Of a stretch of 64,000 nt of DNA, positions 1 through 64,000 are shown in pieces. Origin of the DNA: a virus; the IMG/VR virus record IMGVR_UViG_3300023179_000093, positions 1 to 64,000 of that record; one strand, written 5' to 3'. The notes under the pieces are model-generated. The model was not told the DNA's origin. It ran no database searches and worked only from the letters and a program-made list of their open reading frames with translations. The first letter of the stretch is position 1. Every line of letters starts with the position of its first letter. The translations under genes and the position numbers were made by a program.

Positions 1-2
1 TC

Positions 3-3000
3 TTCAACAAGAAGGGCGAGGCTCTCCCAGTCACGAGGGATAATGTTTCCAAGTGGATTGGGTTTGCCGCCGATTCAGCCGCTCTTGATGCGGCAAGGGA
101 GCGGGATGCTCGCCGTGAGTTGTCGGTTCCGTTTGACTCCGCACCTCCCGAGGGAGCCATCACCCAACCAGCCGCGGCTCAAGATGCGGCCAAACCCAAC
201 GAACAACAGATAGCTCAAACCAAGGACAATCAACCCAAGGAAGAGCCAAAAGCCACTCAAGCAATCCGCCAAGTTGCCTCGGAACTTCGCAAGCAGATGA
301 GCCCCGAGGCCAAGGTTGTGCTGGATTGGGTCGTCTCCCAGATCGTTGGGGACAAGAACGACATTGGAAAACTCACGACTTATAAGGAACTGGCCAAATA
401 TCTAAGTCAAGTCGCTGGTCGAACGGTAAGCGAAAAGAAGGTCGCCACCACGGTCAACGATGTCGTTCAAAAGCTTTCCGACTCTCTCAACGAGGACAAC
501 ATCAAGGTCAACCCTCAAGCCTTGGAGATGATTATCAGCCCAGAGGGCAAGGCCGCTCGTGAGCGTTTGGCTGGCGAGGAAGCTCAAGCCAAACAAGATC
601 GTGAAGTACGAAAGGCTCAAATGGATCTGGCCGATCGTGCCCGAAACCTTGACGCCGGGTACTCGGTTAAGGATCGGATCATCAATCTCGTCAGCAGCGC
701 CAACGCCGTAGTCCGTGGACGGATTAACGCAGAGGTTCTTAAACCAGCAGAAGAAGGATTGCTGGAGGACGAGCAAATCAACCAAAGGCTCGATAACATC
801 GAGAAAGGAAAACCCAATGAAAAGCCCGCAACTGGAGAAACTGTTTCCAGGAGTAACGCCCGAAGCACTGGACAGACTAAAGAAAGCAAGGTTCGTCAGC
901 GAACTGGAGAAAGCCGCGCAGAAGAACCAGGGACTGCAAACACTGAGCCATCTTCTGAAGGAAAACCCGCAAATGAGTCACGAGGAGATCAATCAGAACG
1001 TGCACGATCTGGCCGAGGTGGACGAAAAGTGGAGGGAAAACAGCAAGGAGCTACGGAGTCTGTTTCCGTTGACCCCAGACTAGCTGGTAAAAACACATCA
1101 CCAGCGGTTCGCAAGTTTGTCGATACGGTTACTTCTTCCGGAATTCCAGTCAGACTTGTTGCAAATACCGAGACGGGTAAGCCAGTTTCCGTGGTGGTAA
1201 GTTCCGCCGAAACGGAAGCCGACCCAGTCATTCAGGTAAACCCCAATCTTTTAAGCCGTGTGGCAAAGACCATTGGAGCCAAGGCCTATGCCACCTGGTC
1301 GTTCTTGGCTTTGACCGAAGAGGTCGTTCACTTCAAGTATCTCAAAATGCTTGCGGGAGAGGCGAAGGAACTTGGAATCTCCTTCCAGCAACACCTCAAA
1401 AACGAAACAAAACGGATTGCCGCTATCATCAAAAGACGGCGTGGACTTCGCCAAAAACTGGAAAAACTCTACAACAACGGAGAGAAGTTTAGTTCGGACT
1501 TTGAGATGGTCTTTGAGTTCATGCGGATGATCCCGCAGGAAAAACTGACTGGCACAATCACGGAAGCCTCTTATCTCGATGTCGAATCCATCATCCGTTC
1601 GATGGAACCCCAGGAGCGTAGGTTCATCTTTAGGTTTATGGACGCCATCCGGGATTTCCTTTACGGCATCACTGGACGGACGGCCGCCGAGACTAAGTTC
1701 TTGCGGGAAACCGCCGATGCCATTGTTCGTATGTCCAGCCGCATTTCAAGGAACCTTGCCTCTCCTACGGAGAAGTTGCCGGTTCAAATGAACTATTACA
1801 AGCCGACCGAAAAGACCATCAAAGAGACAGACGCCTCAAGGAAAGAAGCTGAAGAGGAAGCAAAAAGCCGAAGTGGTCTGGAGTCGGCTAACCTAGAATT
1901 TCTACAAAAGTATGCCAAAGACCTTGGGATCAAGGTGCCGATGGGCAAAAAAGAAATTGAGATTAAAAACGAGGTCACAGGAAAGATTGAGTTGAAGGTA
2001 TTCAAGTTCCCGGCTTGGAGCAAGGCTCAGTATGTCGAGGCAATTAAGGAAAAGCTAAAGGAAAAGGGCAAGGAATTAGGCGCGGCAATGCCTCAAATGA
2101 GGTTCAAGACCGAGTGGGCGTTCCAGCAGATTGACCGAGCTTTTGGTTCTAAAAGGGGAATCTTCAAGGGTTTAACGGTCGACAACAACAACACTGTTCC
2201 CTGGGAAAACCTAAAAGCAAGGATCATTAATAATAGGTTTAAAGGTAAAGGTGTAAGTAAGGCTGAGGCGGCATGGGTTCTTCCAACATTGGAAGCTCTT
2301 GTCCGAAATGGTCGAGTAGATGTCGATCAAGCGGTGAGTGCTATGAAGGCTTTGGCAAATAGCAAAGTTGAGGTTGAGTATCTTCAAAAACCAAAACTAT
2401 CACCACAAGAAGCAATCCAAAAGGCAATATCGGAAATGGGAACTCCATCCGAATTCTCAGTGAAAAGAGAGAATAAGGAAAGACGGCTAAGTGTGCGGTA
2501 CACTAAAATTAATCCGAAACCAATAAGGGAAATGCAGAATCTTAGGGAGGTTTTGGTACGTGCTCCTGGGGTAACAACTTTCAAGGGGCATTATTCAGAG
2601 AAAGATGTGATTGGATTTGGTAGAATGTACAGCACATCGCAGGACGGAAAAAAGGGAACCTTCCTCTTCGAAGTGCAATCAGACGCTAGAGATGAAAGGT
2701 TTCAAAGAGATGATTCTGATAATGACCCCGATCTTTTAGTGTGGAAAGTTAAAGCAACGGAAGGTAACCTACTTAAAGCGTTTGAACCAGAATTTGGAAC
2801 ACTGCAAGTAGCTTCTGCAAACTTTAATCCATATTCTCGGGAAGATATTGTCCCCGAAGGATATCGGGACGACATGGGGGAAAGCGACAGAATATTAAAA
2901 GGCGATATTCTGATTGGAGGTGAAGAAGAACCGCCCAAAGTTGTAGCCCGAAAAGTAGGTGAAGACACCTACCATGTATTCGGAATGTACACGCTCGACC

Positions 3001-6000
3001 TAGGTAGGCTACTTGATACTCATGGTCCTGGGTTAGTTGAAATTACGGCAGATATCACACCAATAAATCCTCCAAGTATCGAGCAAACCATAAAAAGAAA
3101 AGAGGAGTTAGAGAAAAACAAATCGCTCTTAGACGCCTACGAATCCTTAGTGCTTAAGGCCGTAATTGCAGATGCAATATCAAATGGGGAAGACTTTATC
3201 GCAATAACTGACCCAGAAACCGCCGCAATGACCGAAGGACATACGAAAGTTAAGGATGGGATGTATGTTCATTATGGGACGAGAAATGGATCGTTACACA
3301 ACATAGCTAAGAAACTTACTGGAGATACGGGAACTCCGTTTAACGATGGACCATCTTCCTACACATTCGATAACGAAGAGGCCGATCGGACAGAGACCCC
3401 TCCTGAAGTTCTTAGATACCCCAAGAAAGATGTCACAGGCGTTTCTTACAGCTTAGCTAAAATCAAAGAACTCGGCGAGGAAAGCGATGTCTACAATATT
3501 CTTGGAGCCGCCCTCCCAACGGATCGTCCTTACTGGCTGAAACCAGATGGGTCGGTTGTGGATGTCGAGGAAAACGCCCTCATCGACATGAACTCAATTG
3601 GTAGCCACTCCGAGGCCGCTTTGGATTACTTGCGGGAGAATAGCCCGAAAGATGAGTTTCTCACTACCTGGGGGCTTCTTGACCCACTTGAGAGGAAAGA
3701 ACGGCAAGGATCCGTTGTTGACGAGATGCTTAAAAGAGGGTGGCTCCGAGTAGTTGGGGATGCTTTCAATTTGTATTTTGAGGGGAACCCCAATCAAACC
3801 CAATTAAACAAACTCTTTGAGGCCGCGATTGAGGACGAAGTTAAACTGATTCAAGACCTCAGCGGAACTACCGGCAGAGCTAAATCAAAACTACTTTACG
3901 AACCGCCGATGCCCGACGAGTTGGGTGCGGCAATGCCTCGGCATGGATTTTCCACAACTCAGCCTAGATTCCTGCTCCATAGCACAAAGGTTCCTAGTTC
4001 CTTGGAAGGTCTTAAACAAGTATCGAAACTTGGAGGAACTCACGATGTCCGATTGTACATGGACAAAATGGGCAACAAGTTTGTCGTAAAATACGGACAG
4101 ACAGATGAGCAATTCGAGAATGAGGTGGCCGCCGACACCGTGTATCGAATCCTAAACTATCCTGTTCCGCCTTCTCGAATTATCGAGACTAGCGAAGGAA
4201 AAGCCAAGATATCGGCTTATGTCAATGGGGTTACCCTTGGGAAGTTTGAGGAGCAGATGGCAAAAAACCCAGAGGTCGTGGACGAGGTCTATAAACGTCT
4301 GGCGGACGGAGTACTTATTGACGCTTTCTTGTTTAACTACGATGTTCTTGGCCAGGATAAAGACAACATTGTGGTGTCTCACGAGGAGATCTTCCCAAGC
4401 GATGTAATTACCGATGGTTCAGAGCCAATCGTTCAGCATACCGCCTACAGAATTGACAATGGCGGATCTTTTGACACAAGAGCTACGGGCTTTAAGCGGA
4501 ACGAGCCTTTCTTCTACGACAGCTTTAAGAGGTTACAGGAAAAGTATCCCAAGCTCCAAATCAAGCCCACAGACATTGTGGCTCAGATTGGGGATCTTGT
4601 CCTCAATATGGACTCCATCCTTAACTCTATTCCAGAACGGCTTCGTCCAGTCATGGCTCAACGGCTTCAGTGGATGGCCGATCAGCTAAGTGCTTTAGAC
4701 ACTCTTCCGCCTGCCTCGGGGTATACCGAAGACGAGGTAAAGACGCATTTTGAAAGACTCTCCAAGGAAATGGCCGCCGTCAAAGTGGCCAGGAACGAGG
4801 CTGGAGACCTAATCAACGAGAAGACAAATAAGCCTTCAAGGATTGCCCTTTACCAAAACAACGGAAAACTTCTTGGCTACGAGCCTAAATCGGAATTTCG
4901 ATATAGGCTGGAACGAACTGCTACCTTCAAAATGTGGTTTGGGGATTGGGAAAATAACCCAAATGGGAAGGCAACCAGTAAGATCCTAGACGAAGCTGAA
5001 GAGCCAATGTTGATGTATCACGGAACCCGTGCCTCCAATCGACTTTTTGGGCAAGTCTTCAAACAAGACTCAGACTCTTACGACAATCGCCCCAAGTACC
5101 CAAGAGCCTTTGCCGGGAACATGTTCCGTGGTACCTGGATCTCAACTAGCCGCAAATGGGCTGAAGATTGGGCTGAGAACACAGGCCCAGACAAATATGA
5201 CGAGCAGGTAGTAATTCCCATGTATGTCAAAAGCACAAATCCTTTTGACCCAAACAATCCAGAGCATGTGGAGAAACTGATATCTTACCTCAAATCCAAA
5301 AACCACGATGTGGATCCAGTTTCTGAAATAGCCTTGCGGGAGGGGTACGACGATTGGACTATCTTTGAAAGTCGGTTCAATAAGGTTCGTAACAAAGAAG
5401 GTACCGACTATGTAATCTCACCTCAAAATACGGCTCCAAACCTTGATACTCTCTACAACACCGGGGACACCGAAGAAAAACGGAAACAAAGGTTCTTCTC
5501 AAAGATGCCTTACCCGACTCTTGAGGCGATTATCAACCTAGGGTTTGATGGGCTATGGACTCGTGAAAAGGGAATGGACGAATCGTCTTTATTCGAAAGA
5601 CAACCTTTAGTAGCTGCGGATCGTTTATTTGAGGCTATTCGGTCTGGTGACAAAGCGGAAGAATCAAAAGAACGGTCTGCACTATTGAGATCCATCAAAA
5701 GCTACAAGGAAAAGTCTGTTGCAAACCTCCTATCTTTTAGACCCGACGGCGTAAAGTCAGCGGCCAATGTTGGGATATTTAAATCTAAAGAAGACCAGAG
5801 CAAGCTGAAGGAAAGGGGAGACGCCCAAAACTACCTTGACCGAGTAGTCCGTAACCCGGCCACTTACTGGAACGAATTTAAAAAGAATGGGACTCGGTAT
5901 GTGAGTTACGAACCAGCCGAGAATTTAGTTACTTATGCTTTTGCAAGCCCAACCAGCTTGCGTGAAAACAATATTGCCAAGGTTAAACTCCAAGATGGGC

Positions 6001-9000
6001 TATATTATATCGGAGCAAGGACGGCTCCATCAGCTAGAAGTTACAAGCGTGAGCCTATGGATATTCTCGGGGCGGCGATGCCTCGGAAGTTTGGAGTAAG
6101 GCTTAAAGATAACCTCCATAAAGACGCTTACGATCGTCTCACTAACCTTACTTACGAGCCGATTCCCGATGCTATGGTTGAGGAGGAAGCGGTGGCTTAC
6201 CTAGAAAAGAATGGGATTCGCGGCTCGATTGACGCGGCTTTATCGAAGAGCAGTCCTCTTGAGTATGGTTCAAGGGAAGTTTTGGCGCAAATTGTAATAC
6301 AAAAGCTAAACGAAGAGTACGATAAGACCAAAGATCCTCGCATTCTTGAAGATCTAATCTCGTTCACTGACGCTTTCCTTTCCGCAACCTCAGAGGCTGG
6401 TCGAGCTCTCCGAGCCCTTAAACTTTGGACTTTGTTGTCCAAAGAAGGAATCTTGATGCTTTACCGCAAAAAATTGGACGAAACCAATCGAGAAAAGCGT
6501 GATCGGTTTAACGAATTCTTTGCAAAAGTTAAAAAGGAACTTTCGACTCTTCCAGAAGGGACTATCGACAAAGTTCTTAAAGACATGGAAGGAGTTATCG
6601 GAAAAGCCGATAAAGCTGGTCAAGAGGCCAGAACAAAGATTGCAGTAAACAACACAATGACTTTCTGGGAAAGTTTTGCCAATCAGATTGGTGAAAGCCT
6701 AGTCCGTAAAGCCAGCGAACAATTGGAAGAAGCCGAAGCCGCAAACGAAGAAGGCGCTCAAGAAGGTTCTGGTGAAGGTTCCGAGAAAACTACGGATGGT
6801 AAAACCAAGTCTTCTACGGAAAAAGCTAAGAATGCTAAGGTCATTAACCAAGCTGCACAGGAACTTAGCCAAAACATTAAGAAGATGTTTATGGCTTTGG
6901 CGGAAGAACAAGGGAGAAGGATTCGTGATCCACGCACAATTACTGACGAGGAGTTTGCCAATAAGACGGTAAAAGAACTTGATCAGATTCGCAAAACTGA
7001 AAAAGACTCCAAACAACTTAAGAAGCTAACCGACATGCTGGAAGCTTGGCCAAAAGCCAAACAAGCATGGCAGACTGCGGTCGACGCCATACGAGCCAAG
7101 ACAGCCACCAACCCAGACCTAGCTCAACTCTTTAACGAGTTTGTTGACCTTTCGTTGGACTCTCCTTTTACCATGCCACAGATCAAACGCCTTCTTTCGC
7201 TCAAAGGAATCAAGGTAGAGGATTTGATCCGTCAGCATTACCAAGAAGGCAAGCTGGCTAATAACGCCTATTCTCTAGCTAAAGAGCTTGTTGAACAAGC
7301 TGGGATTGGAGCCTGGGAAGAAGGGATTGGAGCAGACTACCAGGATCAAGAAGGATTTTATAAATACAAGAGAGAGAAAGACGCTCCCAAAGAAAGCCCT
7401 TCAAGTTTGGAAAAAATTCCCTCATTGTCGGAAAGACTGGCAAACGCCATTGCCCTTCAAATCCAAAAATATGTCACCGAAGAAACTTCCAAAAAACTTG
7501 ATCGAATCATCAAAAGGTTTTCTGACAAGCGTCTTCAACCTTCACTAAGGCGTTTTGCAAAAAGACTTGTTGAGTATCAAGCTCTTGGGCTTTTCCATAA
7601 TTCGTATGCCTGGACCGAGTTCCAAAGACAAGAAGGTCTTGACAAGGTAAAACCTGAAGTTGTCCAAAAACTTGTGGATCTTGTGGGGCAAGCCGAAAAG
7701 CTTGTAGGGTTTAAGAAAGAACAAAAATACGCTGACGCTATTTCTTTGATTGCGTACAAAACAGAAATCAATTTCTGGAACTTCTCTAGATCATGGTGGT
7801 ATTTCAGTATTTTGTCTGGGTTCATGACTCAAGCCGCAAATCTGTTGGGTAACTTTGCAAATAACTTTTTGATGGTCGGGCCTATCCTTGCAAAGCATCT
7901 GGCTCTATCCGTTACTAACCCGGCCAATGCTAAAGCAATTACCCAAAGGTTTATGCAGACTTTAAGTCTATCCCTAAAGGATATGGGGTATCTTCTTTAC
8001 ACAGGAGTCAGCGGAACGAGAAAGACCGAAGATCCTCATTACACCAAGCAGGCAAGAGAATTTTTTGAGATTGTGGCTAGGAACACTCCTTCCAAGCCAG
8101 TCAAAGTTATTACGACCAGTATCGCCACAATTGGTAGGGTTATGAGTGCGATTGATATGCTTTTTTACAACTTTGGAAAAGAAGCTTTTCTATACAATGC
8201 CGCTTATAATCAAGCTAAGGAAGACGGACTTTCTGGAAAAGAGGCGACTAAAAAAGCTTTAGAAATTACTTTTAGAAACTCTGAAGCTTTGGCTGGGTTC
8301 CAAGCCGTTGCCGAAACTGAGGGATACGCAATTGACAAAATGGCGTCTCTCCCAACTCAAATAAAACAAGGTATTGAACAAGCCATTCGTGTTCAGGAAC
8401 TTGCAAACACAAACCTTGAAGGAAGCGAGGAATCAAAATCTCTTGCCAAATACGGAGAGATTGCTGGTAACGAAGTAACTTTTAATGAAGATCCAAAAGG
8501 CTTTTTGGGCGCCGTTCATCGTCACCTTGCAGCGTTGACTAATCGATACAACCTTATCTCGCTTGTCATTCCCTTTACTAGAATTGTGGCTAATGTCTGG
8601 AACCAAGGAATTGACTTTACAGGTCTTGGATTGGTCAAAGCTAAAATGATGAAGGATTTGCCTGGAACAGCCGAAGAAGTAGAAGCTCAGAAAAAACTTA
8701 TGAAAGCCAGAGGGTTAGCTGGTTTGGCGGCTATTGCGGGTACTTGGTTGCTGGATTCGTTAACTTGCGGGAATTACGACACCTTTGGTTTTGAGCTTTG
8801 CGTTGGTGGTCCGGGGCCAAAAGAAGTATCCCAAAGAGAATTGTTAAAAAATAGGCTTAAATGGAAACCAAACGCTATTTTCTTAAGAAGCAAATTCTTA
8901 AATCCGGATGGGATTTATCTCAGCTATCTCCCAACGCCCTTAGCGTTTGGTCTTGGAACAATTGGTTTGTTTAAAGACAACCAAACCTATCGATATTTCA

Positions 9001-9683
9001 CTTCTAAAGCAGGGGGAGACCAGGCTATGGCGGCTATTTTAAGAACAATAAGCATTCCATTTGAAATGAATTTCCTTTCTGGTTTAGGCGATGTGTTTGA
9101 CATTCTTTCCCCATCTAACCCAGAGTCAGCCTTAGCCAAAGCTAAATCCTTTGTCTCAAGGCTTGGCTCTTCTTTAATTGCTCCAAACATTCTTAGGGAT
9201 CTTGACCAACTTACTGGCCTTGGTGGCCCAAGAACAGCTAGAGAAGGGTTATTGCAAGGAGCCTTTATTGCAAACACGCTTTTTGCAAGGCAACTCTTTG
9301 GGGAAACAGAAACAGATTTATTGGGCAAACCAGTTTACATGACCTCTCGAATAATGAGCGGGGCAACTAAAGACCCTCTTGTTCAAGCATTGATCGAGAA
9401 AAATGCACTTCCGTCATCCGCTCAAAAAGACAAGCTTTTTGGGGTGGTTCCTTTGGACGACGAGCAATACGCCGCCTATAGGAGCGAAAGAAACAAGATT
9501 CTTGGGAAACTTTTAGATAACCAAAGCACCATTCAGGCCATCAAGAACATGGATCCTTACACCGCCCAGGTGTTTGTCTCGAAGATGACAAGTGCGGCAA
9601 GCCAGCAAGCCAAGGCTAACCTCATCAACAAGGATCCCTCAATTGTCGAAGGTGTTGGTGAGCTTAAAACACGAGCGAAATAA
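3..9683 (+). CDS. Giant polyvalent virion/ejection protein, 5'-truncated (>3200 aa)
   Basis: Frame is open from position 3 (FNKKGEALP...), so the true start is upstream of the window. Contains a degenerate zincin-like EEVVH motif, an EVQSD domain, a kinase-like domain (VVKY...NEVAA...NYDV...DNI...IDNG), an ART-PolyVal-like domain (FKMWFGDW...YHGT...NPFD...GFDG) and a helical C-terminus typical of ejected proteins. Confidence 0.8.
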   Translation, partial: FNKKGEALPVTRDNVSKWIGFAADSAALDAARERDARRELSVPFDSAPPEGAITQPAAAQDAAKPNEQQIAQTKDNQPKEEPKATQAIRQVASELRKQMSPEAKVVLDWVVSQIVGDKNDIGKLTTYKELAKYLSQVAGRTVSEKKVATTVNDVVQKLSDSLNEDNIKVNPQALEMIISPEGKAARERLAGEEAQAKQDREVRKAQMDLADRARNLDAGYSVKDRIINLVSSANAVVRGRINAEVLKPAEEGLLEDEQINQRLDNIEKGKPNEKPATGETVSRSNARSTGQTKESKVRQRTGESRAEEPGTANTEPSSEGKPANESRGDQSERARSGRGGRKVEGKQQGATESVSVDPRLAGKNTSPAVRKFVDTVTSSGIPVRLVANTETGKPVSVVVSSAETEADPVIQVNPNLLSRVAKTIGAKAYATWSFLALTEEVVHFKYLKMLAGEAKELGISFQQHLKNETKRIAAIIKRRRGLRQKLEKLYNNGEKFSSDFEMVFEFMRMIPQEKLTGTITEASYLDVESIIRSMEPQERRFIFRFMDAIRDFLYGITGRTAAETKFLRETADAIVRMSSRISRNLASPTEKLPVQMNYYKPTEKTIKETDASRKEAEEEAKSRSGLESANLEFLQKYAKDLGIKVPMGKKEIEIKNEVTGKIELKVFKFPAWSKAQYVEAIKEKLKEKGKELGAAMPQMRFKTEWAFQQIDRAFGSKRGIFKGLTVDNNNTVPWENLKARIINNRFKGKGVSKAEAAWVLPTLEALVRNGRVDVDQAVSAMKALANSKVEVEYLQKPKLSPQEAIQKAISEMGTPSEFSVKRENKERRLSVRYTKINPKPIREMQNLREVLVRAPGVTTFKGHYSEKDVIGFGRMYSTSQDGKKGTFLFEVQSDARDERFQRDDSDNDPDLLVWKVKATEGNLLKAFEPEFGTLQVASANFNPYSREDIVPEGYRDDMGESDRILKGDILIGGEEEPPKVVARKVGEDTYHVFGMYTLDLGRLLDTHGPGLVEITADITPINPPSIEQTIKRKEELEKNKSLLDAYESLVLKAVIADAISNGEDFIAITDPETAAMTEGHTKVKDGMYVHYGTRNGSLHNIAKKLTGDTGTPFNDGPSSYTFDNEEADRTETPPEVLRYPKKDVTGVSYSLAKIKELGEESDVYNILGAALPTDRPYWLKPDGSVVDVEENALIDMNSIGSHSEAALDYLRENSPKDEFLTTWGLLDPLERKERQGSVVDEMLKRGWLRVVGDAFNLYFEGNPNQTQLNKLFEAAIEDEVKLIQDLSGTTGRAKSKLLYEPPMPDELGAAMPRHGFSTTQPRFLLHSTKVPSSLEGLKQVSKLGGTHDVRLYMDKMGNKFVVKYGQTDEQFENEVAADTVYRILNYPVPPSRIIETSEGKAKISAYVNGVTLGKFEEQMAKNPEVVDEVYKRLADGVLIDAFLFNYDVLGQDKDNIVVSHEEIFPSDVITDGSEPIVQHTAYRIDNGGSFDTRATGFKRNEPFFYDSFKRLQEKYPKLQIKPTDIVAQIGDLVLNMDSILNSIPERLRPVMAQRLQWMADQLSALDTLPPASGYTEDEVKTHFERLSKEMAAVKVARNEAGDLINEKTNKPSRIALYQNNGKLLGYEPKSEFRYRLERTATFKMWFGDWENNPNGKATSKILDEAEEPMLMYHGTRASNRLFGQVFKQDSDSYDNRPKYPRAFAGNMFRGTWISTSRKWAEDWAENTGPDKYDEQVVIPMYVKSTNPFDPNNPEHVEKLISYLKSKNHDVDPVSEIALREGYDDWTIFESRFNKVRNKEGTDYVISPQNTAPNLDTLYNTGDTEEKRKQRFFSKMPYPTLEAIINLGFDGLWTREKGMDESSLFERQPLVAADRLFEAIRSGDKAEESKERSALLRSIKSYKEKSVANLLSFRPDGVKSAANVGIFKSKEDQSKLKERGDAQNYLDRVVRNPATYWNEFKKNGTRYVSYEPAENLVTYAFASPTSLRENNIAKVKLQDGLYYIGARTAPSARSYKREPMDILGAAMPRKFGVRLKDNLHKDAYDRLTNLTYEPIPDAMVEEEAVAYLEKNGIRGSIDAALSKSSPLEYGSREVLAQIVIQKLNEEYDKTKDPRILEDLISFTDAFLSATSEAGRALRALKLWTLLSKEGILMLYRKKLDETNREKRDRFNEFFAKVKKELSTLPEGTIDKVLKDMEGVIGKADKAGQEARTKIAVNNTMTFWESFANQIGESLVRKASEQLEEAEAANEEGAQEGSGEGSEKTTDGKTKSSTEKAKNAKVINQAAQELSQNIKKMFMALAEEQGRRIRDPRTITDEEFANKTVKELDQIRKTEKDSKQLKKLTDMLEAWPKAKQAWQTAVDAIRAKTATNPDLAQLFNEFVDLSLDSPFTMPQIKRLLSLKGIKVEDLIRQHYQEGKLANNAYSLAKELVEQAGIGAWEEGIGADYQDQEGFYKYKREKDAPKESPSSLEKIPSLSERLANAIALQIQKYVTEETSKKLDRIIKRFSDKRLQPSLRRFAKRLVEYQALGLFHNSYAWTEFQRQEGLDKVKPEVVQKLVDLVGQAEKLVGFKKEQKYADAISLIAYKTEINFWNFSRSWWYFSILSGFMTQAANLLGNFANNFLMVGPILAKHLALSVTNPANAKAITQRFMQTLSLSLKDMGYLLYTGVSGTRKTEDPHYTKQAREFFEIVARNTPSKPVKVITTSIATIGRVMSAIDMLFYNFGKEAFLYNAAYNQAKEDGLSGKEATKKALEITFRNSEALAGFQAVAETEGYAIDKMASLPTQIKQGIEQAIRVQELANTNLEGSEESKSLAKYGEIAGNEVTFNEDPKGFLGAVHRHLAALTNRYNLISLVIPFTRIVANVWNQGIDFTGLGLVKAKMMKDLPGTAEEVEAQKKLMKARGLAGLAAIAGTWLLDSLTCGNYDTFGFELCVGGPGPKEVSQRELLKNRLKWKPNAIFLRSKFLNPDGIYLSYLPTPLAFGLGTIGLFKDNQTYRYFTSKAGGDQAMAAILRTISIPFEMNFLSGLGDVFDILSPSNPESALAKAKSFVSRLGSSLIAPNILRDLDQLTGLGGPRTAREGLLQGAFIANTLFARQLFGETETDLLGKPVYMTSRIMSGATKDPLVQALIEKNALPSSAQKDKLFGVVPLDDEQYAAYRSERNKILGKLLDNQSTIQAIKNMDPYTAQVFVSKMTSAASQQAKANLINKDPSIVEGVGELKTRAK

Positions 9684-9858
9684 GTTTGGCAAGGCCTAAG
9701 GACAGAAGGCTCCAGACCCAGACCGCAAAACAATAAAGGTAAGCCACAAAAAAGAAGGTGGCAGGAACTGCCACAATCCCAATCAAGACCTGCCATATCC
9801 AATCCAGTTTTGGGTAAACGATAGGCTTACCCCAGTTATCTTGACTTTTATTAGTCAT
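9664..9858 (-). CDS. Small membrane protein
   Basis: Hydrophobic 64 aa ORF with AGGAGG RBS; TTGCTT-17-TATAAG upstream on the minus strand. Confidence 0.55.
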   Translation of the reverse strand: MTNKSQDNWGKPIVYPKLDWIWQVLIGIVAVPATFFFVAYLYCFAVWVWSLLSLGLAKLISLVF

Positions 9859-9904
9859 AAATTAACCTCCTTATAATAAGGTTGACGAAAGAAAGCAAAT
9901 CAAA

Positions 9905-10273
9905 ATGAAAGGCGAAATCATCCTTACTCTGTTGGTTCAGTTTCAGAATCAACTTAAAATCTTCCATTGGCAAACCAAGAGCTTTAGCCAGCACGAGGCT
10001 TTTGGGGAAACCTACGAAAAACTGGATGGTCTTATCGACACCTTTCTTGAAACCTACTTTGGTAAGTATGGGAGAATCGTTTCAGAAAATGGGTTTAGCT
10101 TTGAACTGGATAACCTAGATCAAAAACCCGAAGAGTATGTCAACGACTTCATTGACTTTCTTTTTGAGCAACTCCCCAAGTATCTTGATGCCTCCGACAC
10201 CGATCTCATCAACATCCGTGACGAAATTCTTGGAGTCGCAAACAAACTTAAATACCTCCTTACCTTAAGTTAA
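9905..10273 (+). CDS. Ferritin/Dps-like protein (DUF5856-like)
   Basis: HWQT...HEAFGETYEKLDGLID.F.E...G metal-ligand pattern and C-terminal RDEI...KYLL. Confidence 0.8.
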   Translation: MKGEIILTLLVQFQNQLKIFHWQTKSFSQHEAFGETYEKLDGLIDTFLETYFGKYGRIVSENGFSFELDNLDQKPEEYVNDFIDFLFEQLPKYLDASDTDLINIRDEILGVANKLKYLLTLS

Positions 10274-10277
10274 AGTT

Positions 10278-10748
10278 ATGGGATTGGGTTCTGAAAATCC
10301 TGGGTTTCTCAAGCTGGAAAACTTATTTGCAAAGGGAGCCCTAAAAGGAAAGGCTGGTAGGGTTGTCGAGGCGGCAGTCAGCAATGGGCTAGACCCCAAC
10401 CTATTTGCGGCTGTCATTGCCCATGAAACTGGGAATGGAACATCAAACGCTATCATCAATTACAATAACCCAGCTGGGATTATGGATCCCAAGACTAACT
10501 GGAACTCCCTTAAAAAGTTTAAATCAATTGATGAAGGCCTAGAATATTCGGCTAAAAACCTACGCCGACGGATTGACCAAGTAGGTGGAGACATTTCAAA
10601 GCTAGCAAGTATTTATGCCCCAATTGGGGCTGGTAATGACCCAAAAAACCTAAACGCCAACTGGGCTGGGAATGTCAGCAAAATTTACAATTCACTTGCA
10701 GCCACCGAAACGCCCGAGGCGACACTTTCCCAAGATAGTACGCGCTAA
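10278..10748 (+). CDS. Lysozyme-fold glucosaminidase/muramidase-like protein
   Basis: AVIAHETG, NNPAGI, F.SIDEG and YAP...W motifs. Confidence 0.75.
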   Translation: MGLGSENPGFLKLENLFAKGALKGKAGRVVEAAVSNGLDPNLFAAVIAHETGNGTSNAIINYNNPAGIMDPKTNWNSLKKFKSIDEGLEYSAKNLRRRIDQVGGDISKLASIYAPIGAGNDPKNLNANWAGNVSKIYNSLAATETPEATLSQDSTR

Positions 10749-10796
10749 TTAAAACAAAGAAACGAAACACAATTACTGGCAACAGAACCAGTAACC

Positions 10797-11024
10797 TTAC
10801 CCATACCATTCCAGTTCAAGCTCCATGTCATTGTCTTCCCCTTGGGATGCAAGGATCTGAAACCCCTTATGTTTGAGAACTTCATCGGACAATTCGCACA
10901 AAGCTTTACGACTAATATTTAATTTTCCGCCATTGTCTAAAATAGACGCCGCCAAAAAAATCCGTAGCAATTTAACGCCAGACGGGCTTTCTCCGTAAAG
11001 GGTATAGATCTCGTTCTTGCCCAC
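10797..11024 (-). CDS. Hypothetical protein
   Basis: 75 aa ORF filling the gap between plus-strand genes. Confidence 0.5.
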   Translation of the reverse strand: MGKNEIYTLYGESPSGVKLLRIFLAASILDNGGKLNISRKALCELSDEVLKHKGFQILASQGEDNDMELELEWYG

Positions 11025-11069
11025 AAAAGCATCTTGAATCTTGCAAAGCCTGTGTCAAGATAGGCTGAA

Positions 11070-11414
11070 ATGAAACTTAAAAATCCCTTTTTGAGGCCTC
11101 CGACAGGATGGGTGTTTACCGACTATGACTTAAAAGAAACTATCTCTGGCGTAAATCTTCGAGAGCTTATTGAAAATATCAATAAGGCTAGGCTAGACAA
11201 AAACCTAGCTAAACTAGAAAACGCAGAGCAAGTAATCCAAGACCAACTTTGCGACATTCTTGGCTCTTCCTATTGCGACGAAAAAGGTCTTGGGGATTAT
11301 GTCCACGACATTGCTCAGCCGATCGCCAAGATAATTGATTCCGTGGCCAATACAAATGTGCAAGGTTGCGGTGGATGTGCCCAACGCAGAGCCAAGTTAA
11401 ACCTTAAAAAATAA
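11070..11414 (+). CDS. Hypothetical Cys-motif protein
   Basis: C-terminal GCGGCAQRR motif. Confidence 0.65.
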   Translation: MKLKNPFLRPPTGWVFTDYDLKETISGVNLRELIENINKARLDKNLAKLENAEQVIQDQLCDILGSSYCDEKGLGDYVHDIAQPIAKIIDSVANTNVQGCGGCAQRRAKLNLKK

Positions 11415-11415
11415 A

Positions 11416-11736
11416 CTAAGGTTCAATCCTAGGAAGCTGTAAATCCAAGGGCACAAACACTGACTCGGTGAATCGGATTTGTAAGCCAATCCCATAATCG
11501 TTGGAGACACCTTGGAGGAAGTCGGGTGACCCGACTGGTCCGTAGTCATTGGTGAATGAGTAGAGGAACTCTGGTGCCCCCCAAGGGCCAAAGTCGTTGG
11601 CGGTGGACATTAACAAGTCTGGGTTGGCCGATAGAAGGGGAGCCGAAGCTCTCGTAAGGATTAACTCATTTCGGGTCAAGACCTGGGCTGAACACGGAAG
11701 TCCCAACAACAATAAAGCTAGAACTACGCGCCCCAT
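11416..11736 (-). CDS. Putative secreted protein with ND[FY]GP repeats
   Basis: Signal-peptide-like start MGRVVLALLLLGLPCSA; three ND[FY]G repeats. Start moved from 11841 to avoid overlap with the next gene. Confidence 0.55.
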   Translation of the reverse strand: MGRVVLALLLLGLPCSAQVLTRNELILTRASAPLLSANPDLLMSTANDFGPWGAPEFLYSFTNDYGPVGSPDFLQGVSNDYGIGLQIRFTESVFVPLDLQLPRIEP

Positions 11737-11948
11737 AAATCCTCTGGGGATAGGGGTTCGGTGGATTGCTTTACTGGGTAGTCTTGGTCTACCTGGTCGG
11801 ACAGCCATTCCATGCAGACTCCGTCTTTCTCCACAGCACAAGTTTCATGGCCTTTGTCGCAGGTATGTATGGCTGGCTCATCGGCCGCCCAAGACCAATA
11901 CCCATACCGAAGGAGCTTGTCGGTTAGATCTGGTTTAGACTGATTCAT
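11724..11948 (-). CDS. Hypothetical protein
   Basis: Tightly packed ORF with a CxxxHxxC...C pattern. Confidence 0.55.
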   Translation of the reverse strand: MNQSKPDLTDKLLRYGYWSWAADEPAIHTCDKGHETCAVEKDGVCMEWLSDQVDQDYPVKQSTEPLSPEDLWGA

Positions 11949-12318
11949 TAAACATCTCCGGGTTGTATTCCATAAATAGCTTTAGCCACAAATCCGAATA
12001 GGCTTGGGTTTTTCTTTGCTGGTGAGGGCTTTCAGAAATCTCGTCTTTGAAATTTGGATAGGTGACTGTTTCGGAAAGCGTTGCAAGCGTTGTTGCAAGA
12101 TCCTCTTTGGTTTCAAGATAGATGCGATGCGGATAATCTGATTTGTCATATGAATGAATTTCAATCTCCTCTTTTATTTTTGGTTGAATCAAATCGACTA
12201 GACGAATTAAGTCGTCTTTGTCTCTGGCTCTGACCACGAACAGCTTGTGGCCGTCGAGGTCGATATGGTGTTCTTTCTCAACGATCGAGAAGAAACCAAT
12301 GTTGGTGGCTATCCACAT
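11935..12318 (-). CDS. Conserved phage hypothetical protein
   Basis: Start MWIATNIGFFSIV after a GGAGG RBS; VRAR...DYP.R...YPNFK motifs. Confidence 0.65.
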   Translation of the reverse strand: MWIATNIGFFSIVEKEHHIDLDGHKLFVVRARDKDDLIRLVDLIQPKIKEEIEIHSYDKSDYPHRIYLETKEDLATTLATLSETVTYPNFKDEISESPHQQRKTQAYSDLWLKLFMEYNPEMFNESV

Positions 12319-13880
12319 AGTTTTGTTGCCTCCTTTATTCTTCTTCCGATCCATTCCATGCAGGGAACGGCCATCGAGTTTCCTAAAGCTTTGTAGCGGT
12401 GTCCGTCCGGGCATTCCTCCTTGGGCTTGCCCTTCCAAGAGATCAAGGTATGCCCATCGGGGAAACCTTGCAAACGCTCGCATTCCGTGACTGTTAAGCG
12501 GCGAACCGCAAACTTTACCCTCGAATCAATCACCCCTCCAGTGTGGCAAATGTCCGAGGCTGTTGACCGAATAGGCACGGCTTTCTCCTGCAAGCATTGA
12601 TTATAGGTGTCAACCGCCATCACTTTAGGGCCACTGGTATTGGTTCCTCCGCAAGCCTCGGTAAGGGTAGCGGCTACTTGTCCTCCTATTGTTTGATTGT
12701 AAACATCAACGGCTACTGCCACTTGGTTGTCTCCCATATCGCTTCGGAGAGTAGGGGATACTTCTTCGACAAACCGACTATCTTTACCTTCTCTCTTGGC
12801 AATTCCAGGCTCAAAGGCAATTGTGCCAGCAGTCTCTTGAACCAGTGGGATATTCCCACCTCCAGTTCCGTAACGAGATACACAGCTGGGAGCCACTTCC
12901 AATGGTCCAGTAACTCGGCTATCGTTTGGGTGATTCTCATAAAGCACTGCGTGTTTGTCTCCTTTGGTAAGGGTGGGGCAAGGATCTCCGTCTTTTCCAA
13001 CTCCTAGGCCGTTGCCTTTGCCGTCTTGTTTTTCGCCCCGCTTACCAGCGTGACGAGTAGCTTGATCGTGAATTGGGATTGCCGATTTGACCAGCAATCG
13101 ACCCGTGGTGAGGTCTTGGTTCCCAATCCCCTTGTAATCCCTCGCTAGAAGGGTGTCGCAGGGAGACTCTGGGTTTGTCCAATAATTCTCGGCTACGGAG
13201 TCTGAACTTTGACCGCTGTCTCGAGAGCTTCCTGAAGCATGGGTGGAAGTTTCTTTCCCCGCACTTCGGCTCGGCGCAGAATCCCTTCGCAAGCTCGCCC
13301 ACTCAAATAAAACTTTTGTGGGATCTCCGTAGTCTCGAGGACATGCGACAAGGAAACAACGCTTGCGTCGTTGGGCCACACCGAAATATTGGGCATCCAA
13401 GCATCGCCAAGCGATTGACCTTTTGGGGCCAAACACACAACCAGCGTCTTTCCACTTGCCCCCTGGTGGTTGTAGCTCGCCGTCTTCACCGGCAAGTGCT
13501 CCCAGAAAGCACCCAAATCCGTTGTCTTTAGAGGTGAACACTCCTGGGACGTTTTCCCAGACAATCCAGTTTGGGTTGAAGTGGTCGGCGATTCGGACAA
13601 AGGTGAGGGTGAGACCGCCTCGGGGGTCGTCGAGTCCTTTCCGCAATCCCGCCACGCTGAACGCCTGACAAGGCGTTCCTCCGACCAAAAGGTCGATTGT
13701 TCCAAGTTTCCAGTCTTCATATTTGCTCATATCTCCTAGGTTAGGAACCTCTGGCCAGTGGTGCTTGAGCACCGCTGACGGGAAAGGTTCGATTTCTGAA
13801 AAGGCAACTGGCTTCCAACCAAGCTTCTCCCAAGCTACGGAAGCCGCCTCGATGCCCGAACAAACGGAGAGGTATCTCAC
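12309..13880 (-). CDS. dcm: DNA (cytosine-5)-methyltransferase
   Basis: Motif I CSGIE, catalytic GTPCQAFS, WENVPG, Q.R.R, motif IX RRLT..ECERLQGFPD, motif X ALGNS. Confidence 0.93.
   Translation of the reverse strand: MRYLSVCSGIEAASVAWEKLGWKPVAFSEIEPFPSAVLKHHWPEVPNLGDMSKYEDWKLGTIDLLVGGTPCQAFSVAGLRKGLDDPRGGLTLTFVRIADHFNPNWIVWENVPGVFTSKDNGFGCFLGALAGEDGELQPPGGKWKDAGCVFGPKRSIAWRCLDAQYFGVAQRRKRCFLVACPRDYGDPTKVLFEWASLRRDSAPSRSAGKETSTHASGSSRDSGQSSDSVAENYWTNPESPCDTLLARDYKGIGNQDLTTGRLLVKSAIPIHDQATRHAGKRGEKQDGKGNGLGVGKDGDPCPTLTKGDKHAVLYENHPNDSRVTGPLEVAPSCVSRYGTGGGNIPLVQETAGTIAFEPGIAKREGKDSRFVEEVSPTLRSDMGDNQVAVAVDVYNQTIGGQVAATLTEACGGTNTSGPKVMAVDTYNQCLQEKAVPIRSTASDICHTGGVIDSRVKFAVRRLTVTECERLQGFPDGHTLISWKGKPKEECPDGHRYKALGNSMAVPCMEWIGRRIKEATKLCG
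13193..13720 (-). CDS. Alternative-frame ORF nested in the MTase (M.EcoHK31I beta-like)
   Basis: 175 aa same-strand, different-frame ORF ending SLSHVLET...FYLS..ACEGILRRA..RGKKLP..L. Confidence 0.6.
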   Translation of the reverse strand: MKTGNLEQSTFWSEERLVRRSAWRDCGKDSTTPEAVSPSPLSESPTTSTQTGLSGKTSQECSPLKTTDLGAFWEHLPVKTASYNHQGASGKTLVVCLAPKGQSLGDAWMPNISVWPNDASVVSLSHVLETTEIPQKFYLSGRACEGILRRAEVRGKKLPPMLQEALETAVKVQTP

Positions 13881-14614
13881 AAGAGAACCTCTTCTTTCTT
13901 TTTCCGAGAGTAACCAGTGAAGCCACCAGACTTACGCAACAACGACCTTGCTCTGGACGCTTCTGACCCAGCGGGTTGTGTGCCGTGGATTAATAGGGCA
14001 AACGATCGGTCGTTTGGTCCATAAGCAAGGAAGTCATTGTGGTCAATTCCAAGGCCGCGGATGTTTGCCTCCGATTCGCTGAAAGCCACATACGAAGTCT
14101 TGAGGTTGTGACTTTCCGCCAACTCATCATGTGTTCCGCCAAGGCTTGCGGTTAGCCGAATGTTTGACGGCAATTTGTCAAGACGAGCCAACCAAAAAGG
14201 AATTGCTTTGGTGTATGCGTAAAAAAGAACCGAGGGTTTTCGGCGAGCTACTTCCAGCCAAGCGTCAAAATACGATTGGTTAAAGAAGTCGCCCGACTCG
14301 TGGATCCGAACTATCTTGGCGACTTTGGGTAAAGAAGCCTCGATCAAATCGGCCATCTCTTGGGTCGTCGATTTCCACAATAACCCAAAGTTGTGCCAAC
14401 GGGTCTTTCTGGCATTGGGTGACCTAGCCTCATCGCTGGCGGCAAAACAGCGGAAACGGCAATGCTTGCCGTCCACAATCTTGCCAGTCAGCGGATTGGC
14501 TTTGGACAGACACTCCTTGGCAAAAGGGCAAGTGTGCCCAGCGGGAAGGTTAAAGATATGAATACCCTTACCCAGCTTGGCGTTGCCTCTTTTGAACTTA
14601 AGAAGGTTTTTCAC
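13877..14614 (-). CDS. Phage gp88-like protein
   Basis: GNAKL, TCP...C...CFA, RIHESGDF and FYAYTK motifs. Confidence 0.75.
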   Translation of the reverse strand: MKNLLKFKRGNAKLGKGIHIFNLPAGHTCPFAKECLSKANPLTGKIVDGKHCRFRCFAASDEARSPNARKTRWHNFGLLWKSTTQEMADLIEASLPKVAKIVRIHESGDFFNQSYFDAWLEVARRKPSVLFYAYTKAIPFWLARLDKLPSNIRLTASLGGTHDELAESHNLKTSYVAFSESEANIRGLGIDHNDFLAYGPNDRSFALLIHGTQPAGSEASRARSLLRKSGGFTGYSRKKKEEVLL

Positions 14615-14787
14615 TTAATGGTTTTTCCCTTTGAAGGAAGTTGGTGAATGTAATCCAGCATCCAGACAGAGATCTTTCGGTCGATCATCTCTAGGAAGCT
14701 GGGGGCAACTCGGGTGAACTTGTGGGATCGTTTACCCGCAAGCTCAAGAGCTAGCTCCTTACATTTCTTTTTGTTGATTAACTTCAC
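14611..14787 (-). CDS. Candidate minimal histone-fold protein
   Basis: Helix-RVA-long helix-GKTIK pattern; GTG start overlaps the upstream stop. Confidence 0.5.
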   Translation of the reverse strand: MKLINKKKCKELALELAGKRSHKFTRVAPSFLEMIDRKISVWMLDYIHQLPSKGKTIK

Positions 14788-15110
14788 AGCGAAGGGAGGG
14801 GTTGAACACGGAAGGTTGAGAAGGTTTGTTCCGTGTAGCATCCTTCAACGAGGGTTGCGGGTTCTTTGACCCCAAGCTCGGCTAACACCTCGATGAGCTT
14901 ATGCACATCAAGGTCACGCCGCCTTCCGTCGGAGGCTTTGACGACCCAATGATTTCCTTCGAAGACAGAGTTTCCCGTCTCCTGGTAGGATAACTTTAAG
15001 ATTGGGAGCACCGACTCCCGCACTTTCTCTGCATTGTTTCTCTTGCTGGTGGCCTCCCCAAACAGATCGATCTGATCTGTTGTTGGCCGTAGGGCGATAG
15101 TTGCTTTCAT
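14784..15110 (-). CDS. Hypothetical protein
   Basis: Start MKATIAL after an AAGGA RBS. Confidence 0.6.
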   Translation of the reverse strand: MKATIALRPTTDQIDLFGEATSKRNNAEKVRESVLPILKLSYQETGNSVFEGNHWVVKASDGRRRDLDVHKLIEVLAELGVKEPATLVEGCYTEQTFSTFRVQPLPSL

Positions 15111-15525
15111 TGTATCCTTTCGGTTTGAGTTTTGTTCTATTGGTTGGTTTGAAGTTATGTTTTTTGGCGTATTTGATGCTTCCTCGGTCAATCCCCCAGC
15201 GCCTTGCAATTACGGCTATTGGGACGCCGTCTTCAATGAGCTTCTTCCATTCTGCCCATCGTCCATGCACACTGGTTGGGTCTCGGTAATACTTTTGCTT
15301 TCCGTCCTTGTTGACATACGCCGTGATATGAGTTCGAACTTTGAAAGCTTTGTTAAGTTCTTCGGCCAAATCCTTGGTGGCTTTGGCGTAGCTCTGCAAA
15401 TCTCGTTCCGTCTTAAAGACAATCTGTTCAAGGTTATGGATGGAAGTTCGAAGGTTTCTAATTTGGTCGGTTAGAAGGGGAACAGCAGACTGCTCCACTA
15501 AAGCCTTGGTTTCGGGGGACATCAT
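14914..15525 (-). CDS. Coiled-coil plus HTH protein
   Basis: G.PIAVIARRWGIDRGSIKY HTH-like motif. The C-terminal tail overlaps the next gene. Confidence 0.55.
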   Translation of the reverse strand: MMSPETKALVEQSAVPLLTDQIRNLRTSIHNLEQIVFKTERDLQSYAKATKDLAEELNKAFKVRTHITAYVNKDGKQKYYRDPTSVHGRWAEWKKLIEDGVPIAVIARRWGIDRGSIKYAKKHNFKPTNRTKLKPKGYNESNYRPTANNRSDRSVWGGHQQEKQCRESAGVGAPNLKVILPGDGKLCLRRKSLGRQSLRRKAA

Positions 15526-15776
15526 GGGTTACTTTCCAAGAACTCAACGCACTGAGTAATGGCTTCAAATTGAGGTATCATTGGCGGATTTCCGTTTCTG
15601 CCAAAGTATTCGTTGAATACATCTTTCAAAACCGCAAACTCTTTTGTGTCTGATCCTTTCTTTATCTCCCGAATCTTTGATGCAATTTCTGGGATATTGG
15701 CATTCATATTCCACTCTTCGCACAATTCCAAAGCCCAAGGCCGCCAAGCATTGTAGAATTCTTTGCTGTAAGTCAT
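15522..15776 (-). CDS. Hypothetical protein
   Basis: Start MTYSKEF coupled to the upstream stop (ATGA). Confidence 0.6.
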   Translation of the reverse strand: MTYSKEFYNAWRPWALELCEEWNMNANIPEIASKIREIKKGSDTKEFAVLKDVFNEYFGRNGNPPMIPQFEAITQCVEFLESNP

Positions 15777-16021
15777 ACAGAAACCCACGATTGTTGGGCT
15801 ACCTTGAAAGGAATCCCCATCTCTTTTGCTTTCTGTTTAGCTTGTTTAAGCGTGGAAAAATGATTTCCCATAGGCTGGCCAACCCGATTAAGCCAAGACC
15901 CAAGCCAAACGATTTTGGAGTTGTGTTTAGATTTTCTGATAAACATTGTGTTCCTAGAATCGGCCAGCCACGGATTTGGGTTATTCAAGTTTAGTTTTAA
16001 GTCTTTGCTGTAAGTCATACA
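15760..16021. repeat. 20-bp direct repeat pair TCTTTGCTGTAAGTCATACA
   Basis: Exact copies at 15760-15779 and 16002-16021. Confidence 0.9.
15773..16018 (-). CDS. Hypothetical protein
   Basis: ATGA-coupled ORF. Confidence 0.55.
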   Translation of the reverse strand: MTYSKDLKLNLNNPNPWLADSRNTMFIRKSKHNSKIVWLGSWLNRVGQPMGNHFSTLKQAKQKAKEMGIPFKVAQQSWVSV

Positions 16022-16362
16022 TTGTTTGCCCTTTCTTCTGCTTTCTCATAGGTGTCGTGAAAGGCGGCTTCTTCAGCAGCTTTAATCAAACCTTCGTCAG
16101 GGTTGACGATTGGGGTATTGTCTTTATCCAAACTGATATGCAACTCTCCAAACTCAGCTTGGTTAAGCTCTGAGGTAAGCCAAATGCGGGTGTCGTTTTC
16201 CATGTGACCCCAGTATTCGTACCAGCCTATTCCGACATCTTCTTCAACAAGGTTATGGGTTACAAAAGTTGACACCCGGTAATCCTGGTCATCGTAAGTA
16301 AACTTAACATGTTCTGCTTCACACTCTTCAGAAGTAACTGGGTCTCGTAAATGACGCCTCAT
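16015..16362 (-). CDS. Hypothetical protein
   Basis: Acidic ATGA-coupled ORF. Confidence 0.6.
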   Translation of the reverse strand: MRRHLRDPVTSEECEAEHVKFTYDDQDYRVSTFVTHNLVEEDVGIGWYEYWGHMENDTRIWLTSELNQAEFGELHISLDKDNTPIVNPDEGLIKAAEEAAFHDTYEKAEERANNV

Positions 16363-16556
16363 AACTGAACCTTGTGATGGTCCTTTATTGACGCAGACTT
16401 GTCAAGAAGAAGTCTTAAAGCAAAGAGCTCAGATTTCAGCCGAGCATTTTCATCACGGATGTTTTGAGTCGCTTCGCTGTAATACTCTTGCCTTGCTTCA
16501 TCGGCGACTTGTGCCGCCATCTGGCTTCTCCATTGGCCGTAGGTGATTCCGTTCAT
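16359..16556 (-). CDS. Hypothetical protein
   Basis: GAGG RBS; packed ORF. Confidence 0.55.
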   Translation of the reverse strand: MNGITYGQWRSQMAAQVADEARQEYYSEATQNIRDENARLKSELFALRLLLDKSASIKDHHKVQL

Positions 16557-16560
16557 TATT

Positions 16561-16872
16561 TTACCTCTTTCTTTTTGTTTCTACTGCTTCTTTTATGGCT
16601 TCGGACAATTCTTTAAGTAAATCTTCTGCTTCGTCTAAGCCAAGAAAGTATGTTGCGTTTGTATGTGGGAACGAAAAGGGAAGGCAATGTATATGCTTCT
16701 GTATGTCTAACTGGACAACTCCTTTAGATCCTTCTACAGAAATATCCGTAGTTCCCCAAGTGTCTCCGTTATAGTTTACACCGCCATCTTCGCATTGAGA
16801 AATGTGTTGTCCCCAATCGTCAATAAAAGCAACATTGTCTTTAACTATGGATTCTTGAATAGTGTCACTCAT
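16561..16872 (-). CDS. Hypothetical protein
   Basis: Packed ORF. Confidence 0.6.
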   Translation of the reverse strand: MSDTIQESIVKDNVAFIDDWGQHISQCEDGGVNYNGDTWGTTDISVEGSKGVVQLDIQKHIHCLPFSFPHTNATYFLGLDEAEDLLKELSEAIKEAVETKRKR

Positions 16873-17093
16873 CCTTGAAACTCCAGCAATTTAATTGGGG
16901 ACGAAGATGATGCCACAACATCAATGTAAATCTCCCGTCCTTCCCAAGATTCGTCATTATCAAAGGCTGATTTTCTTAGCCAATGCTTAAACAAGCATAC
17001 TGCTTGTGCTTTGGTTTTATCTTTATAAACCTGTGCACTATTCTCGTCGTCGGATAAGCGTCCGACAACCAATACAGACTTTAATTTCTTCAT
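16869..17093 (-). CDS. Hypothetical protein
   Basis: GGAGG RBS; packed ORF. Confidence 0.6.
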   Translation of the reverse strand: MKKLKSVLVVGRLSDDENSAQVYKDKTKAQAVCLFKHWLRKSAFDNDESWEGREIYIDVVASSSSPIKLLEFQG

Positions 17094-17102
17094 GTAACCT
17101 CC

Positions 17103-17357
17103 TTATGTGATTGGTGCTTTTGGGTAGTAGGCTTTTGCTTCGCCAAGGGTTTCAAACTCAGCCAGCAATTGCCGATACCCGGTTGATGTAATTTCCAAAG
17201 ACTGAATGTTTTTGTTGTGGTAAGTGTAATACCGATACACCTTGAACCCCTTCAACAAAGGTTCCCCATCTTCATCGTAACCCCAATCTCTTTCGATGAC
17301 GGTCTTTTGTTTGTCGGTTGTTTTGGCCGTAAGCAAATTAAAAAGCGGAAAGTTCAT
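17103..17357 (-). CDS. Hypothetical protein
   Basis: GGAGG RBS; packed ORF. Confidence 0.6.
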   Translation of the reverse strand: MNFPLFNLLTAKTTDKQKTVIERDWGYDEDGEPLLKGFKVYRYYTYHNKNIQSLEITSTGYRQLLAEFETLGEAKAYYPKAPIT

Positions 17358-18175
17358 TTGTCCTCCTTTGGGCTAAAGATCTTTTTTATGAAGCCTATTG
17401 GGCAACCCATAGTTTTCTGGTGATCCTTAAACTTGTTTCCGTAAATATCGATTCCATCTGTGTAGCGATGCCCCATTGAATGAGGGTTATGATAAGCGTC
17501 TACTTCTTTTCTTTCTTTCCCAAATAAAAAAGCTGTTATTCGTTCCGATTGTAAAACCTCTTTGCTTATAACCTCTTCGTCTACTTTTAAAGAATAACTA
17601 TCGGCAAAATATCGAGGGTAAGGAAGCATATACCCAATAGGAGTTCCTTTGTTAATCTGAATTAAATGATTTGGTCTTGTTATTTTAAGCGTAAAAGCAA
17701 AATTGCGTCGTAAATTATCTGTCTCCACAACTGCGGACATAAAAGAAATGCCATCAATAAAATAATTTGGGGGGTTGGTTATTAAAGTATTGACCCCTTT
17801 AGGCGTTCGAATAAGCCAAGGTGTTTCAACTGTAAAAGTTCCCATTCCGAAATTAGAAGTAATGTTTTGGTGCCTTGGGTTTTTTTCGTTATGGGTAATT
17901 GTTACGCCTTCTTGTTCTTCTCGCCCATTCCAAAAAACACTAAAATTATAAGCCGCCAACAATACAAAACCATATTGATTAGCAATTAATAACGGCAAAC
18001 AAAAATAAGCCTGTTTCGAAAACCAATCTCTTTTCTTTTGTCCGTTTAGGTTAAGGATTAACTCTTTAGGATAGTGTTTGCATGCATCGTTGTGGGTAAT
18101 AGCCAACAAAGTATTTGGCGGAACATCAACTAAGTCTGGGATGTTGCCTTTGATGCTAAGTCTTTGTTGTTTCAT
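17354..18175 (-). CDS. DUF6065-like protein
   Basis: RDWF...AYFCLPL..ANQYG, PPNYF.DG and VVETD motifs; visibly AT-rich. Confidence 0.7.
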   Translation of the reverse strand: MKQQRLSIKGNIPDLVDVPPNTLLAITHNDACKHYPKELILNLNGQKKRDWFSKQAYFCLPLLIANQYGFVLLAAYNFSVFWNGREEQEGVTITHNEKNPRHQNITSNFGMGTFTVETPWLIRTPKGVNTLITNPPNYFIDGISFMSAVVETDNLRRNFAFTLKITRPNHLIQINKGTPIGYMLPYPRYFADSYSLKVDEEVISKEVLQSERITAFLFGKERKEVDAYHNPHSMGHRYTDGIDIYGNKFKDHQKTMGCPIGFIKKIFSPKEDK

Positions 18176-18181
18176 TTAATG

Positions 18182-18418
18182 CTATCCTTGTATTACAGCT
18201 ACTCGGCCACGCACTGGATCGTTGATGAAGCGAACGAGTTTGGCAAATCCACGGAACACGCAGCGGGGTTGCCGTTTGTTCTCGTGGGATTCCATGTTCA
18301 CGCTTTCACTGATGAAGTGATTGACTAAGTGGCAAGCGTTCTTCCAGTGAAGCGTAAGGACATTTCGTCCAGACGATCGACTGGCTTGTTTGTTGTAGTG
18401 AATGAAGAAGCGTCTCAT
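18182..18418 (-). CDS. Hypothetical protein
   Basis: FFIHYNK.AS...LHW...C; packed ORF. Confidence 0.6.
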   Translation of the reverse strand: MRRFFIHYNKQASRSSGRNVLTLHWKNACHLVNHFISESVNMESHENKRQPRCVFRGFAKLVRFINDPVRGRVAVIQG

Positions 18419-18609
18419 TATGGGTTCCGTTCAGTTAAGGTTTGCAATACCTTCTGGCTGGTTGGGCATTCGGTTAAAGCGGAATCTCTTAGGCGTTCAG
18501 CAATCTCGGTTCGGCGTAGCAAAGTCTTGCCGACATCACGAGCCAAAGCCGAGCGACTGGCGATCTTCCGTTTCATCGAAAACCAAACACCGCCAGAATG
18601 TTTCTTCAT
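18418..18609 (-). CDS. Hypothetical protein
   Basis: Start and stop both coupled to neighbours. Confidence 0.45.
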   Translation of the reverse strand: MKKHSGGVWFSMKRKIASRSALARDVGKTLLRRTEIAERLRDSALTECPTSQKVLQTLTERNP

Positions 18610-18845
18610 TTGGCGTCGAGGTCGACTTGCTGGATATTAAGGAAGCCGGGTCCGTTACCCTCTTCATCCCGATAAACCCAAGCCACGGACGGCTTTCGGT
18701 CTTTGGGGTGGGACTTAAACACAAGTCCGTAGAGTGGCTGGCCGTCAATGCCTTCTTCGTCGCACACTACATCGACCAACACTTTGCCTTTTAACTGATT
18801 GTATTCGTTTAAGTAGGGGTCTTTCTTTGCTAGGCTCATAGCCAA
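18606..18845 (-). CDS. Hypothetical protein
   Basis: C-terminal DEEGNGPGFL motif. Confidence 0.6.
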   Translation of the reverse strand: MAMSLAKKDPYLNEYNQLKGKVLVDVVCDEEGIDGQPLYGLVFKSHPKDRKPSVAWVYRDEEGNGPGFLNIQQVDLDAK

Positions 18846-19279
18846 GCTCCTTTCTTCTTGGGGTTGGAGTATCTGGGAACGAAGTATTTGTCTCCGCTCC
18901 AGTCCACCTTGTCTTTATCAAGGGCTCGCTCAATGCCCACGATGTCGTGGACAAGCGAGAAAGTATGATCGCTTGAAAGCATCTCTTTCAGACGAAGCGG
19001 GTAGAACTTGCTGTGGCAAATGGCTAAACTAATGCCAGCGTTGGAAACAATAACTTTTACTCTGTTTCTCATCTTCCGCTGTTCTTCGCTATCATCAATT
19101 TGAGAGGCAATCTTTTCCATCTGATTGTGATACTTCATCACTACTTTACTTATCAATTTACTATCTGCCTTGGACACTCCCTCAATGGCCATACAGAATC
19201 TCTCAGTTCTATCCATCGAATTGGGAATTGTCTTGGACACAAGTCCTCTGCCTCCTGGGATATCAACTCTCTTTCTCAC
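18836..19279 (-). CDS. DUF6874-like protein
   Basis: H...PLRL..ML...F...HDI.GI...FVPRY pattern. Confidence 0.6.
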   Translation of the reverse strand: MRKRVDIPGGRGLVSKTIPNSMDRTERFCMAIEGVSKADSKLISKVVMKYHNQMEKIASQIDDSEEQRKMRNRVKVIVSNAGISLAICHSKFYPLRLKEMLSSDHTFSLVHDIVGIERALDKDKVDWSGDKYFVPRYSNPKKKGAWL

Positions 19280-19490
19280 CTTGAACCTCCTTGGTTAATG
19301 ATTTCCATTTGATCGTGTTGCGTAAGTAAATGTTTCTTTCCTCGGCGTAGGCCAAGTCGTGAAAGACGGATGAAGACACCCATCCTTTAACAAGCCAGAC
19401 AATGTGGTCTTCGATTTGCTTGGTGCTCCAGTCTGCGGGAATGGTTATGCTGACATCCATCTTCACACGGACTTCTTGGTTCATCCGCAA
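19263..19490 (-). CDS. Hypothetical protein
   Basis: Packed ORF. Confidence 0.5.
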   Translation of the reverse strand: MRMNQEVRVKMDVSITIPADWSTKQIEDHIVWLVKGWVSSSVFHDLAYAEERNIYLRNTIKWKSLTKEVQGEKES

Positions 19491-19693
19491 ACCTTAACTT
19501 TCTGTCCCTCAAAATCTAAATGCAGAACATTCTTTTCATGCCGTTTGCACCAAACTTGCAGACCTTTTTTAGTCCACCCAACCTCAAGGCTGGCGTAGGA
19601 GCGGGGGCTTTCGCCATCGGGCAGTTCGTCCAAGCAATCTCGGCAATGGAAGAATGTCTTAATCTGATTCTTGATTCGTTTGGGTGCAATCAT
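19481..19693 (-). CDS. Small putative Zn-binding protein
   Basis: HCxxC...WCxxH. Confidence 0.65.
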   Translation of the reverse strand: MIAPKRIKNQIKTFFHCRDCLDELPDGESPRSYASLEVGWTKKGLQVWCKRHEKNVLHLDFEGQKVKVCG

Positions 19694-20127
19694 CCAAGCG
19701 TCCTTCGTATGATGGTTGCTGTATCCATTGGGATTACTTCAATCTTAAGAAGATCGTCGAGTTGCTTGGTTGTTGGCGTAGGCACCCAAACAACTTCTTT
19801 CTCAAGATCCTCAATCTTGCTGACGCAATCGGCACTCTCGCCTTCGTCGTCGGTATTGACGATCAAGGTCTTGCCGGCGAGGTGAGACTGATCCGCCCAT
19901 GTAAAACGGTAGCAACCGACTTTTTCCAAGTGCTCGTCGCCCTTGATCAACCCCTCGTCATCGACAAAAGCTGTGTCGCCATTCGGCATACCGAAACAAG
20001 TAAAGCAACTGCACTCCAACAGATCGTTGATCTTTCGGTAGTCTTTCTTGGGGAAAGATACTTCCGTGATTGACCGAGCTTTGGGGTCAATGAGTATTCC
20101 TTTAACCTTAAGCTGAGGTGTAGCCAT
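19690..20127 (-). CDS. DUF3846-like protein
   Basis: ILIDP...FVDDEGL...LAG. Confidence 0.65.
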   Translation of the reverse strand: MATPQLKVKGILIDPKARSITEVSFPKKDYRKINDLLECSCFTCFGMPNGDTAFVDDEGLIKGDEHLEKVGCYRFTWADQSHLAGKTLIVNTDDEGESADCVSKIEDLEKEVVWVPTPTTKQLDDLLKIEVIPMDTATIIRRTLG

Positions 20128-20128
20128 A

Positions 20129-20590
20129 TTAGTATTCTCCTTTCATCCCATACGCACTACGCATTGGGTTTGTTTCTTGGATGTCTTCCGCAAAGCTGTG
20201 AGCTTTCTGATTAACCGACACGCACTGGTTGACTTCATCAAGCCAGTCGGACTTCTCTTCGGGTAGCTTCTCGGTTCGCCCCATCCATGTCTGTGGTCGG
20301 ATGTTGCAGAACCAATCTTGTATCGAGGGGATCCGCCCCAAGTCCTCCTTCACATGTTGCTCGGCCACCCATCGGGTGGGGATCATTCGGCCATCGCTGT
20401 TCTTGATGGCGTGGCCAAAGATCCGTTCAGCCATGAAGCAACCCTCGGCATGGTGACGAAGGGCACGATGGCGGAAGTCGGCCATCATCATCTTGCTTTC
20501 GTCAAACCAATCGTGGATGGCTTGGTAGTCTTCGGGTTTGCCACCCCACTTCCTGGCTGAACTGACTGCGTGATGGTAGGGATTAGCCAT
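20129..20590 (-). CDS. DUF6915-like protein
   Basis: PYHHA.SS..KWGG..EDY..IH.WFD.SK, RHRALRHH.EG, EQHV.ED. Confidence 0.75.
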   Translation of the reverse strand: MANPYHHAVSSARKWGGKPEDYQAIHDWFDESKMMMADFRHRALRHHAEGCFMAERIFGHAIKNSDGRMIPTRWVAEQHVKEDLGRIPSIQDWFCNIRPQTWMGRTEKLPEEKSDWLDEVNQCVSVNQKAHSFAEDIQETNPMRSAYGMKGEY

Positions 20591-20786
20591 TGGTCGGATG
20601 AGGAAGGACTCCTTCAACGCAGCTATGCAATACTTCACCAAAGGTTTGGTCGTAGTATTTGGACATACGCTCGACGATGAGATTGAATCCTTCCTTGGTT
20701 AATCCCGAGTCGTCGTAGCCCAACTCCTTCAAATCGTGAGAGGTGAGGGTAACAACTGGGGCGTGATGGAACAACCGAGTGCTCAT
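20583..20786 (-). CDS. Hypothetical protein
   Basis: Packed ORF. Confidence 0.55.
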   Translation of the reverse strand: MSTRLFHHAPVVTLTSHDLKELGYDDSGLTKEGFNLIVERMSKYYDQTFGEVLHSCVEGVLPHPTNG

Positions 20787-21331
20787 TAGTAGGTTTCCTC
20801 GGATGTGTTGACTTCCTCGATCCGCTCGTTGTAGGTCAGTTCAATCTGATCATTGTCGAGCGTCCAACTGAAGGTTCCGTAAGACCCCGAGTTGATTTCC
20901 CATCCGCCATGCTCCGACTCAAGGATTCGGTAGAACAAATCCTCCAGTGCTTCTTCCAGCGTGGCTTCCTTGGTGATTTCCTTTGGGTGTCCGTCGGCAA
21001 ACGACCATCCTTGGTTGATCATAATCCCTTCGATGGACGACTTGAGTTGTTCGTCGGGCAAGGTGATCTTAACTTCTTCAACACCTTTGTTGGTCTTCTT
21101 GTTCTTAAAGAATTCGGAAGACTCAAACGAACCGCTGTCGCCACAACCATCAAAGGTTGCCTCGACACGCTGGACACCTAGCTGGGTAAGAATCTCCCGC
21201 AGAACTCCACGACTATCCTTGGCTCTCTTGCGGTGAATCTCCCGCTCCTTGGCAATCCCTTCGTAGATACTTGCCATATCTACCTCAAGTTTCTTGGTTT
21301 TCTTTGGCATATTGTTTCCTTTCTTTAGCAA
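20786..21331 (-). CDS. DUF6878-like protein
   Basis: FDGCGDSG and GWEIN.GSYG motifs. Confidence 0.7.
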   Translation of the reverse strand: MLKKGNNMPKKTKKLEVDMASIYEGIAKEREIHRKRAKDSRGVLREILTQLGVQRVEATFDGCGDSGSFESSEFFKNKKTNKGVEEVKITLPDEQLKSSIEGIMINQGWSFADGHPKEITKEATLEEALEDLFYRILESEHGGWEINSGSYGTFSWTLDNDQIELTYNERIEEVNTSEETY

Positions 21332-22680
21332 TCAAGGGGGCCAATCAGCCTTGGGCCGATGTGGGTTGCCCCATTGGTTAACTTCTTGAGATACTCAATG
21401 GTCTCTTCGACCGTCTCCGTCATTACCGCCTTGGCCTTGATGGCTAAGGCACGAGCCTCGGCAGTCAGATGGGCGTAGCCACAATCGTCGTGACCCGAGG
21501 TGACGCCCCCGTCACACATCCAGACCACCGCCTCGTTGGCAAACCGCTTGGCCGCAATCGCCCAGCGTAAGGCTGGGCCATCGACGCCGTTGCCACCGCC
21601 GTTCTTGGTCGGAAGTTTGTCCACCATCTTGCCGTCCTTGGCCAAGATCCAGAAGTTGGGGACATTCTTGGAGCCGTCTTTGTGGGCGTAGGCGGCAATC
21701 GTAGCTCCAGGTGCTGCGTTAAGGATCTTGAGGATGTCGGAACTTTCAAGCGACATCGATCCCGACCAGTCGATCAAGACAACCCCGCCTTTGTTCCGCT
21801 TCATCCGATCAAAGATCCGCTTGTAGGGATCAGTGAGCAGACGATGCAAACGGCGTGGGCTACGACCCGATTGCGAACACACCTTGATACGACCCATGTC
21901 TCCGTTGTGCATCTTGGTGAGGGGAGCTCTGCCGTGGCAAAGAGGAGCGAAAGCTCCTCGTCCGTCGTCATCGCTGTCGCAATGTCGTATGTTTGGAATA
22001 GGCATTTGCCCGGTTTCGGAAGCCAGAGCAATATACTTGTCCAAGATGGCGGCGATTCGCTCGGTGACTTCAAAGCCACGAGTCATGGGAACCTTCCGCT
22101 TCCGACCATCAAAGGATCGATCGCTGGTCAATATGCTGGAGCAGTTTTCGAGGATGGTTTCGATTTGCGAATTGATGCAATCAAAACCCTCCAGCATGGA
22201 CTTGTCGCCCAACTCAAGGGCGGCTTTCTTCACGCCATTTCGGAAGTCTTCCTGACCCGCCGTGCCATGAGTAGCTGCGATGCCTTTGATTAAGGTTCGC
22301 CAGTCTTTATGCTTGGCTGACTCGTAGCCAGTCGTCTCGTCGGTGGGGTCGAAGAGATGGAGGTGAGGCTTAAAGCCCTCTATCTCGAGAGCTTTGTTAA
22401 CCCGACACTCCTCGGCAAACATCAACGATTCAAGGCTGGCTTTCTTTCGTTGCACCCAACCCGTCACATCCTTGGGGCTGATGCGAATGTGCATCAACTC
22501 GTGGGCACGAATGCAACGAGCCGTCTCGTCGGCATCCAAGGGAACCCGAATCGTATGGGTGGCGATGCAGGTCTTGGGAGCTCCTCGCATCGTCATACAT
22601 CGGGCGATGTCCCATACCTCATTGTCGCCACGCTTGTTGCCAGCTTGGCGTATGAACTCTGGGAAGATTGCGTTACTCAT
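21325..22680 (-). CDS. Metallopeptidase-like/VWA domain protein (MoxR partner)
   Basis: HELMH zincin motif, MIDAS DWSGSM, GGGNG.DG and CDG. Confidence 0.8.
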   Translation of the reverse strand: MSNAIFPEFIRQAGNKRGDNEVWDIARCMTMRGAPKTCIATHTIRVPLDADETARCIRAHELMHIRISPKDVTGWVQRKKASLESLMFAEECRVNKALEIEGFKPHLHLFDPTDETTGYESAKHKDWRTLIKGIAATHGTAGQEDFRNGVKKAALELGDKSMLEGFDCINSQIETILENCSSILTSDRSFDGRKRKVPMTRGFEVTERIAAILDKYIALASETGQMPIPNIRHCDSDDDGRGAFAPLCHGRAPLTKMHNGDMGRIKVCSQSGRSPRRLHRLLTDPYKRIFDRMKRNKGGVVLIDWSGSMSLESSDILKILNAAPGATIAAYAHKDGSKNVPNFWILAKDGKMVDKLPTKNGGGNGVDGPALRWAIAAKRFANEAVVWMCDGGVTSGHDDCGYAHLTAEARALAIKAKAVMTETVEETIEYLKKLTNGATHIGPRLIGPLDC

Positions 22681-22713
22681 CGTTACCTCCTTTCAGCGAA
22701 GGTTGAAGGTTGG

Positions 22714-23454
22714 TTAGTCGTTAACTTGATCGATCTTGATGGCGTCCAAGAAGTCGGTGGCTCGGTCAGCGAACAGCAACACCGCCGCTCTCTCGGCTCC
22801 GACAGACTTGCGAAGATTGTCGAAGGCGTAGAAGGAACGGAGGTCAATGCGACGCTCACCCAAGTCAGCTGACCGCTCGGCGTAAACACGAAGGTCAGAC
22901 GACAACTTCTCCAACGCCGTCTTGTGGGGTTTGTTGACCCGAACACGGATCGGGAAGCGGGAACGGATGGCCTCGGGCAAGTCCTCAAGGTTCTCCAGAT
23001 TGGTGGTCATCACCACGCTGAAGCCTTTCTTGGGGGTCTCAACCTCGCCAGTCTGGGGATTCTCCCACTTGCAGGACTCGGGGCTGTCGGTCATGGCAAG
23101 AAGCGTGGCAAACACATCGCCCCCCGCCTTGTCGATCTCGTCGACAATCAAGCGACCGCCAGTCCGCCATGCCTTGACCGCTTGGCCTTCGTGCCAAGAG
23201 AAAGTGCCTTTGTCGTTGGGCATCCAAGCCCCAGTGACATCGGCGTTGGTCATGTCGGGAGTGCAGATGAGACGGAAGGTCGGACGATCCCCAGTCTGCA
23301 TCGTCAAGCCAGCGTAGGTCTTGCCAGTTCCAGGAGGTCCGTAAAGGACAAGGCGATCAACGCCAGCCTTGAATGCGTCCTCAATGTCGACCCAGCAATC
23401 CGTGTTGCGGGTTGTGATGGTCTTCTTCTTTGTCGTGGTGGTGGTGGTAGCCAT
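22714..23454 (-). CDS. MoxR/CobS-like AAA+ ATPase
   Basis: Walker A GPPGTGKT, Walker B IVDEID, TTN sensor, SRF Arg finger. Confidence 0.88.
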   Translation of the reverse strand: MATTTTTTKKKTITTRNTDCWVDIEDAFKAGVDRLVLYGPPGTGKTYAGLTMQTGDRPTFRLICTPDMTNADVTGAWMPNDKGTFSWHEGQAVKAWRTGGRLIVDEIDKAGGDVFATLLAMTDSPESCKWENPQTGEVETPKKGFSVVMTTNLENLEDLPEAIRSRFPIRVRVNKPHKTALEKLSSDLRVYAERSADLGERRIDLRSFYAFDNLRKSVGAERAAVLLFADRATDFLDAIKIDQVND

Positions 23455-23480
23455 AGGTGTCTTACTCCTTTCGGTTGGGG

Positions 23481-23900
23481 TTATTCGGCTTGCTTCTGTC
23501 GCAACGCCTCTTGGGCGTCGTTCTTCTTGGCCTCAAGGATGGACTCCTTGAGATCGTCACGCATCTTGCGGAGGAAATCTGGCATAGCTTCGAGTGCCTC
23601 TGGACTAAGATCGCTGTCGTCCATGAGTGCAGTCGCCGAGACGGTGATCATCATCACCACTCGTTGGAAGATGCTCTTGTCACGAGAGGCGAGGTGACCC
23701 AAGGCGGCAATCGCGGCTTTGACCTCACGGCCTTCCGCAGATGCCGGCCCACCAGTCACCTTGCATGCAATCGTCATCAACAGCTTCAGCAAGGCCTCGT
23801 CTTGAGTGTCCTTGGTAGCCTTGATGCTGATGCAATTCATCTCTTCCATCATCCCACCTTCGTGGGAATCGTCGTCTTTTGTGAACTTGATTCTGCTCAT
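23481..23900 (-). CDS. Hypothetical protein
   Basis: AGGAG RBS; helical ORF. Confidence 0.6.
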   Translation of the reverse strand: MSRIKFTKDDDSHEGGMMEEMNCISIKATKDTQDEALLKLLMTIACKVTGGPASAEGREVKAAIAALGHLASRDKSIFQRVVMMITVSATALMDDSDLSPEALEAMPDFLRKMRDDLKESILEAKKNDAQEALRQKQAE

Positions 23901-23969
23901 TGTAGTAAGTTCTCCTTGTCTTGACTCGACAGGATCCGGATATGGCAGGATTCTGTCAAGATAAGATTG

Positions 23970-24227
23970 TTAAATGCTTCGTCCGCCAGCGAACAACACA
24001 TTCCGTAAGGTGGATCGCTGGCCTATCCGCCTTGAATACCGACGCAAATCAGTGAAGGTTTCGGGAGCCATCAACTCAATCGACGCACCAGTCTTGTGGG
24101 CGTAGACCATTGAACCCTTGTATCTGGGTGTTGGGTTCTTCGTCGCACAAGACAAGCAGTAGAGGAGATCAAGATCCCTTCGTGCCTTCTCCGTGGGCTT
24201 GTTGCAGCAAGGGCAAAGGTTGCTCAT
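23970..24227 (-). CDS. C4 zinc-finger protein
   Basis: CPCC...R.....YCLSC. Confidence 0.65.
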   Translation of the reverse strand: MSNLCPCCNKPTEKARRDLDLLYCLSCATKNPTPRYKGSMVYAHKTGASIELMAPETFTDLRRYSRRIGQRSTLRNVLFAGGRSI

Positions 24228-24370
24228 GCTCTAACCTTGCGAACTCTGGCTTGATCGTCCCACTCCCAGCCTTCGGCAATTAAGAAGTGGTAGGCTCGGT
24301 TCAAGTCCTTGAAACGCTTGATGACATTGAACCTTCCGACTCGGTTATCCCAATAGATTACTTCAAACAT
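24224..24370 (-). CDS. Small hypothetical protein (48 aa, not in ORF track)
   Basis: GGAGG RBS; MFEVIYWDNR...; ATGA coupling to the next gene. Confidence 0.55.
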   Translation of the reverse strand: MFEVIYWDNRVGRFNVIKRFKDLNRAYHFLIAEGWEWDDQARVRKVRA

Positions 24371-24552
24371 ACGACCTCCTCGTAGGAATCAAAGATGCGA
24401 GTGCATTCGCTATTGATTCGGTTGAGTATCTTGTGGAGCTTCTCGTTCTCTTGTTCCACAAAGCTCAGCCTTTCACGAAGCCCATCGATGCACAGATAGG
24501 CATCTCGAAGCTGATGCTCTGGGATGAGGGGCAAAGGTTGAAGGTTCGCCAT
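24358..24552 (-). CDS. Hypothetical coiled-coil protein
   Basis: Packed ORF. Confidence 0.55.
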   Translation of the reverse strand: MANLQPLPLIPEHQLRDAYLCIDGLRERLSFVEQENEKLHKILNRINSECTRIFDSYEEVVCLK

Positions 24553-24556
24553 TGGA

Positions 24557-24796
24557 CTAGGCCTTCAAAGGAACATAGGTTCCATCAGCAGCCATCAGTG
24601 CCAGCTTGCTGGCATCGGGGAACGCACTGATGATCCTTGCCCAGTGCATCACTTCCTCACGGCAGTCGCTGATGTAATGGTGACGGAGACCAGAGACTGG
24701 TCGTCCGTTCCTCAAGACGATCCAGTTCGTCTTGGGGTGCAACCGATTCAGTGTCTTGTTGATGGTGGCGTTGTCTCTCCATTGTCCGAGTTTCAT
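24557..24796 (-). CDS. Hypothetical protein
   Basis: AGGAG RBS. Confidence 0.55.
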   Translation of the reverse strand: MKLGQWRDNATINKTLNRLHPKTNWIVLRNGRPVSGLRHHYISDCREEVMHWARIISAFPDASKLALMAADGTYVPLKA

Positions 24797-24836
24797 ATGT
24801 CTTGACTCCTTGGTGTCCTTCTGTTACAAGTAGTAG

Positions 24837-25433
24837 ATGCCGAAGGACTTGGGCATCGACTGGAAACTGGTTGAAGCGGAATACATGAGAGGCACTCGCC
24901 TCTCTGAGATTCAAAGGTTGTATTCTTTGAATCCTGGGACTCTTAAATCCAGAATGAGAAGGGGCGGATGGGCTTCAAAAAGGGTGGCGTTGATAGAAGC
25001 AACCCAAGTCAAAGCGACCCAGAAAAGTGTGCAAACGCTGGCCAATCGAGCCAGCGGATATCTGGAAAGGGTAGTAAAGCAAGTTGACCGAGGGTTGGAG
25101 GTTCTTGAGACGCAACCTCCAGCCAGTGTCAAGGAAGTGGATGCACACTTCGAAGCTCTCAACAAAATTGACAAGATTGCTAGGCCAGCGTTGGGGCTGA
25201 ACGACCAAGCAAACGGAACGAACAAGGGAATTGTCAATATTGCGATTTTACAAGGGGTTGCAGAAGCTCCAGTTGTCAAGATTTGTCAAGACAACGAGGC
25301 GAACAGAGAAACCCATTGGGTTGGAACCCCAATTAGGCAAACGATTCAGTCCAATCCCCAGTCCTCTGAACCTTTGCCCCACGCCGACGGAGTTGACGAT
25401 CGTAGTTCGTCCCATTCCGATCTGCCTTCCTAA
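24837..25433 (+). CDS. Terminase small subunit-like HTH protein
   Basis: DW..VEAEY..G..LSEI...Y.L...TL.SR..RGGW N-terminal HTH followed by helices. Confidence 0.65.
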   Translation: MPKDLGIDWKLVEAEYMRGTRLSEIQRLYSLNPGTLKSRMRRGGWASKRVALIEATQVKATQKSVQTLANRASGYLERVVKQVDRGLEVLETQPPASVKEVDAHFEALNKIDKIARPALGLNDQANGTNKGIVNIAILQGVAEAPVVKICQDNEANRETHWVGTPIRQTIQSNPQSSEPLPHADGVDDRSSSHSDLPS

Positions 25434-25689
25434 TGGCTTGGAATCGCTCCTCAAAGGCCATAGCAGCGAGGCTCCTAGACTTGGTAGGCTTGGCGTAGTG
25501 GTAAGTGCATTCCTTGGCCATTATGGCCTTCTTCTTTAGCCCCCAGAGGGTCTTGCGGTCAGAGTAAAGTTCAAGCCGATAACAAGCGTCAAGGGTTGGG
25601 GAAGGCTTGCAACCAGCGACAAGGGAATTGTTAATCGTTCTGTCGGGGTATCCAGCAAGTATCAGTTGTTCTCGTAGGCTTTTATTCAT
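25333..25689 (-). CDS. Hypothetical protein
   Basis: GGAGG RBS. Confidence 0.5.
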   Translation of the reverse strand: MNKSLREQLILAGYPDRTINNSLVAGCKPSPTLDACYRLELYSDRKTLWGLKKKAIMAKECTYHYAKPTKSRSLAAMAFEERFQAIRKADRNGTNYDRQLRRRGAKVQRTGDWTESFA

Positions 25690-25712
25690 ATGACCTCCAG
25701 GAATTAAAGGTT

Positions 25713-25750
25713 AAAAAAAGAAACACCGAGGGGGATTGAACCCCTCGGTG
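25713..25750 (-). terminator. Intrinsic terminator
   Basis: CACCGAGGGG/CCCCTCGGTG stem followed by a U-rich run on the minus strand. Confidence 0.8.
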
Positions 25751-25767
25751 CTTCGGTGAACCGATCC

Positions 25768-26085
25768 TTAAACCAAGGATTCGGTGAAAGTCCCAACCTT
25801 CTGCGGTTTGGAAGGGGCTTGGGTCTTCGGAGGAATCGAGATACCGATCCTCACAAAGAACTTACGATCACCAGCAGTGACCATTTGACCAGCCTTGGAC
25901 AAACCAAAGGGGGTCAGATTTGTCCAACCAGTGTCACCAGTTGAACTATGACTCCGAAGGTAATCACCACTGAAGACAAAGGCCACATAGTCTTTGTCGC
26001 CTTCCTTAAAGGCAACTGCTCCCCAATTTCCAGCCAGTGATTTAATCAGATTACTAATTGCTTTCATATACTTATACACCTCCAT
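25768..26085 (-). CDS. Hypothetical protein, first gene of the leftward arm
   Basis: GGAGG RBS before the internal MKAISN start; followed by the terminator. Confidence 0.6.
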   Translation of the reverse strand: MEVYKYMKAISNLIKSLAGNWGAVAFKEGDKDYVAFVFSGDYLRSHSSTGDTGWTNLTPFGLSKAGQMVTAGDRKFFVRIGISIPPKTQAPSKPQKVGTFTESLV

Positions 26086-26355
26086 ATTTAAGGGTTAATT
26101 TTATTGGCAACCGATCTTCGGTGGCCAACACCTCGACGGCGACCGACCGAAAAAACCCGACCGACCCCCACCGCAAAAACCCCGAAGGGGTTTTTGAACC
26201 CTGGTAATAACAATAGATATAAGAATTACCTACCACCCTCCCCAGTATATACCCCCCTTTTTATATAGGAGGTTTCGCGGGGGGTGATGTAAAAAATTTA
26301 ATTTTGTTTTTCCCGACCCGACTAGACAAAGCGATCGGGTTGATACAATCGAAGT

Positions 26356-26613
26356 ATGCCGCTGGGAAAAGCAAACATGCCTTGCAACAAGCCGCGTAAA
26401 AGCACACGGCCCGGTAAGAAGATGATGGTCAAAGCCTGCGAAGGCGGGAAAGAGAAGCTCGTGCATTTCGGGGATAGTTCGATGAAGGACTATCGCCAGC
26501 ATCGAAGCGAAAAGCGTCGCAAAAGCTATTGCGCCAGGAGCGGAGGAATCAAGGGTGGCAATGGAAAGCTCTCCGCAAATTACTGGGCACGGAAAGTTCT
26601 TTGGAGCTGCTGA
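26356..26613 (+). CDS. Small basic protein (DUF5754/DUF6321-like)
   Basis: K.VHFG...DY..H....RRKSYCAR...SANYWA..VLW. Confidence 0.7.
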   Translation: MPLGKANMPCNKPRKSTRPGKKMMVKACEGGKEKLVHFGDSSMKDYRQHRSEKRRKSYCARSGGIKGGNGKLSANYWARKVLWSC

Positions 26614-26759
26614 TGAAAGCTTTTTGGGACAAGGAAAATCCCTCTCGTAAAAGCAAGAAGCTGTCCCCAAGAGATGTGGCTTGGGCTAGGGCACGAGCCA
26701 AAAAGGCTGGCCGCAAATACCCAAACCTCATCGACAACGCTGCGGCGGCTAGGAGATAA
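26613..26759 (+). CDS. Small basic phage protein
   Basis: MKAFWDK...ARAKKAGRKYPNLIDN; TGATG coupling. Confidence 0.6.
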   Translation: MKAFWDKENPSRKSKKLSPRDVAWARARAKKAGRKYPNLIDNAAAARR

Positions 26760-26764
26760 CCGAT

Positions 26765-27013
26765 ATGCCTCTCGGAAGAAATTATGCTCGTGAGTACGCC
26801 AAGTACCACAGTTCAGCCAGGGCAAAAAAAGATAGGGCGGCAAGAAACAACGCCCGTAGAAAGGCCATCCGTGCTGGGCTGGTGCGAAAGGGGGACAAGC
26901 GAGACATCGACCACAAGGACGGAAACCCACAAAACAATCGCCCCAGCAATCTTCGAGTTATGGCTCGAGGGTTGAATCGTGGTCGAAACAACAATACCTG
27001 GAGACGAGGTTGA
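26765..27013 (+). CDS. HNH endonuclease-like protein
   Basis: DIDHKDGNP.NN..SNLRV.....NR. Confidence 0.8.
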   Translation: MPLGRNYAREYAKYHSSARAKKDRAARNNARRKAIRAGLVRKGDKRDIDHKDGNPQNNRPSNLRVMARGLNRGRNNNTWRRG

Positions 27014-27162
27014 AAGACATCGACGAGGCAGATCCCGGGGAAGTCGTTGCCATTTTAAAGTGGATGGCCGACGAGGGGTTGGTTGAGTTTGTGTGCGACG
27101 AAGAGGGTGATCTGATTGTTCGTGTGACCGAAGAAGGAAAACATTTCGAGTTCGATCGGTAA
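27010..27162 (+). CDS. Small acidic protein (not in ORF track)
   Basis: TTG start overlapping the HNH stop; L..MADEGLV...VTEEG resembles a winged-helix tail. Confidence 0.45.
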   Translation: MKDIDEADPGEVVAILKWMADEGLVEFVCDEEGDLIVRVTEEGKHFEFDR

Positions 27163-27318
27163 AAAAGTTGGGTTAGGGGAGTTGACTCCCAAAAATAAAT
27201 TTCAAGATGAGGTGATGGACAAACACCAAAAGAAACTTGAAGAACAACTCCTCATCGAAAGTTTGATCGAAAATTACGAAGCCCAACCACAAGGATGGTG
27301 TGACGAGGTTGACGAGAT

Positions 27319-27495
27319 ATGATTGGGGAGTCGGCAATCTGCGACGCTATATCGTCGCTAGGATCAACCCTAGCTCTAGTTTCCGCCACCCTAATCGCAA
27401 TGGCCATAGCTGGTGCATTTGGAGATCTTTCAGCAAAGGTTAAAAAGATATGTCCCAAAAGGGATAAAAAGAAGAAAAAGCGTACAAGTCGTTGA
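27319..27495 (+). CDS. Small membrane peptide with basic tail (not in ORF track)
   Basis: ATGA-coupled to a 35 aa ORF at 27215-27322; hydrophobic helix followed by a Lys-rich tail. Confidence 0.4.
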   Translation: MIGESAICDAISSLGSTLALVSATLIAMAIAGAFGDLSAKVKKICPKRDKKKKKRTSR

Positions 27496-27507
27496 TAGAC
27501 AAACACC

Positions 27508-27782
27508 AAGTGGGTTAAACCCTATTTTTTCAAACCCACTTGAAAACCCACTACAGCTAAGTCTTTGATTATCAATATTCAAGTGGATTAAGTGGATTTA
27601 AGTGGATTATTTTTAAGTAGAGTGTTTTATAAATATTCTGGATTTCGCCCCATTTTGCAAATTGCGCAGGAATACGACCTAAAAAATAACCCACTTAATC
27701 CACTTAACCCACTTGGGTTCTGATGGACAAGGGTTTAGGTAAGTGGGTTTTGCCGTCCAAGTGGGTTTTCCCTAACCCACTT
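27508..27782. repeat. Iteron-like array AAGTGG(G/A)TT, candidate replication origin
   Basis: Eleven exact copies in both orientations in non-coding DNA. Confidence 0.8.
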
Positions 27783-27788
27783 ATTGCC

Positions 27789-28304
27789 CTACGGAGCGTA
27801 ATTGACCTGGACTCGAGCCATCTGCAACTGCAAAGCGTCAGTTGTGATATCTTTTTGAAGCCCAATCGTAATGTAAAAAGTTTGAGTTGTATCAATCCCT
27901 AAATTTTCAAAATCAAAAGTAGATGTTGCGGCGCTTACTCCTGCCGAAGCCGATGGGTGCGAGATTTGGGAAGATTCTGAGTTTTTGTTAAAGAGCCCAA
28001 AACCACGCATTCCCACAATAGCCGTAGACGATTGAGCCCCAATATTTAGGTTAACAAATCGAGTTCCGCCAACTCCGGCTGTAGCCCCAGTGTTAGCCGA
28101 TGAGATAAAAGCCCTAATTCTTTTACCATTTGCGTTTGCAGTGCACGAAGCAAAAAGTAAGCCCTCCAAAGACCCATTTTTCCCCATGCTTCCACCTGGA
28201 ATTGTAAATGTTGTTTGAGCAACATCTGCGGTGGTTGCTGGCGTAGCCGCGAAAGAATACTCCGCAAAAACCAGCGGAGAACGGATTGGCTGGATTAACC
28301 CCAT
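27789..28304 (-). CDS. Putative virion beta-sandwich protein
   Basis: Ala/Thr/Gly-rich beta-type composition. Confidence 0.55.
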   Translation of the reverse strand: MGLIQPIRSPLVFAEYSFAATPATTADVAQTTFTIPGGSMGKNGSLEGLLFASCTANANGKRIRAFISSANTGATAGVGGTRFVNLNIGAQSSTAIVGMRGFGLFNKNSESSQISHPSASAGVSAATSTFDFENLGIDTTQTFYITIGLQKDITTDALQLQMARVQVNYAP

Positions 28305-28307
28305 AAA

Positions 28308-29018
28308 CTATGCACTTAGGGCAAAGTACTTTTTGCTGATTCCGGAACAAATCACATTGACCTGATCTGTTGGGACAAACCCAGACTCAAATACGATTGA
28401 CCCACCATTCCTAGAAATCAAAAGATTGTCGGTTGTCGCTGCCGCCCCAAAGTTCAGATACATATCTGTGTCCGAAATATTTTGGAAAAGAAGGTATCGT
28501 CGGTTGGCGTCTGAAGCCAAAACTTGAGCGCTTGAGTTTGCAGTCGATGAAGTTGTACTTGCGGTACGAGTAACGGTGGAGTTGCGAGGACGAGTATTTA
28601 CATTCGTAACCCCAGAAGTGTCTACGGACAAAGGCCTTAAGCTAGTTCCGTCAGTCCCACCATATAAATTGGCAATGGTCGGAGCAGTTGCCCCAGTGGT
28701 TCCAGCTGAAGATAGCGTTACATCAAGTCTTCGCTTAGACCCATCAATCGTTGAAGTAATGCTATTCCCGGAACCATCCCGCAAATTTGACTCTGTAGGG
28801 ATCCGTCCGCTGGAGAGAGAAGGAAGTTTGCCATTAACAGACGACAAAGTTGTTTCAGTTGAAAAGCCACTGATACTTAGGCTTGCGCTGGACTCCACCG
28901 GAATTTTGCCACCCACCAAAGCTGGCAAGCGTTCTGAAAGAATCTTGTTAATCTTGACCGCTGTGATCGCCTGGTCGTCGTGACCCTCGGGTGACAAATT
29001 TGTAGGAATAGCTGGCAT
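28308..29018 (-). CDS. Putative virion fibre/decoration protein
   Basis: Ser/Thr-rich; repeated LP.L..G[KR]IP.ES; C-terminal RRYLLFQN.S...MYLNFG domain. Confidence 0.6.
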   Translation of the reverse strand: MPAIPTNLSPEGHDDQAITAVKINKILSERLPALVGGKIPVESSASLSISGFSTETTLSSVNGKLPSLSSGRIPTESNLRDGSGNSITSTIDGSKRRLDVTLSSAGTTGATAPTIANLYGGTDGTSLRPLSVDTSGVTNVNTRPRNSTVTRTASTTSSTANSSAQVLASDANRRYLLFQNISDTDMYLNFGAAATTDNLLISRNGGSIVFESGFVPTDQVNVICSGISKKYFALSA

Positions 29019-29073
29019 ATAACCTCAATTGTAAGTCGAAAAATTAACTGTCAATAGGGTTTACAAATTAAAG

Positions 29074-31200
29074 TCATAGTTTGATTTTCCACACGGTGTA
29101 TCCGTCGTGGGTTTTTCTCTCCACCATCTCTCCAGTCACGGCAAGGCTGGCCAACATACGACCTAGAGCTCGGCTGTTGCTGACAAACATCTTCACGCTA
29201 CCTGACAGCGAGGCGTCGTTTTGTATGGCTAGGAGAAGCTCGGTAGCCGTGCCTTTCCATTCGGTTTCCCCAGGGTGATCGGAGCGGTAGTTCTTGAGGA
29301 ACAACTCCAGAAACTCTTGGAACCCGTGGACGCTGGAGGATGCACGGCTCTCGGCTAGCAGCATGGGGTGGTGGTAGGACTTCACGCCGTACCGCTTGGA
29401 GCCAACGACCTCTGCCGGTATTTCCCAGTCCCGTAGCCAAGCGGCGAAGTGAGGTAACTCCTCCGACAACATCCGTTCGGTGTCCAGATGACCCATCGTC
29501 TCAAACAGCTTGTGCGACTTGAATTTGAAGAGGCTGATCTTGTCGAGGATGGAACCATCGGTGTGGGGGATCGCCTGGATGGATTCTGGATCGTCATTGA
29601 GCGTGTCGATGATTCTCCCCCGCCAATCCACGGTCTGAGCGTCGTGGAACTTGCGATGGTAGGAATGCTTGGTGTTGGCCACCCCACGCTTGATCATGCG
29701 GCTGAACCTTCGGTGAGCCTCGGAAGAATCCGCACTGGAGGAGTCGTCGACATTCCAGACGGAGACCTCGAACAACTCGTTGTTGAAGTCACGACCTTTG
29801 ACCAGGAAGTCGGAGGCGTCGGCTCCTCCACCCATCAGCTTGGCCACGATCTCGGTGCCAAAGAAGGTTTTGCCCTGACCCACCGGACCGGCAATGAAGA
29901 CGGCCTGCCCTGGGACAAGTTTCCCCTCGAGTGCCGAGACATAGAATCTCTTAAGCCACGCCATTAAGTAGGGGAGGGATTCGACTGGATCGATGGCGGA
30001 ATCCAAAAACTCGGCGATCCAAGGAAATCCCTGCCCCCATTCGTGATGCCCCTCGGCAGGCTGAAGAACCCGTGCCTTGGAGACATTGAGCATCCGTTTT
30101 CCGTTCTGCACCACGACTTCTCTGTGGTCGAAGAGGCAGGGGACGGCACCATGAACGACCCGAGCTTCCCGAATACGGCGAAGAGCCTCGTCGGCCTGGG
30201 AGAGGGAGCCTCGGGCGTCGGGAGCCGAGCTAAGCCCGAAAGTCCCGACGATATCCTGTCTGGCATCATCCTTGTTGGCGGGTCTCCAAAATCCCTCCAT
30301 ATCTTTCTTCCAATAGAACTTTCCGTCGTGCCAATAGCTTTGCATTGGGCCACCGAAGCGATCCTCCACAAACTCCTGCACCCACGCCGCACCGAACAAG
30401 TCCGCCCAAGACATAAACCCTTTGTTGGCGCGGGTAGAGTAGGAGATCATGCCGGTTTTGGTTACCTGGGCTCCCGTCCTGTCGATGTTGTCGTCGATCC
30501 AGAACAAGGGTCCACGAACTCCCTCCTCGAAAGGTCCGACCCAGCGGCCTGGGTAAAGTTCCTGCACCTTGGCGTAGACCCGATCCAAGGGGATCTGGAC
30601 CCTTCCTTCCCCACGATACTTCTTGGCTTTCTCGACGGCCTCGGAAAGAACGCTGTGGACGGCCTCGGTACGGATGGGTTGGTCGGAAAACTTCAAGGCT
30701 CCGGGGAACCAAGCGTAGTACTGGTCGGGTTTGTAAACGGCCTCGTCGAGGCGGGGAAAGAGGCTCTTGGCCTTTGTCTCGTTGACCAAAAGATGCAGAA
30801 ACTCTTTCAACACTCCCGGCAACACATGGATTGGCTCCTCGAACATCCACACCACCCGAGCCCCCGAACTGAAAGTCTTGTGAGCGTACATCGGCTTGAA
30901 ACCCGGCTTGGTCTCCCGGCTCAGACCCTCAACCAACTGCTCGTCGGTGAGGGGAGTGTCGTAATCGGCGATGAGGCCGTGCATCTTGAACGGCTCGTTG
31001 GATTTGCTGACCCGCACATGAGGGTTGAGACCCTCAAACCCAGAGACAAATAGGCCATCGGTCGTGTCGGCTTGGCACCACTTGCGGAACTCCTCCTTCT
31101 CCTTGAACTTGGGCAGGGTGACGGGAGCCACCTCCCACGGCTTTACGGGTTCGGCAGTTCGGGAGGTGAGGTTGGGGATTCTAAATAGAGTTGTCTTCAC
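29074..31200 (-). CDS. Primase-helicase (PrimPol-like N-terminus, SF3-like C-terminus)
   Basis: ADYD and T.SSG.R primase-like motifs; Walker A GPVGQGKT; FN..L...VDD. Confidence 0.8.
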   Translation of the reverse strand: MKTTLFRIPNLTSRTAEPVKPWEVAPVTLPKFKEKEEFRKWCQADTTDGLFVSGFEGLNPHVRVSKSNEPFKMHGLIADYDTPLTDEQLVEGLSRETKPGFKPMYAHKTFSSGARVVWMFEEPIHVLPGVLKEFLHLLVNETKAKSLFPRLDEAVYKPDQYYAWFPGALKFSDQPIRTEAVHSVLSEAVEKAKKYRGEGRVQIPLDRVYAKVQELYPGRWVGPFEEGVRGPLFWIDDNIDRTGAQVTKTGMISYSTRANKGFMSWADLFGAAWVQEFVEDRFGGPMQSYWHDGKFYWKKDMEGFWRPANKDDARQDIVGTFGLSSAPDARGSLSQADEALRRIREARVVHGAVPCLFDHREVVVQNGKRMLNVSKARVLQPAEGHHEWGQGFPWIAEFLDSAIDPVESLPYLMAWLKRFYVSALEGKLVPGQAVFIAGPVGQGKTFFGTEIVAKLMGGGADASDFLVKGRDFNNELFEVSVWNVDDSSSADSSEAHRRFSRMIKRGVANTKHSYHRKFHDAQTVDWRGRIIDTLNDDPESIQAIPHTDGSILDKISLFKFKSHKLFETMGHLDTERMLSEELPHFAAWLRDWEIPAEVVGSKRYGVKSYHHPMLLAESRASSSVHGFQEFLELFLKNYRSDHPGETEWKGTATELLLAIQNDASLSGSVKMFVSNSRALGRMLASLAVTGEMVERKTHDGYTVWKIKL

Positions 31201-31421
31201 ATTGTCCTTTCCGGCGGTTCAGGCCGTTTAATTCCAAACATCAAATTCTCTGTCCCTCGGATCTCGCTCATATCCACGCAGATGTGTTTGCCCGTGTCGT
31301 TAAGCTCGACCAAATAGACCGGGTTGTCGGACTTCCCATAGTCGATGACGGCAATCCACAAACCTTCCCCCTTGGGTGTTTGCACCCATCGCTCGTTAGG
31401 CAGGAAGGTCCACTGGCTCAT
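31197..31421 (-). CDS. Hypothetical protein
   Basis: V.TPKGEG...AVIDYG motif. Confidence 0.65.
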   Translation of the reverse strand: MSQWTFLPNERWVQTPKGEGLWIAVIDYGKSDNPVYLVELNDTGKHICVDMSEIRGTENLMFGIKRPEPPERTM

Positions 31422-31684
31422 TTTCCAGCTTTCCTATGGAGTTCTTCCCGGAGTCTGTCGGTTGTCTCAGTGCCGGGGCTTACTTCCTCTGGCTCCTTGT
31501 ATTCAATCTCCCCGTCGATGTTGTAGCCGCACCCTTGAAGGAATGGCTTGAGTTGCGATATGATTGTGTCGACATCCTCTGCCACAAACTCAAGAGTTGT
31601 TTTGGTTGGAATCTCAAACGAGCCCCGGGTATGATAAGTTTCGCACGGAGGTTTGACGGATTCTCCGATGAATGTGAATTTCAT
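31418..31684 (-). CDS. Hypothetical protein
   Basis: MKFTF...EF.A...FLQGCGY. Confidence 0.65.
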   Translation of the reverse strand: MKFTFIGESVKPPCETYHTRGSFEIPTKTTLEFVAEDVDTIISQLKPFLQGCGYNIDGEIEYKEPEEVSPGTETTDRLREELHRKAGK

Positions 31685-31687
31685 TTC

Positions 31688-31894
31688 TTACCTCTTTTCG
31701 CCCTTAGCTTTTTTGGTTTTGTTCGACTTGCGTCGCAGGCCATACAAAGAAGTGATTCTTCGACAAACCTCTTTCCACATTTCAGACACTTTCTCCATTT
31801 TGGTTCTTTCATTCGGATTCCTTCCATAGGGTGCGGTTTTCCACTTTCCAAAAACCGGGTTGAAGTGAGGTTTGTATTTCATTTTTTGTAACAC
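31688..31894 (-). CDS. Small basic hypothetical protein
   Basis: Packed ORF. Confidence 0.45.
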   Translation of the reverse strand: MLQKMKYKPHFNPVFGKWKTAPYGRNPNERTKMEKVSEMWKEVCRRITSLYGLRRKSNKTKKAKGEKR

Positions 31895-33636
31895 TCCGCT
31901 TCGTGGGACTCGGCCTCGATTGGGCAGCCTTCCAGCCAGTCGGGTGTCACGGCCATGAGTCGGTTCACATCTTCGCAGGTCACATCCTGGTCAACTTCTA
32001 GGATCACCTCGTCGTGGACATGAGCCAGAATGGAAAGGCCAGCGTCTTCCAGCCTTAAGAGGCACTCTCCAAAGACATCCCTAGCGGTGGCTTGGACAAG
32101 GTTCTCGCAGAGCTTCCCACCCCAGAAGGGGAACTTGGGTCCGCCCATGTTGACCGAGGCTCTCCAATCTGGGCGACCATGCGGTCCCATCTGACTGGTG
32201 ACGCCAAAGTATTTCTGGGAACGGCCAGAAGGCAGTTCGATGTGGCAGTCCTCGCTTTGTGACTCTTTGAGCGTTCTTTCTAGGCGGTTCCAAAGGGCTA
32301 CCACTTTGGTGTTCTTCCTTCGGTACCGATCGACAATCTCCTTTGATCTTGATTCATCCAAGTCAAGACCAGCCATCATTTTAGCCACCAAAACGAACTT
32401 CTTGTACCCGCACCCATAGCCCAGACCCAAGACCTGTGCCTTGGCCAGAGCGTACTTGGCCGGGTCACCCTTTTTCAGCGTCCCCTTGTTTCCATTCCAG
32501 ATCCCCGAGGCAACGGCAAAGGCCTCGTAGATGCCGTAGCCATGACGCATGGCGTTAAGGAGTTCCTCGTCTCCGCACAGCCAAGCCAAAACTCTCGGCT
32601 CAATCTGAGCCAGATCGGAGATGATGAATTTCTTCCCTTCTCTTGGGACGATGCAGGCTCGTAGGTCGACCCCGTGAATCTCGCCCTTAGGCAGGTTCTG
32701 GAAGTTAAACTTGGATTCCCCCGACCAGCGTCCGGTCTGAGCACCAAAGTACTTTAACCCAAAAGGAACAGAACCATCAGGCCGTCTCCGTTTCCATAGG
32801 ATCTCCAACTTAGTGAAGAGCATGTTGGCCTTTCGCCAATCCCGCATCGCCGCCACCCAAGGAAATTTCTCACCAAACTCTTCCTCCCAACGGATGCAGG
32901 CCGGGTCATCTTCCGAGGTTGAGGGAGGGACTGGAATTCCAGCTTCTCGGCAGGCTCTGGCTAGTTCGGATACCTTAAGAACATCCCCAGTGTGGTCGTC
33001 ATTTGCCCAGGGCAACTTTTCGTTGGCTTTGATACGAATCCAATCAAGGACATTGAGACCCTTGTCCACCAAAGGGGAATCAACGGCAAACCCTCTCCAC
33101 CCCATCTCAATCGTCTGCCGAGATAGGCGTTGCTCGTTTTCGGGCATGCGACCAAGGAAAGTCTTCGCAAGGTCGAGGCAGTGTTTGGAATCGTTAAGGG
33201 CGTACTCTTCAATCTCCTTGGCCTTGCCTAGGGCAACCACATCGTTCCAAGTCTTGCCCTTCATAAACGCACGAGGATCCTTGTCGACGGCAACACCTAG
33301 GAGCTCTTTGGACGCCCCGCCAAGATTCCTCGGAGCACCCATAAAGACGGACAAGTTAGCCGTGCAAGTGAAGGTGCTAGGAAGGGCCTTCGTAATCCCA
33401 CGCTCCCGCAGCACCTGCATGACGGCTCCGTCAAAGCTGTAGTTGTGGGCAACCCAATGCTTCCCATCGATTTTGTCCCAGGGAGCTTTTTCGGGTCGGC
33501 CTACATACTCCAGACCTGGCCCCACAATGGAGACCAAATAAACATCGGTTGAGGGGTGGCGTAAGTAATGCCACTGCCCCAAAGCATCAATGTTGACGTC
33601 TGAAGAGTACGTCGTCTCGAAATCGACGGCGTACAT
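31879..33636 (-). CDS. Family A DNA polymerase with 3'-5' exonuclease
   Basis: Exo DFET/HN..FD/YA..D; TGRWS; motif A DLAQIE.R; motif B K...LGLGYG; EN.VQA.ARD; motif C HVHDE. Confidence 0.93.
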   Translation of the reverse strand: MYAVDFETTYSSDVNIDALGQWHYLRHPSTDVYLVSIVGPGLEYVGRPEKAPWDKIDGKHWVAHNYSFDGAVMQVLRERGITKALPSTFTCTANLSVFMGAPRNLGGASKELLGVAVDKDPRAFMKGKTWNDVVALGKAKEIEEYALNDSKHCLDLAKTFLGRMPENEQRLSRQTIEMGWRGFAVDSPLVDKGLNVLDWIRIKANEKLPWANDDHTGDVLKVSELARACREAGIPVPPSTSEDDPACIRWEEEFGEKFPWVAAMRDWRKANMLFTKLEILWKRRRPDGSVPFGLKYFGAQTGRWSGESKFNFQNLPKGEIHGVDLRACIVPREGKKFIISDLAQIEPRVLAWLCGDEELLNAMRHGYGIYEAFAVASGIWNGNKGTLKKGDPAKYALAKAQVLGLGYGCGYKKFVLVAKMMAGLDLDESRSKEIVDRYRRKNTKVVALWNRLERTLKESQSEDCHIELPSGRSQKYFGVTSQMGPHGRPDWRASVNMGGPKFPFWGGKLCENLVQATARDVFGECLLRLEDAGLSILAHVHDEVILEVDQDVTCEDVNRLMAVTPDWLEGCPIEAESHEAECYKK

Positions 33637-33842
33637 TATGGAACGATAATTCTGGAAGGTTCCTCTGAAGGGTTCTCAACCTCCTGCGTCAAGATCTCAA
33701 GAAGGTTAGCCACCCTCTGATAAATCTTTTGCGCTGCCGCCAACTCTAGGTCGGTTGCTGAAAAACGATCCAAATGGATCTCAAAATTTAGTTTTGAGTT
33801 TTCCTTGTCCTCGGTTGATCTGACTCTTACATCTACGCTCAT
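33636..33842 (-). CDS. Hypothetical protein
   Basis: Coupled ORF. Confidence 0.55.
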   Translation of the reverse strand: MSVDVRVRSTEDKENSKLNFEIHLDRFSATDLELAAAQKIYQRVANLLEILTQEVENPSEEPSRIIVP

Positions 33843-34057
33843 TCGCTGTTTCCTTTCGTTTTGTGCCAGGATCCAATTATTTCCACCGGCTCCTTGAGGG
33901 GAGGGAAGTCGTAACGAATCTGGTCTTCCAGTTCCTTAATCCGCTGTTTAAGCCCAAAGTTCTCAGCCTCAATCGTCTCAATAGCCTTTTCCAGCTTGGC
34001 CAGACGAATGTCTTCCTTTGTTATTTCGGGTTGGCTGGTCATCGCTCTTTCCTCCAC
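33839..34057 (-). CDS. Hypothetical coiled-coil protein
   Basis: Coupled ORF. Confidence 0.55.
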   Translation of the reverse strand: MEERAMTSQPEITKEDIRLAKLEKAIETIEAENFGLKQRIKELEDQIRYDFPPLKEPVEIIGSWHKTKGNSE

Positions 34058-34158
34058 TTGTCAAAAGCCCAAGCGCAGAAGCAACAGACGAACACGATGG
34101 CTATGGTTGAAACGACAACACCCACGGAAAAAAAGATATACTTTAGGGCTTCAATCAT
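34039..34158 (-). CDS. Small membrane peptide
   Basis: MIEALKYIFF... single TM helix; ATGA coupling. Confidence 0.45.
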   Translation of the reverse strand: MIEALKYIFFSVGVVVSTIAIVFVCCFCAWAFDKWRKER

Positions 34159-34382
34159 TTTTTCCGCCCTCGTTTTTTCCCGACAAACACTTCCTCGGCC
34201 TTCCGAAAAGGCCAAAGCTTGTTTGCGATTTTCAGATGTTTCGGCCAAGTGTAGGAGACATAGGATGTCTTTCCCGAGTTGGTCGTGTACGAGGTTGTGT
34301 GAAACACCGAGCGGTGTCTGATCCAAACGTAGGTGTAATGGCCTATCCATCCTAGGATTAGGCCGATAACAAAGAGTTGCAT
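34155..34382 (-). CDS. Small membrane-anchored protein
   Basis: GGAG RBS; N-terminal TM helix. Confidence 0.5.
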   Translation of the reverse strand: MQLFVIGLILGWIGHYTYVWIRHRSVFHTTSYTTNSGKTSYVSYTWPKHLKIANKLWPFRKAEEVFVGKKRGRKK

Positions 34383-34615
34383 CGGTCTCCCTCCTTTAAT
34401 TGTTGATTGATCCTCTCTTTTAAATTTCGGTTCTCTCTGCGAAGGTCTGCGTTCTGTTGCTCCAGTTCCGCCAAAAAGGTCAAATGCTCCTGGCAGAGGT
34501 GCATGAGTCCGTCCGAAACCTTATTGGCTTCCTCGGCGTGTTTTCGAACACGACCAAGTTCGTCCGTCAACCCGTGGTAGAAGTCCCGTAGCCGATTGAT
34601 TTCTCGATCGCTCAC
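34358..34615 (-). CDS. Coiled-coil hypothetical protein
   Basis: GTG start after GGAGG, coupled to a 57 aa ORF at 34612-34785. Confidence 0.55.
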   Translation of the reverse strand: MSDREINRLRDFYHGLTDELGRVRKHAEEANKVSDGLMHLCQEHLTFLAELEQQNADLRRENRNLKERINQQLKEGDRCNSLLSA

Positions 34616-34769
34616 AGGACATCCTCCTTGACCATCCACGCCATCACCCGATCCACCGTTTCTTCCTTGGTTGAAAAAACCATAGTAACGACGGATCCAG
34701 TCGTCGGATCGGTTGAGAAGGTGAGGTGGGGAAACCACCTGTTGGCTAGCCATACGAATAGCCTCATCC

Positions 34770-35081
34770 TTAACGCTTCGAGCATTTTGAGGCCTTTTTC
34801 TCTTCCTCCATCACATCCTCAATGGCTCGGACGATGGCGTATCCAAACAGCTTGTGTTTGTCGGACTGGATAAGATCACTGCCAATCTGAGCCACCTTCG
34901 TGAAAGTTTTGTCGTCGGTCTGGAAGCTCACCTCGCACATCTCGATATCCTTCGAACCAAGATAAGTAATGACCCCAAGCTTGTTCTGATTGACCCGTTT
35001 GGCGTGTTCGACCAAAGCCTTGTCCATATCGACCTTGACGCCAACCCGCTGCTTCTTTTTGGTTTGTTTCTTAAGTCTCAT
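34770..35081 (-). CDS. Hypothetical protein
   Basis: Packed ORF. Confidence 0.55.
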   Translation of the reverse strand: MRLKKQTKKKQRVGVKVDMDKALVEHAKRVNQNKLGVITYLGSKDIEMCEVSFQTDDKTFTKVAQIGSDLIQSDKHKLFGYAIVRAIEDVMEEEKKASKCSKR

Positions 35082-35458
35082 TCAACTTTACCTTTCTTGG
35101 TTTTAAAAAGTAGAAACGCCGCCCTTACAAGGGCTCGCTCCAGATGATCGACAGCATCCTCTCCATGACTGTCTTTCTGAGCTCTGTTGCCATCCAGTTG
35201 CATCATCGCCTGACACACATGCCCGACACATCGGTCGGCGTTGTATCGGCGAGAGTCCGTATGGAACCACTGCCCAAAAACACTTTTGTCGCTCCCTTTC
35301 GTCATAATCCGATGGATGACTTCCCAAGCCGTATCCGCCACTTCGAGGATGGATGGGACATAAAGTTCCGCGCTTGTTTCTAAAGCTGAGGAGGTGCTGT
35401 CTTGTGTTGGAGCCGTTGCAGGATCTCCCTGCACACCATGAGCGGGAACTTCAGTCAT
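35078..35458 (-). CDS. dATP/dGTP diphosphohydrolase-like protein
   Basis: M..G..K....W...H.......D..G...HL..A..R pattern. Confidence 0.45.
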   Translation of the reverse strand: MTEVPAHGVQGDPATAPTQDSTSSALETSAELYVPSILEVADTAWEVIHRIMTKGSDKSVFGQWFHTDSRRYNADRCVGHVCQAMMQLDGNRAQKDSHGEDAVDHLERALVRAAFLLFKTKKGKVE

Positions 35459-35459
35459 T

Positions 35460-36233
35460 TTAGCTGTTGAGGCTTCGCACGAATTCGACGAACTCGGGCG
35501 TGTGCTTCGTTGCCAGCTTGACCGTCGGCACATACCAACTGGCCACGCTGCTTGTCCGCAGGCTTGAGGTCAGTTCGTAGGCAGCCGTATCGATCCCTTC
35601 ACGGAGCGGTCCCTGGGAGTCCGTAAAGATCTTCCGTCCAGTTGCCCGATAGGCACTCTTGGTGAGGAGCCACTGGGCGCGAGCGTAGTAGTCCCCATTA
35701 AAATCGTAGGGGAACAACGGATGCTCTTTGGCTGGAGACTTCACAAGAACGATGCAGGTCATCGCCTCGGAATAGGTGTCGGTTCCTTCTTCCACATCGG
35801 CGTCACCCGCCAAAGCTCCACCCGCTTCACGCACATCACGGATCGAGGCGAAGTTCTTCGGCATTTCGCCAGAGCCGTAGGGGACATCCTGAATGTAGAA
35901 TTTGACCAGACGAAGAATCGTGATTGGAGTCGGCTTCTTGCCATCCCCAAGGACGATTTCCTTGTTGTAGACAAACGAGCCAGGAGCGAACTGGTTGGAC
36001 AGGTCGCCGGTCTTGTTGACGAGGTTGAGCCGAGGGATGATTAAATCCCGATGGCTGAACTCACCCTGAATCTGGCCATCAACCGAAGCTCTTACCGTAA
36101 GGCTGGTCGATGCGGTTTCGGTGACTGCCAGTTCTGTCGAGGTCTCTTCAACGACCTCCTCGACTGGCTCCACTCGTCTGGGTTGCGGTTTCTGGATTGG
36201 TTTAGTCGCAGGTTTTGCGAATGATGTTTTCAT
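35460..36233 (-). CDS. Putative ssDNA-binding protein
   Basis: D..IPRL.L...PG.F motif; position between the nuclease and the polymerase. Confidence 0.55.
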   Translation of the reverse strand: MKTSFAKPATKPIQKPQPRRVEPVEEVVEETSTELAVTETASTSLTVRASVDGQIQGEFSHRDLIIPRLNLVNKTGDLSNQFAPGSFVYNKEIVLGDGKKPTPITILRLVKFYIQDVPYGSGEMPKNFASIRDVREAGGALAGDADVEEGTDTYSEAMTCIVLVKSPAKEHPLFPYDFNGDYYARAQWLLTKSAYRATGRKIFTDSQGPLREGIDTAAYELTSSLRTSSVASWYVPTVKLATKHTPEFVEFVRSLNS

Positions 36234-36235
36234 AT

Positions 36236-37333
36236 TTATTTTTCCTTTGTTCTTTGTAGGTATCGAATGTCTTCCCCACCTTGCAGGACTCCCGCATCAG
36301 TGAGTCGGTCTTCGATCTCCTGTTTAAACTTCTCCTTGGAGCCTCGCGGCGCCTTATCGGAGTAAGCTTTCAGAAGTTGGGCAACGGACACTTCTGTCAC
36401 GGCGGCAAATTCTTCTGGGCTAAGCCGATCCTTCACGAGCTCCCAAGTGACCTGGGGATCGGTTACCGACCTGCGGCCAGCCCTAGATTTAAGTTCAAAT
36501 CCGGGTATCTCTTCTCCCGTTTCCAGTGCGTGTCTTAAATTGTCTCGACGAACCTTCTCGCACCACGGCTCTAGAATTCTCCTAAGAACCTCTGCCTTGC
36601 TCCGCAGCTGTGGAGTCGCCAGCTGCTCCGGGTTGTAGAGGTCGAGCAATTCCTTGTCTGGCGCAAGCTCCACAAACTTGCTGGAGATAATCAGAGCCTT
36701 TTTGTGAAGAGCCGTGCATGTCGCCTTGGCTCCACAATACAAACAAGAAAACTCGCTTGGCCTTAAATCCTCTGGCTTGTGATCCTTGGCTCGTGCGATG
36801 ACCGCCATCACACGAAGCTTCATCCGCTCTAGGTCAGCCTTACGGTAGAAATTTGCACGGCTAACCATATCCAGCCTAGGTTGAGCAAAGACCACTTCGA
36901 CATAGTCAACGGAAGGCCATTTCTCAAATACGCCAATGGCATAAGCCCATCCCTGGAGATTGGTTTCAGCGTCCTCCACCGCACTCCACCCAAACTTGGC
37001 GTCACCAATCTTTGCGTAAGCTCCATTGACGAGCACTAGATCCGCCGTCCCAAATGTCAGATCCATAATCCCAAGGCGAAGCTCTTGGTGGGTTTCAACT
37101 TTTGAGTCGCCCTTTTCAAGCTCTTCCCGCATTGCGGCAAACAAGTCGCTTACAAGCGTTACGCATCTTGTCTGCTCTTCATTAAGTCCCTTTAAGTCGC
37201 CTGTCTCCAAGGCCTTGTGCATCATCGTTCCCTCGGCAGCCTGGACAGATTGCGATCCCTCGTCGGGCTTCCAGCCTGGGCAGGCTTCCCGATACATCAG
37301 CTGAGAAGGGGAGAACTCGTGGTGTCCGCTCAT
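36236..37333 (-). CDS. Cas4-like PD-(D/E)XK exonuclease (DUF2800-like)
   Basis: H...SPS...CPG, GT..H, GTAD, D.KFG, Q...YA and C.YC....C motifs. Confidence 0.85.
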   Translation of the reverse strand: MSGHHEFSPSQLMYREACPGWKPDEGSQSVQAAEGTMMHKALETGDLKGLNEEQTRCVTLVSDLFAAMREELEKGDSKVETHQELRLGIMDLTFGTADLVLVNGAYAKIGDAKFGWSAVEDAETNLQGWAYAIGVFEKWPSVDYVEVVFAQPRLDMVSRANFYRKADLERMKLRVMAVIARAKDHKPEDLRPSEFSCLYCGAKATCTALHKKALIISSKFVELAPDKELLDLYNPEQLATPQLRSKAEVLRRILEPWCEKVRRDNLRHALETGEEIPGFELKSRAGRRSVTDPQVTWELVKDRLSPEEFAAVTEVSVAQLLKAYSDKAPRGSKEKFKQEIEDRLTDAGVLQGGEDIRYLQRTKEK

Positions 37334-37509
37334 TAGCTTACCCACTCGTCTCGAATTGCTTCGTATTCCTCCATCGCACCTTGGAAATCTTCTTCCCACT
37401 TGGGGATGTCACGCCCCTTGATGCCTTCGAAATATTGGACTCCGAGGACATAGAACTGCCCGGACACCCGTTGAATTCGATCCTGCAATGCTTCTGTTTT
37501 TGTTTTCAT
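37333..37509 (-). CDS. Small hypothetical protein (58 aa, not in ORF track)
   Basis: MKTKTEALQD...; coupled at both ends (ATGA, TAATG). Confidence 0.55.
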   Translation of the reverse strand: MKTKTEALQDRIQRVSGQFYVLGVQYFEGIKGRDIPKWEEDFQGAMEEYEAIRDEWVS

Positions 37510-38774
37510 ATCGTTGCAATGTCTCCGTCGTTAAGTGTTCCAATGTTTTTTAATTTTGCCTTAACCCGACTCATCACTTGTTCCTCAATGGAATCGGCGG
37601 CAAAAATTATTCTTTGAATGGCCTTGGACTTGGCACCGGCACGATGGATGCGCCCCAAAGCCTGTTTAAGATCAATGGCCGAGTAGGTCGGACAAATAAG
37701 GGAACTACGAGGGCGTAGCCCATTCTCGTCGTGAAGCGAAACACCAACTCCACCGCTCTGAATTTGGCAGAGCATCACATGAGTTTCTTCCCTCTGAAAA
37801 TCGGAGATCATCCTTTCTCTCTCATCTACCGATTGATCTCCCCATATCATCGAACAGTCCTGAATGTTATACAATAATTCGTCAAGAGAATTCCGAAAAT
37901 TGCAGAAAATAACTACCGAGCGGCCTTCGTCCAGAAGAGCCTTGGTCAACTCGACAAGCACGGGAACACGAAGTAACTCCGATTCCTGCCTAGCCCTTAG
38001 GATCTCGGTCATAGGGTGTGGCTTGTCGGCAGCCTTGCTTGCTTCAAGCTCTGCCAGTCTTTGCTGTAGAGCGTCGTACAAGCCCTGGACATCGCCACAA
38101 TCGTAAGCTTCGGCAAAAACCTCGTTGTCTGGAAACTTGTCCCCAAGCTCGTTGACCCTAATCCTGCTGGCTTTTGAGGCCATTGCTTGATGGATTAAAT
38201 CTAATTTTTTCTTCCCTCCAAAGTATGACATGGCTCCCCAAGGAGCTTTTTTAACCCCATGCTTGATGCACCAAGGCCAAAAATTCTTGTAATCGTGGAG
38301 ACCAAGCACATAGCCAGAGTGCTTCATATCCAATGGGTTAGAGGCAAAAGTGGCTGAAAGCATAAGAGTGTAGTAAGGGCGGGAAGCAATCAGCATTTTC
38401 CCATTAAGGGAGTTTTGGCCTTTGCATTTGTGAACCTCGTCCCAAATAAACAATTGATCGTAGACGATCGCTTTTGACCACACCCAGGCTCCCCCAACGA
38501 AATCTCCATAAGGAGTGGAGCCAGCCCTAAGTTTCTCGTAATTGATGATGAAAGTTGGTTCGATTCCAGCCGCTTCGCACCATTTTTTCCAAGCCGGAAT
38601 AACAGCCTTTGGGCAAATGACCGCCACTGATTTTCCAAGCTGACGGGCAATCCAAACAGCCTTGGCCGTCTTACCAGTTCCGGTATCACTCCAATCCGCC
38701 GCCACATGGTTCTCCCGCAGACTGGAGAGCAAGGCCTCCGCCGAATCCTTTTGCCAATCGTAAAGTTCCATCAC
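37506..38774 (-). CDS. SF2 (SNF2-like) helicase
   Basis: TGTGKT, DEVH, SAT, GVGVSL and QA.GRIHR motifs. Confidence 0.9.
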   Translation of the reverse strand: MMELYDWQKDSAEALLSSLRENHVAADWSDTGTGKTAKAVWIARQLGKSVAVICPKAVIPAWKKWCEAAGIEPTFIINYEKLRAGSTPYGDFVGGAWVWSKAIVYDQLFIWDEVHKCKGQNSLNGKMLIASRPYYTLMLSATFASNPLDMKHSGYVLGLHDYKNFWPWCIKHGVKKAPWGAMSYFGGKKKLDLIHQAMASKASRIRVNELGDKFPDNEVFAEAYDCGDVQGLYDALQQRLAELEASKAADKPHPMTEILRARQESELLRVPVLVELTKALLDEGRSVVIFCNFRNSLDELLYNIQDCSMIWGDQSVDERERMISDFQREETHVMLCQIQSGGVGVSLHDENGLRPRSSLICPTYSAIDLKQALGRIHRAGAKSKAIQRIIFAADSIEEQVMSRVKAKLKNIGTLNDGDIATI

Positions 38775-39229
38775 TCCGTCTTTGCTCCGTATTCCAAAAT
38801 CAAAAGGGCATCACTTGTCGCCAGAGTAATATCAAGGCCTGGATACAAATTCTGCGCTTTTTGTTTGAGTTTGTTTTTCCACTTGGTGCGATTCCCTTCG
38901 CTTTTCCCAAGCCCTAAGTAGCCTTGCCATTTTTGTGGTCGGACTAGAACGATCCTTGCCGAAAGGCAGGTCAGAACGCCTAACAAGAACCCGAAATTGC
39001 GACCAAAAGTAAACATGGCTGAACCCGGCTGTGGCCTCCCGATATAACCTCCCACTTCCTCGATGAGGACTGTAGGTTTGTCCAGATGGTAATAAATCTC
39101 CTTTAGCTTTAGGGCAATATCTGGTTCCGTCGGTGGCATGGCTATGGCTCTGGCTCCGTAAGCCATTTTCCAAGCAATTCCCCCGGACTTGCCTGGATCG
39201 ATGGCAATCAATTCTTTTGTGGGTGTCAT
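38771..39229 (-). CDS. RuvC-like Holliday junction resolvase
   Basis: IDPG.SGG, IE.V, F.FG..FG, P.KW and DALLI motifs. Confidence 0.85.
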   Translation of the reverse strand: MTPTKELIAIDPGKSGGIAWKMAYGARAIAMPPTEPDIALKLKEIYYHLDKPTVLIEEVGGYIGRPQPGSAMFTFGRNFGFLLGVLTCLSARIVLVRPQKWQGYLGLGKSEGNRTKWKNKLKQKAQNLYPGLDITLATSDALLILEYGAKTE

Positions 39230-39271
39230 TCTTTCCTTTCTTTGTGACAGCCCTCGTTTTTAAAAACCTAA

Positions 39272-39580
39272 TCATAGGATGCTGATTCTTTCCGTTCTCG
39301 TTTTTTCACGAGCAAGCCAAGACAAAAGATCCGACTCCATAACTCTTGGCCGACCACCCGCCTTGGAATAGGGGAGTGGGTTATGTCGTCTGCGGAAATA
39401 GCTGTAGATTGTACGCCTAGAAACCCCGAGGCGTTTCGTTAAATTTGTGATCGTGTAAATCGTGTCACTGGGAAGTTCTTTCGGCCATCCGTGTTCGTCG
39501 AGTGGCTCAAGCTCCACCGCCAATTGTCCGCTGGGTTGTGAAAAGATTCTAACTGACTTGGTTTCTAGAATCATTTTCAT
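39272..39580 (-). CDS. Excisionase-like HTH protein
   Basis: YTI..L..RLGVSRRTIY.......LP..K.GG...V...DL..WL. Confidence 0.75.
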   Translation of the reverse strand: MKMILETKSVRIFSQPSGQLAVELEPLDEHGWPKELPSDTIYTITNLTKRLGVSRRTIYSYFRRRHNPLPYSKAGGRPRVMESDLLSWLAREKTRTERISIL

Positions 39581-39646
39581 GCGAGTTTCTAGGTTGTGTA
39601 TACCCCGGATGTACCCATGCAAGAAAAATCTTAAAAAAAAATAAAA

Positions 39647-39814
39647 TTAATTTTTGTTTTGTTTTACAAATTGGCAAACGGCTTGGACTACGAATTGCGA
39701 AAGTGAAAGCCGCAGTTTTTTTGCGGTTTCGATGGCGTCTTTTTTGACAGATGACGGAAGGACTAAATTAGTCTTTTCCGTGCTTTCCGAATGAAACTTA
39801 CGCCTACCCTTCAT
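39647..39814 (-). CDS. Ribbon-helix-helix regulator (55 aa, not in ORF track)
   Basis: TNLVLP.SVK......A.....SLSQFV.QA. Confidence 0.65.
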   Translation of the reverse strand: MKGRRKFHSESTEKTNLVLPSSVKKDAIETAKKLRLSLSQFVVQAVCQFVKQNKN

Positions 39815-39912
39815 CCACGCAGGGTATGCGTAGCTTTATTAAAGGCAATATCGTAAATATCTAATAATTAGTAAATTGCGTAATTATTACGCCATAATGG
39901 CGTACTAATTAA

Positions 39913-40089
39913 TTATTTTTTTGTCCCTTTTGGGATATTATGTTCGTCCCAATTCTTTAAAAGCAAGTGACGGATATATTCTGATGTTTTCAAACCACGT
40001 TTATCGGCCTGTTCCTGCACCCATTTTAAAAGGTGTTTTGGCAAGGTAAACGAAGTCTGAGTGGTGTTAGACCCTCTTTGATTTGGCAT
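39913..40089 (-). CDS. Ribbon-helix-helix (CopG-like) regulator
   Basis: TSFTLP..L...V...A...GL..SEYIR.LL. Confidence 0.75.
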   Translation of the reverse strand: MPNQRGSNTTQTSFTLPKHLLKWVQEQADKRGLKTSEYIRHLLLKNWDEHNIPKGTKK

Positions 40090-41292
40090 GTTTGATTGGA
40101 ACGATATTTTCCGCCACCACTGGTCGGATTTCAAAATATCGTTTGGCCACCTCCTGAGTTATCGATTCGCCGTGAAGGGCAACCGTTTTGTAGGTCCCCA
40201 GCAGCATGCTGACCGAGTGTCCGCAAGCCAAGGCTGTTCTGGCTGCGTCTTGCTGTAAGCAAGGTAATAAGAGGCAAAGCTGTGCCGCATCCCATTATCG
40301 ATCCACTTTGATGGTAATTTAGGGTTTTCCGACTTAATCAACCAGGGGCTGACAAAACGTGTCGGCTCCCTGGTCCCCATCGAGTTCATAATGTTCCCCT
40401 TCTTACCCTTGTAGGGAGCCAGCCATTCGGCGAGGTTTGGGAGAAGTGGGACAAGGCGGGATTGATTCGTCTTGGTGATGTTGCGATCCAATCGAATATT
40501 CCCACCAACCCAATCAATATCCTCCCAGTTAAGTCGGCAAAGCTCGGCAGTGCGAACTCCTGAAAAAAGACCAATCGCCAAGAAAGGGATTAACTTGGGC
40601 TCGGCCAACTGAAGCATGGCTTCAGCCTGTTCGGGGGAATAGATCTCCACATCCGGGCGTTTAAAGCGGATCTCTTCAGACTTTTCGGCCGCATGACGCT
40701 TGTCCTCGAGGAGATAGCCTTTCCGTCTGGCGTAGTTGAAAAGGACAATAATAGATGCCCGATGATTGTGGCGTGTGCGTGGGGCATAGGTGGGGTCATC
40801 TAGGTATTCGTCAATATCCCTTGGGGTGATGACTGGGATCGGGCGGTTCATCCTTTCGGAAAAACGGGTGAGGTGATGGCGGATAGTCCGTTTCTGCTCC
40901 TTGGACAGGTTGGGGTCAGCGTCGTTGCGCTTAAGGAACTCTTCCACAAGCTCCTTAATTTTGATTTGTTTAACCTCTTTGGGATTGGATTCGATGTAAG
41001 CCTTAATGGCTCGGTCTAGGGGAACCCCATTCAAGAGGGACTCGCACTGCCGATAATACTGAAGTTCCTTTTGCGTGATCTGCGTCGTTGTGGCCGAGCC
41101 GTCGGCCAGTTGTTCCGCAATCGCCTTTGCCTCCCGTTTGGCTAGCTCAAGCGAGGCCATGCCTCGGCGCATCCGTTTTTTGCCGACATACCAAACGATG
41201 ATGTAGGTCATGTACTCGTCTCCCCCGCGGCGCAGAGGACACTCGTAAATCCGAACTTTTGCCCAGCCTTTTTGAATAACGATTGGTTTCAT
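40067..41292 (-). pseudogene. int: Tyrosine integrase with a -1 frameshift near 40252
   Basis: G.R..E and RHSFAS lie in the main frame; GH (40217-40222) and catalytic Tyr (40190-40192) lie in the -1 frame. Confidence 0.8.
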
Positions 41293-41304
41293 AAAAACTT
41301 TATG

Positions 41305-41555
41305 GAATTAGAATCTTGACAGACTATCTTGACATTCTTGACATGAGTCAAGCGAAATTATTGCTCAACCTTGCACATTGCATTTCCCAACTTGCACAGG
41401 TATTATCCTCTATCTGAAGCACTTAATGGAAAATGTTGGCAGAAAGTGACTTACAGAGACGGGTCGTTAGCCCAATGTGCAACTTTGGGAAATGCCTAAA
41501 AATCAACAAATTGTGAAAACAGGCTAAAAAATCTTGACTGATTCTTGACGAATCT
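41305..41555. promoter_or_regulatory. Candidate attP and divergent regulatory region
   Basis: Five TCTTGAC direct repeats in two clusters, a long imperfect inverted repeat, and IHF consensus AATCAACAAATTG at 41501-41513. Confidence 0.55.
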
Positions 41556-41557
41556 TA

Positions 41558-43297
41558 GTGTCTTCCCATTGGGTTATGGGAGAGAGCTTTGAAAAATATG
41601 GTAGAATTTGGCCAATTGAGGCAACTGACGCCACAATCGAACTTATAGGCTTTAGGGAAAATTTTAGCCCAGAGTCTGGTGGCTTAGGCAAGTATGGGCA
41701 TTTCAAAAAAGTAGTAGATTTGCTGTGGCCATATGACCCCAAGAAGAACAAATCGGGATTTCATTGGAACCCTTGGGCCGAGCGAATCTTTGAGGAAGCC
41801 TGCAAGTGGAACTACCTAGGCATCTCTGGCCCTAAATCGTCCAGCAAAACTCACTGCATCGGTATTTGGGGGCTAGTTAATTGGCTTTGCGACCCATTCA
41901 ATACTCTTGTCCTTGTCACCACCACCTCCGTTCGAGAGGCCAGAAAGCGAATGTGGGGGGTAATTCGGGAGCGTCATCTTCAAATTCCAGGTCTTCCTGG
42001 TCGAATTGTGGACTCGATGGGAAAGTTAATTTTAGATGAAGCTGGGAGTGACCGCTCCTCAATAACCCTTATCCCTTCCGCAAAGGACAAGGAAAAGGAA
42101 GCCACCGAAAAGCTTATTGGACTAAAGAACAAAAGGGTATTTCTGCTGGTCGACGAGGCCACGGACGTTTCGCCAGCGATCTTTGAGGCTATTCATAACC
42201 TAGATTCCAACCCCTATTTCCAATGTATCGCCTTGGGTAACTTCGCTTCGGCCTACGACCCCTTTGGCCAGTTCATCACTCCAAAAGTAACCTGGAACAA
42301 CGTAAACGCTGAAATGGACGGCTGGGAGACTTCAAGAGGCTATTGCATTCATCTTGATGGCGAGAGGACACCCAACATTGACGCAGAGGATCAATGGCCA
42401 TTTTTACTTACCTCAAAGCAACTTCGAGAGGCTCGTGAGTTTCAAGGGGAGAACAGCCTTTCTTACTGGCGGTTTATTCGATCCTTCCCATCGCCTATTG
42501 GAGCCGAGCAGAACATTTACTCCGAGGCGGACTTGAGGAGATATGAGGGAGAAGTTCAGCCAAAATGGGACGGAGCTCCGATCAAGGTTGCCGGGTTTGA
42601 CCCAGCCTTTACCAATGGTGGAGATCGTTCGGTTTTGTATATCGGCTCATTTGGCAAGCTGGATACAGGAGTTTATGGGTTGGCCTTTGAGAAACCGCAT
42701 ATCCTTCGGGAAGACTCAACTAAAGCCAACGAACCACGAAACTTTCAAATCGCCAGATTGGTAAAGGAGACATGCCAAGCCCAGGGTGTGCTCCCGGAGC
42801 ACCTTGCAATTGACGCCACTGGCGCAGGGGATCCTTTTTGCGACATCCTAAGTGAGCTTTGGTCAAATCGTATCTATCGGGTCAAGTTTGGGGAAAAGCC
42901 CTCCAACCTTCCAGTCAGCGGCGTGTCTCCAATCAAGTCGAACGAGAAGTTCAACAATCGGGTTACTGAATTGTGGTATGTCGGCGTTGAGTTTTTGCGT
43001 TCTGGTCAATTGCGGGGTATTTCCCCCGACTTGGCTAGGGAGTTAACCTCGAGAAAATACAGCACCCTTGCCGGTGGAAAACTGATTGTAGAGCCTAAAA
43101 AGGATATGAAAGCCAGAATGGGGAAATCCCCAGACTTGGCCGACGCCGCCTTGATTATGCTGGATTTGTGTCGAAATCGTCTTGGAGCCTACGCTGGAGC
43201 AAAACTGACAAAACTTCGTGGTGACTCGTGGCTTGAAAAATTGAAGAAACACGATGTTTGCTCCCATATGGATCGCCAAGTATTGGGCGTCTCTTGA
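41558..43297 (+). CDS. terL: Terminase large subunit
   Basis: Walker A variant GPKSSSKT, LLVDEA, LGN coupling motif, RNase H GFDPA..GGD, IDATG.G, KSPD.ADA. Confidence 0.9.
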   Translation: MSSHWVMGESFEKYGRIWPIEATDATIELIGFRENFSPESGGLGKYGHFKKVVDLLWPYDPKKNKSGFHWNPWAERIFEEACKWNYLGISGPKSSSKTHCIGIWGLVNWLCDPFNTLVLVTTTSVREARKRMWGVIRERHLQIPGLPGRIVDSMGKLILDEAGSDRSSITLIPSAKDKEKEATEKLIGLKNKRVFLLVDEATDVSPAIFEAIHNLDSNPYFQCIALGNFASAYDPFGQFITPKVTWNNVNAEMDGWETSRGYCIHLDGERTPNIDAEDQWPFLLTSKQLREAREFQGENSLSYWRFIRSFPSPIGAEQNIYSEADLRRYEGEVQPKWDGAPIKVAGFDPAFTNGGDRSVLYIGSFGKLDTGVYGLAFEKPHILREDSTKANEPRNFQIARLVKETCQAQGVLPEHLAIDATGAGDPFCDILSELWSNRIYRVKFGEKPSNLPVSGVSPIKSNEKFNNRVTELWYVGVEFLRSGQLRGISPDLARELTSRKYSTLAGGKLIVEPKKDMKARMGKSPDLADAALIMLDLCRNRLGAYAGAKLTKLRGDSWLEKLKKHDVCSHMDRQVLGVS

Positions 43298-43320
43298 CGA
43301 AATTAACTCGGTGTTAATCT
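43294..43320 (+). promoter_or_regulatory. Promoter TTGACG-N15-TAATCT
   Basis: Member of a recurring 15-bp-spacer class. Confidence 0.5.
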
Positions 43321-43330
43321 AAAAATACCC

Positions 43331-45538
43331 GTGTCACTAAATCTAGAAACCATTACAGACAGCGGAAAACCGCCACGCTCAAGAATTAAGGACGCAAAAA
43401 GCGCCCATTCAATTTTTCTTACGATGCGGAATGCCGATGATTCTTCGGCAATCGACCGCCAAAAAGTGCAGGCAATGCTGGATGGAGAACCTCCCTACAA
43501 CCCGAGTCAGTTGAAATCTCTTGGGCAGGGGTATCGAGCCAACCTCAACTTTGGTGAAGCGGCCGCAGCTCTTGAGACTTCTTTGGCCGCTTATTCGGAT
43601 CTCGTCAACTCGGTGGACAAATTGGCTTTGGTCAAAACCTCCGAAGGGGATCCCTCTCAAAGAGCCGAGTGGGAGAGCATTATCGCCGAGGAGTTTCATC
43701 GGACTTTGGTGGATTGGGACGAGTTTTATTACAAACAGCAGCTTCTTGCTCATCAGTTTGTCGCTTATGGAGTGGGAGTCACTTTCTTTGAGGATAACCG
43801 AAATTGGCAGTGGAATGTCTGTGGTCTTAAAGACTTTCGTGTTCCTCGGGGAACACCAGCCTGCGACAGCAAGGTAGAAATTGCTACGATTGAGCGTCAC
43901 TACCTTGTAGGTGAGCTATATCGCTTTATTGAGAATCCAAAGATCGCCAAAGAACTTGGCTGGAATGTCGAGGAGACTCGAAAAGCCATTTTGTTGGCGA
44001 CGGAGACGAACAAGGCAACGGGTAGGGATTGGGAAAACCTCCAGGCTGAACTCAAAAACAACGATCTAGTCTATTCGCTGGCTCGCAGCAAAGTTGTACG
44101 CTGTGTTCACTATTTTGCCCAGGAGTTTGACGGAACTGTTTCCCACTATATCGGCACTCGTTCTGGCACCGAAAACGATTTTCTTTTCCAAAAGCCAAGT
44201 CGGTTCAAGCACATCAACGAAGCCTTCACGATGTTTACTTATGGGATTGGAACCAATGGCTTACTGCATTCTATCCGTGGGCTAGGGTACAAGATCTTCC
44301 CCTTTATCCAGCTTTCCAACCGCCTACGGAATCAAGTGGCAGACGGAGCGATGCTTTCCTCGGCCTTGATGATTCAGCCTGCCACTGGTGAGGATGCCAC
44401 CAATCTCAACTTAATGTTTAATGGGCCTTTGTCTGTCCTTCCCCCAGGACTGAATATTATTGAAAAGGCCAACCCAAACCTTTCCGCCAATGTTCTTCCG
44501 ATCATTCGGGAATTTGAGCTAGTTCGTCAAAACAACACTGGCACTTACAACCAGAGGCAGATCATGCCCGATGGAGACGCTAGGACGGCCACCGAGGTCA
44601 ACGCCCAGCTTGCACAGCAGTCGATCCTTTCCGTCCAAGCGATGAATCTTTTTTACACTCCTTGGGGCAAGTTGCTCAGCGAAATGTTTAGGCGTCTGGC
44701 CACGGTCAAATATCGGGCAGACGAGCCGGGTGGCCGAGCCGCTATTGATTTCCGCAAAAGAGTTGAGGCGAGGGGAGTTCCGTGGAAGGCGGTTGAAAAA
44801 GTTTACCGAGTCCAAGCGATTCGTGCCGTTGGTGCGGGTAGCCCAGGTGCTCGGCTTCTTGCGTTTAACGAATTTCTACAGATGCTTCCTCGGTTCGACG
44901 AAGTTGGCCAAAGGAATCTTATTCGGGATCGTGTGGCCGCTCGGGTTGGGTACGACCAGGTGGATCGCTATCTACCCAAAGCCGAGACAGAGCGGTTGCC
45001 CGTCGACGCCAAGATTGCCGAACTTGAGAATGACGCAATGCAGGGAGGACGAGGCGTCAGCGTCAACGCCGGGGAAAACCACGCCGTTCATCTTAAAGTT
45101 CATTTGGAAGACTGCATTCGTTTCTTGCAAGCTCTCCAACAGAGCCAAGTCGACAAGAAAACGGCCTTTGCTTACCTACAACTCCAGTACCCGCATTCTT
45201 CGCAACATCTTTCTCAACTTGCGGCTGATCCAACTAGAAAACAAGAAGTCGGAGCCGCAAAGGAAGTCCTCAATCAAGTTAGGGAGGCGGTGGAGAATAT
45301 TGGAAAACAACTTCAAGCTGAGGCACGGAGAGCTCAACAAATGGCGGCACAAGAAGGTGTGGGACAAGCCATTGACCCCAAGCTTGCGGTGCAAATGCAA
45401 AAAGCCGCTCTTGAGTCTCAAATCAAAATGAGCCAAGCCAAGGTGGATCAGCAAATCAAGATGGCCGATGCTCAGCAGAAGATGGCAATTCGTGATGCGG
45501 AAGCCGCCCAGAAGATTCGTGAAAAAAGCCTTGCGTGA
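43331..45538 (+). CDS. Portal protein
   Basis: Directly follows TerL; RTATEV motif; Gln/Ala-rich helical barrel tail. Confidence 0.85.
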   Translation: MSLNLETITDSGKPPRSRIKDAKSAHSIFLTMRNADDSSAIDRQKVQAMLDGEPPYNPSQLKSLGQGYRANLNFGEAAAALETSLAAYSDLVNSVDKLALVKTSEGDPSQRAEWESIIAEEFHRTLVDWDEFYYKQQLLAHQFVAYGVGVTFFEDNRNWQWNVCGLKDFRVPRGTPACDSKVEIATIERHYLVGELYRFIENPKIAKELGWNVEETRKAILLATETNKATGRDWENLQAELKNNDLVYSLARSKVVRCVHYFAQEFDGTVSHYIGTRSGTENDFLFQKPSRFKHINEAFTMFTYGIGTNGLLHSIRGLGYKIFPFIQLSNRLRNQVADGAMLSSALMIQPATGEDATNLNLMFNGPLSVLPPGLNIIEKANPNLSANVLPIIREFELVRQNNTGTYNQRQIMPDGDARTATEVNAQLAQQSILSVQAMNLFYTPWGKLLSEMFRRLATVKYRADEPGGRAAIDFRKRVEARGVPWKAVEKVYRVQAIRAVGAGSPGARLLAFNEFLQMLPRFDEVGQRNLIRDRVAARVGYDQVDRYLPKAETERLPVDAKIAELENDAMQGGRGVSVNAGENHAVHLKVHLEDCIRFLQALQQSQVDKKTAFAYLQLQYPHSSQHLSQLAADPTRKQEVGAAKEVLNQVREAVENIGKQLQAEARRAQQMAAQEGVGQAIDPKLAVQMQKAALESQIKMSQAKVDQQIKMADAQQKMAIRDAEAAQKIREKSLA

Positions 45539-45568
45539 CAAATCTTGTCACTGTAGAGTCAAGACCAT

Positions 45569-45862
45569 ATGAAAATTACTGACTGGGCAAAACGAGAAGA
45601 CCTTCAACTACAGTGGAAGAAAAACTGGGAAGAAAACCCGGTGATGATGAATGGACTTGAAGTCCTGCGGCAAATTGCATTGCCGTCCGAGACTCGTGTT
45701 CCTCAAGGTGCCGATGTGATTCAGTTCAACGCTTTGATGAATGCAAGGCGGGAAGGGTATTACGACGCTCTTCGCAATATCGAGGCCTTGAAAGAAGTCA
45801 AAGTCCCGACAGAAGAGTTGCCCGAGCCTTGGGAAGAGCCAGCTAAGAAGGTTTCGGAGTAA
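45569..45862 (+). CDS. Head-associated hypothetical protein
   Basis: Position between portal and scaffold. Confidence 0.65.
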   Translation: MKITDWAKREDLQLQWKKNWEENPVMMNGLEVLRQIALPSETRVPQGADVIQFNALMNARREGYYDALRNIEALKEVKVPTEELPEPWEEPAKKVSE

Positions 45863-45865
45863 TCC

Positions 45866-47185
45866 ATGTCCACGGTAGCCGCCGAGCCCACAGCTAAAGA
45901 AACACCTAAAGTCGAAAATCCTACCCAGCCTCAGCCAGAAGCTAAGGCCAAGGAAGTAAGCTTTTCAGATTTTTTGGATAAAGAGCTTGGGGATTCTGCT
46001 CCTGAAAAAACACCCTCGGCAAAAGTAGCGGATACCAAACCCGCTGAAACGACTCAAGAGAAAGTCGAAAAGACTCCCTCGGCGGCTACCGATGGCAAAG
46101 AAACAGCTAAATCTTCCGAACCAAAAACTCCCGACTCACTTCTTGATAAGCTTAAAAACACCATTGTTGAGGATGTTAAGGCTCAAGAGAAGCCCAAGAC
46201 CGAAGAAGCTTCGGCTACCTCCAAAGACGACATTGAGGAAGCTCTCCCAGAAGGTACCTCAGCTTCGGCTCAAACAGCTTTTGCCAAGCTTACTCGTGAG
46301 CTTAAGGAAGCTCGTGGGAAGCTTAAGGAGATGGAAGGGAAGATTGCGGCTAGGACTGAAGTTGTTGAAAACAAAGGTGGGAATGTTGAGACGGACTCCC
46401 AGTTAAAAGATCTTCAAGCGAAGCTTGAAAAGCTTGCTTCTGAAAGAGAGGAGCTTGAAGGAGAACTGCGGGTTTCAAAGGTAGAAGCTACTCGTGAGTT
46501 TAAGGCGGTTGTGGCTGAGCCAACTAAGGCCGCAGTTCAGACAATCTCGGATATCGCCAAGATCTACGAAGTTCGCCCTAACGCCATTGTAGAGGCTTCC
46601 TACGAGCCTGATGGAGCTAAGCGCAGAGCCATCCTTAAAGAGCTTACTTCTGAGATGGACGCTGTAGACGCTCTTCAGGTTCGAACCAAAGTCGAAGAAT
46701 TGGTTCAGCTGAACGCTAAGCGTGATTCCATGATAAAAGAGAGCAAAAGCGTTCTTGAGGCTATGGCCAAGGCGGAAGAGGAGAAAGAGGCTGCCGAGCG
46801 TTCTAGGTATGACCAAGAGGCTAAAAAAGCTTTTGGCGAGGTTTGGGAGAACTTCCAAAAGAATGTCCCAATCCTTCAAAAGGTTGAGGGTAACGATGAG
46901 TGGAATAAGACGATTGATACTCTTCGTATCCAAGCCGAAAAGCTTGATTCCGAGCCTTTGGATCATCGCCAGAGGGCTGCGTTGACCTATCAAGCCGTTG
47001 CTCTCCCAGTCCTTGTACAGGTGTTTAAGGATTATGTTTCAAGAACAACTCAAGAGACAAATAGCCTTCGTCAAAGTCTCGACGAATACCGCAAAGCCAC
47101 GCCAGGAGCAGGATCTGGGCAAGCACCCGAAAAGTCTGCTGGCCTAGACAAGTCGGTAAGTTTCTTGGACGCAGTCACTCGTTAA
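45866..47185 (+). CDS. Capsid scaffolding protein
   Basis: Acidic disordered N-terminus plus coiled coil, immediately upstream of the capsid gene. Confidence 0.75.
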   Translation: MSTVAAEPTAKETPKVENPTQPQPEAKAKEVSFSDFLDKELGDSAPEKTPSAKVADTKPAETTQEKVEKTPSAATDGKETAKSSEPKTPDSLLDKLKNTIVEDVKAQEKPKTEEASATSKDDIEEALPEGTSASAQTAFAKLTRELKEARGKLKEMEGKIAARTEVVENKGGNVETDSQLKDLQAKLEKLASEREELEGELRVSKVEATREFKAVVAEPTKAAVQTISDIAKIYEVRPNAIVEASYEPDGAKRRAILKELTSEMDAVDALQVRTKVEELVQLNAKRDSMIKESKSVLEAMAKAEEEKEAAERSRYDQEAKKAFGEVWENFQKNVPILQKVEGNDEWNKTIDTLRIQAEKLDSEPLDHRQRAALTYQAVALPVLVQVFKDYVSRTTQETNSLRQSLDEYRKATPGAGSGQAPEKSAGLDKSVSFLDAVTR

Positions 47186-47195
47186 CATCCACCTC

Positions 47196-47222
47196 TTGAC
47201 AAAATAAAAACTAACTTACGCT
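47196..47222 (+). promoter_or_regulatory. Capsid promoter TTGACA-N15-TACGCT
   Basis: 15-bp-spacer class. Confidence 0.55.
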
Positions 47223-47227
47223 TGATC

Positions 47228-47400
47228 TAAGCGTTCGTTAGACACGGGTGTATTTGCGGGTCGCCGCCGCATAGTCAACAGCGAAAGCTTATCGGGCAAC
47301 AAGAGCTCTGCGATGCCGGCAGGGAAAACAATAGGAGCCGCCCACACCTAGGGTGCGGGACTTACGGTTTCTAAACCTGTTAGTGAAAGGATACTAAATA
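47228..47400 (+). ncRNA. Candidate structured leader RNA of the capsid gene
   Basis: Several hairpins and a nested stem with G-U pairs. Confidence 0.45.
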
Positions 47401-47402
47401 AA

Positions 47403-48686
47403 ATGTCTACGACTTTTGCAGTCGAGCAGCTCTTGATCAAAGAGTCCGGCCGTATTGGCCCGGATATCTACCGCAAGACTGTCGACACCTCTCCTTGGCT
47501 CAAACTCGTGAATCAGGACGTGTGGCCTGACGAGATGGGCGATTCTGTCAGTGTGCTCGTTTACGAGCGTTCGCTGCCGTACAACTACGACAGCAACGGC
47601 AACCTCACCAGCGTGAAAACCACCTGGAACTCTCTCACCGGTAACGGTGCGAACGGAGTTCTCGGAGCCGCTGGCGAAGGTGGCCCCAACGGCACAGGAA
47701 ACTCCTTTGCTGCTGGTTCGAGCAATGTGATTGAGTTCGGTCAGAGGCTTCGCTCCTATGGGCTGAAAGCTTCCTCGATGAACTCCCCCGACCTGTCGCT
47801 TAACGACCTGCGCTTCCCGCTCAAGCGGAAAGAGCAGCTGTCGAATGTGATGGCGATCTTGGGCGAAGCCACGGCTGAAGCCTGGAAAGAACGCTACTAC
47901 GACGAGTATGTGCGTCTCTCCGAGAACAAGTTCATCGCTACGACCACGACTGGCAGTGCTATTGGCCTAACCTCGGCCAATGGTTCCGATGTTGAGGCGT
48001 TTGGAACGGTTGACGAAACTACCATCGTTGCGCTCAATCAGCAGCATCTGGATAAGATGTACCTGCGGATGATCCGTGATGGTGGTGCTCAGGAAGCCTA
48101 TGGTCGCCAGAACGGCGCTCCTCTGTTCCTGCTGATCACCAGCTACGAACAGAGCGATGCTCTGATCAAGGCCAATGGTACTTCCGGGCAGACGGCTACC
48201 CGTGACGACTTCCGTTGGAGCGATCGGGCTAACGAGTTGCTTGGACCTCTTGGGGTGCAGCGCACCTACAAGGGTTTCCATCACCTTGTTGATCCGTTCC
48301 CCCGTCGGTACAACTACAACAGCACGTCCAATGTTTGGACTCGTGTGTTCCCCTTCAAAAAAGTGGCAACCACTGCGAACACCCGAACTGGCGTCAAGTA
48401 TGACCTCAACTCCGATTACGAGACTGCGGAATACGAAGAGTCGATCATCTATCATCCGATGGTGTTCACCTCGCTCGTGCCGAAGCCGATCAGCGGAACT
48501 GATTCCGCCGACTTCGCCCCGCAGACCTATCGTGGTGAGTTCACGTGGCGCAACATCCCGGATCGTCAGTACAATCCTGACGGAACGGTTGGCTTCTTCC
48601 GAGCGATCTTCGCCTCGGGCAGCAAGCCGATCTTCCCGAATCTGGGATACGTGATCCGTCACGCTCGGACTGGCCCGGTAGTCTAA
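47403..48686 (+). CDS. Major capsid protein
   Basis: 427 aa; follows the scaffold; strong codon bias; followed by a terminator. Confidence 0.85.
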   Translation: MSTTFAVEQLLIKESGRIGPDIYRKTVDTSPWLKLVNQDVWPDEMGDSVSVLVYERSLPYNYDSNGNLTSVKTTWNSLTGNGANGVLGAAGEGGPNGTGNSFAAGSSNVIEFGQRLRSYGLKASSMNSPDLSLNDLRFPLKRKEQLSNVMAILGEATAEAWKERYYDEYVRLSENKFIATTTTGSAIGLTSANGSDVEAFGTVDETTIVALNQQHLDKMYLRMIRDGGAQEAYGRQNGAPLFLLITSYEQSDALIKANGTSGQTATRDDFRWSDRANELLGPLGVQRTYKGFHHLVDPFPRRYNYNSTSNVWTRVFPFKKVATTANTRTGVKYDLNSDYETAEYEESIIYHPMVFTSLVPKPISGTDSADFAPQTYRGEFTWRNIPDRQYNPDGTVGFFRAIFASGSKPIFPNLGYVIRHARTGPVV

Positions 48687-48699
48687 TACTGGTCGATTG

Positions 48700-48745
48700 A
48701 ATAGCCTCCCTAGGGTTCTACCCCCTAGGGAGGTTTATTCTGTTT
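48700..48745 (+). terminator. Intrinsic terminator after the capsid gene
   Basis: GCCTCCCTAGGG/CCCTAGGGAGGT stem followed by a T-rich tail. Confidence 0.8.
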
Positions 48746-48763
48746 CTCAGCCAGAGCTCTAGG

Positions 48764-49057
48764 GTGAACCTTATCAGAGGCTGGATCAGCCTTACGGGTG
48801 GAATTATCGAGCAGGCAATTGCCGACCTCGATCTTGCCATTACCCCATGCAAAGCGAGACGAAAGCCAGAGTGGGCTTTTACCCCAGAGCATTTTCGGGA
48901 GTTTTTTACCTTAGCCGAAGATCTTTATAGGGTCTGCGGTTTTCGATTGAACCCCGAAGCGGTGAGAGACCGACTGAACAAGAAACTTGCCAAATTGGAT
49001 AAAATCTATGCCGCGCAAGGAAGTAAGCGAAATCGTCGCAAGACTAGCCGGGATTGA
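48764..49057 (+). CDS. Hypothetical protein
   Basis: IIEQAI.D motif. Confidence 0.55.
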   Translation: MNLIRGWISLTGGIIEQAIADLDLAITPCKARRKPEWAFTPEHFREFFTLAEDLYRVCGFRLNPEAVRDRLNKKLAKLDKIYAAQGSKRNRRKTSRD

Positions 49058-49238
49058 CGCTAAGCTCGACGCTTTGACTGATCTGCTGAAAAAGCATGAC
49101 AGTCATTTAACGACTCACGACGAACGCATTCGCCATCTTGAAAGGCAACTTAACATTGCCTTTGGATGGGCGGGAGCCGTTGGTTTTGTCGCTTCGTTGT
49201 TATGGTCGTGGGTGTGGGGAAAGATTGCTGGCCGCTGA
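49008..49238 (+). CDS. XhlA-like coiled-coil/TM lysis accessory
   Basis: Coiled coil, RI..LE, C-terminal TM helix. Confidence 0.6.
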   Translation: MPRKEVSEIVARLAGIDAKLDALTDLLKKHDSHLTTHDERIRHLERQLNIAFGWAGAVGFVASLLWSWVWGKIAGR

Positions 49239-49256
49239 TTGTCATCTGACAAAAGT

Positions 49257-49670
49257 ATGTCAAGATTAGCTATGGGCGCCTTAATAATCCTGGCATGTCT
49301 CATTCTTTCGGGTTGTACGACAGTTTCTAGTAAGGGTTACCCAAACTTCTCAACTACAGAGGCTAGGCTTGAGGCAGCCTCATCCGTAGCCAACCCAGAG
49401 GCAAAAGCTCATATAGAGGCCGCCAGAGAGCAATTAAAGGCCGCTAAAGAGGCTTGTTACGCCAATACCGAGGCTTTGGAACAGGCAATTAGAGAAAAGA
49501 ACGAGGCCATCAAGGAAGCGGCTGTCTGGAAAGAAAAGCAACGCAAAGCTCTTAAGGAACTTTGGATTTACCGTGGAGCCATCCTTGCGTTTGTTCTTTG
49601 GACATTTCGTGGAGCCATATTTGGTGGAGTAATGTTTGTGGCTAGGAAATTTGTGGGGATACCCTGGTGA
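49257..49670 (+). CDS. Lipoprotein with C-terminal TM helix (spanin candidate)
   Basis: Lipobox LSGC, coiled coil and hydrophobic C-terminus, within the lysis cassette. Confidence 0.6.
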   Translation: MSRLAMGALIILACLILSGCTTVSSKGYPNFSTTEARLEAASSVANPEAKAHIEAAREQLKAAKEACYANTEALEQAIREKNEAIKEAAVWKEKQRKALKELWIYRGAILAFVLWTFRGAIFGGVMFVARKFVGIPW

Positions 49671-50008
49671 TTCGTTGGCTTCGGTCAAACTTTCAAGGGA
49701 TGGTAGCAATCCTAGTCGCTATCATCATTTTCTTTTTACTTGGCCCCATCCTTCAGGGCTTTGACACCACCGCAGGGGTTGTTGACTTAGGAAGTCTTCA
49801 TGTTCTGATCTTTGGAGCGGTTAGATTTCTTTTCTGCACATTCCTTGCCTGGTCAGTACTCCAGTTGGATTGGAAGATTCTAGATCGATACATTGATCGT
49901 GGCGCGCTTAGGGACGATTGGAAGGAAGCCTGCCCAAAGACCCGTTTGTTTACTTTTGTTTTTGTTTTTGGAGTTCTTTTGATTTCAGCAATTTTGTCAT
50001 GCAAGTAG
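49667..50008 (+). CDS. Holin-like protein (3 TM)
   Basis: Three hydrophobic segments, upstream of the endolysin. Confidence 0.6.
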   Translation: MIRWLRSNFQGMVAILVAIIIFFLLGPILQGFDTTAGVVDLGSLHVLIFGAVRFLFCTFLAWSVLQLDWKILDRYIDRGALRDDWKEACPKTRLFTFVFVFGVLLISAILSCK

Positions 50009-50529
50009 TTTATGTTGCGATTCTTTTTGCGTTTCTTTCCCACTCTATGGCTAGCCCAGGAGTTGAGGCGCAGAGGCTTCTCGTCATCGAGCAGGCTCGA
50101 AAATCCCTTGGTATTCGGGAAGCCACGGGTCGAAACGACGGGCCCCTGGTGGACGAGATCCTTTCATCGGTAGGTCTTGAAGGTACCAAGGCGCCGTGGT
50201 GTGCGGCTTTCATTGTCTGGGTTGGCGACAAGGCCTTTGGGGCGTCGTTATTCAATCCCTACCCTAGGTCGGCTTGGAGCCCGGTATTTCTTGCTAAACC
50301 GACATGGGATCGACAAAGGAGGGGAACCCCTCTTAAACCAGCAGATGTCTTTGGAATCTGGTTCAACTCGATGGGCAGGGTGGCGCACGTTGGCCTTGTG
50401 GAAAAGAACGAGGGGGATTGGTTAGTTACGATTGAAGGGAATACAAATGGGGGAGGGAGTCGGGACGGAGATGGAGTTTATCGGCGTCGTCGCTTGGCTG
50501 TTAATGTACTTGGAAAGGACTGGTTGTGA
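49999..50529 (+). CDS. CHAP-domain endolysin with signal peptide
   Basis: PWCAAF, HVGLV and TIEGNT motifs; N-terminus MQVVYVAILFAFLSHSMA. Confidence 0.85.
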   Translation: MQVVYVAILFAFLSHSMASPGVEAQRLLVIEQARKSLGIREATGRNDGPLVDEILSSVGLEGTKAPWCAAFIVWVGDKAFGASLFNPYPRSAWSPVFLAKPTWDRQRRGTPLKPADVFGIWFNSMGRVAHVGLVEKNEGDWLVTIEGNTNGGGSRDGDGVYRRRRLAVNVLGKDWL

Positions 50530-50936
50530 GCCAGCACATTGGAGCCATTGGGGTTAGTAAAGTTAGCTCCATATTACTTGAAAATGGTTTTATTGTTAGC
50601 CATCCGGTATACGACAATGGTTATGACCTAATTACTGATTGGAAGGGAACTTTAAATCGTGTCCAAGTAAAGACTACTTTTGGTGGGGAAGATGGTGTAA
50701 AGAACCGAAGCAAACTTAAATTCTTTGCTTTGCGTGGGCAGGGTGGCCAAAACAGAAGCCCAAAAAAACTTTATGGCAAAGGCATAGCAGATGCCTTTGT
50801 ATTTTATAACGCAAGGCACAACGCTATCTTTGTAATACCTAACGACAAACTCCCAAAAACTACCTCAGTCTACTTTGCCCCCAACTGCACTTGGCGCGAT
50901 AATTGGGATGTCTTGCGAAATCCAAAGAGGGGATAG
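50526..50936 (+). CDS. PD-(D/E)XK endonuclease (homing-like)
   Basis: G..G...V...L...GF.V..P.....YDL.......RVQVKT. Confidence 0.8.
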   Translation: MSQHIGAIGVSKVSSILLENGFIVSHPVYDNGYDLITDWKGTLNRVQVKTTFGGEDGVKNRSKLKFFALRGQGGQNRSPKKLYGKGIADAFVFYNARHNAIFVIPNDKLPKTTSVYFAPNCTWRDNWDVLRNPKRG

Positions 50937-50945
50937 ACTTTACCT

Positions 50946-53552
50946 ATGGCTAGCCAAGAAGAGCTCCGTTTAACAGAAGGGCAGTCCAATTGGAGCGTGG
51001 GGATGGACTCTTCAGTTGTTCCCAATCTTGTTCCCGACAATGGCTGCGCAATGGCTATTAATACAACTTTTCGTGGTGGTAGGCCAAGAACTAGGCCTGG
51101 TAATACTCAAGTGTTCCTACAGGACAACCCAGAATTACAGGGTGGACTAGCTCTTTTTAATACCGGCCAAGCTCTTGTTGGCAGTGCAACAATCTCTGTT
51201 GGTAATTATTTTCAAGGGGCAACTATGTATATCAACAAGGAAGATTCCGCAAGGAACTACCTTGTATGTGGTGTAGGCGGATACATATGCAAAATAGATG
51301 TTGTAACTGGTTATGTAACCATTTTAAGCAGACTAAACAACTTTGGTTCCGAAGAAACAGATCCCAACGGAAATAGAATCTTGTTTAGGTGGGACGCCAC
51401 AAAAAGAATATATTTTGCCCAAGCAGAAAGATATCTTATTATTCAGAACAACGTAGACAAGCCATTAATATTTGATGGAGAGTTCTTATGGCAAACTGGA
51501 GTTGGACCAACTGGAAGTATCGGCAACATATCTTCTATACCAACTGGAAACATAATGGCTTATGGGCAAGGCAGATTGTTTGTCACACTTCCAGACCGAA
51601 CAAAATTTCTTGCTGGGGATTTAGTATTTGGAGGATCTGCATCTCAAGTTGAAGTTAGCACTTCGACAATAGGCAGTACCAACGTTGGTGCAAAAACACG
51701 AATCACATGCTCGTCTACTGTAAACTTTACGAATGGAGATGTCGTAACCATATCTGGGCATAGCTCTACGCCAGACATAAATGGCACATGGAGAGTCTCA
51801 AATGTCACAAATGTAAGTTCAATCGGTTCTTTTGACATTAACCATAATGCCTATAATCAGGCCTACGCAAACGGAACTGGTGGTTTTGCCACAAAAGCTT
51901 CTTCTGGGTCTGACACTGATCTTTTAAGATTCACGGAGACAACCTATTTAGCTGAAGGCGGTAGTTTTCAGGTGCCTTCTGAGATGGGCAAAATTCGTGG
52001 AATGATATTCCAGCCTATTGCCGACACGGCGTCTGGACAGGGGGATCTTATGGTATTTGCGGAAGCTGGCGTTGTTAGCTTTGGGGTTTCGGCACCACGA
52101 AGCATGTGGAAAAATACTCCTGGGTTCCAGCGCATTACCCTATCTAAAATTGGATCTATATGCGAAAGATTCCTGCTTCCTGTTAACAACGACATTTATT
52201 TCCGATCTGCCGATGGAATTCGTTCGTACAGAAATGCTAGGGCAGAGCAAGATGGTTTTGGCCAACTCCCATTATCTAGCCAGGTTCAAGCTTTCACAGA
52301 TTTCGATACAGAGTCTTTGCTTGAAGCTGGGTCAGCCATATTCTTTGACAACCGACTCCATTTTACCGTTGGCCCAATTGTGGATTTAAAAAATATAACT
52401 CTCCCGTCAAATAACCCGTTGCCGACAAGACCCACTGCTTTTGAGGGTATCGGAACTTTTGATTTTAACAGCATGGGTGGTGCCGGAAAAGATAAGATAG
52501 CCACTTGGGATGGGCTTTGGACCGGAATTCGAGTTTACCAATTAATCTCTGGCTACATTGACGGAGTCCCAAGAGCATTTGCGTTTGTCCAAAACAAAAC
52601 AACTTACGAAAACGAACTATGGGAGCTCTATCCTTGGGCTCTTTACGATTACACTTTAACAAGTTCTGGAGACAGAATCCAATGCGCGGTTGAAACTAGG
52701 TCGTATAACTTTGGGTCGGAGTGGACTCTCAAAAAACTGACTCGTGGGGATCTCTGGGTGTCCGACTTCGATGGAATATCACTAGTAAATGTCTACTATA
52801 AACCCGAATCTTCTTCCTGCTATCAATTTTGGCATTCATTTACAATATGCGCGGAAAACAAAACATGCGTCCCATTTGTTTTGGATCGAACGCCAGCAGG
52901 CTCATCCGAGTCAATCCCAATGTACCTAAACGCAAGGACTGTCACAAGAGCGACATCTTGGAAGCTCACCTTTACCGACCCACCAGAATATTTCTACCTA
53001 TCTTTAACAGATTCTGTTGGCAACATATCAGGGTCTACTGGTCAACCATATAATCGTAATTATCTTTTTACGGGGGATCAGACAAATTCAATACTGAAAA
53101 CTAAAGGTCCTTTTAGTTCTTATGTGACACAAAAACTTAAATGGTCAGAACTAAACCCAGCTGTCCTTAAAGCCGAACTGCTGAGGATTGGTCTTGGCAG
53201 CAATACCTCAGTTACAAAAACCACTACAGCTGGAGTAGACCAATGGACAATAACCTTTTATAACGCCAACAATGTATTGTCATATGTTGAAGCCCCAGAC
53301 ATTATACCTTCGTATTTAGGTGAAACAGAGACGCCTTGCGGGTTGTTTAAACCTTTAGACAACAGAACCCAATATAGGTCTCAATTGAGGCTTCCGACTC
53401 CCCCAGACACATGCAACGCTAATGGCGGAAGCTTGACAAAAATAAGTCAGACATTTCAATTTAGAATAGAGTGGCAAGGTTGTATGGCTCTTAGTAAAGT
53501 CCTATGGCATGCTGACAAAGTAATTCAACCAACATCTGGAAGTTGTTTATGA
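50946..53552 (+). CDS. Tail nozzle/DNA stabilisation protein
   Basis: 868 aa beta-rich protein with GRL.V, IYF.S.DGI, FDNRL and W.G.W podovirus tail motifs. Confidence 0.7.
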   Translation: MASQEELRLTEGQSNWSVGMDSSVVPNLVPDNGCAMAINTTFRGGRPRTRPGNTQVFLQDNPELQGGLALFNTGQALVGSATISVGNYFQGATMYINKEDSARNYLVCGVGGYICKIDVVTGYVTILSRLNNFGSEETDPNGNRILFRWDATKRIYFAQAERYLIIQNNVDKPLIFDGEFLWQTGVGPTGSIGNISSIPTGNIMAYGQGRLFVTLPDRTKFLAGDLVFGGSASQVEVSTSTIGSTNVGAKTRITCSSTVNFTNGDVVTISGHSSTPDINGTWRVSNVTNVSSIGSFDINHNAYNQAYANGTGGFATKASSGSDTDLLRFTETTYLAEGGSFQVPSEMGKIRGMIFQPIADTASGQGDLMVFAEAGVVSFGVSAPRSMWKNTPGFQRITLSKIGSICERFLLPVNNDIYFRSADGIRSYRNARAEQDGFGQLPLSSQVQAFTDFDTESLLEAGSAIFFDNRLHFTVGPIVDLKNITLPSNNPLPTRPTAFEGIGTFDFNSMGGAGKDKIATWDGLWTGIRVYQLISGYIDGVPRAFAFVQNKTTYENELWELYPWALYDYTLTSSGDRIQCAVETRSYNFGSEWTLKKLTRGDLWVSDFDGISLVNVYYKPESSSCYQFWHSFTICAENKTCVPFVLDRTPAGSSESIPMYLNARTVTRATSWKLTFTDPPEYFYLSLTDSVGNISGSTGQPYNRNYLFTGDQTNSILKTKGPFSSYVTQKLKWSELNPAVLKAELLRIGLGSNTSVTKTTTAGVDQWTITFYNANNVLSYVEAPDIIPSYLGETETPCGLFKPLDNRTQYRSQLRLPTPPDTCNANGGSLTKISQTFQFRIEWQGCMALSKVLWHADKVIQPTSGSCL

Positions 53553-53785
53553 GTGTTTGCACAACAGAAACATGCTCAAGAGTTCTTGGGATCTATGGGG
53601 ATATTGTTCAAGGAAATACCGAAACATTAGACACCTTAAGTGTCGAGGATTCACTAAATAGTGGTCTACTTCCAAATGGTGCAAGAACTGGCGACCCTAT
53701 TGCCGTTAGTGGTTCTTACACAATCATAGTTGATGGAAACCCAGAAGTTATCTACGAGGATGGGTATCTTCTTAAACTAAATTAA
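53549..53785 (+). CDS. Small tail-associated protein
   Basis: Coupled ORF in the tail module. Confidence 0.55.
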   Translation: MSVCTTETCSRVLGIYGDIVQGNTETLDTLSVEDSLNSGLLPNGARTGDPIAVSGSYTIIVDGNPEVIYEDGYLLKLN

Positions 53786-53789
53786 AAGT

Positions 53790-54866
53790 ATGGCTGTTAA
53801 AATAGACGAGCTTTCTCTTCTTGCTAACCCACAACTTACCGGGTTAGTGCCAGTGGTTGTTGGAGGGGCAACCCGCAAAACAACCTTACAAGATATTTTA
53901 GGAGCCGTGACTGGCGGAACAGTCACAAGCCTAAGCTTTTCTGGAAATCTAGCAGCTAACCCAAACCCAATCACTACTTCAGGAGATGTTTATTTTAATC
54001 TCCCAGGGATGATTTTACCATACGCTGGCACTTCCGCTCCATCTGGCTGGGTATTTTGCAATGGCCAAGAGTTAAATAGGGTAGGTAACGCCGCTTTATT
54101 TGGCGTAATACAAACTACTTATGGTTCTGGTAATGGGACGACAACTTTTAATGTGCCAGATCTCCGAGGAAGAATTCCTTTTGGCAAGGCGAATAGTTCA
54201 ACTGAGACGAATAAGCTGTCTGGGCAAGCCATTAGCCCAAACATATACACCTTGGGTGCAACTGGAGGTTACGAAAGCCACACTTTAACCACAGAGCAGA
54301 CATCTGTTCGTGGCCATTCGCATAACGGCGCTACAAAAAAAGCTGTTTATGGAAGATCAAACGAGGCTGCTGATTGGAATTGTCCGCCACCTATGGGCTC
54401 TTATTGCGGTAACAATATGTCTGGAAATATTGTTGAGGGTGTTTATACCGTAGGAAATTTAAACGGATATCCAACATGCCATTTTGAGTTGACCGCAAGA
54501 ACACTTGACAGCGACACAAATCCCTATGTCCAAGCTCTCCTTGAAGAATCACCTTGGAAAAGATCTCAAACTATAACTTGGACACAGGCCTTTGGGGATT
54601 TAACCTTTCCAGTATCTCCCATTTCTCTTTCAACTCCGACCGCATCTTCCAATCTAAGTGTAGGCCTTCGTGTTAATTCTGGATCTGCCTACATCTCGTC
54701 TAATACTCTATATATTACAGGACCAGGTTGGATAGTCCTTGAGGCATTCCAAGACGGAAATTCAACCTTTCTTCCAGTAGTACTTGCAAAAAGCTTTTAT
54801 GTGACAAGTGCTCCACATAACAACATGCCACCTTGCCAAGTTGTAAACTATATTATCAAAACTTAA
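53790..54866 (+). CDS. Tail-collar domain protein 1
   Basis: PGMI.PYAG..APSGW..CNG...TFNVPDLRGR; HNNMPP...NYIIK. Confidence 0.88.
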   Translation: MAVKIDELSLLANPQLTGLVPVVVGGATRKTTLQDILGAVTGGTVTSLSFSGNLAANPNPITTSGDVYFNLPGMILPYAGTSAPSGWVFCNGQELNRVGNAALFGVIQTTYGSGNGTTTFNVPDLRGRIPFGKANSSTETNKLSGQAISPNIYTLGATGGYESHTLTTEQTSVRGHSHNGATKKAVYGRSNEAADWNCPPPMGSYCGNNMSGNIVEGVYTVGNLNGYPTCHFELTARTLDSDTNPYVQALLEESPWKRSQTITWTQAFGDLTFPVSPISLSTPTASSNLSVGLRVNSGSAYISSNTLYITGPGWIVLEAFQDGNSTFLPVVLAKSFYVTSAPHNNMPPCQVVNYIIKT

Positions 54867-54870
54867 ATAT

Positions 54871-55692
54871 ATGGCGTCTTTTAAAATATCAGCGTTAAAA
54901 CCAACTACCCTGTTGGACGATACCACAACAATTCCATGTTTTTATAATGGGAAAACATATCAGTTGTCTATTGCTACCTTAACCTCGTACTTTGGCACAG
55001 GAACCTTTAAGGCGATTTTCTCAGGCGATTCTATTGAGTGTTCTCCAAACCCAATATCAACCTCTGGCAACATTTCTTTTAGAAGCCCAGGATTAATGAG
55101 TCTTTATGCTGGGAACAGCGACCCTAGTGGTTGGCTAATATGCAACGGAAGGGAATTACCAAAGAGTAACCCAACATACTCAAACTTATATGCCGTGATT
55201 GGCGATAGGTATGGAACTCCCTCAAACTCTAGTGTCTTTAAAATTCCAAACACATCTGGGTTAAGCGTGTTTGGTCTAGACAATATGAATGGAGTGGCTT
55301 CTGAAAGGCTAACCGCAGAAAACCTTGATGGTGGCGTTCCAACAACACTAGGAAGCATTGGTGGAAACCAACCCCAAACGCTTACCCCAGAAAACTGTCC
55401 TCTCAGCCCACATTCGCATAATAGCGGAACCATAAACTGGGTAGTTGCCTTTGGCAATGGGTGCACTGCGGGGGGGTATAGCAATTTTGGTGGAGTTCGC
55501 AGAAGTTTCAGATTTTCAAACGAAGATTATTTAGCGGATACCGCAACACCAGCAAATAATCAAAGGTATTGGAATAGGGCTGACGCAAATATAAAGACTA
55601 TGAATGTCAGCTCCACGGATCAAGTGGCGACAACACTCACACATCCACATATACCGCCTTTAATCTTATTAAATTGGATTATTAAGCTATGA
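54871..55692 (+). CDS. Tail-collar domain protein 2
   Basis: PG....YAG...PSGWL.CNG...F.IPN..G; H..IPP...NWIIK. Confidence 0.85.
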   Translation: MASFKISALKPTTLLDDTTTIPCFYNGKTYQLSIATLTSYFGTGTFKAIFSGDSIECSPNPISTSGNISFRSPGLMSLYAGNSDPSGWLICNGRELPKSNPTYSNLYAVIGDRYGTPSNSSVFKIPNTSGLSVFGLDNMNGVASERLTAENLDGGVPTTLGSIGGNQPQTLTPENCPLSPHSHNSGTINWVVAFGNGCTAGGYSNFGGVRRSFRFSNEDYLADTATPANNQRYWNRADANIKTMNVSSTDQVATTLTHPHIPPLILLNWIIKL

Positions 55693-56474
55693 GTACAACA
55701 CCATCAGTACGAATCACAGCTTTACCAGACCTGCCAGATGGAGCTACGCCTTCACAAATATACATACCTGTCGTTGCAAATGGCGTAACCCGAAAAATGG
55801 CAATTTCTGAATTATTCGCCTACAGAACATCTGGAACCGTAAAGTCGATTACTTACTCAAGCTCCGTGCGTGTTGTTGTAAACGAATCAACTGGTAGAGC
55901 AACGGCTTCCTTTTATCTTCCTGGTGCAATAGCCGCTTTCCCGGGAACCCAGCCTCCAGAAGGGTGGTTGCTGTGCGCCGGGCAGGCAGTTTCTAGATCT
56001 ATTTACGCAAGCTTATTCGCTACCATTAATATTATTTATGGTGTGGGAGACGGAAGATCTACTTTTAACCTTCCCGATCTTCGAGGAAGGACTCCTGTTG
56101 GGCATAATTCAATGGGAGCCTCAGATTCTGGTAGGCTTCTCGGGGCAAGACCAGGAGGAGTTTACGGGAATACTCTGGGGGCAGTTGGCGGTAAAGAAAC
56201 CCATGTTCTTACCCAAGATGAAACACCGATATCTAAACATACCCATCTGGTAAAACATTCGTGGGATTATAGTACAGATGATTGCGAGCATGGGGATAAC
56301 TGTCATTGTGGGTATAACGAAAAGCAAGGAATGGTTGGAAACTCTCCAAATGTAAGCGCTCCCATGTCATACACTCTTTCTGGTTCAAATAGTAATAACC
56401 AAAACCTATCTTCTGCGACACCGCATAAAACCGTCCCCCCACTTGTGTTTTTAAACTATATCATAAAATACTGA
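55689..56474 (+). CDS. Tail-collar domain protein 3
   Basis: PG.I..F.G...PEGWL.C.G...TFNLPDLRGR; H..VPP...NYIIK. Confidence 0.88.
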   Translation: MSTTPSVRITALPDLPDGATPSQIYIPVVANGVTRKMAISELFAYRTSGTVKSITYSSSVRVVVNESTGRATASFYLPGAIAAFPGTQPPEGWLLCAGQAVSRSIYASLFATINIIYGVGDGRSTFNLPDLRGRTPVGHNSMGASDSGRLLGARPGGVYGNTLGAVGGKETHVLTQDETPISKHTHLVKHSWDYSTDDCEHGDNCHCGYNEKQGMVGNSPNVSAPMSYTLSGSNSNNQNLSSATPHKTVPPLVFLNYIIKY

Positions 56475-56475
56475 T

Positions 56476-56862
56476 ATGCCCCTAATCGCCGGATCTCTCC
56501 CACCGAATACCTGCTACGGAACTCCACAACAGCTTCTTGATCTTTTTGGAGCGTACCTTTCTCTTCCTGGCCAAAACACTATATTGGAGGGCAAAAAGGC
56601 TTCAACCTTTAACATAACGGCCGGAACAAACATTTCGATTATCCCAACTGTTGGTAAAGACACTCTTACCGTATCTGGAGCCTCTATCGGAGATCCTGTT
56701 GTAATTGGAGTTCCTAGCCCCCCCGATGGAGTTTTGTTTGATGCGTATGTAAGCGCCTCAAATATAGTCACCATCCGATGTACCTATGTAAAAACCGGAC
56801 TCTCTATGAATAGCCAAAACTATACGGTAAAAGTATTTAAGTTTGGTGGAGTATACCCTTGA
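56476..56862 (+). CDS. Small virion beta protein
   Basis: TVSGA..GD.V.......A.VSA.N.V.IR motif. Confidence 0.6.
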   Translation: MPLIAGSLPPNTCYGTPQQLLDLFGAYLSLPGQNTILEGKKASTFNITAGTNISIIPTVGKDTLTVSGASIGDPVVIGVPSPPDGVLFDAYVSASNIVTIRCTYVKTGLSMNSQNYTVKVFKFGGVYP

Positions 56863-56863
56863 T

Positions 56864-58150
56864 ATGGCTCTTACGCTTATCGAGGCCAAAACAGCCTTAG
56901 CTAAATATGTTGATAACGGCGTCTGCGAAACTGACGACAGGGTAGTTTTAAAGATAAACGAAGCCCAAAGGCGTCTGCATAGTCATCGTGCCTGGATCGG
57001 GGTTTTGGCAAAGTTTGCAGTTCCAGTTACCAATTCTGTTTTTACGCTCCCCAATACAACCAACGATTTAACGACACCGGCTGGTTTTGGCTTGGAAAGT
57101 GCTCTCAAAGTATGCTCCAGTTCGTCTCCGTTGACCTTTATTACAAACGGAGTCGAAGCATTCCTTGGAGGGACTAACGATATTGTAAAAGTGTCTTTGG
57201 TCGACTCATCCCCAAACTCAAGGACATACAAAGTTGAGGAATCTGGTGTCACCAAAGTAGAAGTCACGGGTAAGCTTAACATGATCGAAGCCGACGCAGA
57301 TGAAGATCTTGTTCTAATCGACGATGTTGATGCTTTAAAGCTAATGCTTCTCGCTATCTACCGAGAAGAAAATAACCAGCTTGAGATGGCTCAAGCTCTT
57401 GAAACTAAGGCAATCGAGAGGCTTACCATCAAAACGGATCGAGCCATTGAGGCCGCCAGAAGAATTAACTACCAAACACAGGTTGCCAGCGAAGTTTCAG
57501 GAACGATGGGTCAGTATAGAGCGAGGCTCGCTTTAGATCTTGAGGACGGGATCAAATACAATGAGGCCGAGCTAACCCATTTGATTAACCGAGCGGAAGA
57601 AGCCCTTTTTAACCTTGGTAAATGGGTAGGCACCATTGCGACATTAAAGGTATCCACCGCACAAGGTGAGGTTGTTCTCCCTAGCGAGGTAAGCTCAGTC
57701 CTTGCGGTATCGACCGAGGGGAAGGCCGCACCAGTGTATTCACGCTTTTACGATTACCATGAAAATGGTCCTGGGTTACAAGACTCTGATTCTTCTGGTC
57801 TGAATGTATTTATTGATAGGGGGGAAACCTTTATTAACGGCGAATATAGAAAAGTTTACTACACAAGGACTGGGGACGAAAATGGGTGTTACAACATTCT
57901 TTACAAAAAAAGATGGTCTCCCAAAAATAGGAATTCCGACAAACTGGATATTCGAAACTATCAAGCCATCAAGGAAATGGCTCTAAGCATTAAATCATTA
58001 ACGACCAACCCCGAAGTTGCCACAATGCTTCAAGAAAGAGCCGTTGGTATCCTAAGCAAAGAAGTAAACGAAGCCAGAGGAGGTACAAAACAAAATATTA
58101 ATGTCCAGTCGACTGCGTTTATGTTTTCTGAAATTCCTACCTTAGTTTAA
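56864..58150 (+). CDS. Head-tail adaptor-like protein with internal duplication
   Basis: Two IN.A...L.....W.G.....LP units. Confidence 0.6.
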   Translation: MALTLIEAKTALAKYVDNGVCETDDRVVLKINEAQRRLHSHRAWIGVLAKFAVPVTNSVFTLPNTTNDLTTPAGFGLESALKVCSSSSPLTFITNGVEAFLGGTNDIVKVSLVDSSPNSRTYKVEESGVTKVEVTGKLNMIEADADEDLVLIDDVDALKLMLLAIYREENNQLEMAQALETKAIERLTIKTDRAIEAARRINYQTQVASEVSGTMGQYRARLALDLEDGIKYNEAELTHLINRAEEALFNLGKWVGTIATLKVSTAQGEVVLPSEVSSVLAVSTEGKAAPVYSRFYDYHENGPGLQDSDSSGLNVFIDRGETFINGEYRKVYYTRTGDENGCYNILYKKRWSPKNRNSDKLDIRNYQAIKEMALSIKSLTTNPEVATMLQERAVGILSKEVNEARGGTKQNINVQSTAFMFSEIPTLV

Positions 58151-58156
58151 AAAAAA

Positions 58157-60934
58157 ATGGCTCTTGCCACAATTACAATAACAAATACTTCCCAGGTATA
58201 CACTGGGACGGCAAGGCTTCCTACAGTCACCACATCCCCGGCTAATCTTGCGTATACCCTTGCTTGGACTGGCACGGCGTCCTCGACAACTGCACCTATA
58301 AACGTAGGAAATTATAGTGTAACCGTTAATGTAAATACCACAGTTAATGGATTACTTTGGACGGGGACAAAAACTTCTACTTTTACCATTACTCAGGCTT
58401 CGGCAGTAGTTACCCTTGGTAATCTCACACAAACATATTCTGGCACTCCAAAGCCAGTCACGGTAACAACTTCCCCTGCTGGGCTTTCTTATTCAGTCAC
58501 ATACGATGGTGGCGCAACAGCGCCAACAAATGCTGGATCATACAATGTTGTAGCAACAATAACTGATCCAAACTATCAAGGCTCAGCTAGTGGAACTCTT
58601 ACAATAACAAAAGCAAATGCCAGTGTAACATTTTCAAACTTATCTCAAGTATATACTGGAAGCTCTTTAGTTCCAACAATTGCAACATCTCCTAGCGGAC
58701 TTGGCTACTTTGTTACATACAATGGAAACTCAGCAACACCAATAAATGCGGGATCTTACGCCGTCGCGGCAACTATTAACGATGCAAATTATCAAGGCAC
58801 AGGTACGTCAACATTTACCATTACTAAGGCATCAGCCACCATTACTCTTGGAGATCTTTCTCAATTATATACTGGCACACCAAAACAAGCGGCTATTACC
58901 ACATCGCCAGTAGGGTTATCTACATCTGTAACATACAATGGGAGTGCAACGCCACCAACCAATGTTGGGTACTACCCAATTGTAGCTAATATTACAAATC
59001 CAAATTATCAAGGATCTGCTAGCTCAACCTTTAGAATATATTATTCTGCCGAACTTAGATTAGACAATTTAGAACAAACCTACGACGGAACTGCAAAACA
59101 AGCCGTTATCACCATTACTCCGTCCAATGTTTCTTACCAAGTTACCTATAATGGGAGCGCAACATTACCAGTTAACGCCGGAAGTTATTCCGTAATTGCT
59201 TCCGCATCCGACCCAAATTATTTTGGATCTGTCAGTGGAACACTTGTTATTGCTAAAGCCACCGCAACTATTACATGGAACTCCACGCTAAACCAAACAT
59301 ACACTGGAACTTCTAGGATTGTTACTTACCGAACTACTCCATCGGCTTCCACAGTTGGTAATGTATTTACTTCCATTACTTATAATGGTTCCTCAACACC
59401 CCCTATTAACGCAGGTAGTTATAACATCGTCGTCACTCTTACCTCCACTAACTACCAAGGACAATTCTCTAACACCTTAACTGTTGATAAAGCGACTCCG
59501 TCAATTGTCTTTTCCAACACAAGCTACGTATACGATGGGACTGCCAAACAAGTAACAGCAACAACAACCCCAACGAATCTGCCGATATCGATTACGTATA
59601 ATGGCTTATCAGATCTTCCAATTAACGCAGGTAGTTACCTCGTCGTTGCATCTGTTAACACCTCAAACTATTACGCTGTTGCTTCGACTACATTAACAAT
59701 TAGCAAGAGAACAATTAATGTTTCGCTAGTTCCAACCCCGCAGACAAATATCTATACTGGTAGCCAAATAGCTTATTCAATAACAAATGTAGCCATATCA
59801 AATTATAGTCCTTACCCATATCCAGAAGATTACACAAACTCAAATAACTGGATAGTTTCCTATACTTCATCAAACAACACTTCAACTACCTTAGCCCCAA
59901 TCGAAGTAGGCCAGTATGCAGTAAATCTACAATTTAACAAGGTAGACCAAAATATTATTTATACTGGGTCTACCACTAGCAGTTTGGGTATCCTACAAAG
60001 AGAAACATGTGTAATCACAGCAGAAGACTATACTGCAACATACACTGGGTCGCCAATTCCGTATACAAGCTATTCGGCCTTTCCAAATGTTCCTCTCCAA
60101 ATTACTTATTATGGCAACAACAATGTGGCTAGCCTAACGGCTCCAACCATACCTGGTGAATATGGCATCGAGCTAAGCCCAACAGCGGAAAGCGGGTACG
60201 TTGGCTCAGCCATCGCTCGTTTGACTATACTCAGAGCCCAGGGAACCATTACCTTTTCGCCCATACCCACAAAAACATATGGGGATGCCCCTTTTGAGCT
60301 AATAGTTTCCTCCACTTCAGGCTCGTTACCAACTATCACATCTGACAATCCTGCGGCTGTCTTAGTCGTGGGTAAACAAGCGACAATTGTAAGCATAGCC
60401 TCCGGATTTGTTAATTTAAAGGCTACTGAAAGCAACCCCTATTACGATACGGTTGAAGTTGTCAGAAGGCTTGCTCTGTCAAGGGCAACACAAACCATAA
60501 CCCTAACAACTCCCAATAATGTCAATACAAGGACAATTCCTTTTCAGATAACGGCCTCCTCCTCAAGCGGTTTGCCCTTGGCGTATGCTCTATTACAAGG
60601 ACAAGTTACCGTTTCGGATGGCGGGATGGTTATGGTTTTGGGAACGGGTACTGTTAAAATCAAAGTGTATCAAGTTGGAAATGCTAACTACTTGCCAGCC
60701 GAGTCAGTCTTGCAATTTGAAGTTGTCCCTTTCGTCCAAACCTTTTCGGAAGGAGTCTCAGACTTTATAACAACGGCCAGCCAAAAAGAATCTTGTCCAT
60801 CTCCAGTTGCGCAAGACTACTTGCTTTGCGAGCCAACCCCAGGAGTTTGGCCAAGCCTAAAAGATACCCGAGGAAGTCTTTGGGGTAGGGTTGAACTTTG
60901 GTGGGAGTATGTTAAAAAAACAGAGAACTGGTAA
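58157..60934 (+). CDS. MBG/Ig-like repeat protein (putative virion adhesin)
   Basis: About nine ~72 aa repeats Q.Y[TD]G...P.NAGSY.V...NY plus two Q.TIT[FL]-type Ig repeats; no signal peptide. Confidence 0.85.
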   Translation: MALATITITNTSQVYTGTARLPTVTTSPANLAYTLAWTGTASSTTAPINVGNYSVTVNVNTTVNGLLWTGTKTSTFTITQASAVVTLGNLTQTYSGTPKPVTVTTSPAGLSYSVTYDGGATAPTNAGSYNVVATITDPNYQGSASGTLTITKANASVTFSNLSQVYTGSSLVPTIATSPSGLGYFVTYNGNSATPINAGSYAVAATINDANYQGTGTSTFTITKASATITLGDLSQLYTGTPKQAAITTSPVGLSTSVTYNGSATPPTNVGYYPIVANITNPNYQGSASSTFRIYYSAELRLDNLEQTYDGTAKQAVITITPSNVSYQVTYNGSATLPVNAGSYSVIASASDPNYFGSVSGTLVIAKATATITWNSTLNQTYTGTSRIVTYRTTPSASTVGNVFTSITYNGSSTPPINAGSYNIVVTLTSTNYQGQFSNTLTVDKATPSIVFSNTSYVYDGTAKQVTATTTPTNLPISITYNGLSDLPINAGSYLVVASVNTSNYYAVASTTLTISKRTINVSLVPTPQTNIYTGSQIAYSITNVAISNYSPYPYPEDYTNSNNWIVSYTSSNNTSTTLAPIEVGQYAVNLQFNKVDQNIIYTGSTTSSLGILQRETCVITAEDYTATYTGSPIPYTSYSAFPNVPLQITYYGNNNVASLTAPTIPGEYGIELSPTAESGYVGSAIARLTILRAQGTITFSPIPTKTYGDAPFELIVSSTSGSLPTITSDNPAAVLVVGKQATIVSIASGFVNLKATESNPYYDTVEVVRRLALSRATQTITLTTPNNVNTRTIPFQITASSSSGLPLAYALLQGQVTVSDGGMVMVLGTGTVKIKVYQVGNANYLPAESVLQFEVVPFVQTFSEGVSDFITTASQKESCPSPVAQDYLLCEPTPGVWPSLKDTRGSLWGRVELWWEYVKKTENW

Positions 60935-60943
60935 ACACCAAAC

Positions 60944-63900
60944 ATGTCTTCCTTAACCTCCAGAACTGTAGCCGATTCGTACCCAGAACTATTAAAGCTA
61001 GAATCTGCCTTTACAGCTTCCAGCGACCTTCGGCAAATGGAAGATGGAGTTGGCAATGTTCTCCCTATTCAGATAAGTCAAGACAAGGTTAAAATTACAG
61101 GAGAATTACTTCTTTCGGATGCTTTAAGTCTAGCTTATCCGCTTGTTAGCACTTGGACTGGGGAAAGCACAGCCCTTTCAATTACTTCTTTAAAGACGTC
61201 TTCAAGTCCAACCACCGGAGCGTTAACGGTTGCGGGGGGAGTTGGGGTTCAAGGGAATGCGTACATAGGCCAAGATCTTAATGTCATTGGGCAATCTTTT
61301 TTCACTGGAAACTCCCAATTTAGCGGGAATGTTAATATTGACGGAGTTCTCACATTAAAGGGAAATATTAATGTTGGGGATGGAAACACCGACTCAATCA
61401 GTTTTAACGCAGATGTTACTTCGGACATACTCCCAGATACGACGGAAACTTATGATTTGGGTTCTCAAACAAAATCATGGGATCAAGTCTACGCCAAAGA
61501 AGTTATTGCCAGAAACATTACGGCTCAAGGTTCTGGAAATGTGGTTTTGTCTCCGATTGGGACTGGCGCCGGAACCGTCACAATTTCCCCAGCAAGCACA
61601 GTTAACATTTCTCCAACAGGCATTCTTACAATTAATCCAACGGCTACCTCAAACCTTAATAATGTAACCATTGGTGGCACCACCCCAAGAGATGGGACTT
61701 TCACAAACATTACCCAAAGTGGGACTGCTGGCGCTTTTGTTGTCTCCGGGACAACCGATTCCACTTCCTCGACAACGGGAGCCGCAAGAATTGCTGGTGG
61801 TCTTGGCGTTGCTAAAAACCTTTATGTTGGCGGTAGCTTTAATATACCAGCCAACGTCACCAGCACCAATTCTGCGGCAATCTTTGTACCCCTAAATGTC
61901 AGCGGTGCCTCAACATTTACCAGTACCGGAGCATATTCACTCACAATTAACCCGCCAAACACAACTACGATTCCCTTAAGGATTGCGAATAATAATTCAG
62001 ACTCTGTTACAGTTGATGCCGCCGGGCAACTTAATGTTTTAAAAAGTTCAGTTTTCACTGGCCAAGCAAGATTTAACTCGACGACTACGGTAAACGAGGT
62101 TTTTCAACAAATCGATTCCACAAAAACCTCTAGTTTTGCCGGACCGCTTAATATTGCTGGATCCACAAATCTAAGAAGTTTTTATGCTCGAGATGCTTTA
62201 AACTCAACCAATGTTCTTTCGTTTGACAACACGACAAACACGCTTTCGACCTCCAACGCCATCCTCAGCACTGCGTTAAACATCAGCCAAAATACTGGAG
62301 CCACGGCAGCAAACTTCCCCTACTACTTTAATGTAAATAGCGTTGGTAAGCTCACAGCCGTTAACGAGGCCGCCATATCCGCCGGAACCTCTTCAACATC
62401 AAGCGGTCAAATTATTCTTGCCGGGACATGCTCTTCAGTTGAGCCCACGACAGCTGGAATTCAATACCTTCGGATACGACCTCAAATTAATCTTGCCGGA
62501 AGGGATATTGCTACTGTTGATTTTGGCGCAAAGACAATTACGGTTGGCTCGACCATTAACCTAACCCCAGACACCAATATCAATTCAACTGGAGGATCGA
62601 TAGCTTCCAATATTGTACCCACTGCCTCCAATAGTTATGACCTTGGTAGCACAACTAGGCGGTGGAAAGATCTGTATCTTACAAACTCTTTGACTATTGG
62701 CGGTGCCATTAACGCCACATTGACTGGCTCCACACCGCATGTCTTCTCGGGTAATGTTCAGATTAATGGAAGTCTCACCGTCTCTGGTCAGACTACGCAA
62801 CCAATCGCAGCCAATGTCAGCAGTATTAGTAAAAGACTGGATCTTAACACGGCAGTTGATGACTCCACCAATAATCTTGCCAAACAAAATCTTTCAAGCT
62901 CTGCAATTGACGGAGGTCTTTTTATTGCCGCGACACTGCCAACGCAAGTGTTCAACGCAGTTGCAGCCGCAGATGCCGCAGTTGAAACAATTTCACACAG
63001 CTTTGGGGTTCCGCTATTAACCTCTGGCGGCGTTACCGCTATCCGCAAAGACACAAACGCCGATGTCACATCTCTATTTACCTATTCTCAAACGTCCAAC
63101 ACGGCTGTTACCATTACCTGGAATGCGGGTACATCGACGTCATTGGGTACCGCTGGTGCTGTTGGTGGGATTGTTTTCACCCTTACCCCGCAATCATCTT
63201 ACGGAGCATATGTCACCAACTCCGCTACCGTGGCAAATGGCGTTTCTCAAACTATTACGCATAACCTTCTCACCACAGCGGTTTCGGTATCGGTTATCAA
63301 AGTTTCAGATGGGACAATTATACCGAATACAACTTATTCAATCGCAACTCCAAACACAACTACGGCTACTCTTACCTGGAATTCTACCGCACCAACGGCA
63401 ACCAGCAACGCGGCAGCGGGTACTCTTCGAATCAAGGTTGTTCCGACAGCGACCGTTCAAAAGTATTCTTCGGTAACCTACACAACCCCGGCAACCAGCA
63501 ATACAACTCCAAAACTATTGGAGCCCCAACTTTTATCCAGCGACAACTTTGGTCTGGCCGCCGGGAAATCCTATTTCATTAACAATACAAGAGTCCTAAA
63601 CGAAACTTCGCTTGGTGACGCCGTTGTCAGTTCGAAACTGGCTTCGGTTGGTACGATCACCAGTGGAGTATGGCAGGGGACAACCATTTCTGGAGCTCAA
63701 GGTGGAACTGGCGCTGTCAATACTGGCAGAACCATAACCATTGCCGGAAACTTTTCTACAACTGGAACAGCGGGTTCAACTTGTGCTTTGGCTCTCAGTG
63801 GAAACACTGCCGTAACCCTCCCGCTATCTGGAACACTAGCTACTCTTGCCAATTCGGAGACTCTGACCAATAAGACGCTTGGGACGGCTAGTGGCGCAAA

Positions 63901-64000
63901 CACGACCATTCCAGCTGGTGCTTTAAGTTCAGATCTTGCCGTCGTCGATGGCGGAACCGGCAGGGGAACTCTTACCGCAAACGGAGTTTTATTTGGAAGC
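60944..64000 (+). CDS. Long tail-fibre protein, 3'-truncated (not in ORF track)
   Basis: ATG at 60944 (MSSLTSRTVADSY); frame is open at every point spot-checked, through to the end. Contains TTGAL.V.GG.GV, YDLGS....W and GGTG fibre repeats. Confidence 0.8.
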   Translation, partial: MSSLTSRTVADSYPELLKLESAFTASSDLRQMEDGVGNVLPIQISQDKVKITGELLLSDALSLAYPLVSTWTGESTALSITSLKTSSSPTTGALTVAGGVGVQGNAYIGQDLNVIGQSFFTGNSQFSGNVNIDGVLTLKGNINVGDGNTDSISFNADVTSDILPDTTETYDLGSQTKSWDQVYAKEVIARNITAQGSGNVVLSPIGTGAGTVTISPASTVNISPTGILTINPTATSNLNNVTIGGTTPRDGTFTNITQSGTAGAFVVSGTTDSTSSTTGAARIAGGLGVAKNLYVGGSFNIPANVTSTNSAAIFVPLNVSGASTFTSTGAYSLTINPPNTTTIPLRIANNNSDSVTVDAAGQLNVLKSSVFTGQARFNSTTTVNEVFQQIDSTKTSSFAGPLNIAGSTNLRSFYARDALNSTNVLSFDNTTNTLSTSNAILSTALNISQNTGATAANFPYYFNVNSVGKLTAVNEAAISAGTSSTSSGQIILAGTCSSVEPTTAGIQYLRIRPQINLAGRDIATVDFGAKTITVGSTINLTPDTNINSTGGSIASNIVPTASNSYDLGSTTRRWKDLYLTNSLTIGGAINATLTGSTPHVFSGNVQINGSLTVSGQTTQPIAANVSSISKRLDLNTAVDDSTNNLAKQNLSSSAIDGGLFIAATLPTQVFNAVAAADAAVETISHSFGVPLLTSGGVTAIRKDTNADVTSLFTYSQTSNTAVTITWNAGTSTSLGTAGAVGGIVFTLTPQSSYGAYVTNSATVANGVSQTITHNLLTTAVSVSVIKVSDGTIIPNTTYSIATPNTTTATLTWNSTAPTATSNAAAGTLRIKVVPTATVQKYSSVTYTTPATSNTTPKLLEPQLLSSDNFGLAAGKSYFINNTRVLNETSLGDAVVSSKLASVGTITSGVWQGTTISGAQGGTGAVNTGRTITIAGNFSTTGTAGSTCALALSGNTAVTLPLSGTLATLANSETLTNKTLGTASGANTTIPAGALSSDLAVVDGGTGRGTLTANGVLFGS

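Follow-up and report, generated by a model that had tools for sequence, protein, structure and literature searches.

A recurrent LGAA(M/L)P peptide at the module boundaries of a giant phage protein, a candidate processing site

The closest described systems are the phage polyvalent proteins of Iyer, Burroughs, Anand, de Souza and Aravind (2017; PMC5512222), who proposed that MPTase domains cut such proteins into units. According to these authors, P1 DdrB is processed, and N4 vRNAP, despite its MPTase, enters the virion without being cut. The main text of their paper names no junction or cleavage peptide and uses the word 'linker' 0 times; its supplementary files might list the clade. No defined cleavage sites for polyvalent-protein processing, an idea dating from 2017, were found in the literature searched. 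A second point of comparison is gp47 of the podovirus phi24B, a 2811-aa polyvalent protein detected in virions by mass spectrometry and proposed to be an ejection protein (2026 preprint, 10.64898/2026.04.10.717836); the available part of that report makes no mention of gp47 cleavage. The gp47 homologue of Stx2 phage 86 (2783 aa) contains HExxH motifs and one chance LGAA, with no recurring junction word.

The DNA analyzed here, referred to as the window, is a stretch of 64,000 nucleotides from the circular 72-kb contig of an uncultured freshwater phage. At its left end the window truncates a giant open reading frame (ORF) of 4148 aa in full, which spans the circular join, and the remaining 922 residues lie across that join. 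The gene sits among phage late and virion genes, as the last in a + strand run that comprises terminase, capsid-like, SU10-adaptor-like and tail-fibre genes, and synteny around it is kept in L003 and L004. Searches for a cultured relative of the giant protein returned four weak plus one weak matches in a phage collection and none among genome contigs. In the explanation that we consider best, and that taken as a whole has about an even chance of being right, the ORF would encode a phage-type polyvalent protein, its gene closing the late (structural) operon of a temperate, podovirus-like phage. Judged from gene order and by analogy, the protein probably travels inside the virion and is delivered together with the DNA. 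The features of the ORF, in window coordinates, are as follows.

3..9683, + strand: window part of the giant late ORF (P0001, 3226 aa); the ORF starts at about 69188 on G000:C1, 922 residues earlier
1317..1331, + strand: zincin-like signature EEVVH (aa 439-443), aligned with HETVH of a sister clade; E440 and H443 invariant
1404..1406, + strand: E468, an invariant Glu lying 25 residues past the second His and a candidate for the third metal ligand (gluzincin pattern)
2076..2093, + strand: junction 1, LGAAMP (aa 692-697)
2076..3500, + strand: module B, 475 aa, containing FLFEVQSD, no known family; a presence/absence cassette
3501..3518, + strand: junction 2, LGAALP (aa 1167-1172)
3501..3920, + strand: module C, 140 aa, PTDRPYWLKPDG...H...GWLRV, no known family; the best conserved module
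3921..3938, + strand: junction 3, LGAAMP (aa 1307-1312)
3921..6065, + strand: module D, 715 aa, with putative kinase-like motifs in its first half and then an ART domain
4989..5300, + strand: ART-PolyVal match in Pfam (aa 1663-1766)
6066..6083, + strand: junction 4, LGAAMP (aa 2022-2027)
6066..9683, + strand: module E, the conserved C-terminal 1205 aa, no known family

One very large chain carries several unrelated domains, with ART-PolyVal and the separable modules B, C, D and E. The sizes of B, C and D match the three blocks delineated in the initial annotation of this DNA, and its ART label also proved real: against a cut-off of 31.2 bits, the Pfam ART-PolyVal profile reaches 30.5 bits here and 38.6 bits in the homologue P0005. 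The putative kinase-like half of module D contains invariant K, E, D..DN and IDNGG motifs; neither Pfam nor a PDB profile search returned a kinase for this module. No strongly hydrophobic 19-residue stretch occurs in module E. The locus resembles the systems of Iyer et al. (PMC5512222), as far as their main text describes them, in that a giant late-gene enzyme string (ART-PolyVal and a possible truncated kinase) lies behind an HExxH-type domain, and in that LPD38 and an LPD5-like part are found in a distant relative, P0032. It differs from them in that the query gives no Pfam MPTase-PolyVal match, in that its clade has Glu or Gln in place of the first His, in that modules B, C and E fall in no described family, and in that the junctions are defined to the residue. 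The module after the last junction of P0032 shares 38% identity with the LPD5 region in the phi24B gp47 group, and no similarity to that group was detected for the window's own protein.

The peptide LGAA[ML]P begins at nucleotides 2076, 3501, 3921 and 6066. A six-frame scan of the window found these four copies as the sole matches, all within the giant ORF, which confirms the fourfold repeat first annotated at 2073, 3498, 3918 and 6063, the positions of the residue preceding each copy. From residue composition, 0.0011 copies are expected in 4148 aa (Poisson P for at least four, about 6e-14), and when all 4-mers were counted blind, none but LGAA occurred four times. The looser pattern [LI]GA[AS] occurs twice in the 17,922 aa of the 71 other ORFs, where about two are expected by chance on a rough estimate. 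In general form, the peptide at the module starts reads (D/E/N)-(I/E/V)-L-G-A-A-(M/L)-P. The three DNA copies originally quoted as synonymously diverged (GGC GCG GCA ATG CCT, GGT GCG GCA ATG CCT and GGG GCG GCG ATG CCT) are correct, and the fourth reads GGA GCC GCC CTC CCA.

The motif marks module boundaries and persists in homologues, as had been proposed. Across 33 metagenomic homologues, the peptide recurs at the same four junctions even where the flanks are merely 33-50% identical, with an [LIFVM]-G site in 12/12 proteins at junction 1, 29/29 at junction 2, 25/31 at junction 3 and 31/31 at junction 4; in the other 6 of 31 proteins, junction 3 reads L-N-A-A-M-P. At junction 4, all of 27 sequences have the same D, L, G, P, R, F and G residues, against 4-60% identity in the flanking columns. 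Among differing codons, the LGAAxP core shows 98 synonymous and 40 non-synonymous differences, against 268 and 418 in the flanks (Fisher p 6e-12, with pairs that are not independent). The motif codons thus differ mostly synonymously, so that selection acts on the peptide rather than on the DNA. Directly after G-A-A the length varies (AMP, PAMP, EVRP, SPM, KV). In P0032, the order is C, B, another module and the LPD5/LPD38 part, and the modules are joined by four [DN][ILV]LGA[AG]KV sites.

About 250 residues upstream of the first junction, in the same chain, lies the signature EEVVH, which the initial annotation had called a degenerate zincin motif. In a sister clade the aligned residues form a true HExxH, namely HETVH in P0007, P0013, P0014, P0023 and P0025; they are QEIIH in P0004 and P0012 and EEIIH in P0032. 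E440, H443 and E468 do not vary among 27 sequences, nor in a set of nine that includes the remote P0037; R471 is invariant among the 27. Where an MPTase would show HExxH, the query reads EEVVH, and since its clade has Glu or Gln in place of the first metal-binding His, the domain may be inactive or no peptidase. Pfam MPTase-PolyVal (PF18818) gave no match by hmmscan (E up to 0.1) or in a six-frame search (E up to 1). When the domain profile was aligned with the MPTase region of N4 vRNAP using hhalign, the motifs fell in register, but at a probability of no more than 0.4%, and a PDB profile search with the zincin-like domain returned no zincin.

The junction peptide is a concrete, if unproven, candidate cleavage site that would separate the enzymes. 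In the reading we favor, which we consider about evenly poised between right and wrong, the giant protein would be a polyvalent effector train, the peptide its endoproteolytic site and the zincin-like domain the prime suspect as the cutter, acting from upstream in the same chain. The middle of the chain would then consist of autonomous modules in series, namely B, C, D (with the kinase-like half and the ART) and E, and cutting at the peptide would yield an N-terminal carrier followed by these four. The scissile bond may lie ahead of the hydrophobic position that is conserved here (GAA|M/L/V/I-P), in keeping with what gluzincins usually prefer at S1'. Several observations count against this reading: the replaced first His and the negative MPTase and zincin profile results, the zincin-like domain of P0037 in a protein that lacks LGAA, the HExxH motifs of the Stx2 phage 86 protein in the absence of a recurring LGAA, the L-N-A-A-M-P variant at junction 3, the uncut N4 vRNAP, and an exchange in P0004 and P0006 whose breakpoints are not all on the motif. 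Comparable to such a train are MARTX toxins and viral polyproteins, in which effector modules share one chain and are freed by a built-in protease that cuts short sites in the inter-module linkers; the effector content of MARTX toxins is shuffled by recombination between strains. These proteins are unrelated to the giant protein and use other protease classes and sites, and the likeness is one of working, not of membership. A more specific version, which we hold only tentatively, envisages a self-processing plug-and-play train in which an atypical metallopeptidase, with His, Glu or Gln as first ligand, recognizes a cognate LGAA plus clade-specific tail, protease and site having co-evolved. With the same site at every module start, effectors could be inserted, deleted or swapped in frame with processing retained.

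Module turnover at the motif-marked boundaries and module exchange do occur. Module B is present in 11 and absent from 18 of 29 informative proteins, the gap running exactly from motif 1 to motif 2, and between P0004 and P0019 the whole of B differs while both sides are 95-100% identical. On the 29-row tree, the state of B changes nine times, at least seven of these changes being forced by well-supported branches, and its scatter resembles that of shuffled labels; the phylogeny of B disagrees with that of the backbone (AU p 0.00033). P0004 and P0006 diverge inside B alone, from about 95 residues past junction 1 to near junction 2. As to whether breakpoints in homologues fall on the motif, the gain and loss of B is exact, but not every exchange breakpoint lies there, as P0004 and P0006 show. 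Proteins without B carry a hybrid junction, with the left context of junction 1 and the right context of junction 2 (LPTDRP), and L005, P0021 and P0022 have two tandem motifs where B is absent. No module difference was found at junctions 3 and 4 among 31 proteins. Under the processing reading, B comes and goes exactly at the motif because the same peptide frames every module, and recombinants joining two copies would remain in frame with a functional site.

These observations also bear on an alternative that we judge unlikely, in which the peptide would be a mere recombination joint or scar of in-frame module insertion and deletion, and the protein would work as one uncut chain. The hybrid junctions fit it, as do the high lability of B and its exchange between lineages, and N4 vRNAP offers an uncut precedent (PMC5512222). 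Three of the four window copies contain GCG, which at 12% is the least used Ala codon (P 0.006, a post hoc value), and copies 1 and 3 have a 13-nt run in common; runs of 13-15 nt are, however, short for homologous recombination. Against a scar, the residues of the motif persist under codons that differ freely from copy to copy and from phage to phage, the motif is retained at junctions 3 and 4 without any module difference, and P0032 keeps it with another tail (KV) on unrelated DNA. The tandem motifs are likewise not expected from crossover within the motif. A pure DNA role for the linker as a microhomology, one of the two options first put forward, is disfavored by the synonymous divergence and by retention of the motif at junctions 3 and 4, where the modules do not vary. 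The cleavage-site and microhomology options are not mutually exclusive.

Somewhat less probable still is cutting in trans by a host protease or an unrecognized phage protease, the zincin-like domain having another role or none. Replacement of the first metal ligand in the clade, the negative metallopeptidase profile tests and P0037, which has the domain and lacks LGAA, all agree with this. Several bacterial endopeptidases favor small residues at -3 and -1, and G-A-A at the junctions resembles such sites. Protease families were, however, not found elsewhere in the phage, as Pfam gave nothing but a weak CHAP match in the 71 other ORFs, PHROGs returned no peptidase in 38 ORFs, and nothing was found in the six frames for Peptidase_S78, CLP_protease or Peptidase_S49. 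The sole motif-like site beyond the giant protein, VLGAAGEGG in a variable loop of the capsid-like protein, also argues against a trans cutter, this loop being absent from 4/4 homologous capsid proteins. Furthermore, the motif tail differs between clades that differ in zincin signature, which constitutes one independent contrast only. Cutting of the protein as capsid cargo by a prohead protease finds no support, with no S78, ClpP or S49 family found, no junction motif in the scaffold-like protein and no conservation of the capsid VLGAA.

A slim chance, in our estimation, attaches to the peptide being a functional linker that is never cleaved, for instance by serving as a hinge or by docking a chaperone, the portal or a capsid-interior partner, in which case the repetition would let every module be handled alike. 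Conservation at the protein level and the position between modules fit binding and cutting equally. There is no partner candidate, and the variable length after G-A-A suits protease subsites slightly better than a fixed docking surface.

That the motif ATG serves as an internal translation start, the modules being also made as separate proteins, is highly improbable: three of four copies do contain an ATG behind G-rich codons, but at junction 2 and in homologues the place of Met is taken by Leu (CTC, TTG, CTT), Val, Ile, Lys or Glu and lies at no fixed distance from G-A-A, and near-length and longer-length searches returned one fragment each and no stand-alone B or C protein.

For the processing-site reading, candidate sites are now given to the residue at four places together with their natural variants, and these variants (modules present or absent, the Gly-to-Asn site, tandem empty sites and the His, Glu and Gln protease forms) offer in effect a set of natural mutants. 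Should the sites prove to be cut, sequence alone would suffice to predict which mature effectors such phages make, and effector exchange between phages would also be explained. If they are not, the motif still provides a clean marker of module boundaries and recombination joints in a family with almost no annotated domains. As pure speculation, a cut after G-A-A would leave Ala-Ala ends, which can be likened to an ssrA-type degron and may limit the effectors in time.

The peptide LGAA[ML]P occurs four times in the protein encoded by the giant open reading frame (ORF) at 3..9683 (+), at residues 692, 1167, 1307 and 2022, as the initial annotation had claimed, and no further copy is present in the six frames of the window. 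The three blocks said to lie between the copies measure 475, 140 and 715 aa, and the EEVVH motif placed upstream at about 1317 is indeed present at nt 1317. The factual statements of that annotation hold, with the sole exception that the ORF extends past what the window shows. It is open at the left window edge and continues for another 2,778 nt across the join of the record to a Met at ~C1:69188, giving a full length of 4148 aa. The window is the first 64,000 nt of a 72,081-nt record that is 100% complete according to CheckV, and its final 130 nt are a copy of the first 130 with four mismatches, all in the last four letters, leaving 126 identical nt (window 1-126 versus C1:71952-72077). Hence the record is either circular or terminally redundant and comprises 71,951 unique nt; because the giant ORF spans the join, the window holds only the last 3226 of the 4148 residues (adding 922 to a window residue number gives the full-length numbering). 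Composition predicts 0.0011 copies of the motif in the protein, with a probability of four copies of ~6e-14, and chance or low complexity as its origin was rejected on this expectation; in a blind 4-mer count, LGAA was the sole word occurring four times.

Homologues were identified by a word-indexed search with residues 650-2100 as the query and an E-value threshold of 1e-5. The search yielded 33 homologous proteins of 1891-4279 aa, all metagenomic, and all relatives discussed here are predictions from metagenomes. The query was cut at the motifs into modules A (before junction 1), B, C, D and E, and the pieces were mapped by BLASTP, which found C, D and E in every near-full-length relative. 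The four junctions were conserved as follows, the query being counted in each case.
Junction 1, nt 2076 (+), between A and B: hydrophobic-Gly at the aligned place in 12/12 proteins
Junction 2, nt 3501 (+), between B and C: hydrophobic-Gly in 29/29 proteins
Junction 3, nt 3921 (+), between C and D: hydrophobic-Gly in 25/31 proteins, the remaining six having L-N-A-A-M-P
Junction 4, nt 6066 (+), between D and E: hydrophobic-Gly in 31/31 proteins

Across 52 distinct junction peptides, in which the G at position 0 is fixed by the anchoring of the sites, position -3 is D (29), N (8) or G (7), position -2 is I, E or V, and position -1 is L (41) or I (10); A follows at +1 (44) and A (38) or S (9) at +2, and then M, L, V or I, usually with P and a basic residue behind it. 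Inserts of one or two residues between G-A-A and the hydrophobic residue are tolerated (IGAPAMPRR, LGAAEVRPRR, VIGASPMRF). At junction 4, D2020, L2022, G2023, P2027, R2028, F2030 and G2031 are identical in 26/26 other rows, in columns whose surroundings are 4-60% identical. The motif is thus an island of conservation. An internal translation start at the motif was considered and rejected on the junction peptides and the codons of the homologues.

The same core recurs in a distant relative, P0032 (4055 aa), which matches the query only in C (32%) and B (36-41%), with C preceding B. Its four sites, [DN][ILV]LGA[AG]KV at 1490, 1652, 2385 and 3104, delimit C, B, a third module for which BLAST shows no relation to D, and a C-terminal part matching Pfam LPD38 (E 1.5e-37). 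Within this part, one stretch has 38% identity to an 'LPD5 domain-containing protein' found in Stx-converting phages and others. An hhalign comparison of the query E with P0032 revealed no relation. In P0032, the L-G-A-A core therefore accompanies module boundaries despite a different module order, content and motif tail. A second distant protein, P0034 (2942 aa), shares only the ART domain with the query and carries five ART-PolyVal stretches and repeated HELQH modules, with words such as PNQIKLADG occurring three to four times; it may likewise be a polyvalent protein assembled from repeats, with a junction word of its own.

Module B was found in the query and 10 other proteins (P0004-P0009 and P0011-P0014) and is missing in 18 (P0002, P0010, P0015-P0019 and P0021-P0031). 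P0003 and P0020 begin after junction 2 and were left out of all B counts, and P0033 ends within B. All proteins lacking B run from the tail of A (KLKELGKK-like) through at most 18 residues to LGAA and the right context of junction 2, LPTDRPYW. P0004, with B, and P0019, without it, are 95-100% identical on both sides in 40-residue windows and differ by the entire stretch between the motifs. P0002 likewise lacks B, although its A, C and D share 92-99% identity with those of the query and its E shares 89%. The expectation that indel breakpoints would fall on the motif was borne out for the B gap, which runs from motif to motif, but not for P0004 and P0006, which are near-identical apart from a section of B that begins ~95 residues past junction 1 and ends near junction 2.

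Mapped onto a D phylogeny built by maximum likelihood (IQ-TREE careful, LG+G4; 29 rows), B presence requires 9 changes, at least 7 of them forced by starred branches. Shuffled labels give a mean of 9.0 changes, and the trait is thus maximally labile. The tree of B disagrees with that of D: the B of the query is closest to those of P0007, P0009 and P0011 (76% identity), whose D is only ~42% identical to that of the query. An approximately unbiased (AU) test rejected a B tree keeping the D-defined clade (delta lnL 139, p 0.00033), the tested group having been named from the D tree, though after sight of the first B tree.

Several observations on B stand beside these comparisons. B has an internal hypervariable stretch at ~2391-2480 (aa ~797-826), with ~150-aa inserts in several relatives, and two lack ~90 aa farther downstream; none of these differences is bordered by an LGAA motif. 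At the position of B, locus L005 (9965-10000) and proteins P0021 and P0022 have tandem motifs, TLGAALPRM-LGASMPTDRP, which look like an empty slot. Among the sequencing runs, X5 has contigs spanning both junctions in the B-containing form, and the contigs of X2 end near nt 2181-2241 and 3498-3527, none bridging. X6 and X7 have contigs over both flanks of B and none over B itself; no contig of theirs joins across B, and they give no evidence of a B-less form. A 714-nt X2 contig, from an independent lake sample, has short matches to 1843-1860 and 3455-3472 that appear in the opposite order, separated by 32 other letters. It may derive from a relative whose modules are ordered differently; the matches are too short for interpretation. 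Near-length and longer-length searches for stand-alone B or C genes, the latter up to 2000 aa, returned fragments only.

Codons were compared between the window and five loci of relatives (L002, L004, L005, L012 and L013). The six core codons show 98 synonymous versus 40 non-synonymous pairwise changes, and 26 flanking codons per site show 268 versus 418 (odds ratio 3.8, Fisher p 6e-12, with non-independent pairs). The motif uses all four Gly, all four Ala and all four Pro codons. The synonymous excess in the core and this full codon variety indicate selection on residues, not on a DNA word. Taken together, the data show a selected junction peptide framing autonomous, exchangeable modules. A site acting purely as a recombination joint would suit the lability of B and the conflict between trees; set against selection on the residues, we regard this explanation as rather unlikely.

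The DNA of the window copies also shows an oddity that points in the opposite direction. Three of the four copies (2079-2090, 3924-3935 and 6069-6080) encode the first Ala with GCG, which makes up 12% of the Ala codons in the gene and is the rarest of them, a bias with a chance probability of 0.006, judged post hoc. Copies 1 and 3 have an identical 13-nt run in common. Both features may reflect a common DNA origin of the copies.

The region upstream of junction 1 contains a candidate protease. The query TEEVVH (aa 438-443) aligns with THETVH in P0007, P0013, P0014, P0023 and P0025, NQEIIH in P0004 and P0012, AEEIIH in P0032 and [NA]EE[VI]AH in others. Across 27 sequences, E440, H443, E468 and R471 do not vary, and E440, H443 and E468 are also fixed in a nine-row alignment including the remote P0037 (DEEMSH). 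The pattern resembles a gluzincin-like signature, HExxH with a Glu 25 residues on, in which the first His would be replaceable. Several results speak against this reading, among them the occurrence of the domain without LGAA in P0037. Pfam MPTase-PolyVal matched neither the giant protein nor the six frames, and the PDB profile search returned no zincin. In hhalign against the N4 vRNAP MPTase region (aa 2130-2448, as defined by Iyer et al. 2017, PMC5512222), the motifs were in register at a probability of 0.4%. Phmmer gave only 7 matches to the region in 1.84 billion representatives, so the domain family is small. Co-variation of the site tail with the protease variant amounts to one clade split.

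We favour, at about an even chance, the reading that the junction peptide is a processing site and that the zincin-like domain in the same chain would be the cutter. Repetition of the site would then keep recombinants in frame and functional as a side effect of its processing role. Autoprocessing of polyvalent proteins was already proposed by Iyer et al. 2017 (PMC5512222); we found no literature defining junction peptides in such proteins, including the main text of that paper, and the motif strings appeared only in unrelated papers. Cleavage of the same conserved site by a trans-acting protease is improbable, and searches with PHROGs, with Pfam and, in six frames, for Peptidase_S78, CLP_protease and Peptidase_S49 revealed no other peptidase in the phage. 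A linker that is never cleaved is also improbable. Iyer et al. 2017 offer precedents for both outcomes, with P1 DdrB processed and N4 vRNAP unprocessed.

Among the other modules, D matches ART-PolyVal, confirming the ART of the proposed kinase+ART block, and its first half contains K, E, D..DN and IDNGG motifs that are invariant and would fit the truncated kinases reported from polyvalent proteins by Iyer et al. 2017 (PMC5512222); Pfam and PDB profile searches gave no kinase support for this half. B, C and E had no match in Pfam, NCBIfam, PDB or Atlas. NCBIfam gave nothing, and the ESM Atlas returned only low-score unnamed clusters for B and C. PDB sequence and profile searches with B, C, D, the zincin region and the kinase-like half returned nothing relevant, and PHROGs nothing useful on the giant protein.

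PHROGs and Pfam assigned a terminase, tail-collar fibre proteins, a family A DNA polymerase, a helicase, an integrase, a C5 DNA methyltransferase, an endolysin-like CHAP protein and a glucosaminidase. An SU10 adaptor match in one protein (32.8 bits, cut-off 27) indicates a podovirus-like tail. Between portal-sized and capsid-like genes lies a strongly charged 439-aa protein that looks scaffold-like. The giant gene is the final gene of the + strand late block, with the same gene order around its homologues in loci L003 and L004, and the phage has no tRNA genes. Two genes lie back to back.
40159-41292 (-): integrase gene
41558-43297 (+): terminase gene

Since the integrase gene lies beside the terminase gene, the phage is probably temperate. 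No prophage relatives were found in genome contigs of 185,579 species genomes, and no cultured phage is related. Apart from the possible source sample, three studies have lake and freshwater metagenomes that contain the window stretch 1500-4500, and no RNA runs are listed among the datasets carrying it.

Outside the giant protein, the only motif-like site is VLGAAGEGG, in a Gly-rich loop of the capsid-like protein (47403-48686 (+), residue 87). This loop is hypervariable, and 4/4 homologous capsid proteins lack the motif, so this occurrence is most likely due to chance. The idea of a prohead protease was rejected on that absence and because the searches for Peptidase_S78, CLP_protease and Peptidase_S49 were empty. 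At 49918-50936 (+), a CHAP-like/endolysin-like gene and a PD-(D/E)XK endonuclease gene lie within the structural block, between capsid-like and tail genes. A 925-aa late protein at 58157-60934 (+) contains seven MBG_3 domain stretches (E 6e-152) and probably serves in the tail as a surface or adhesin-like protein.
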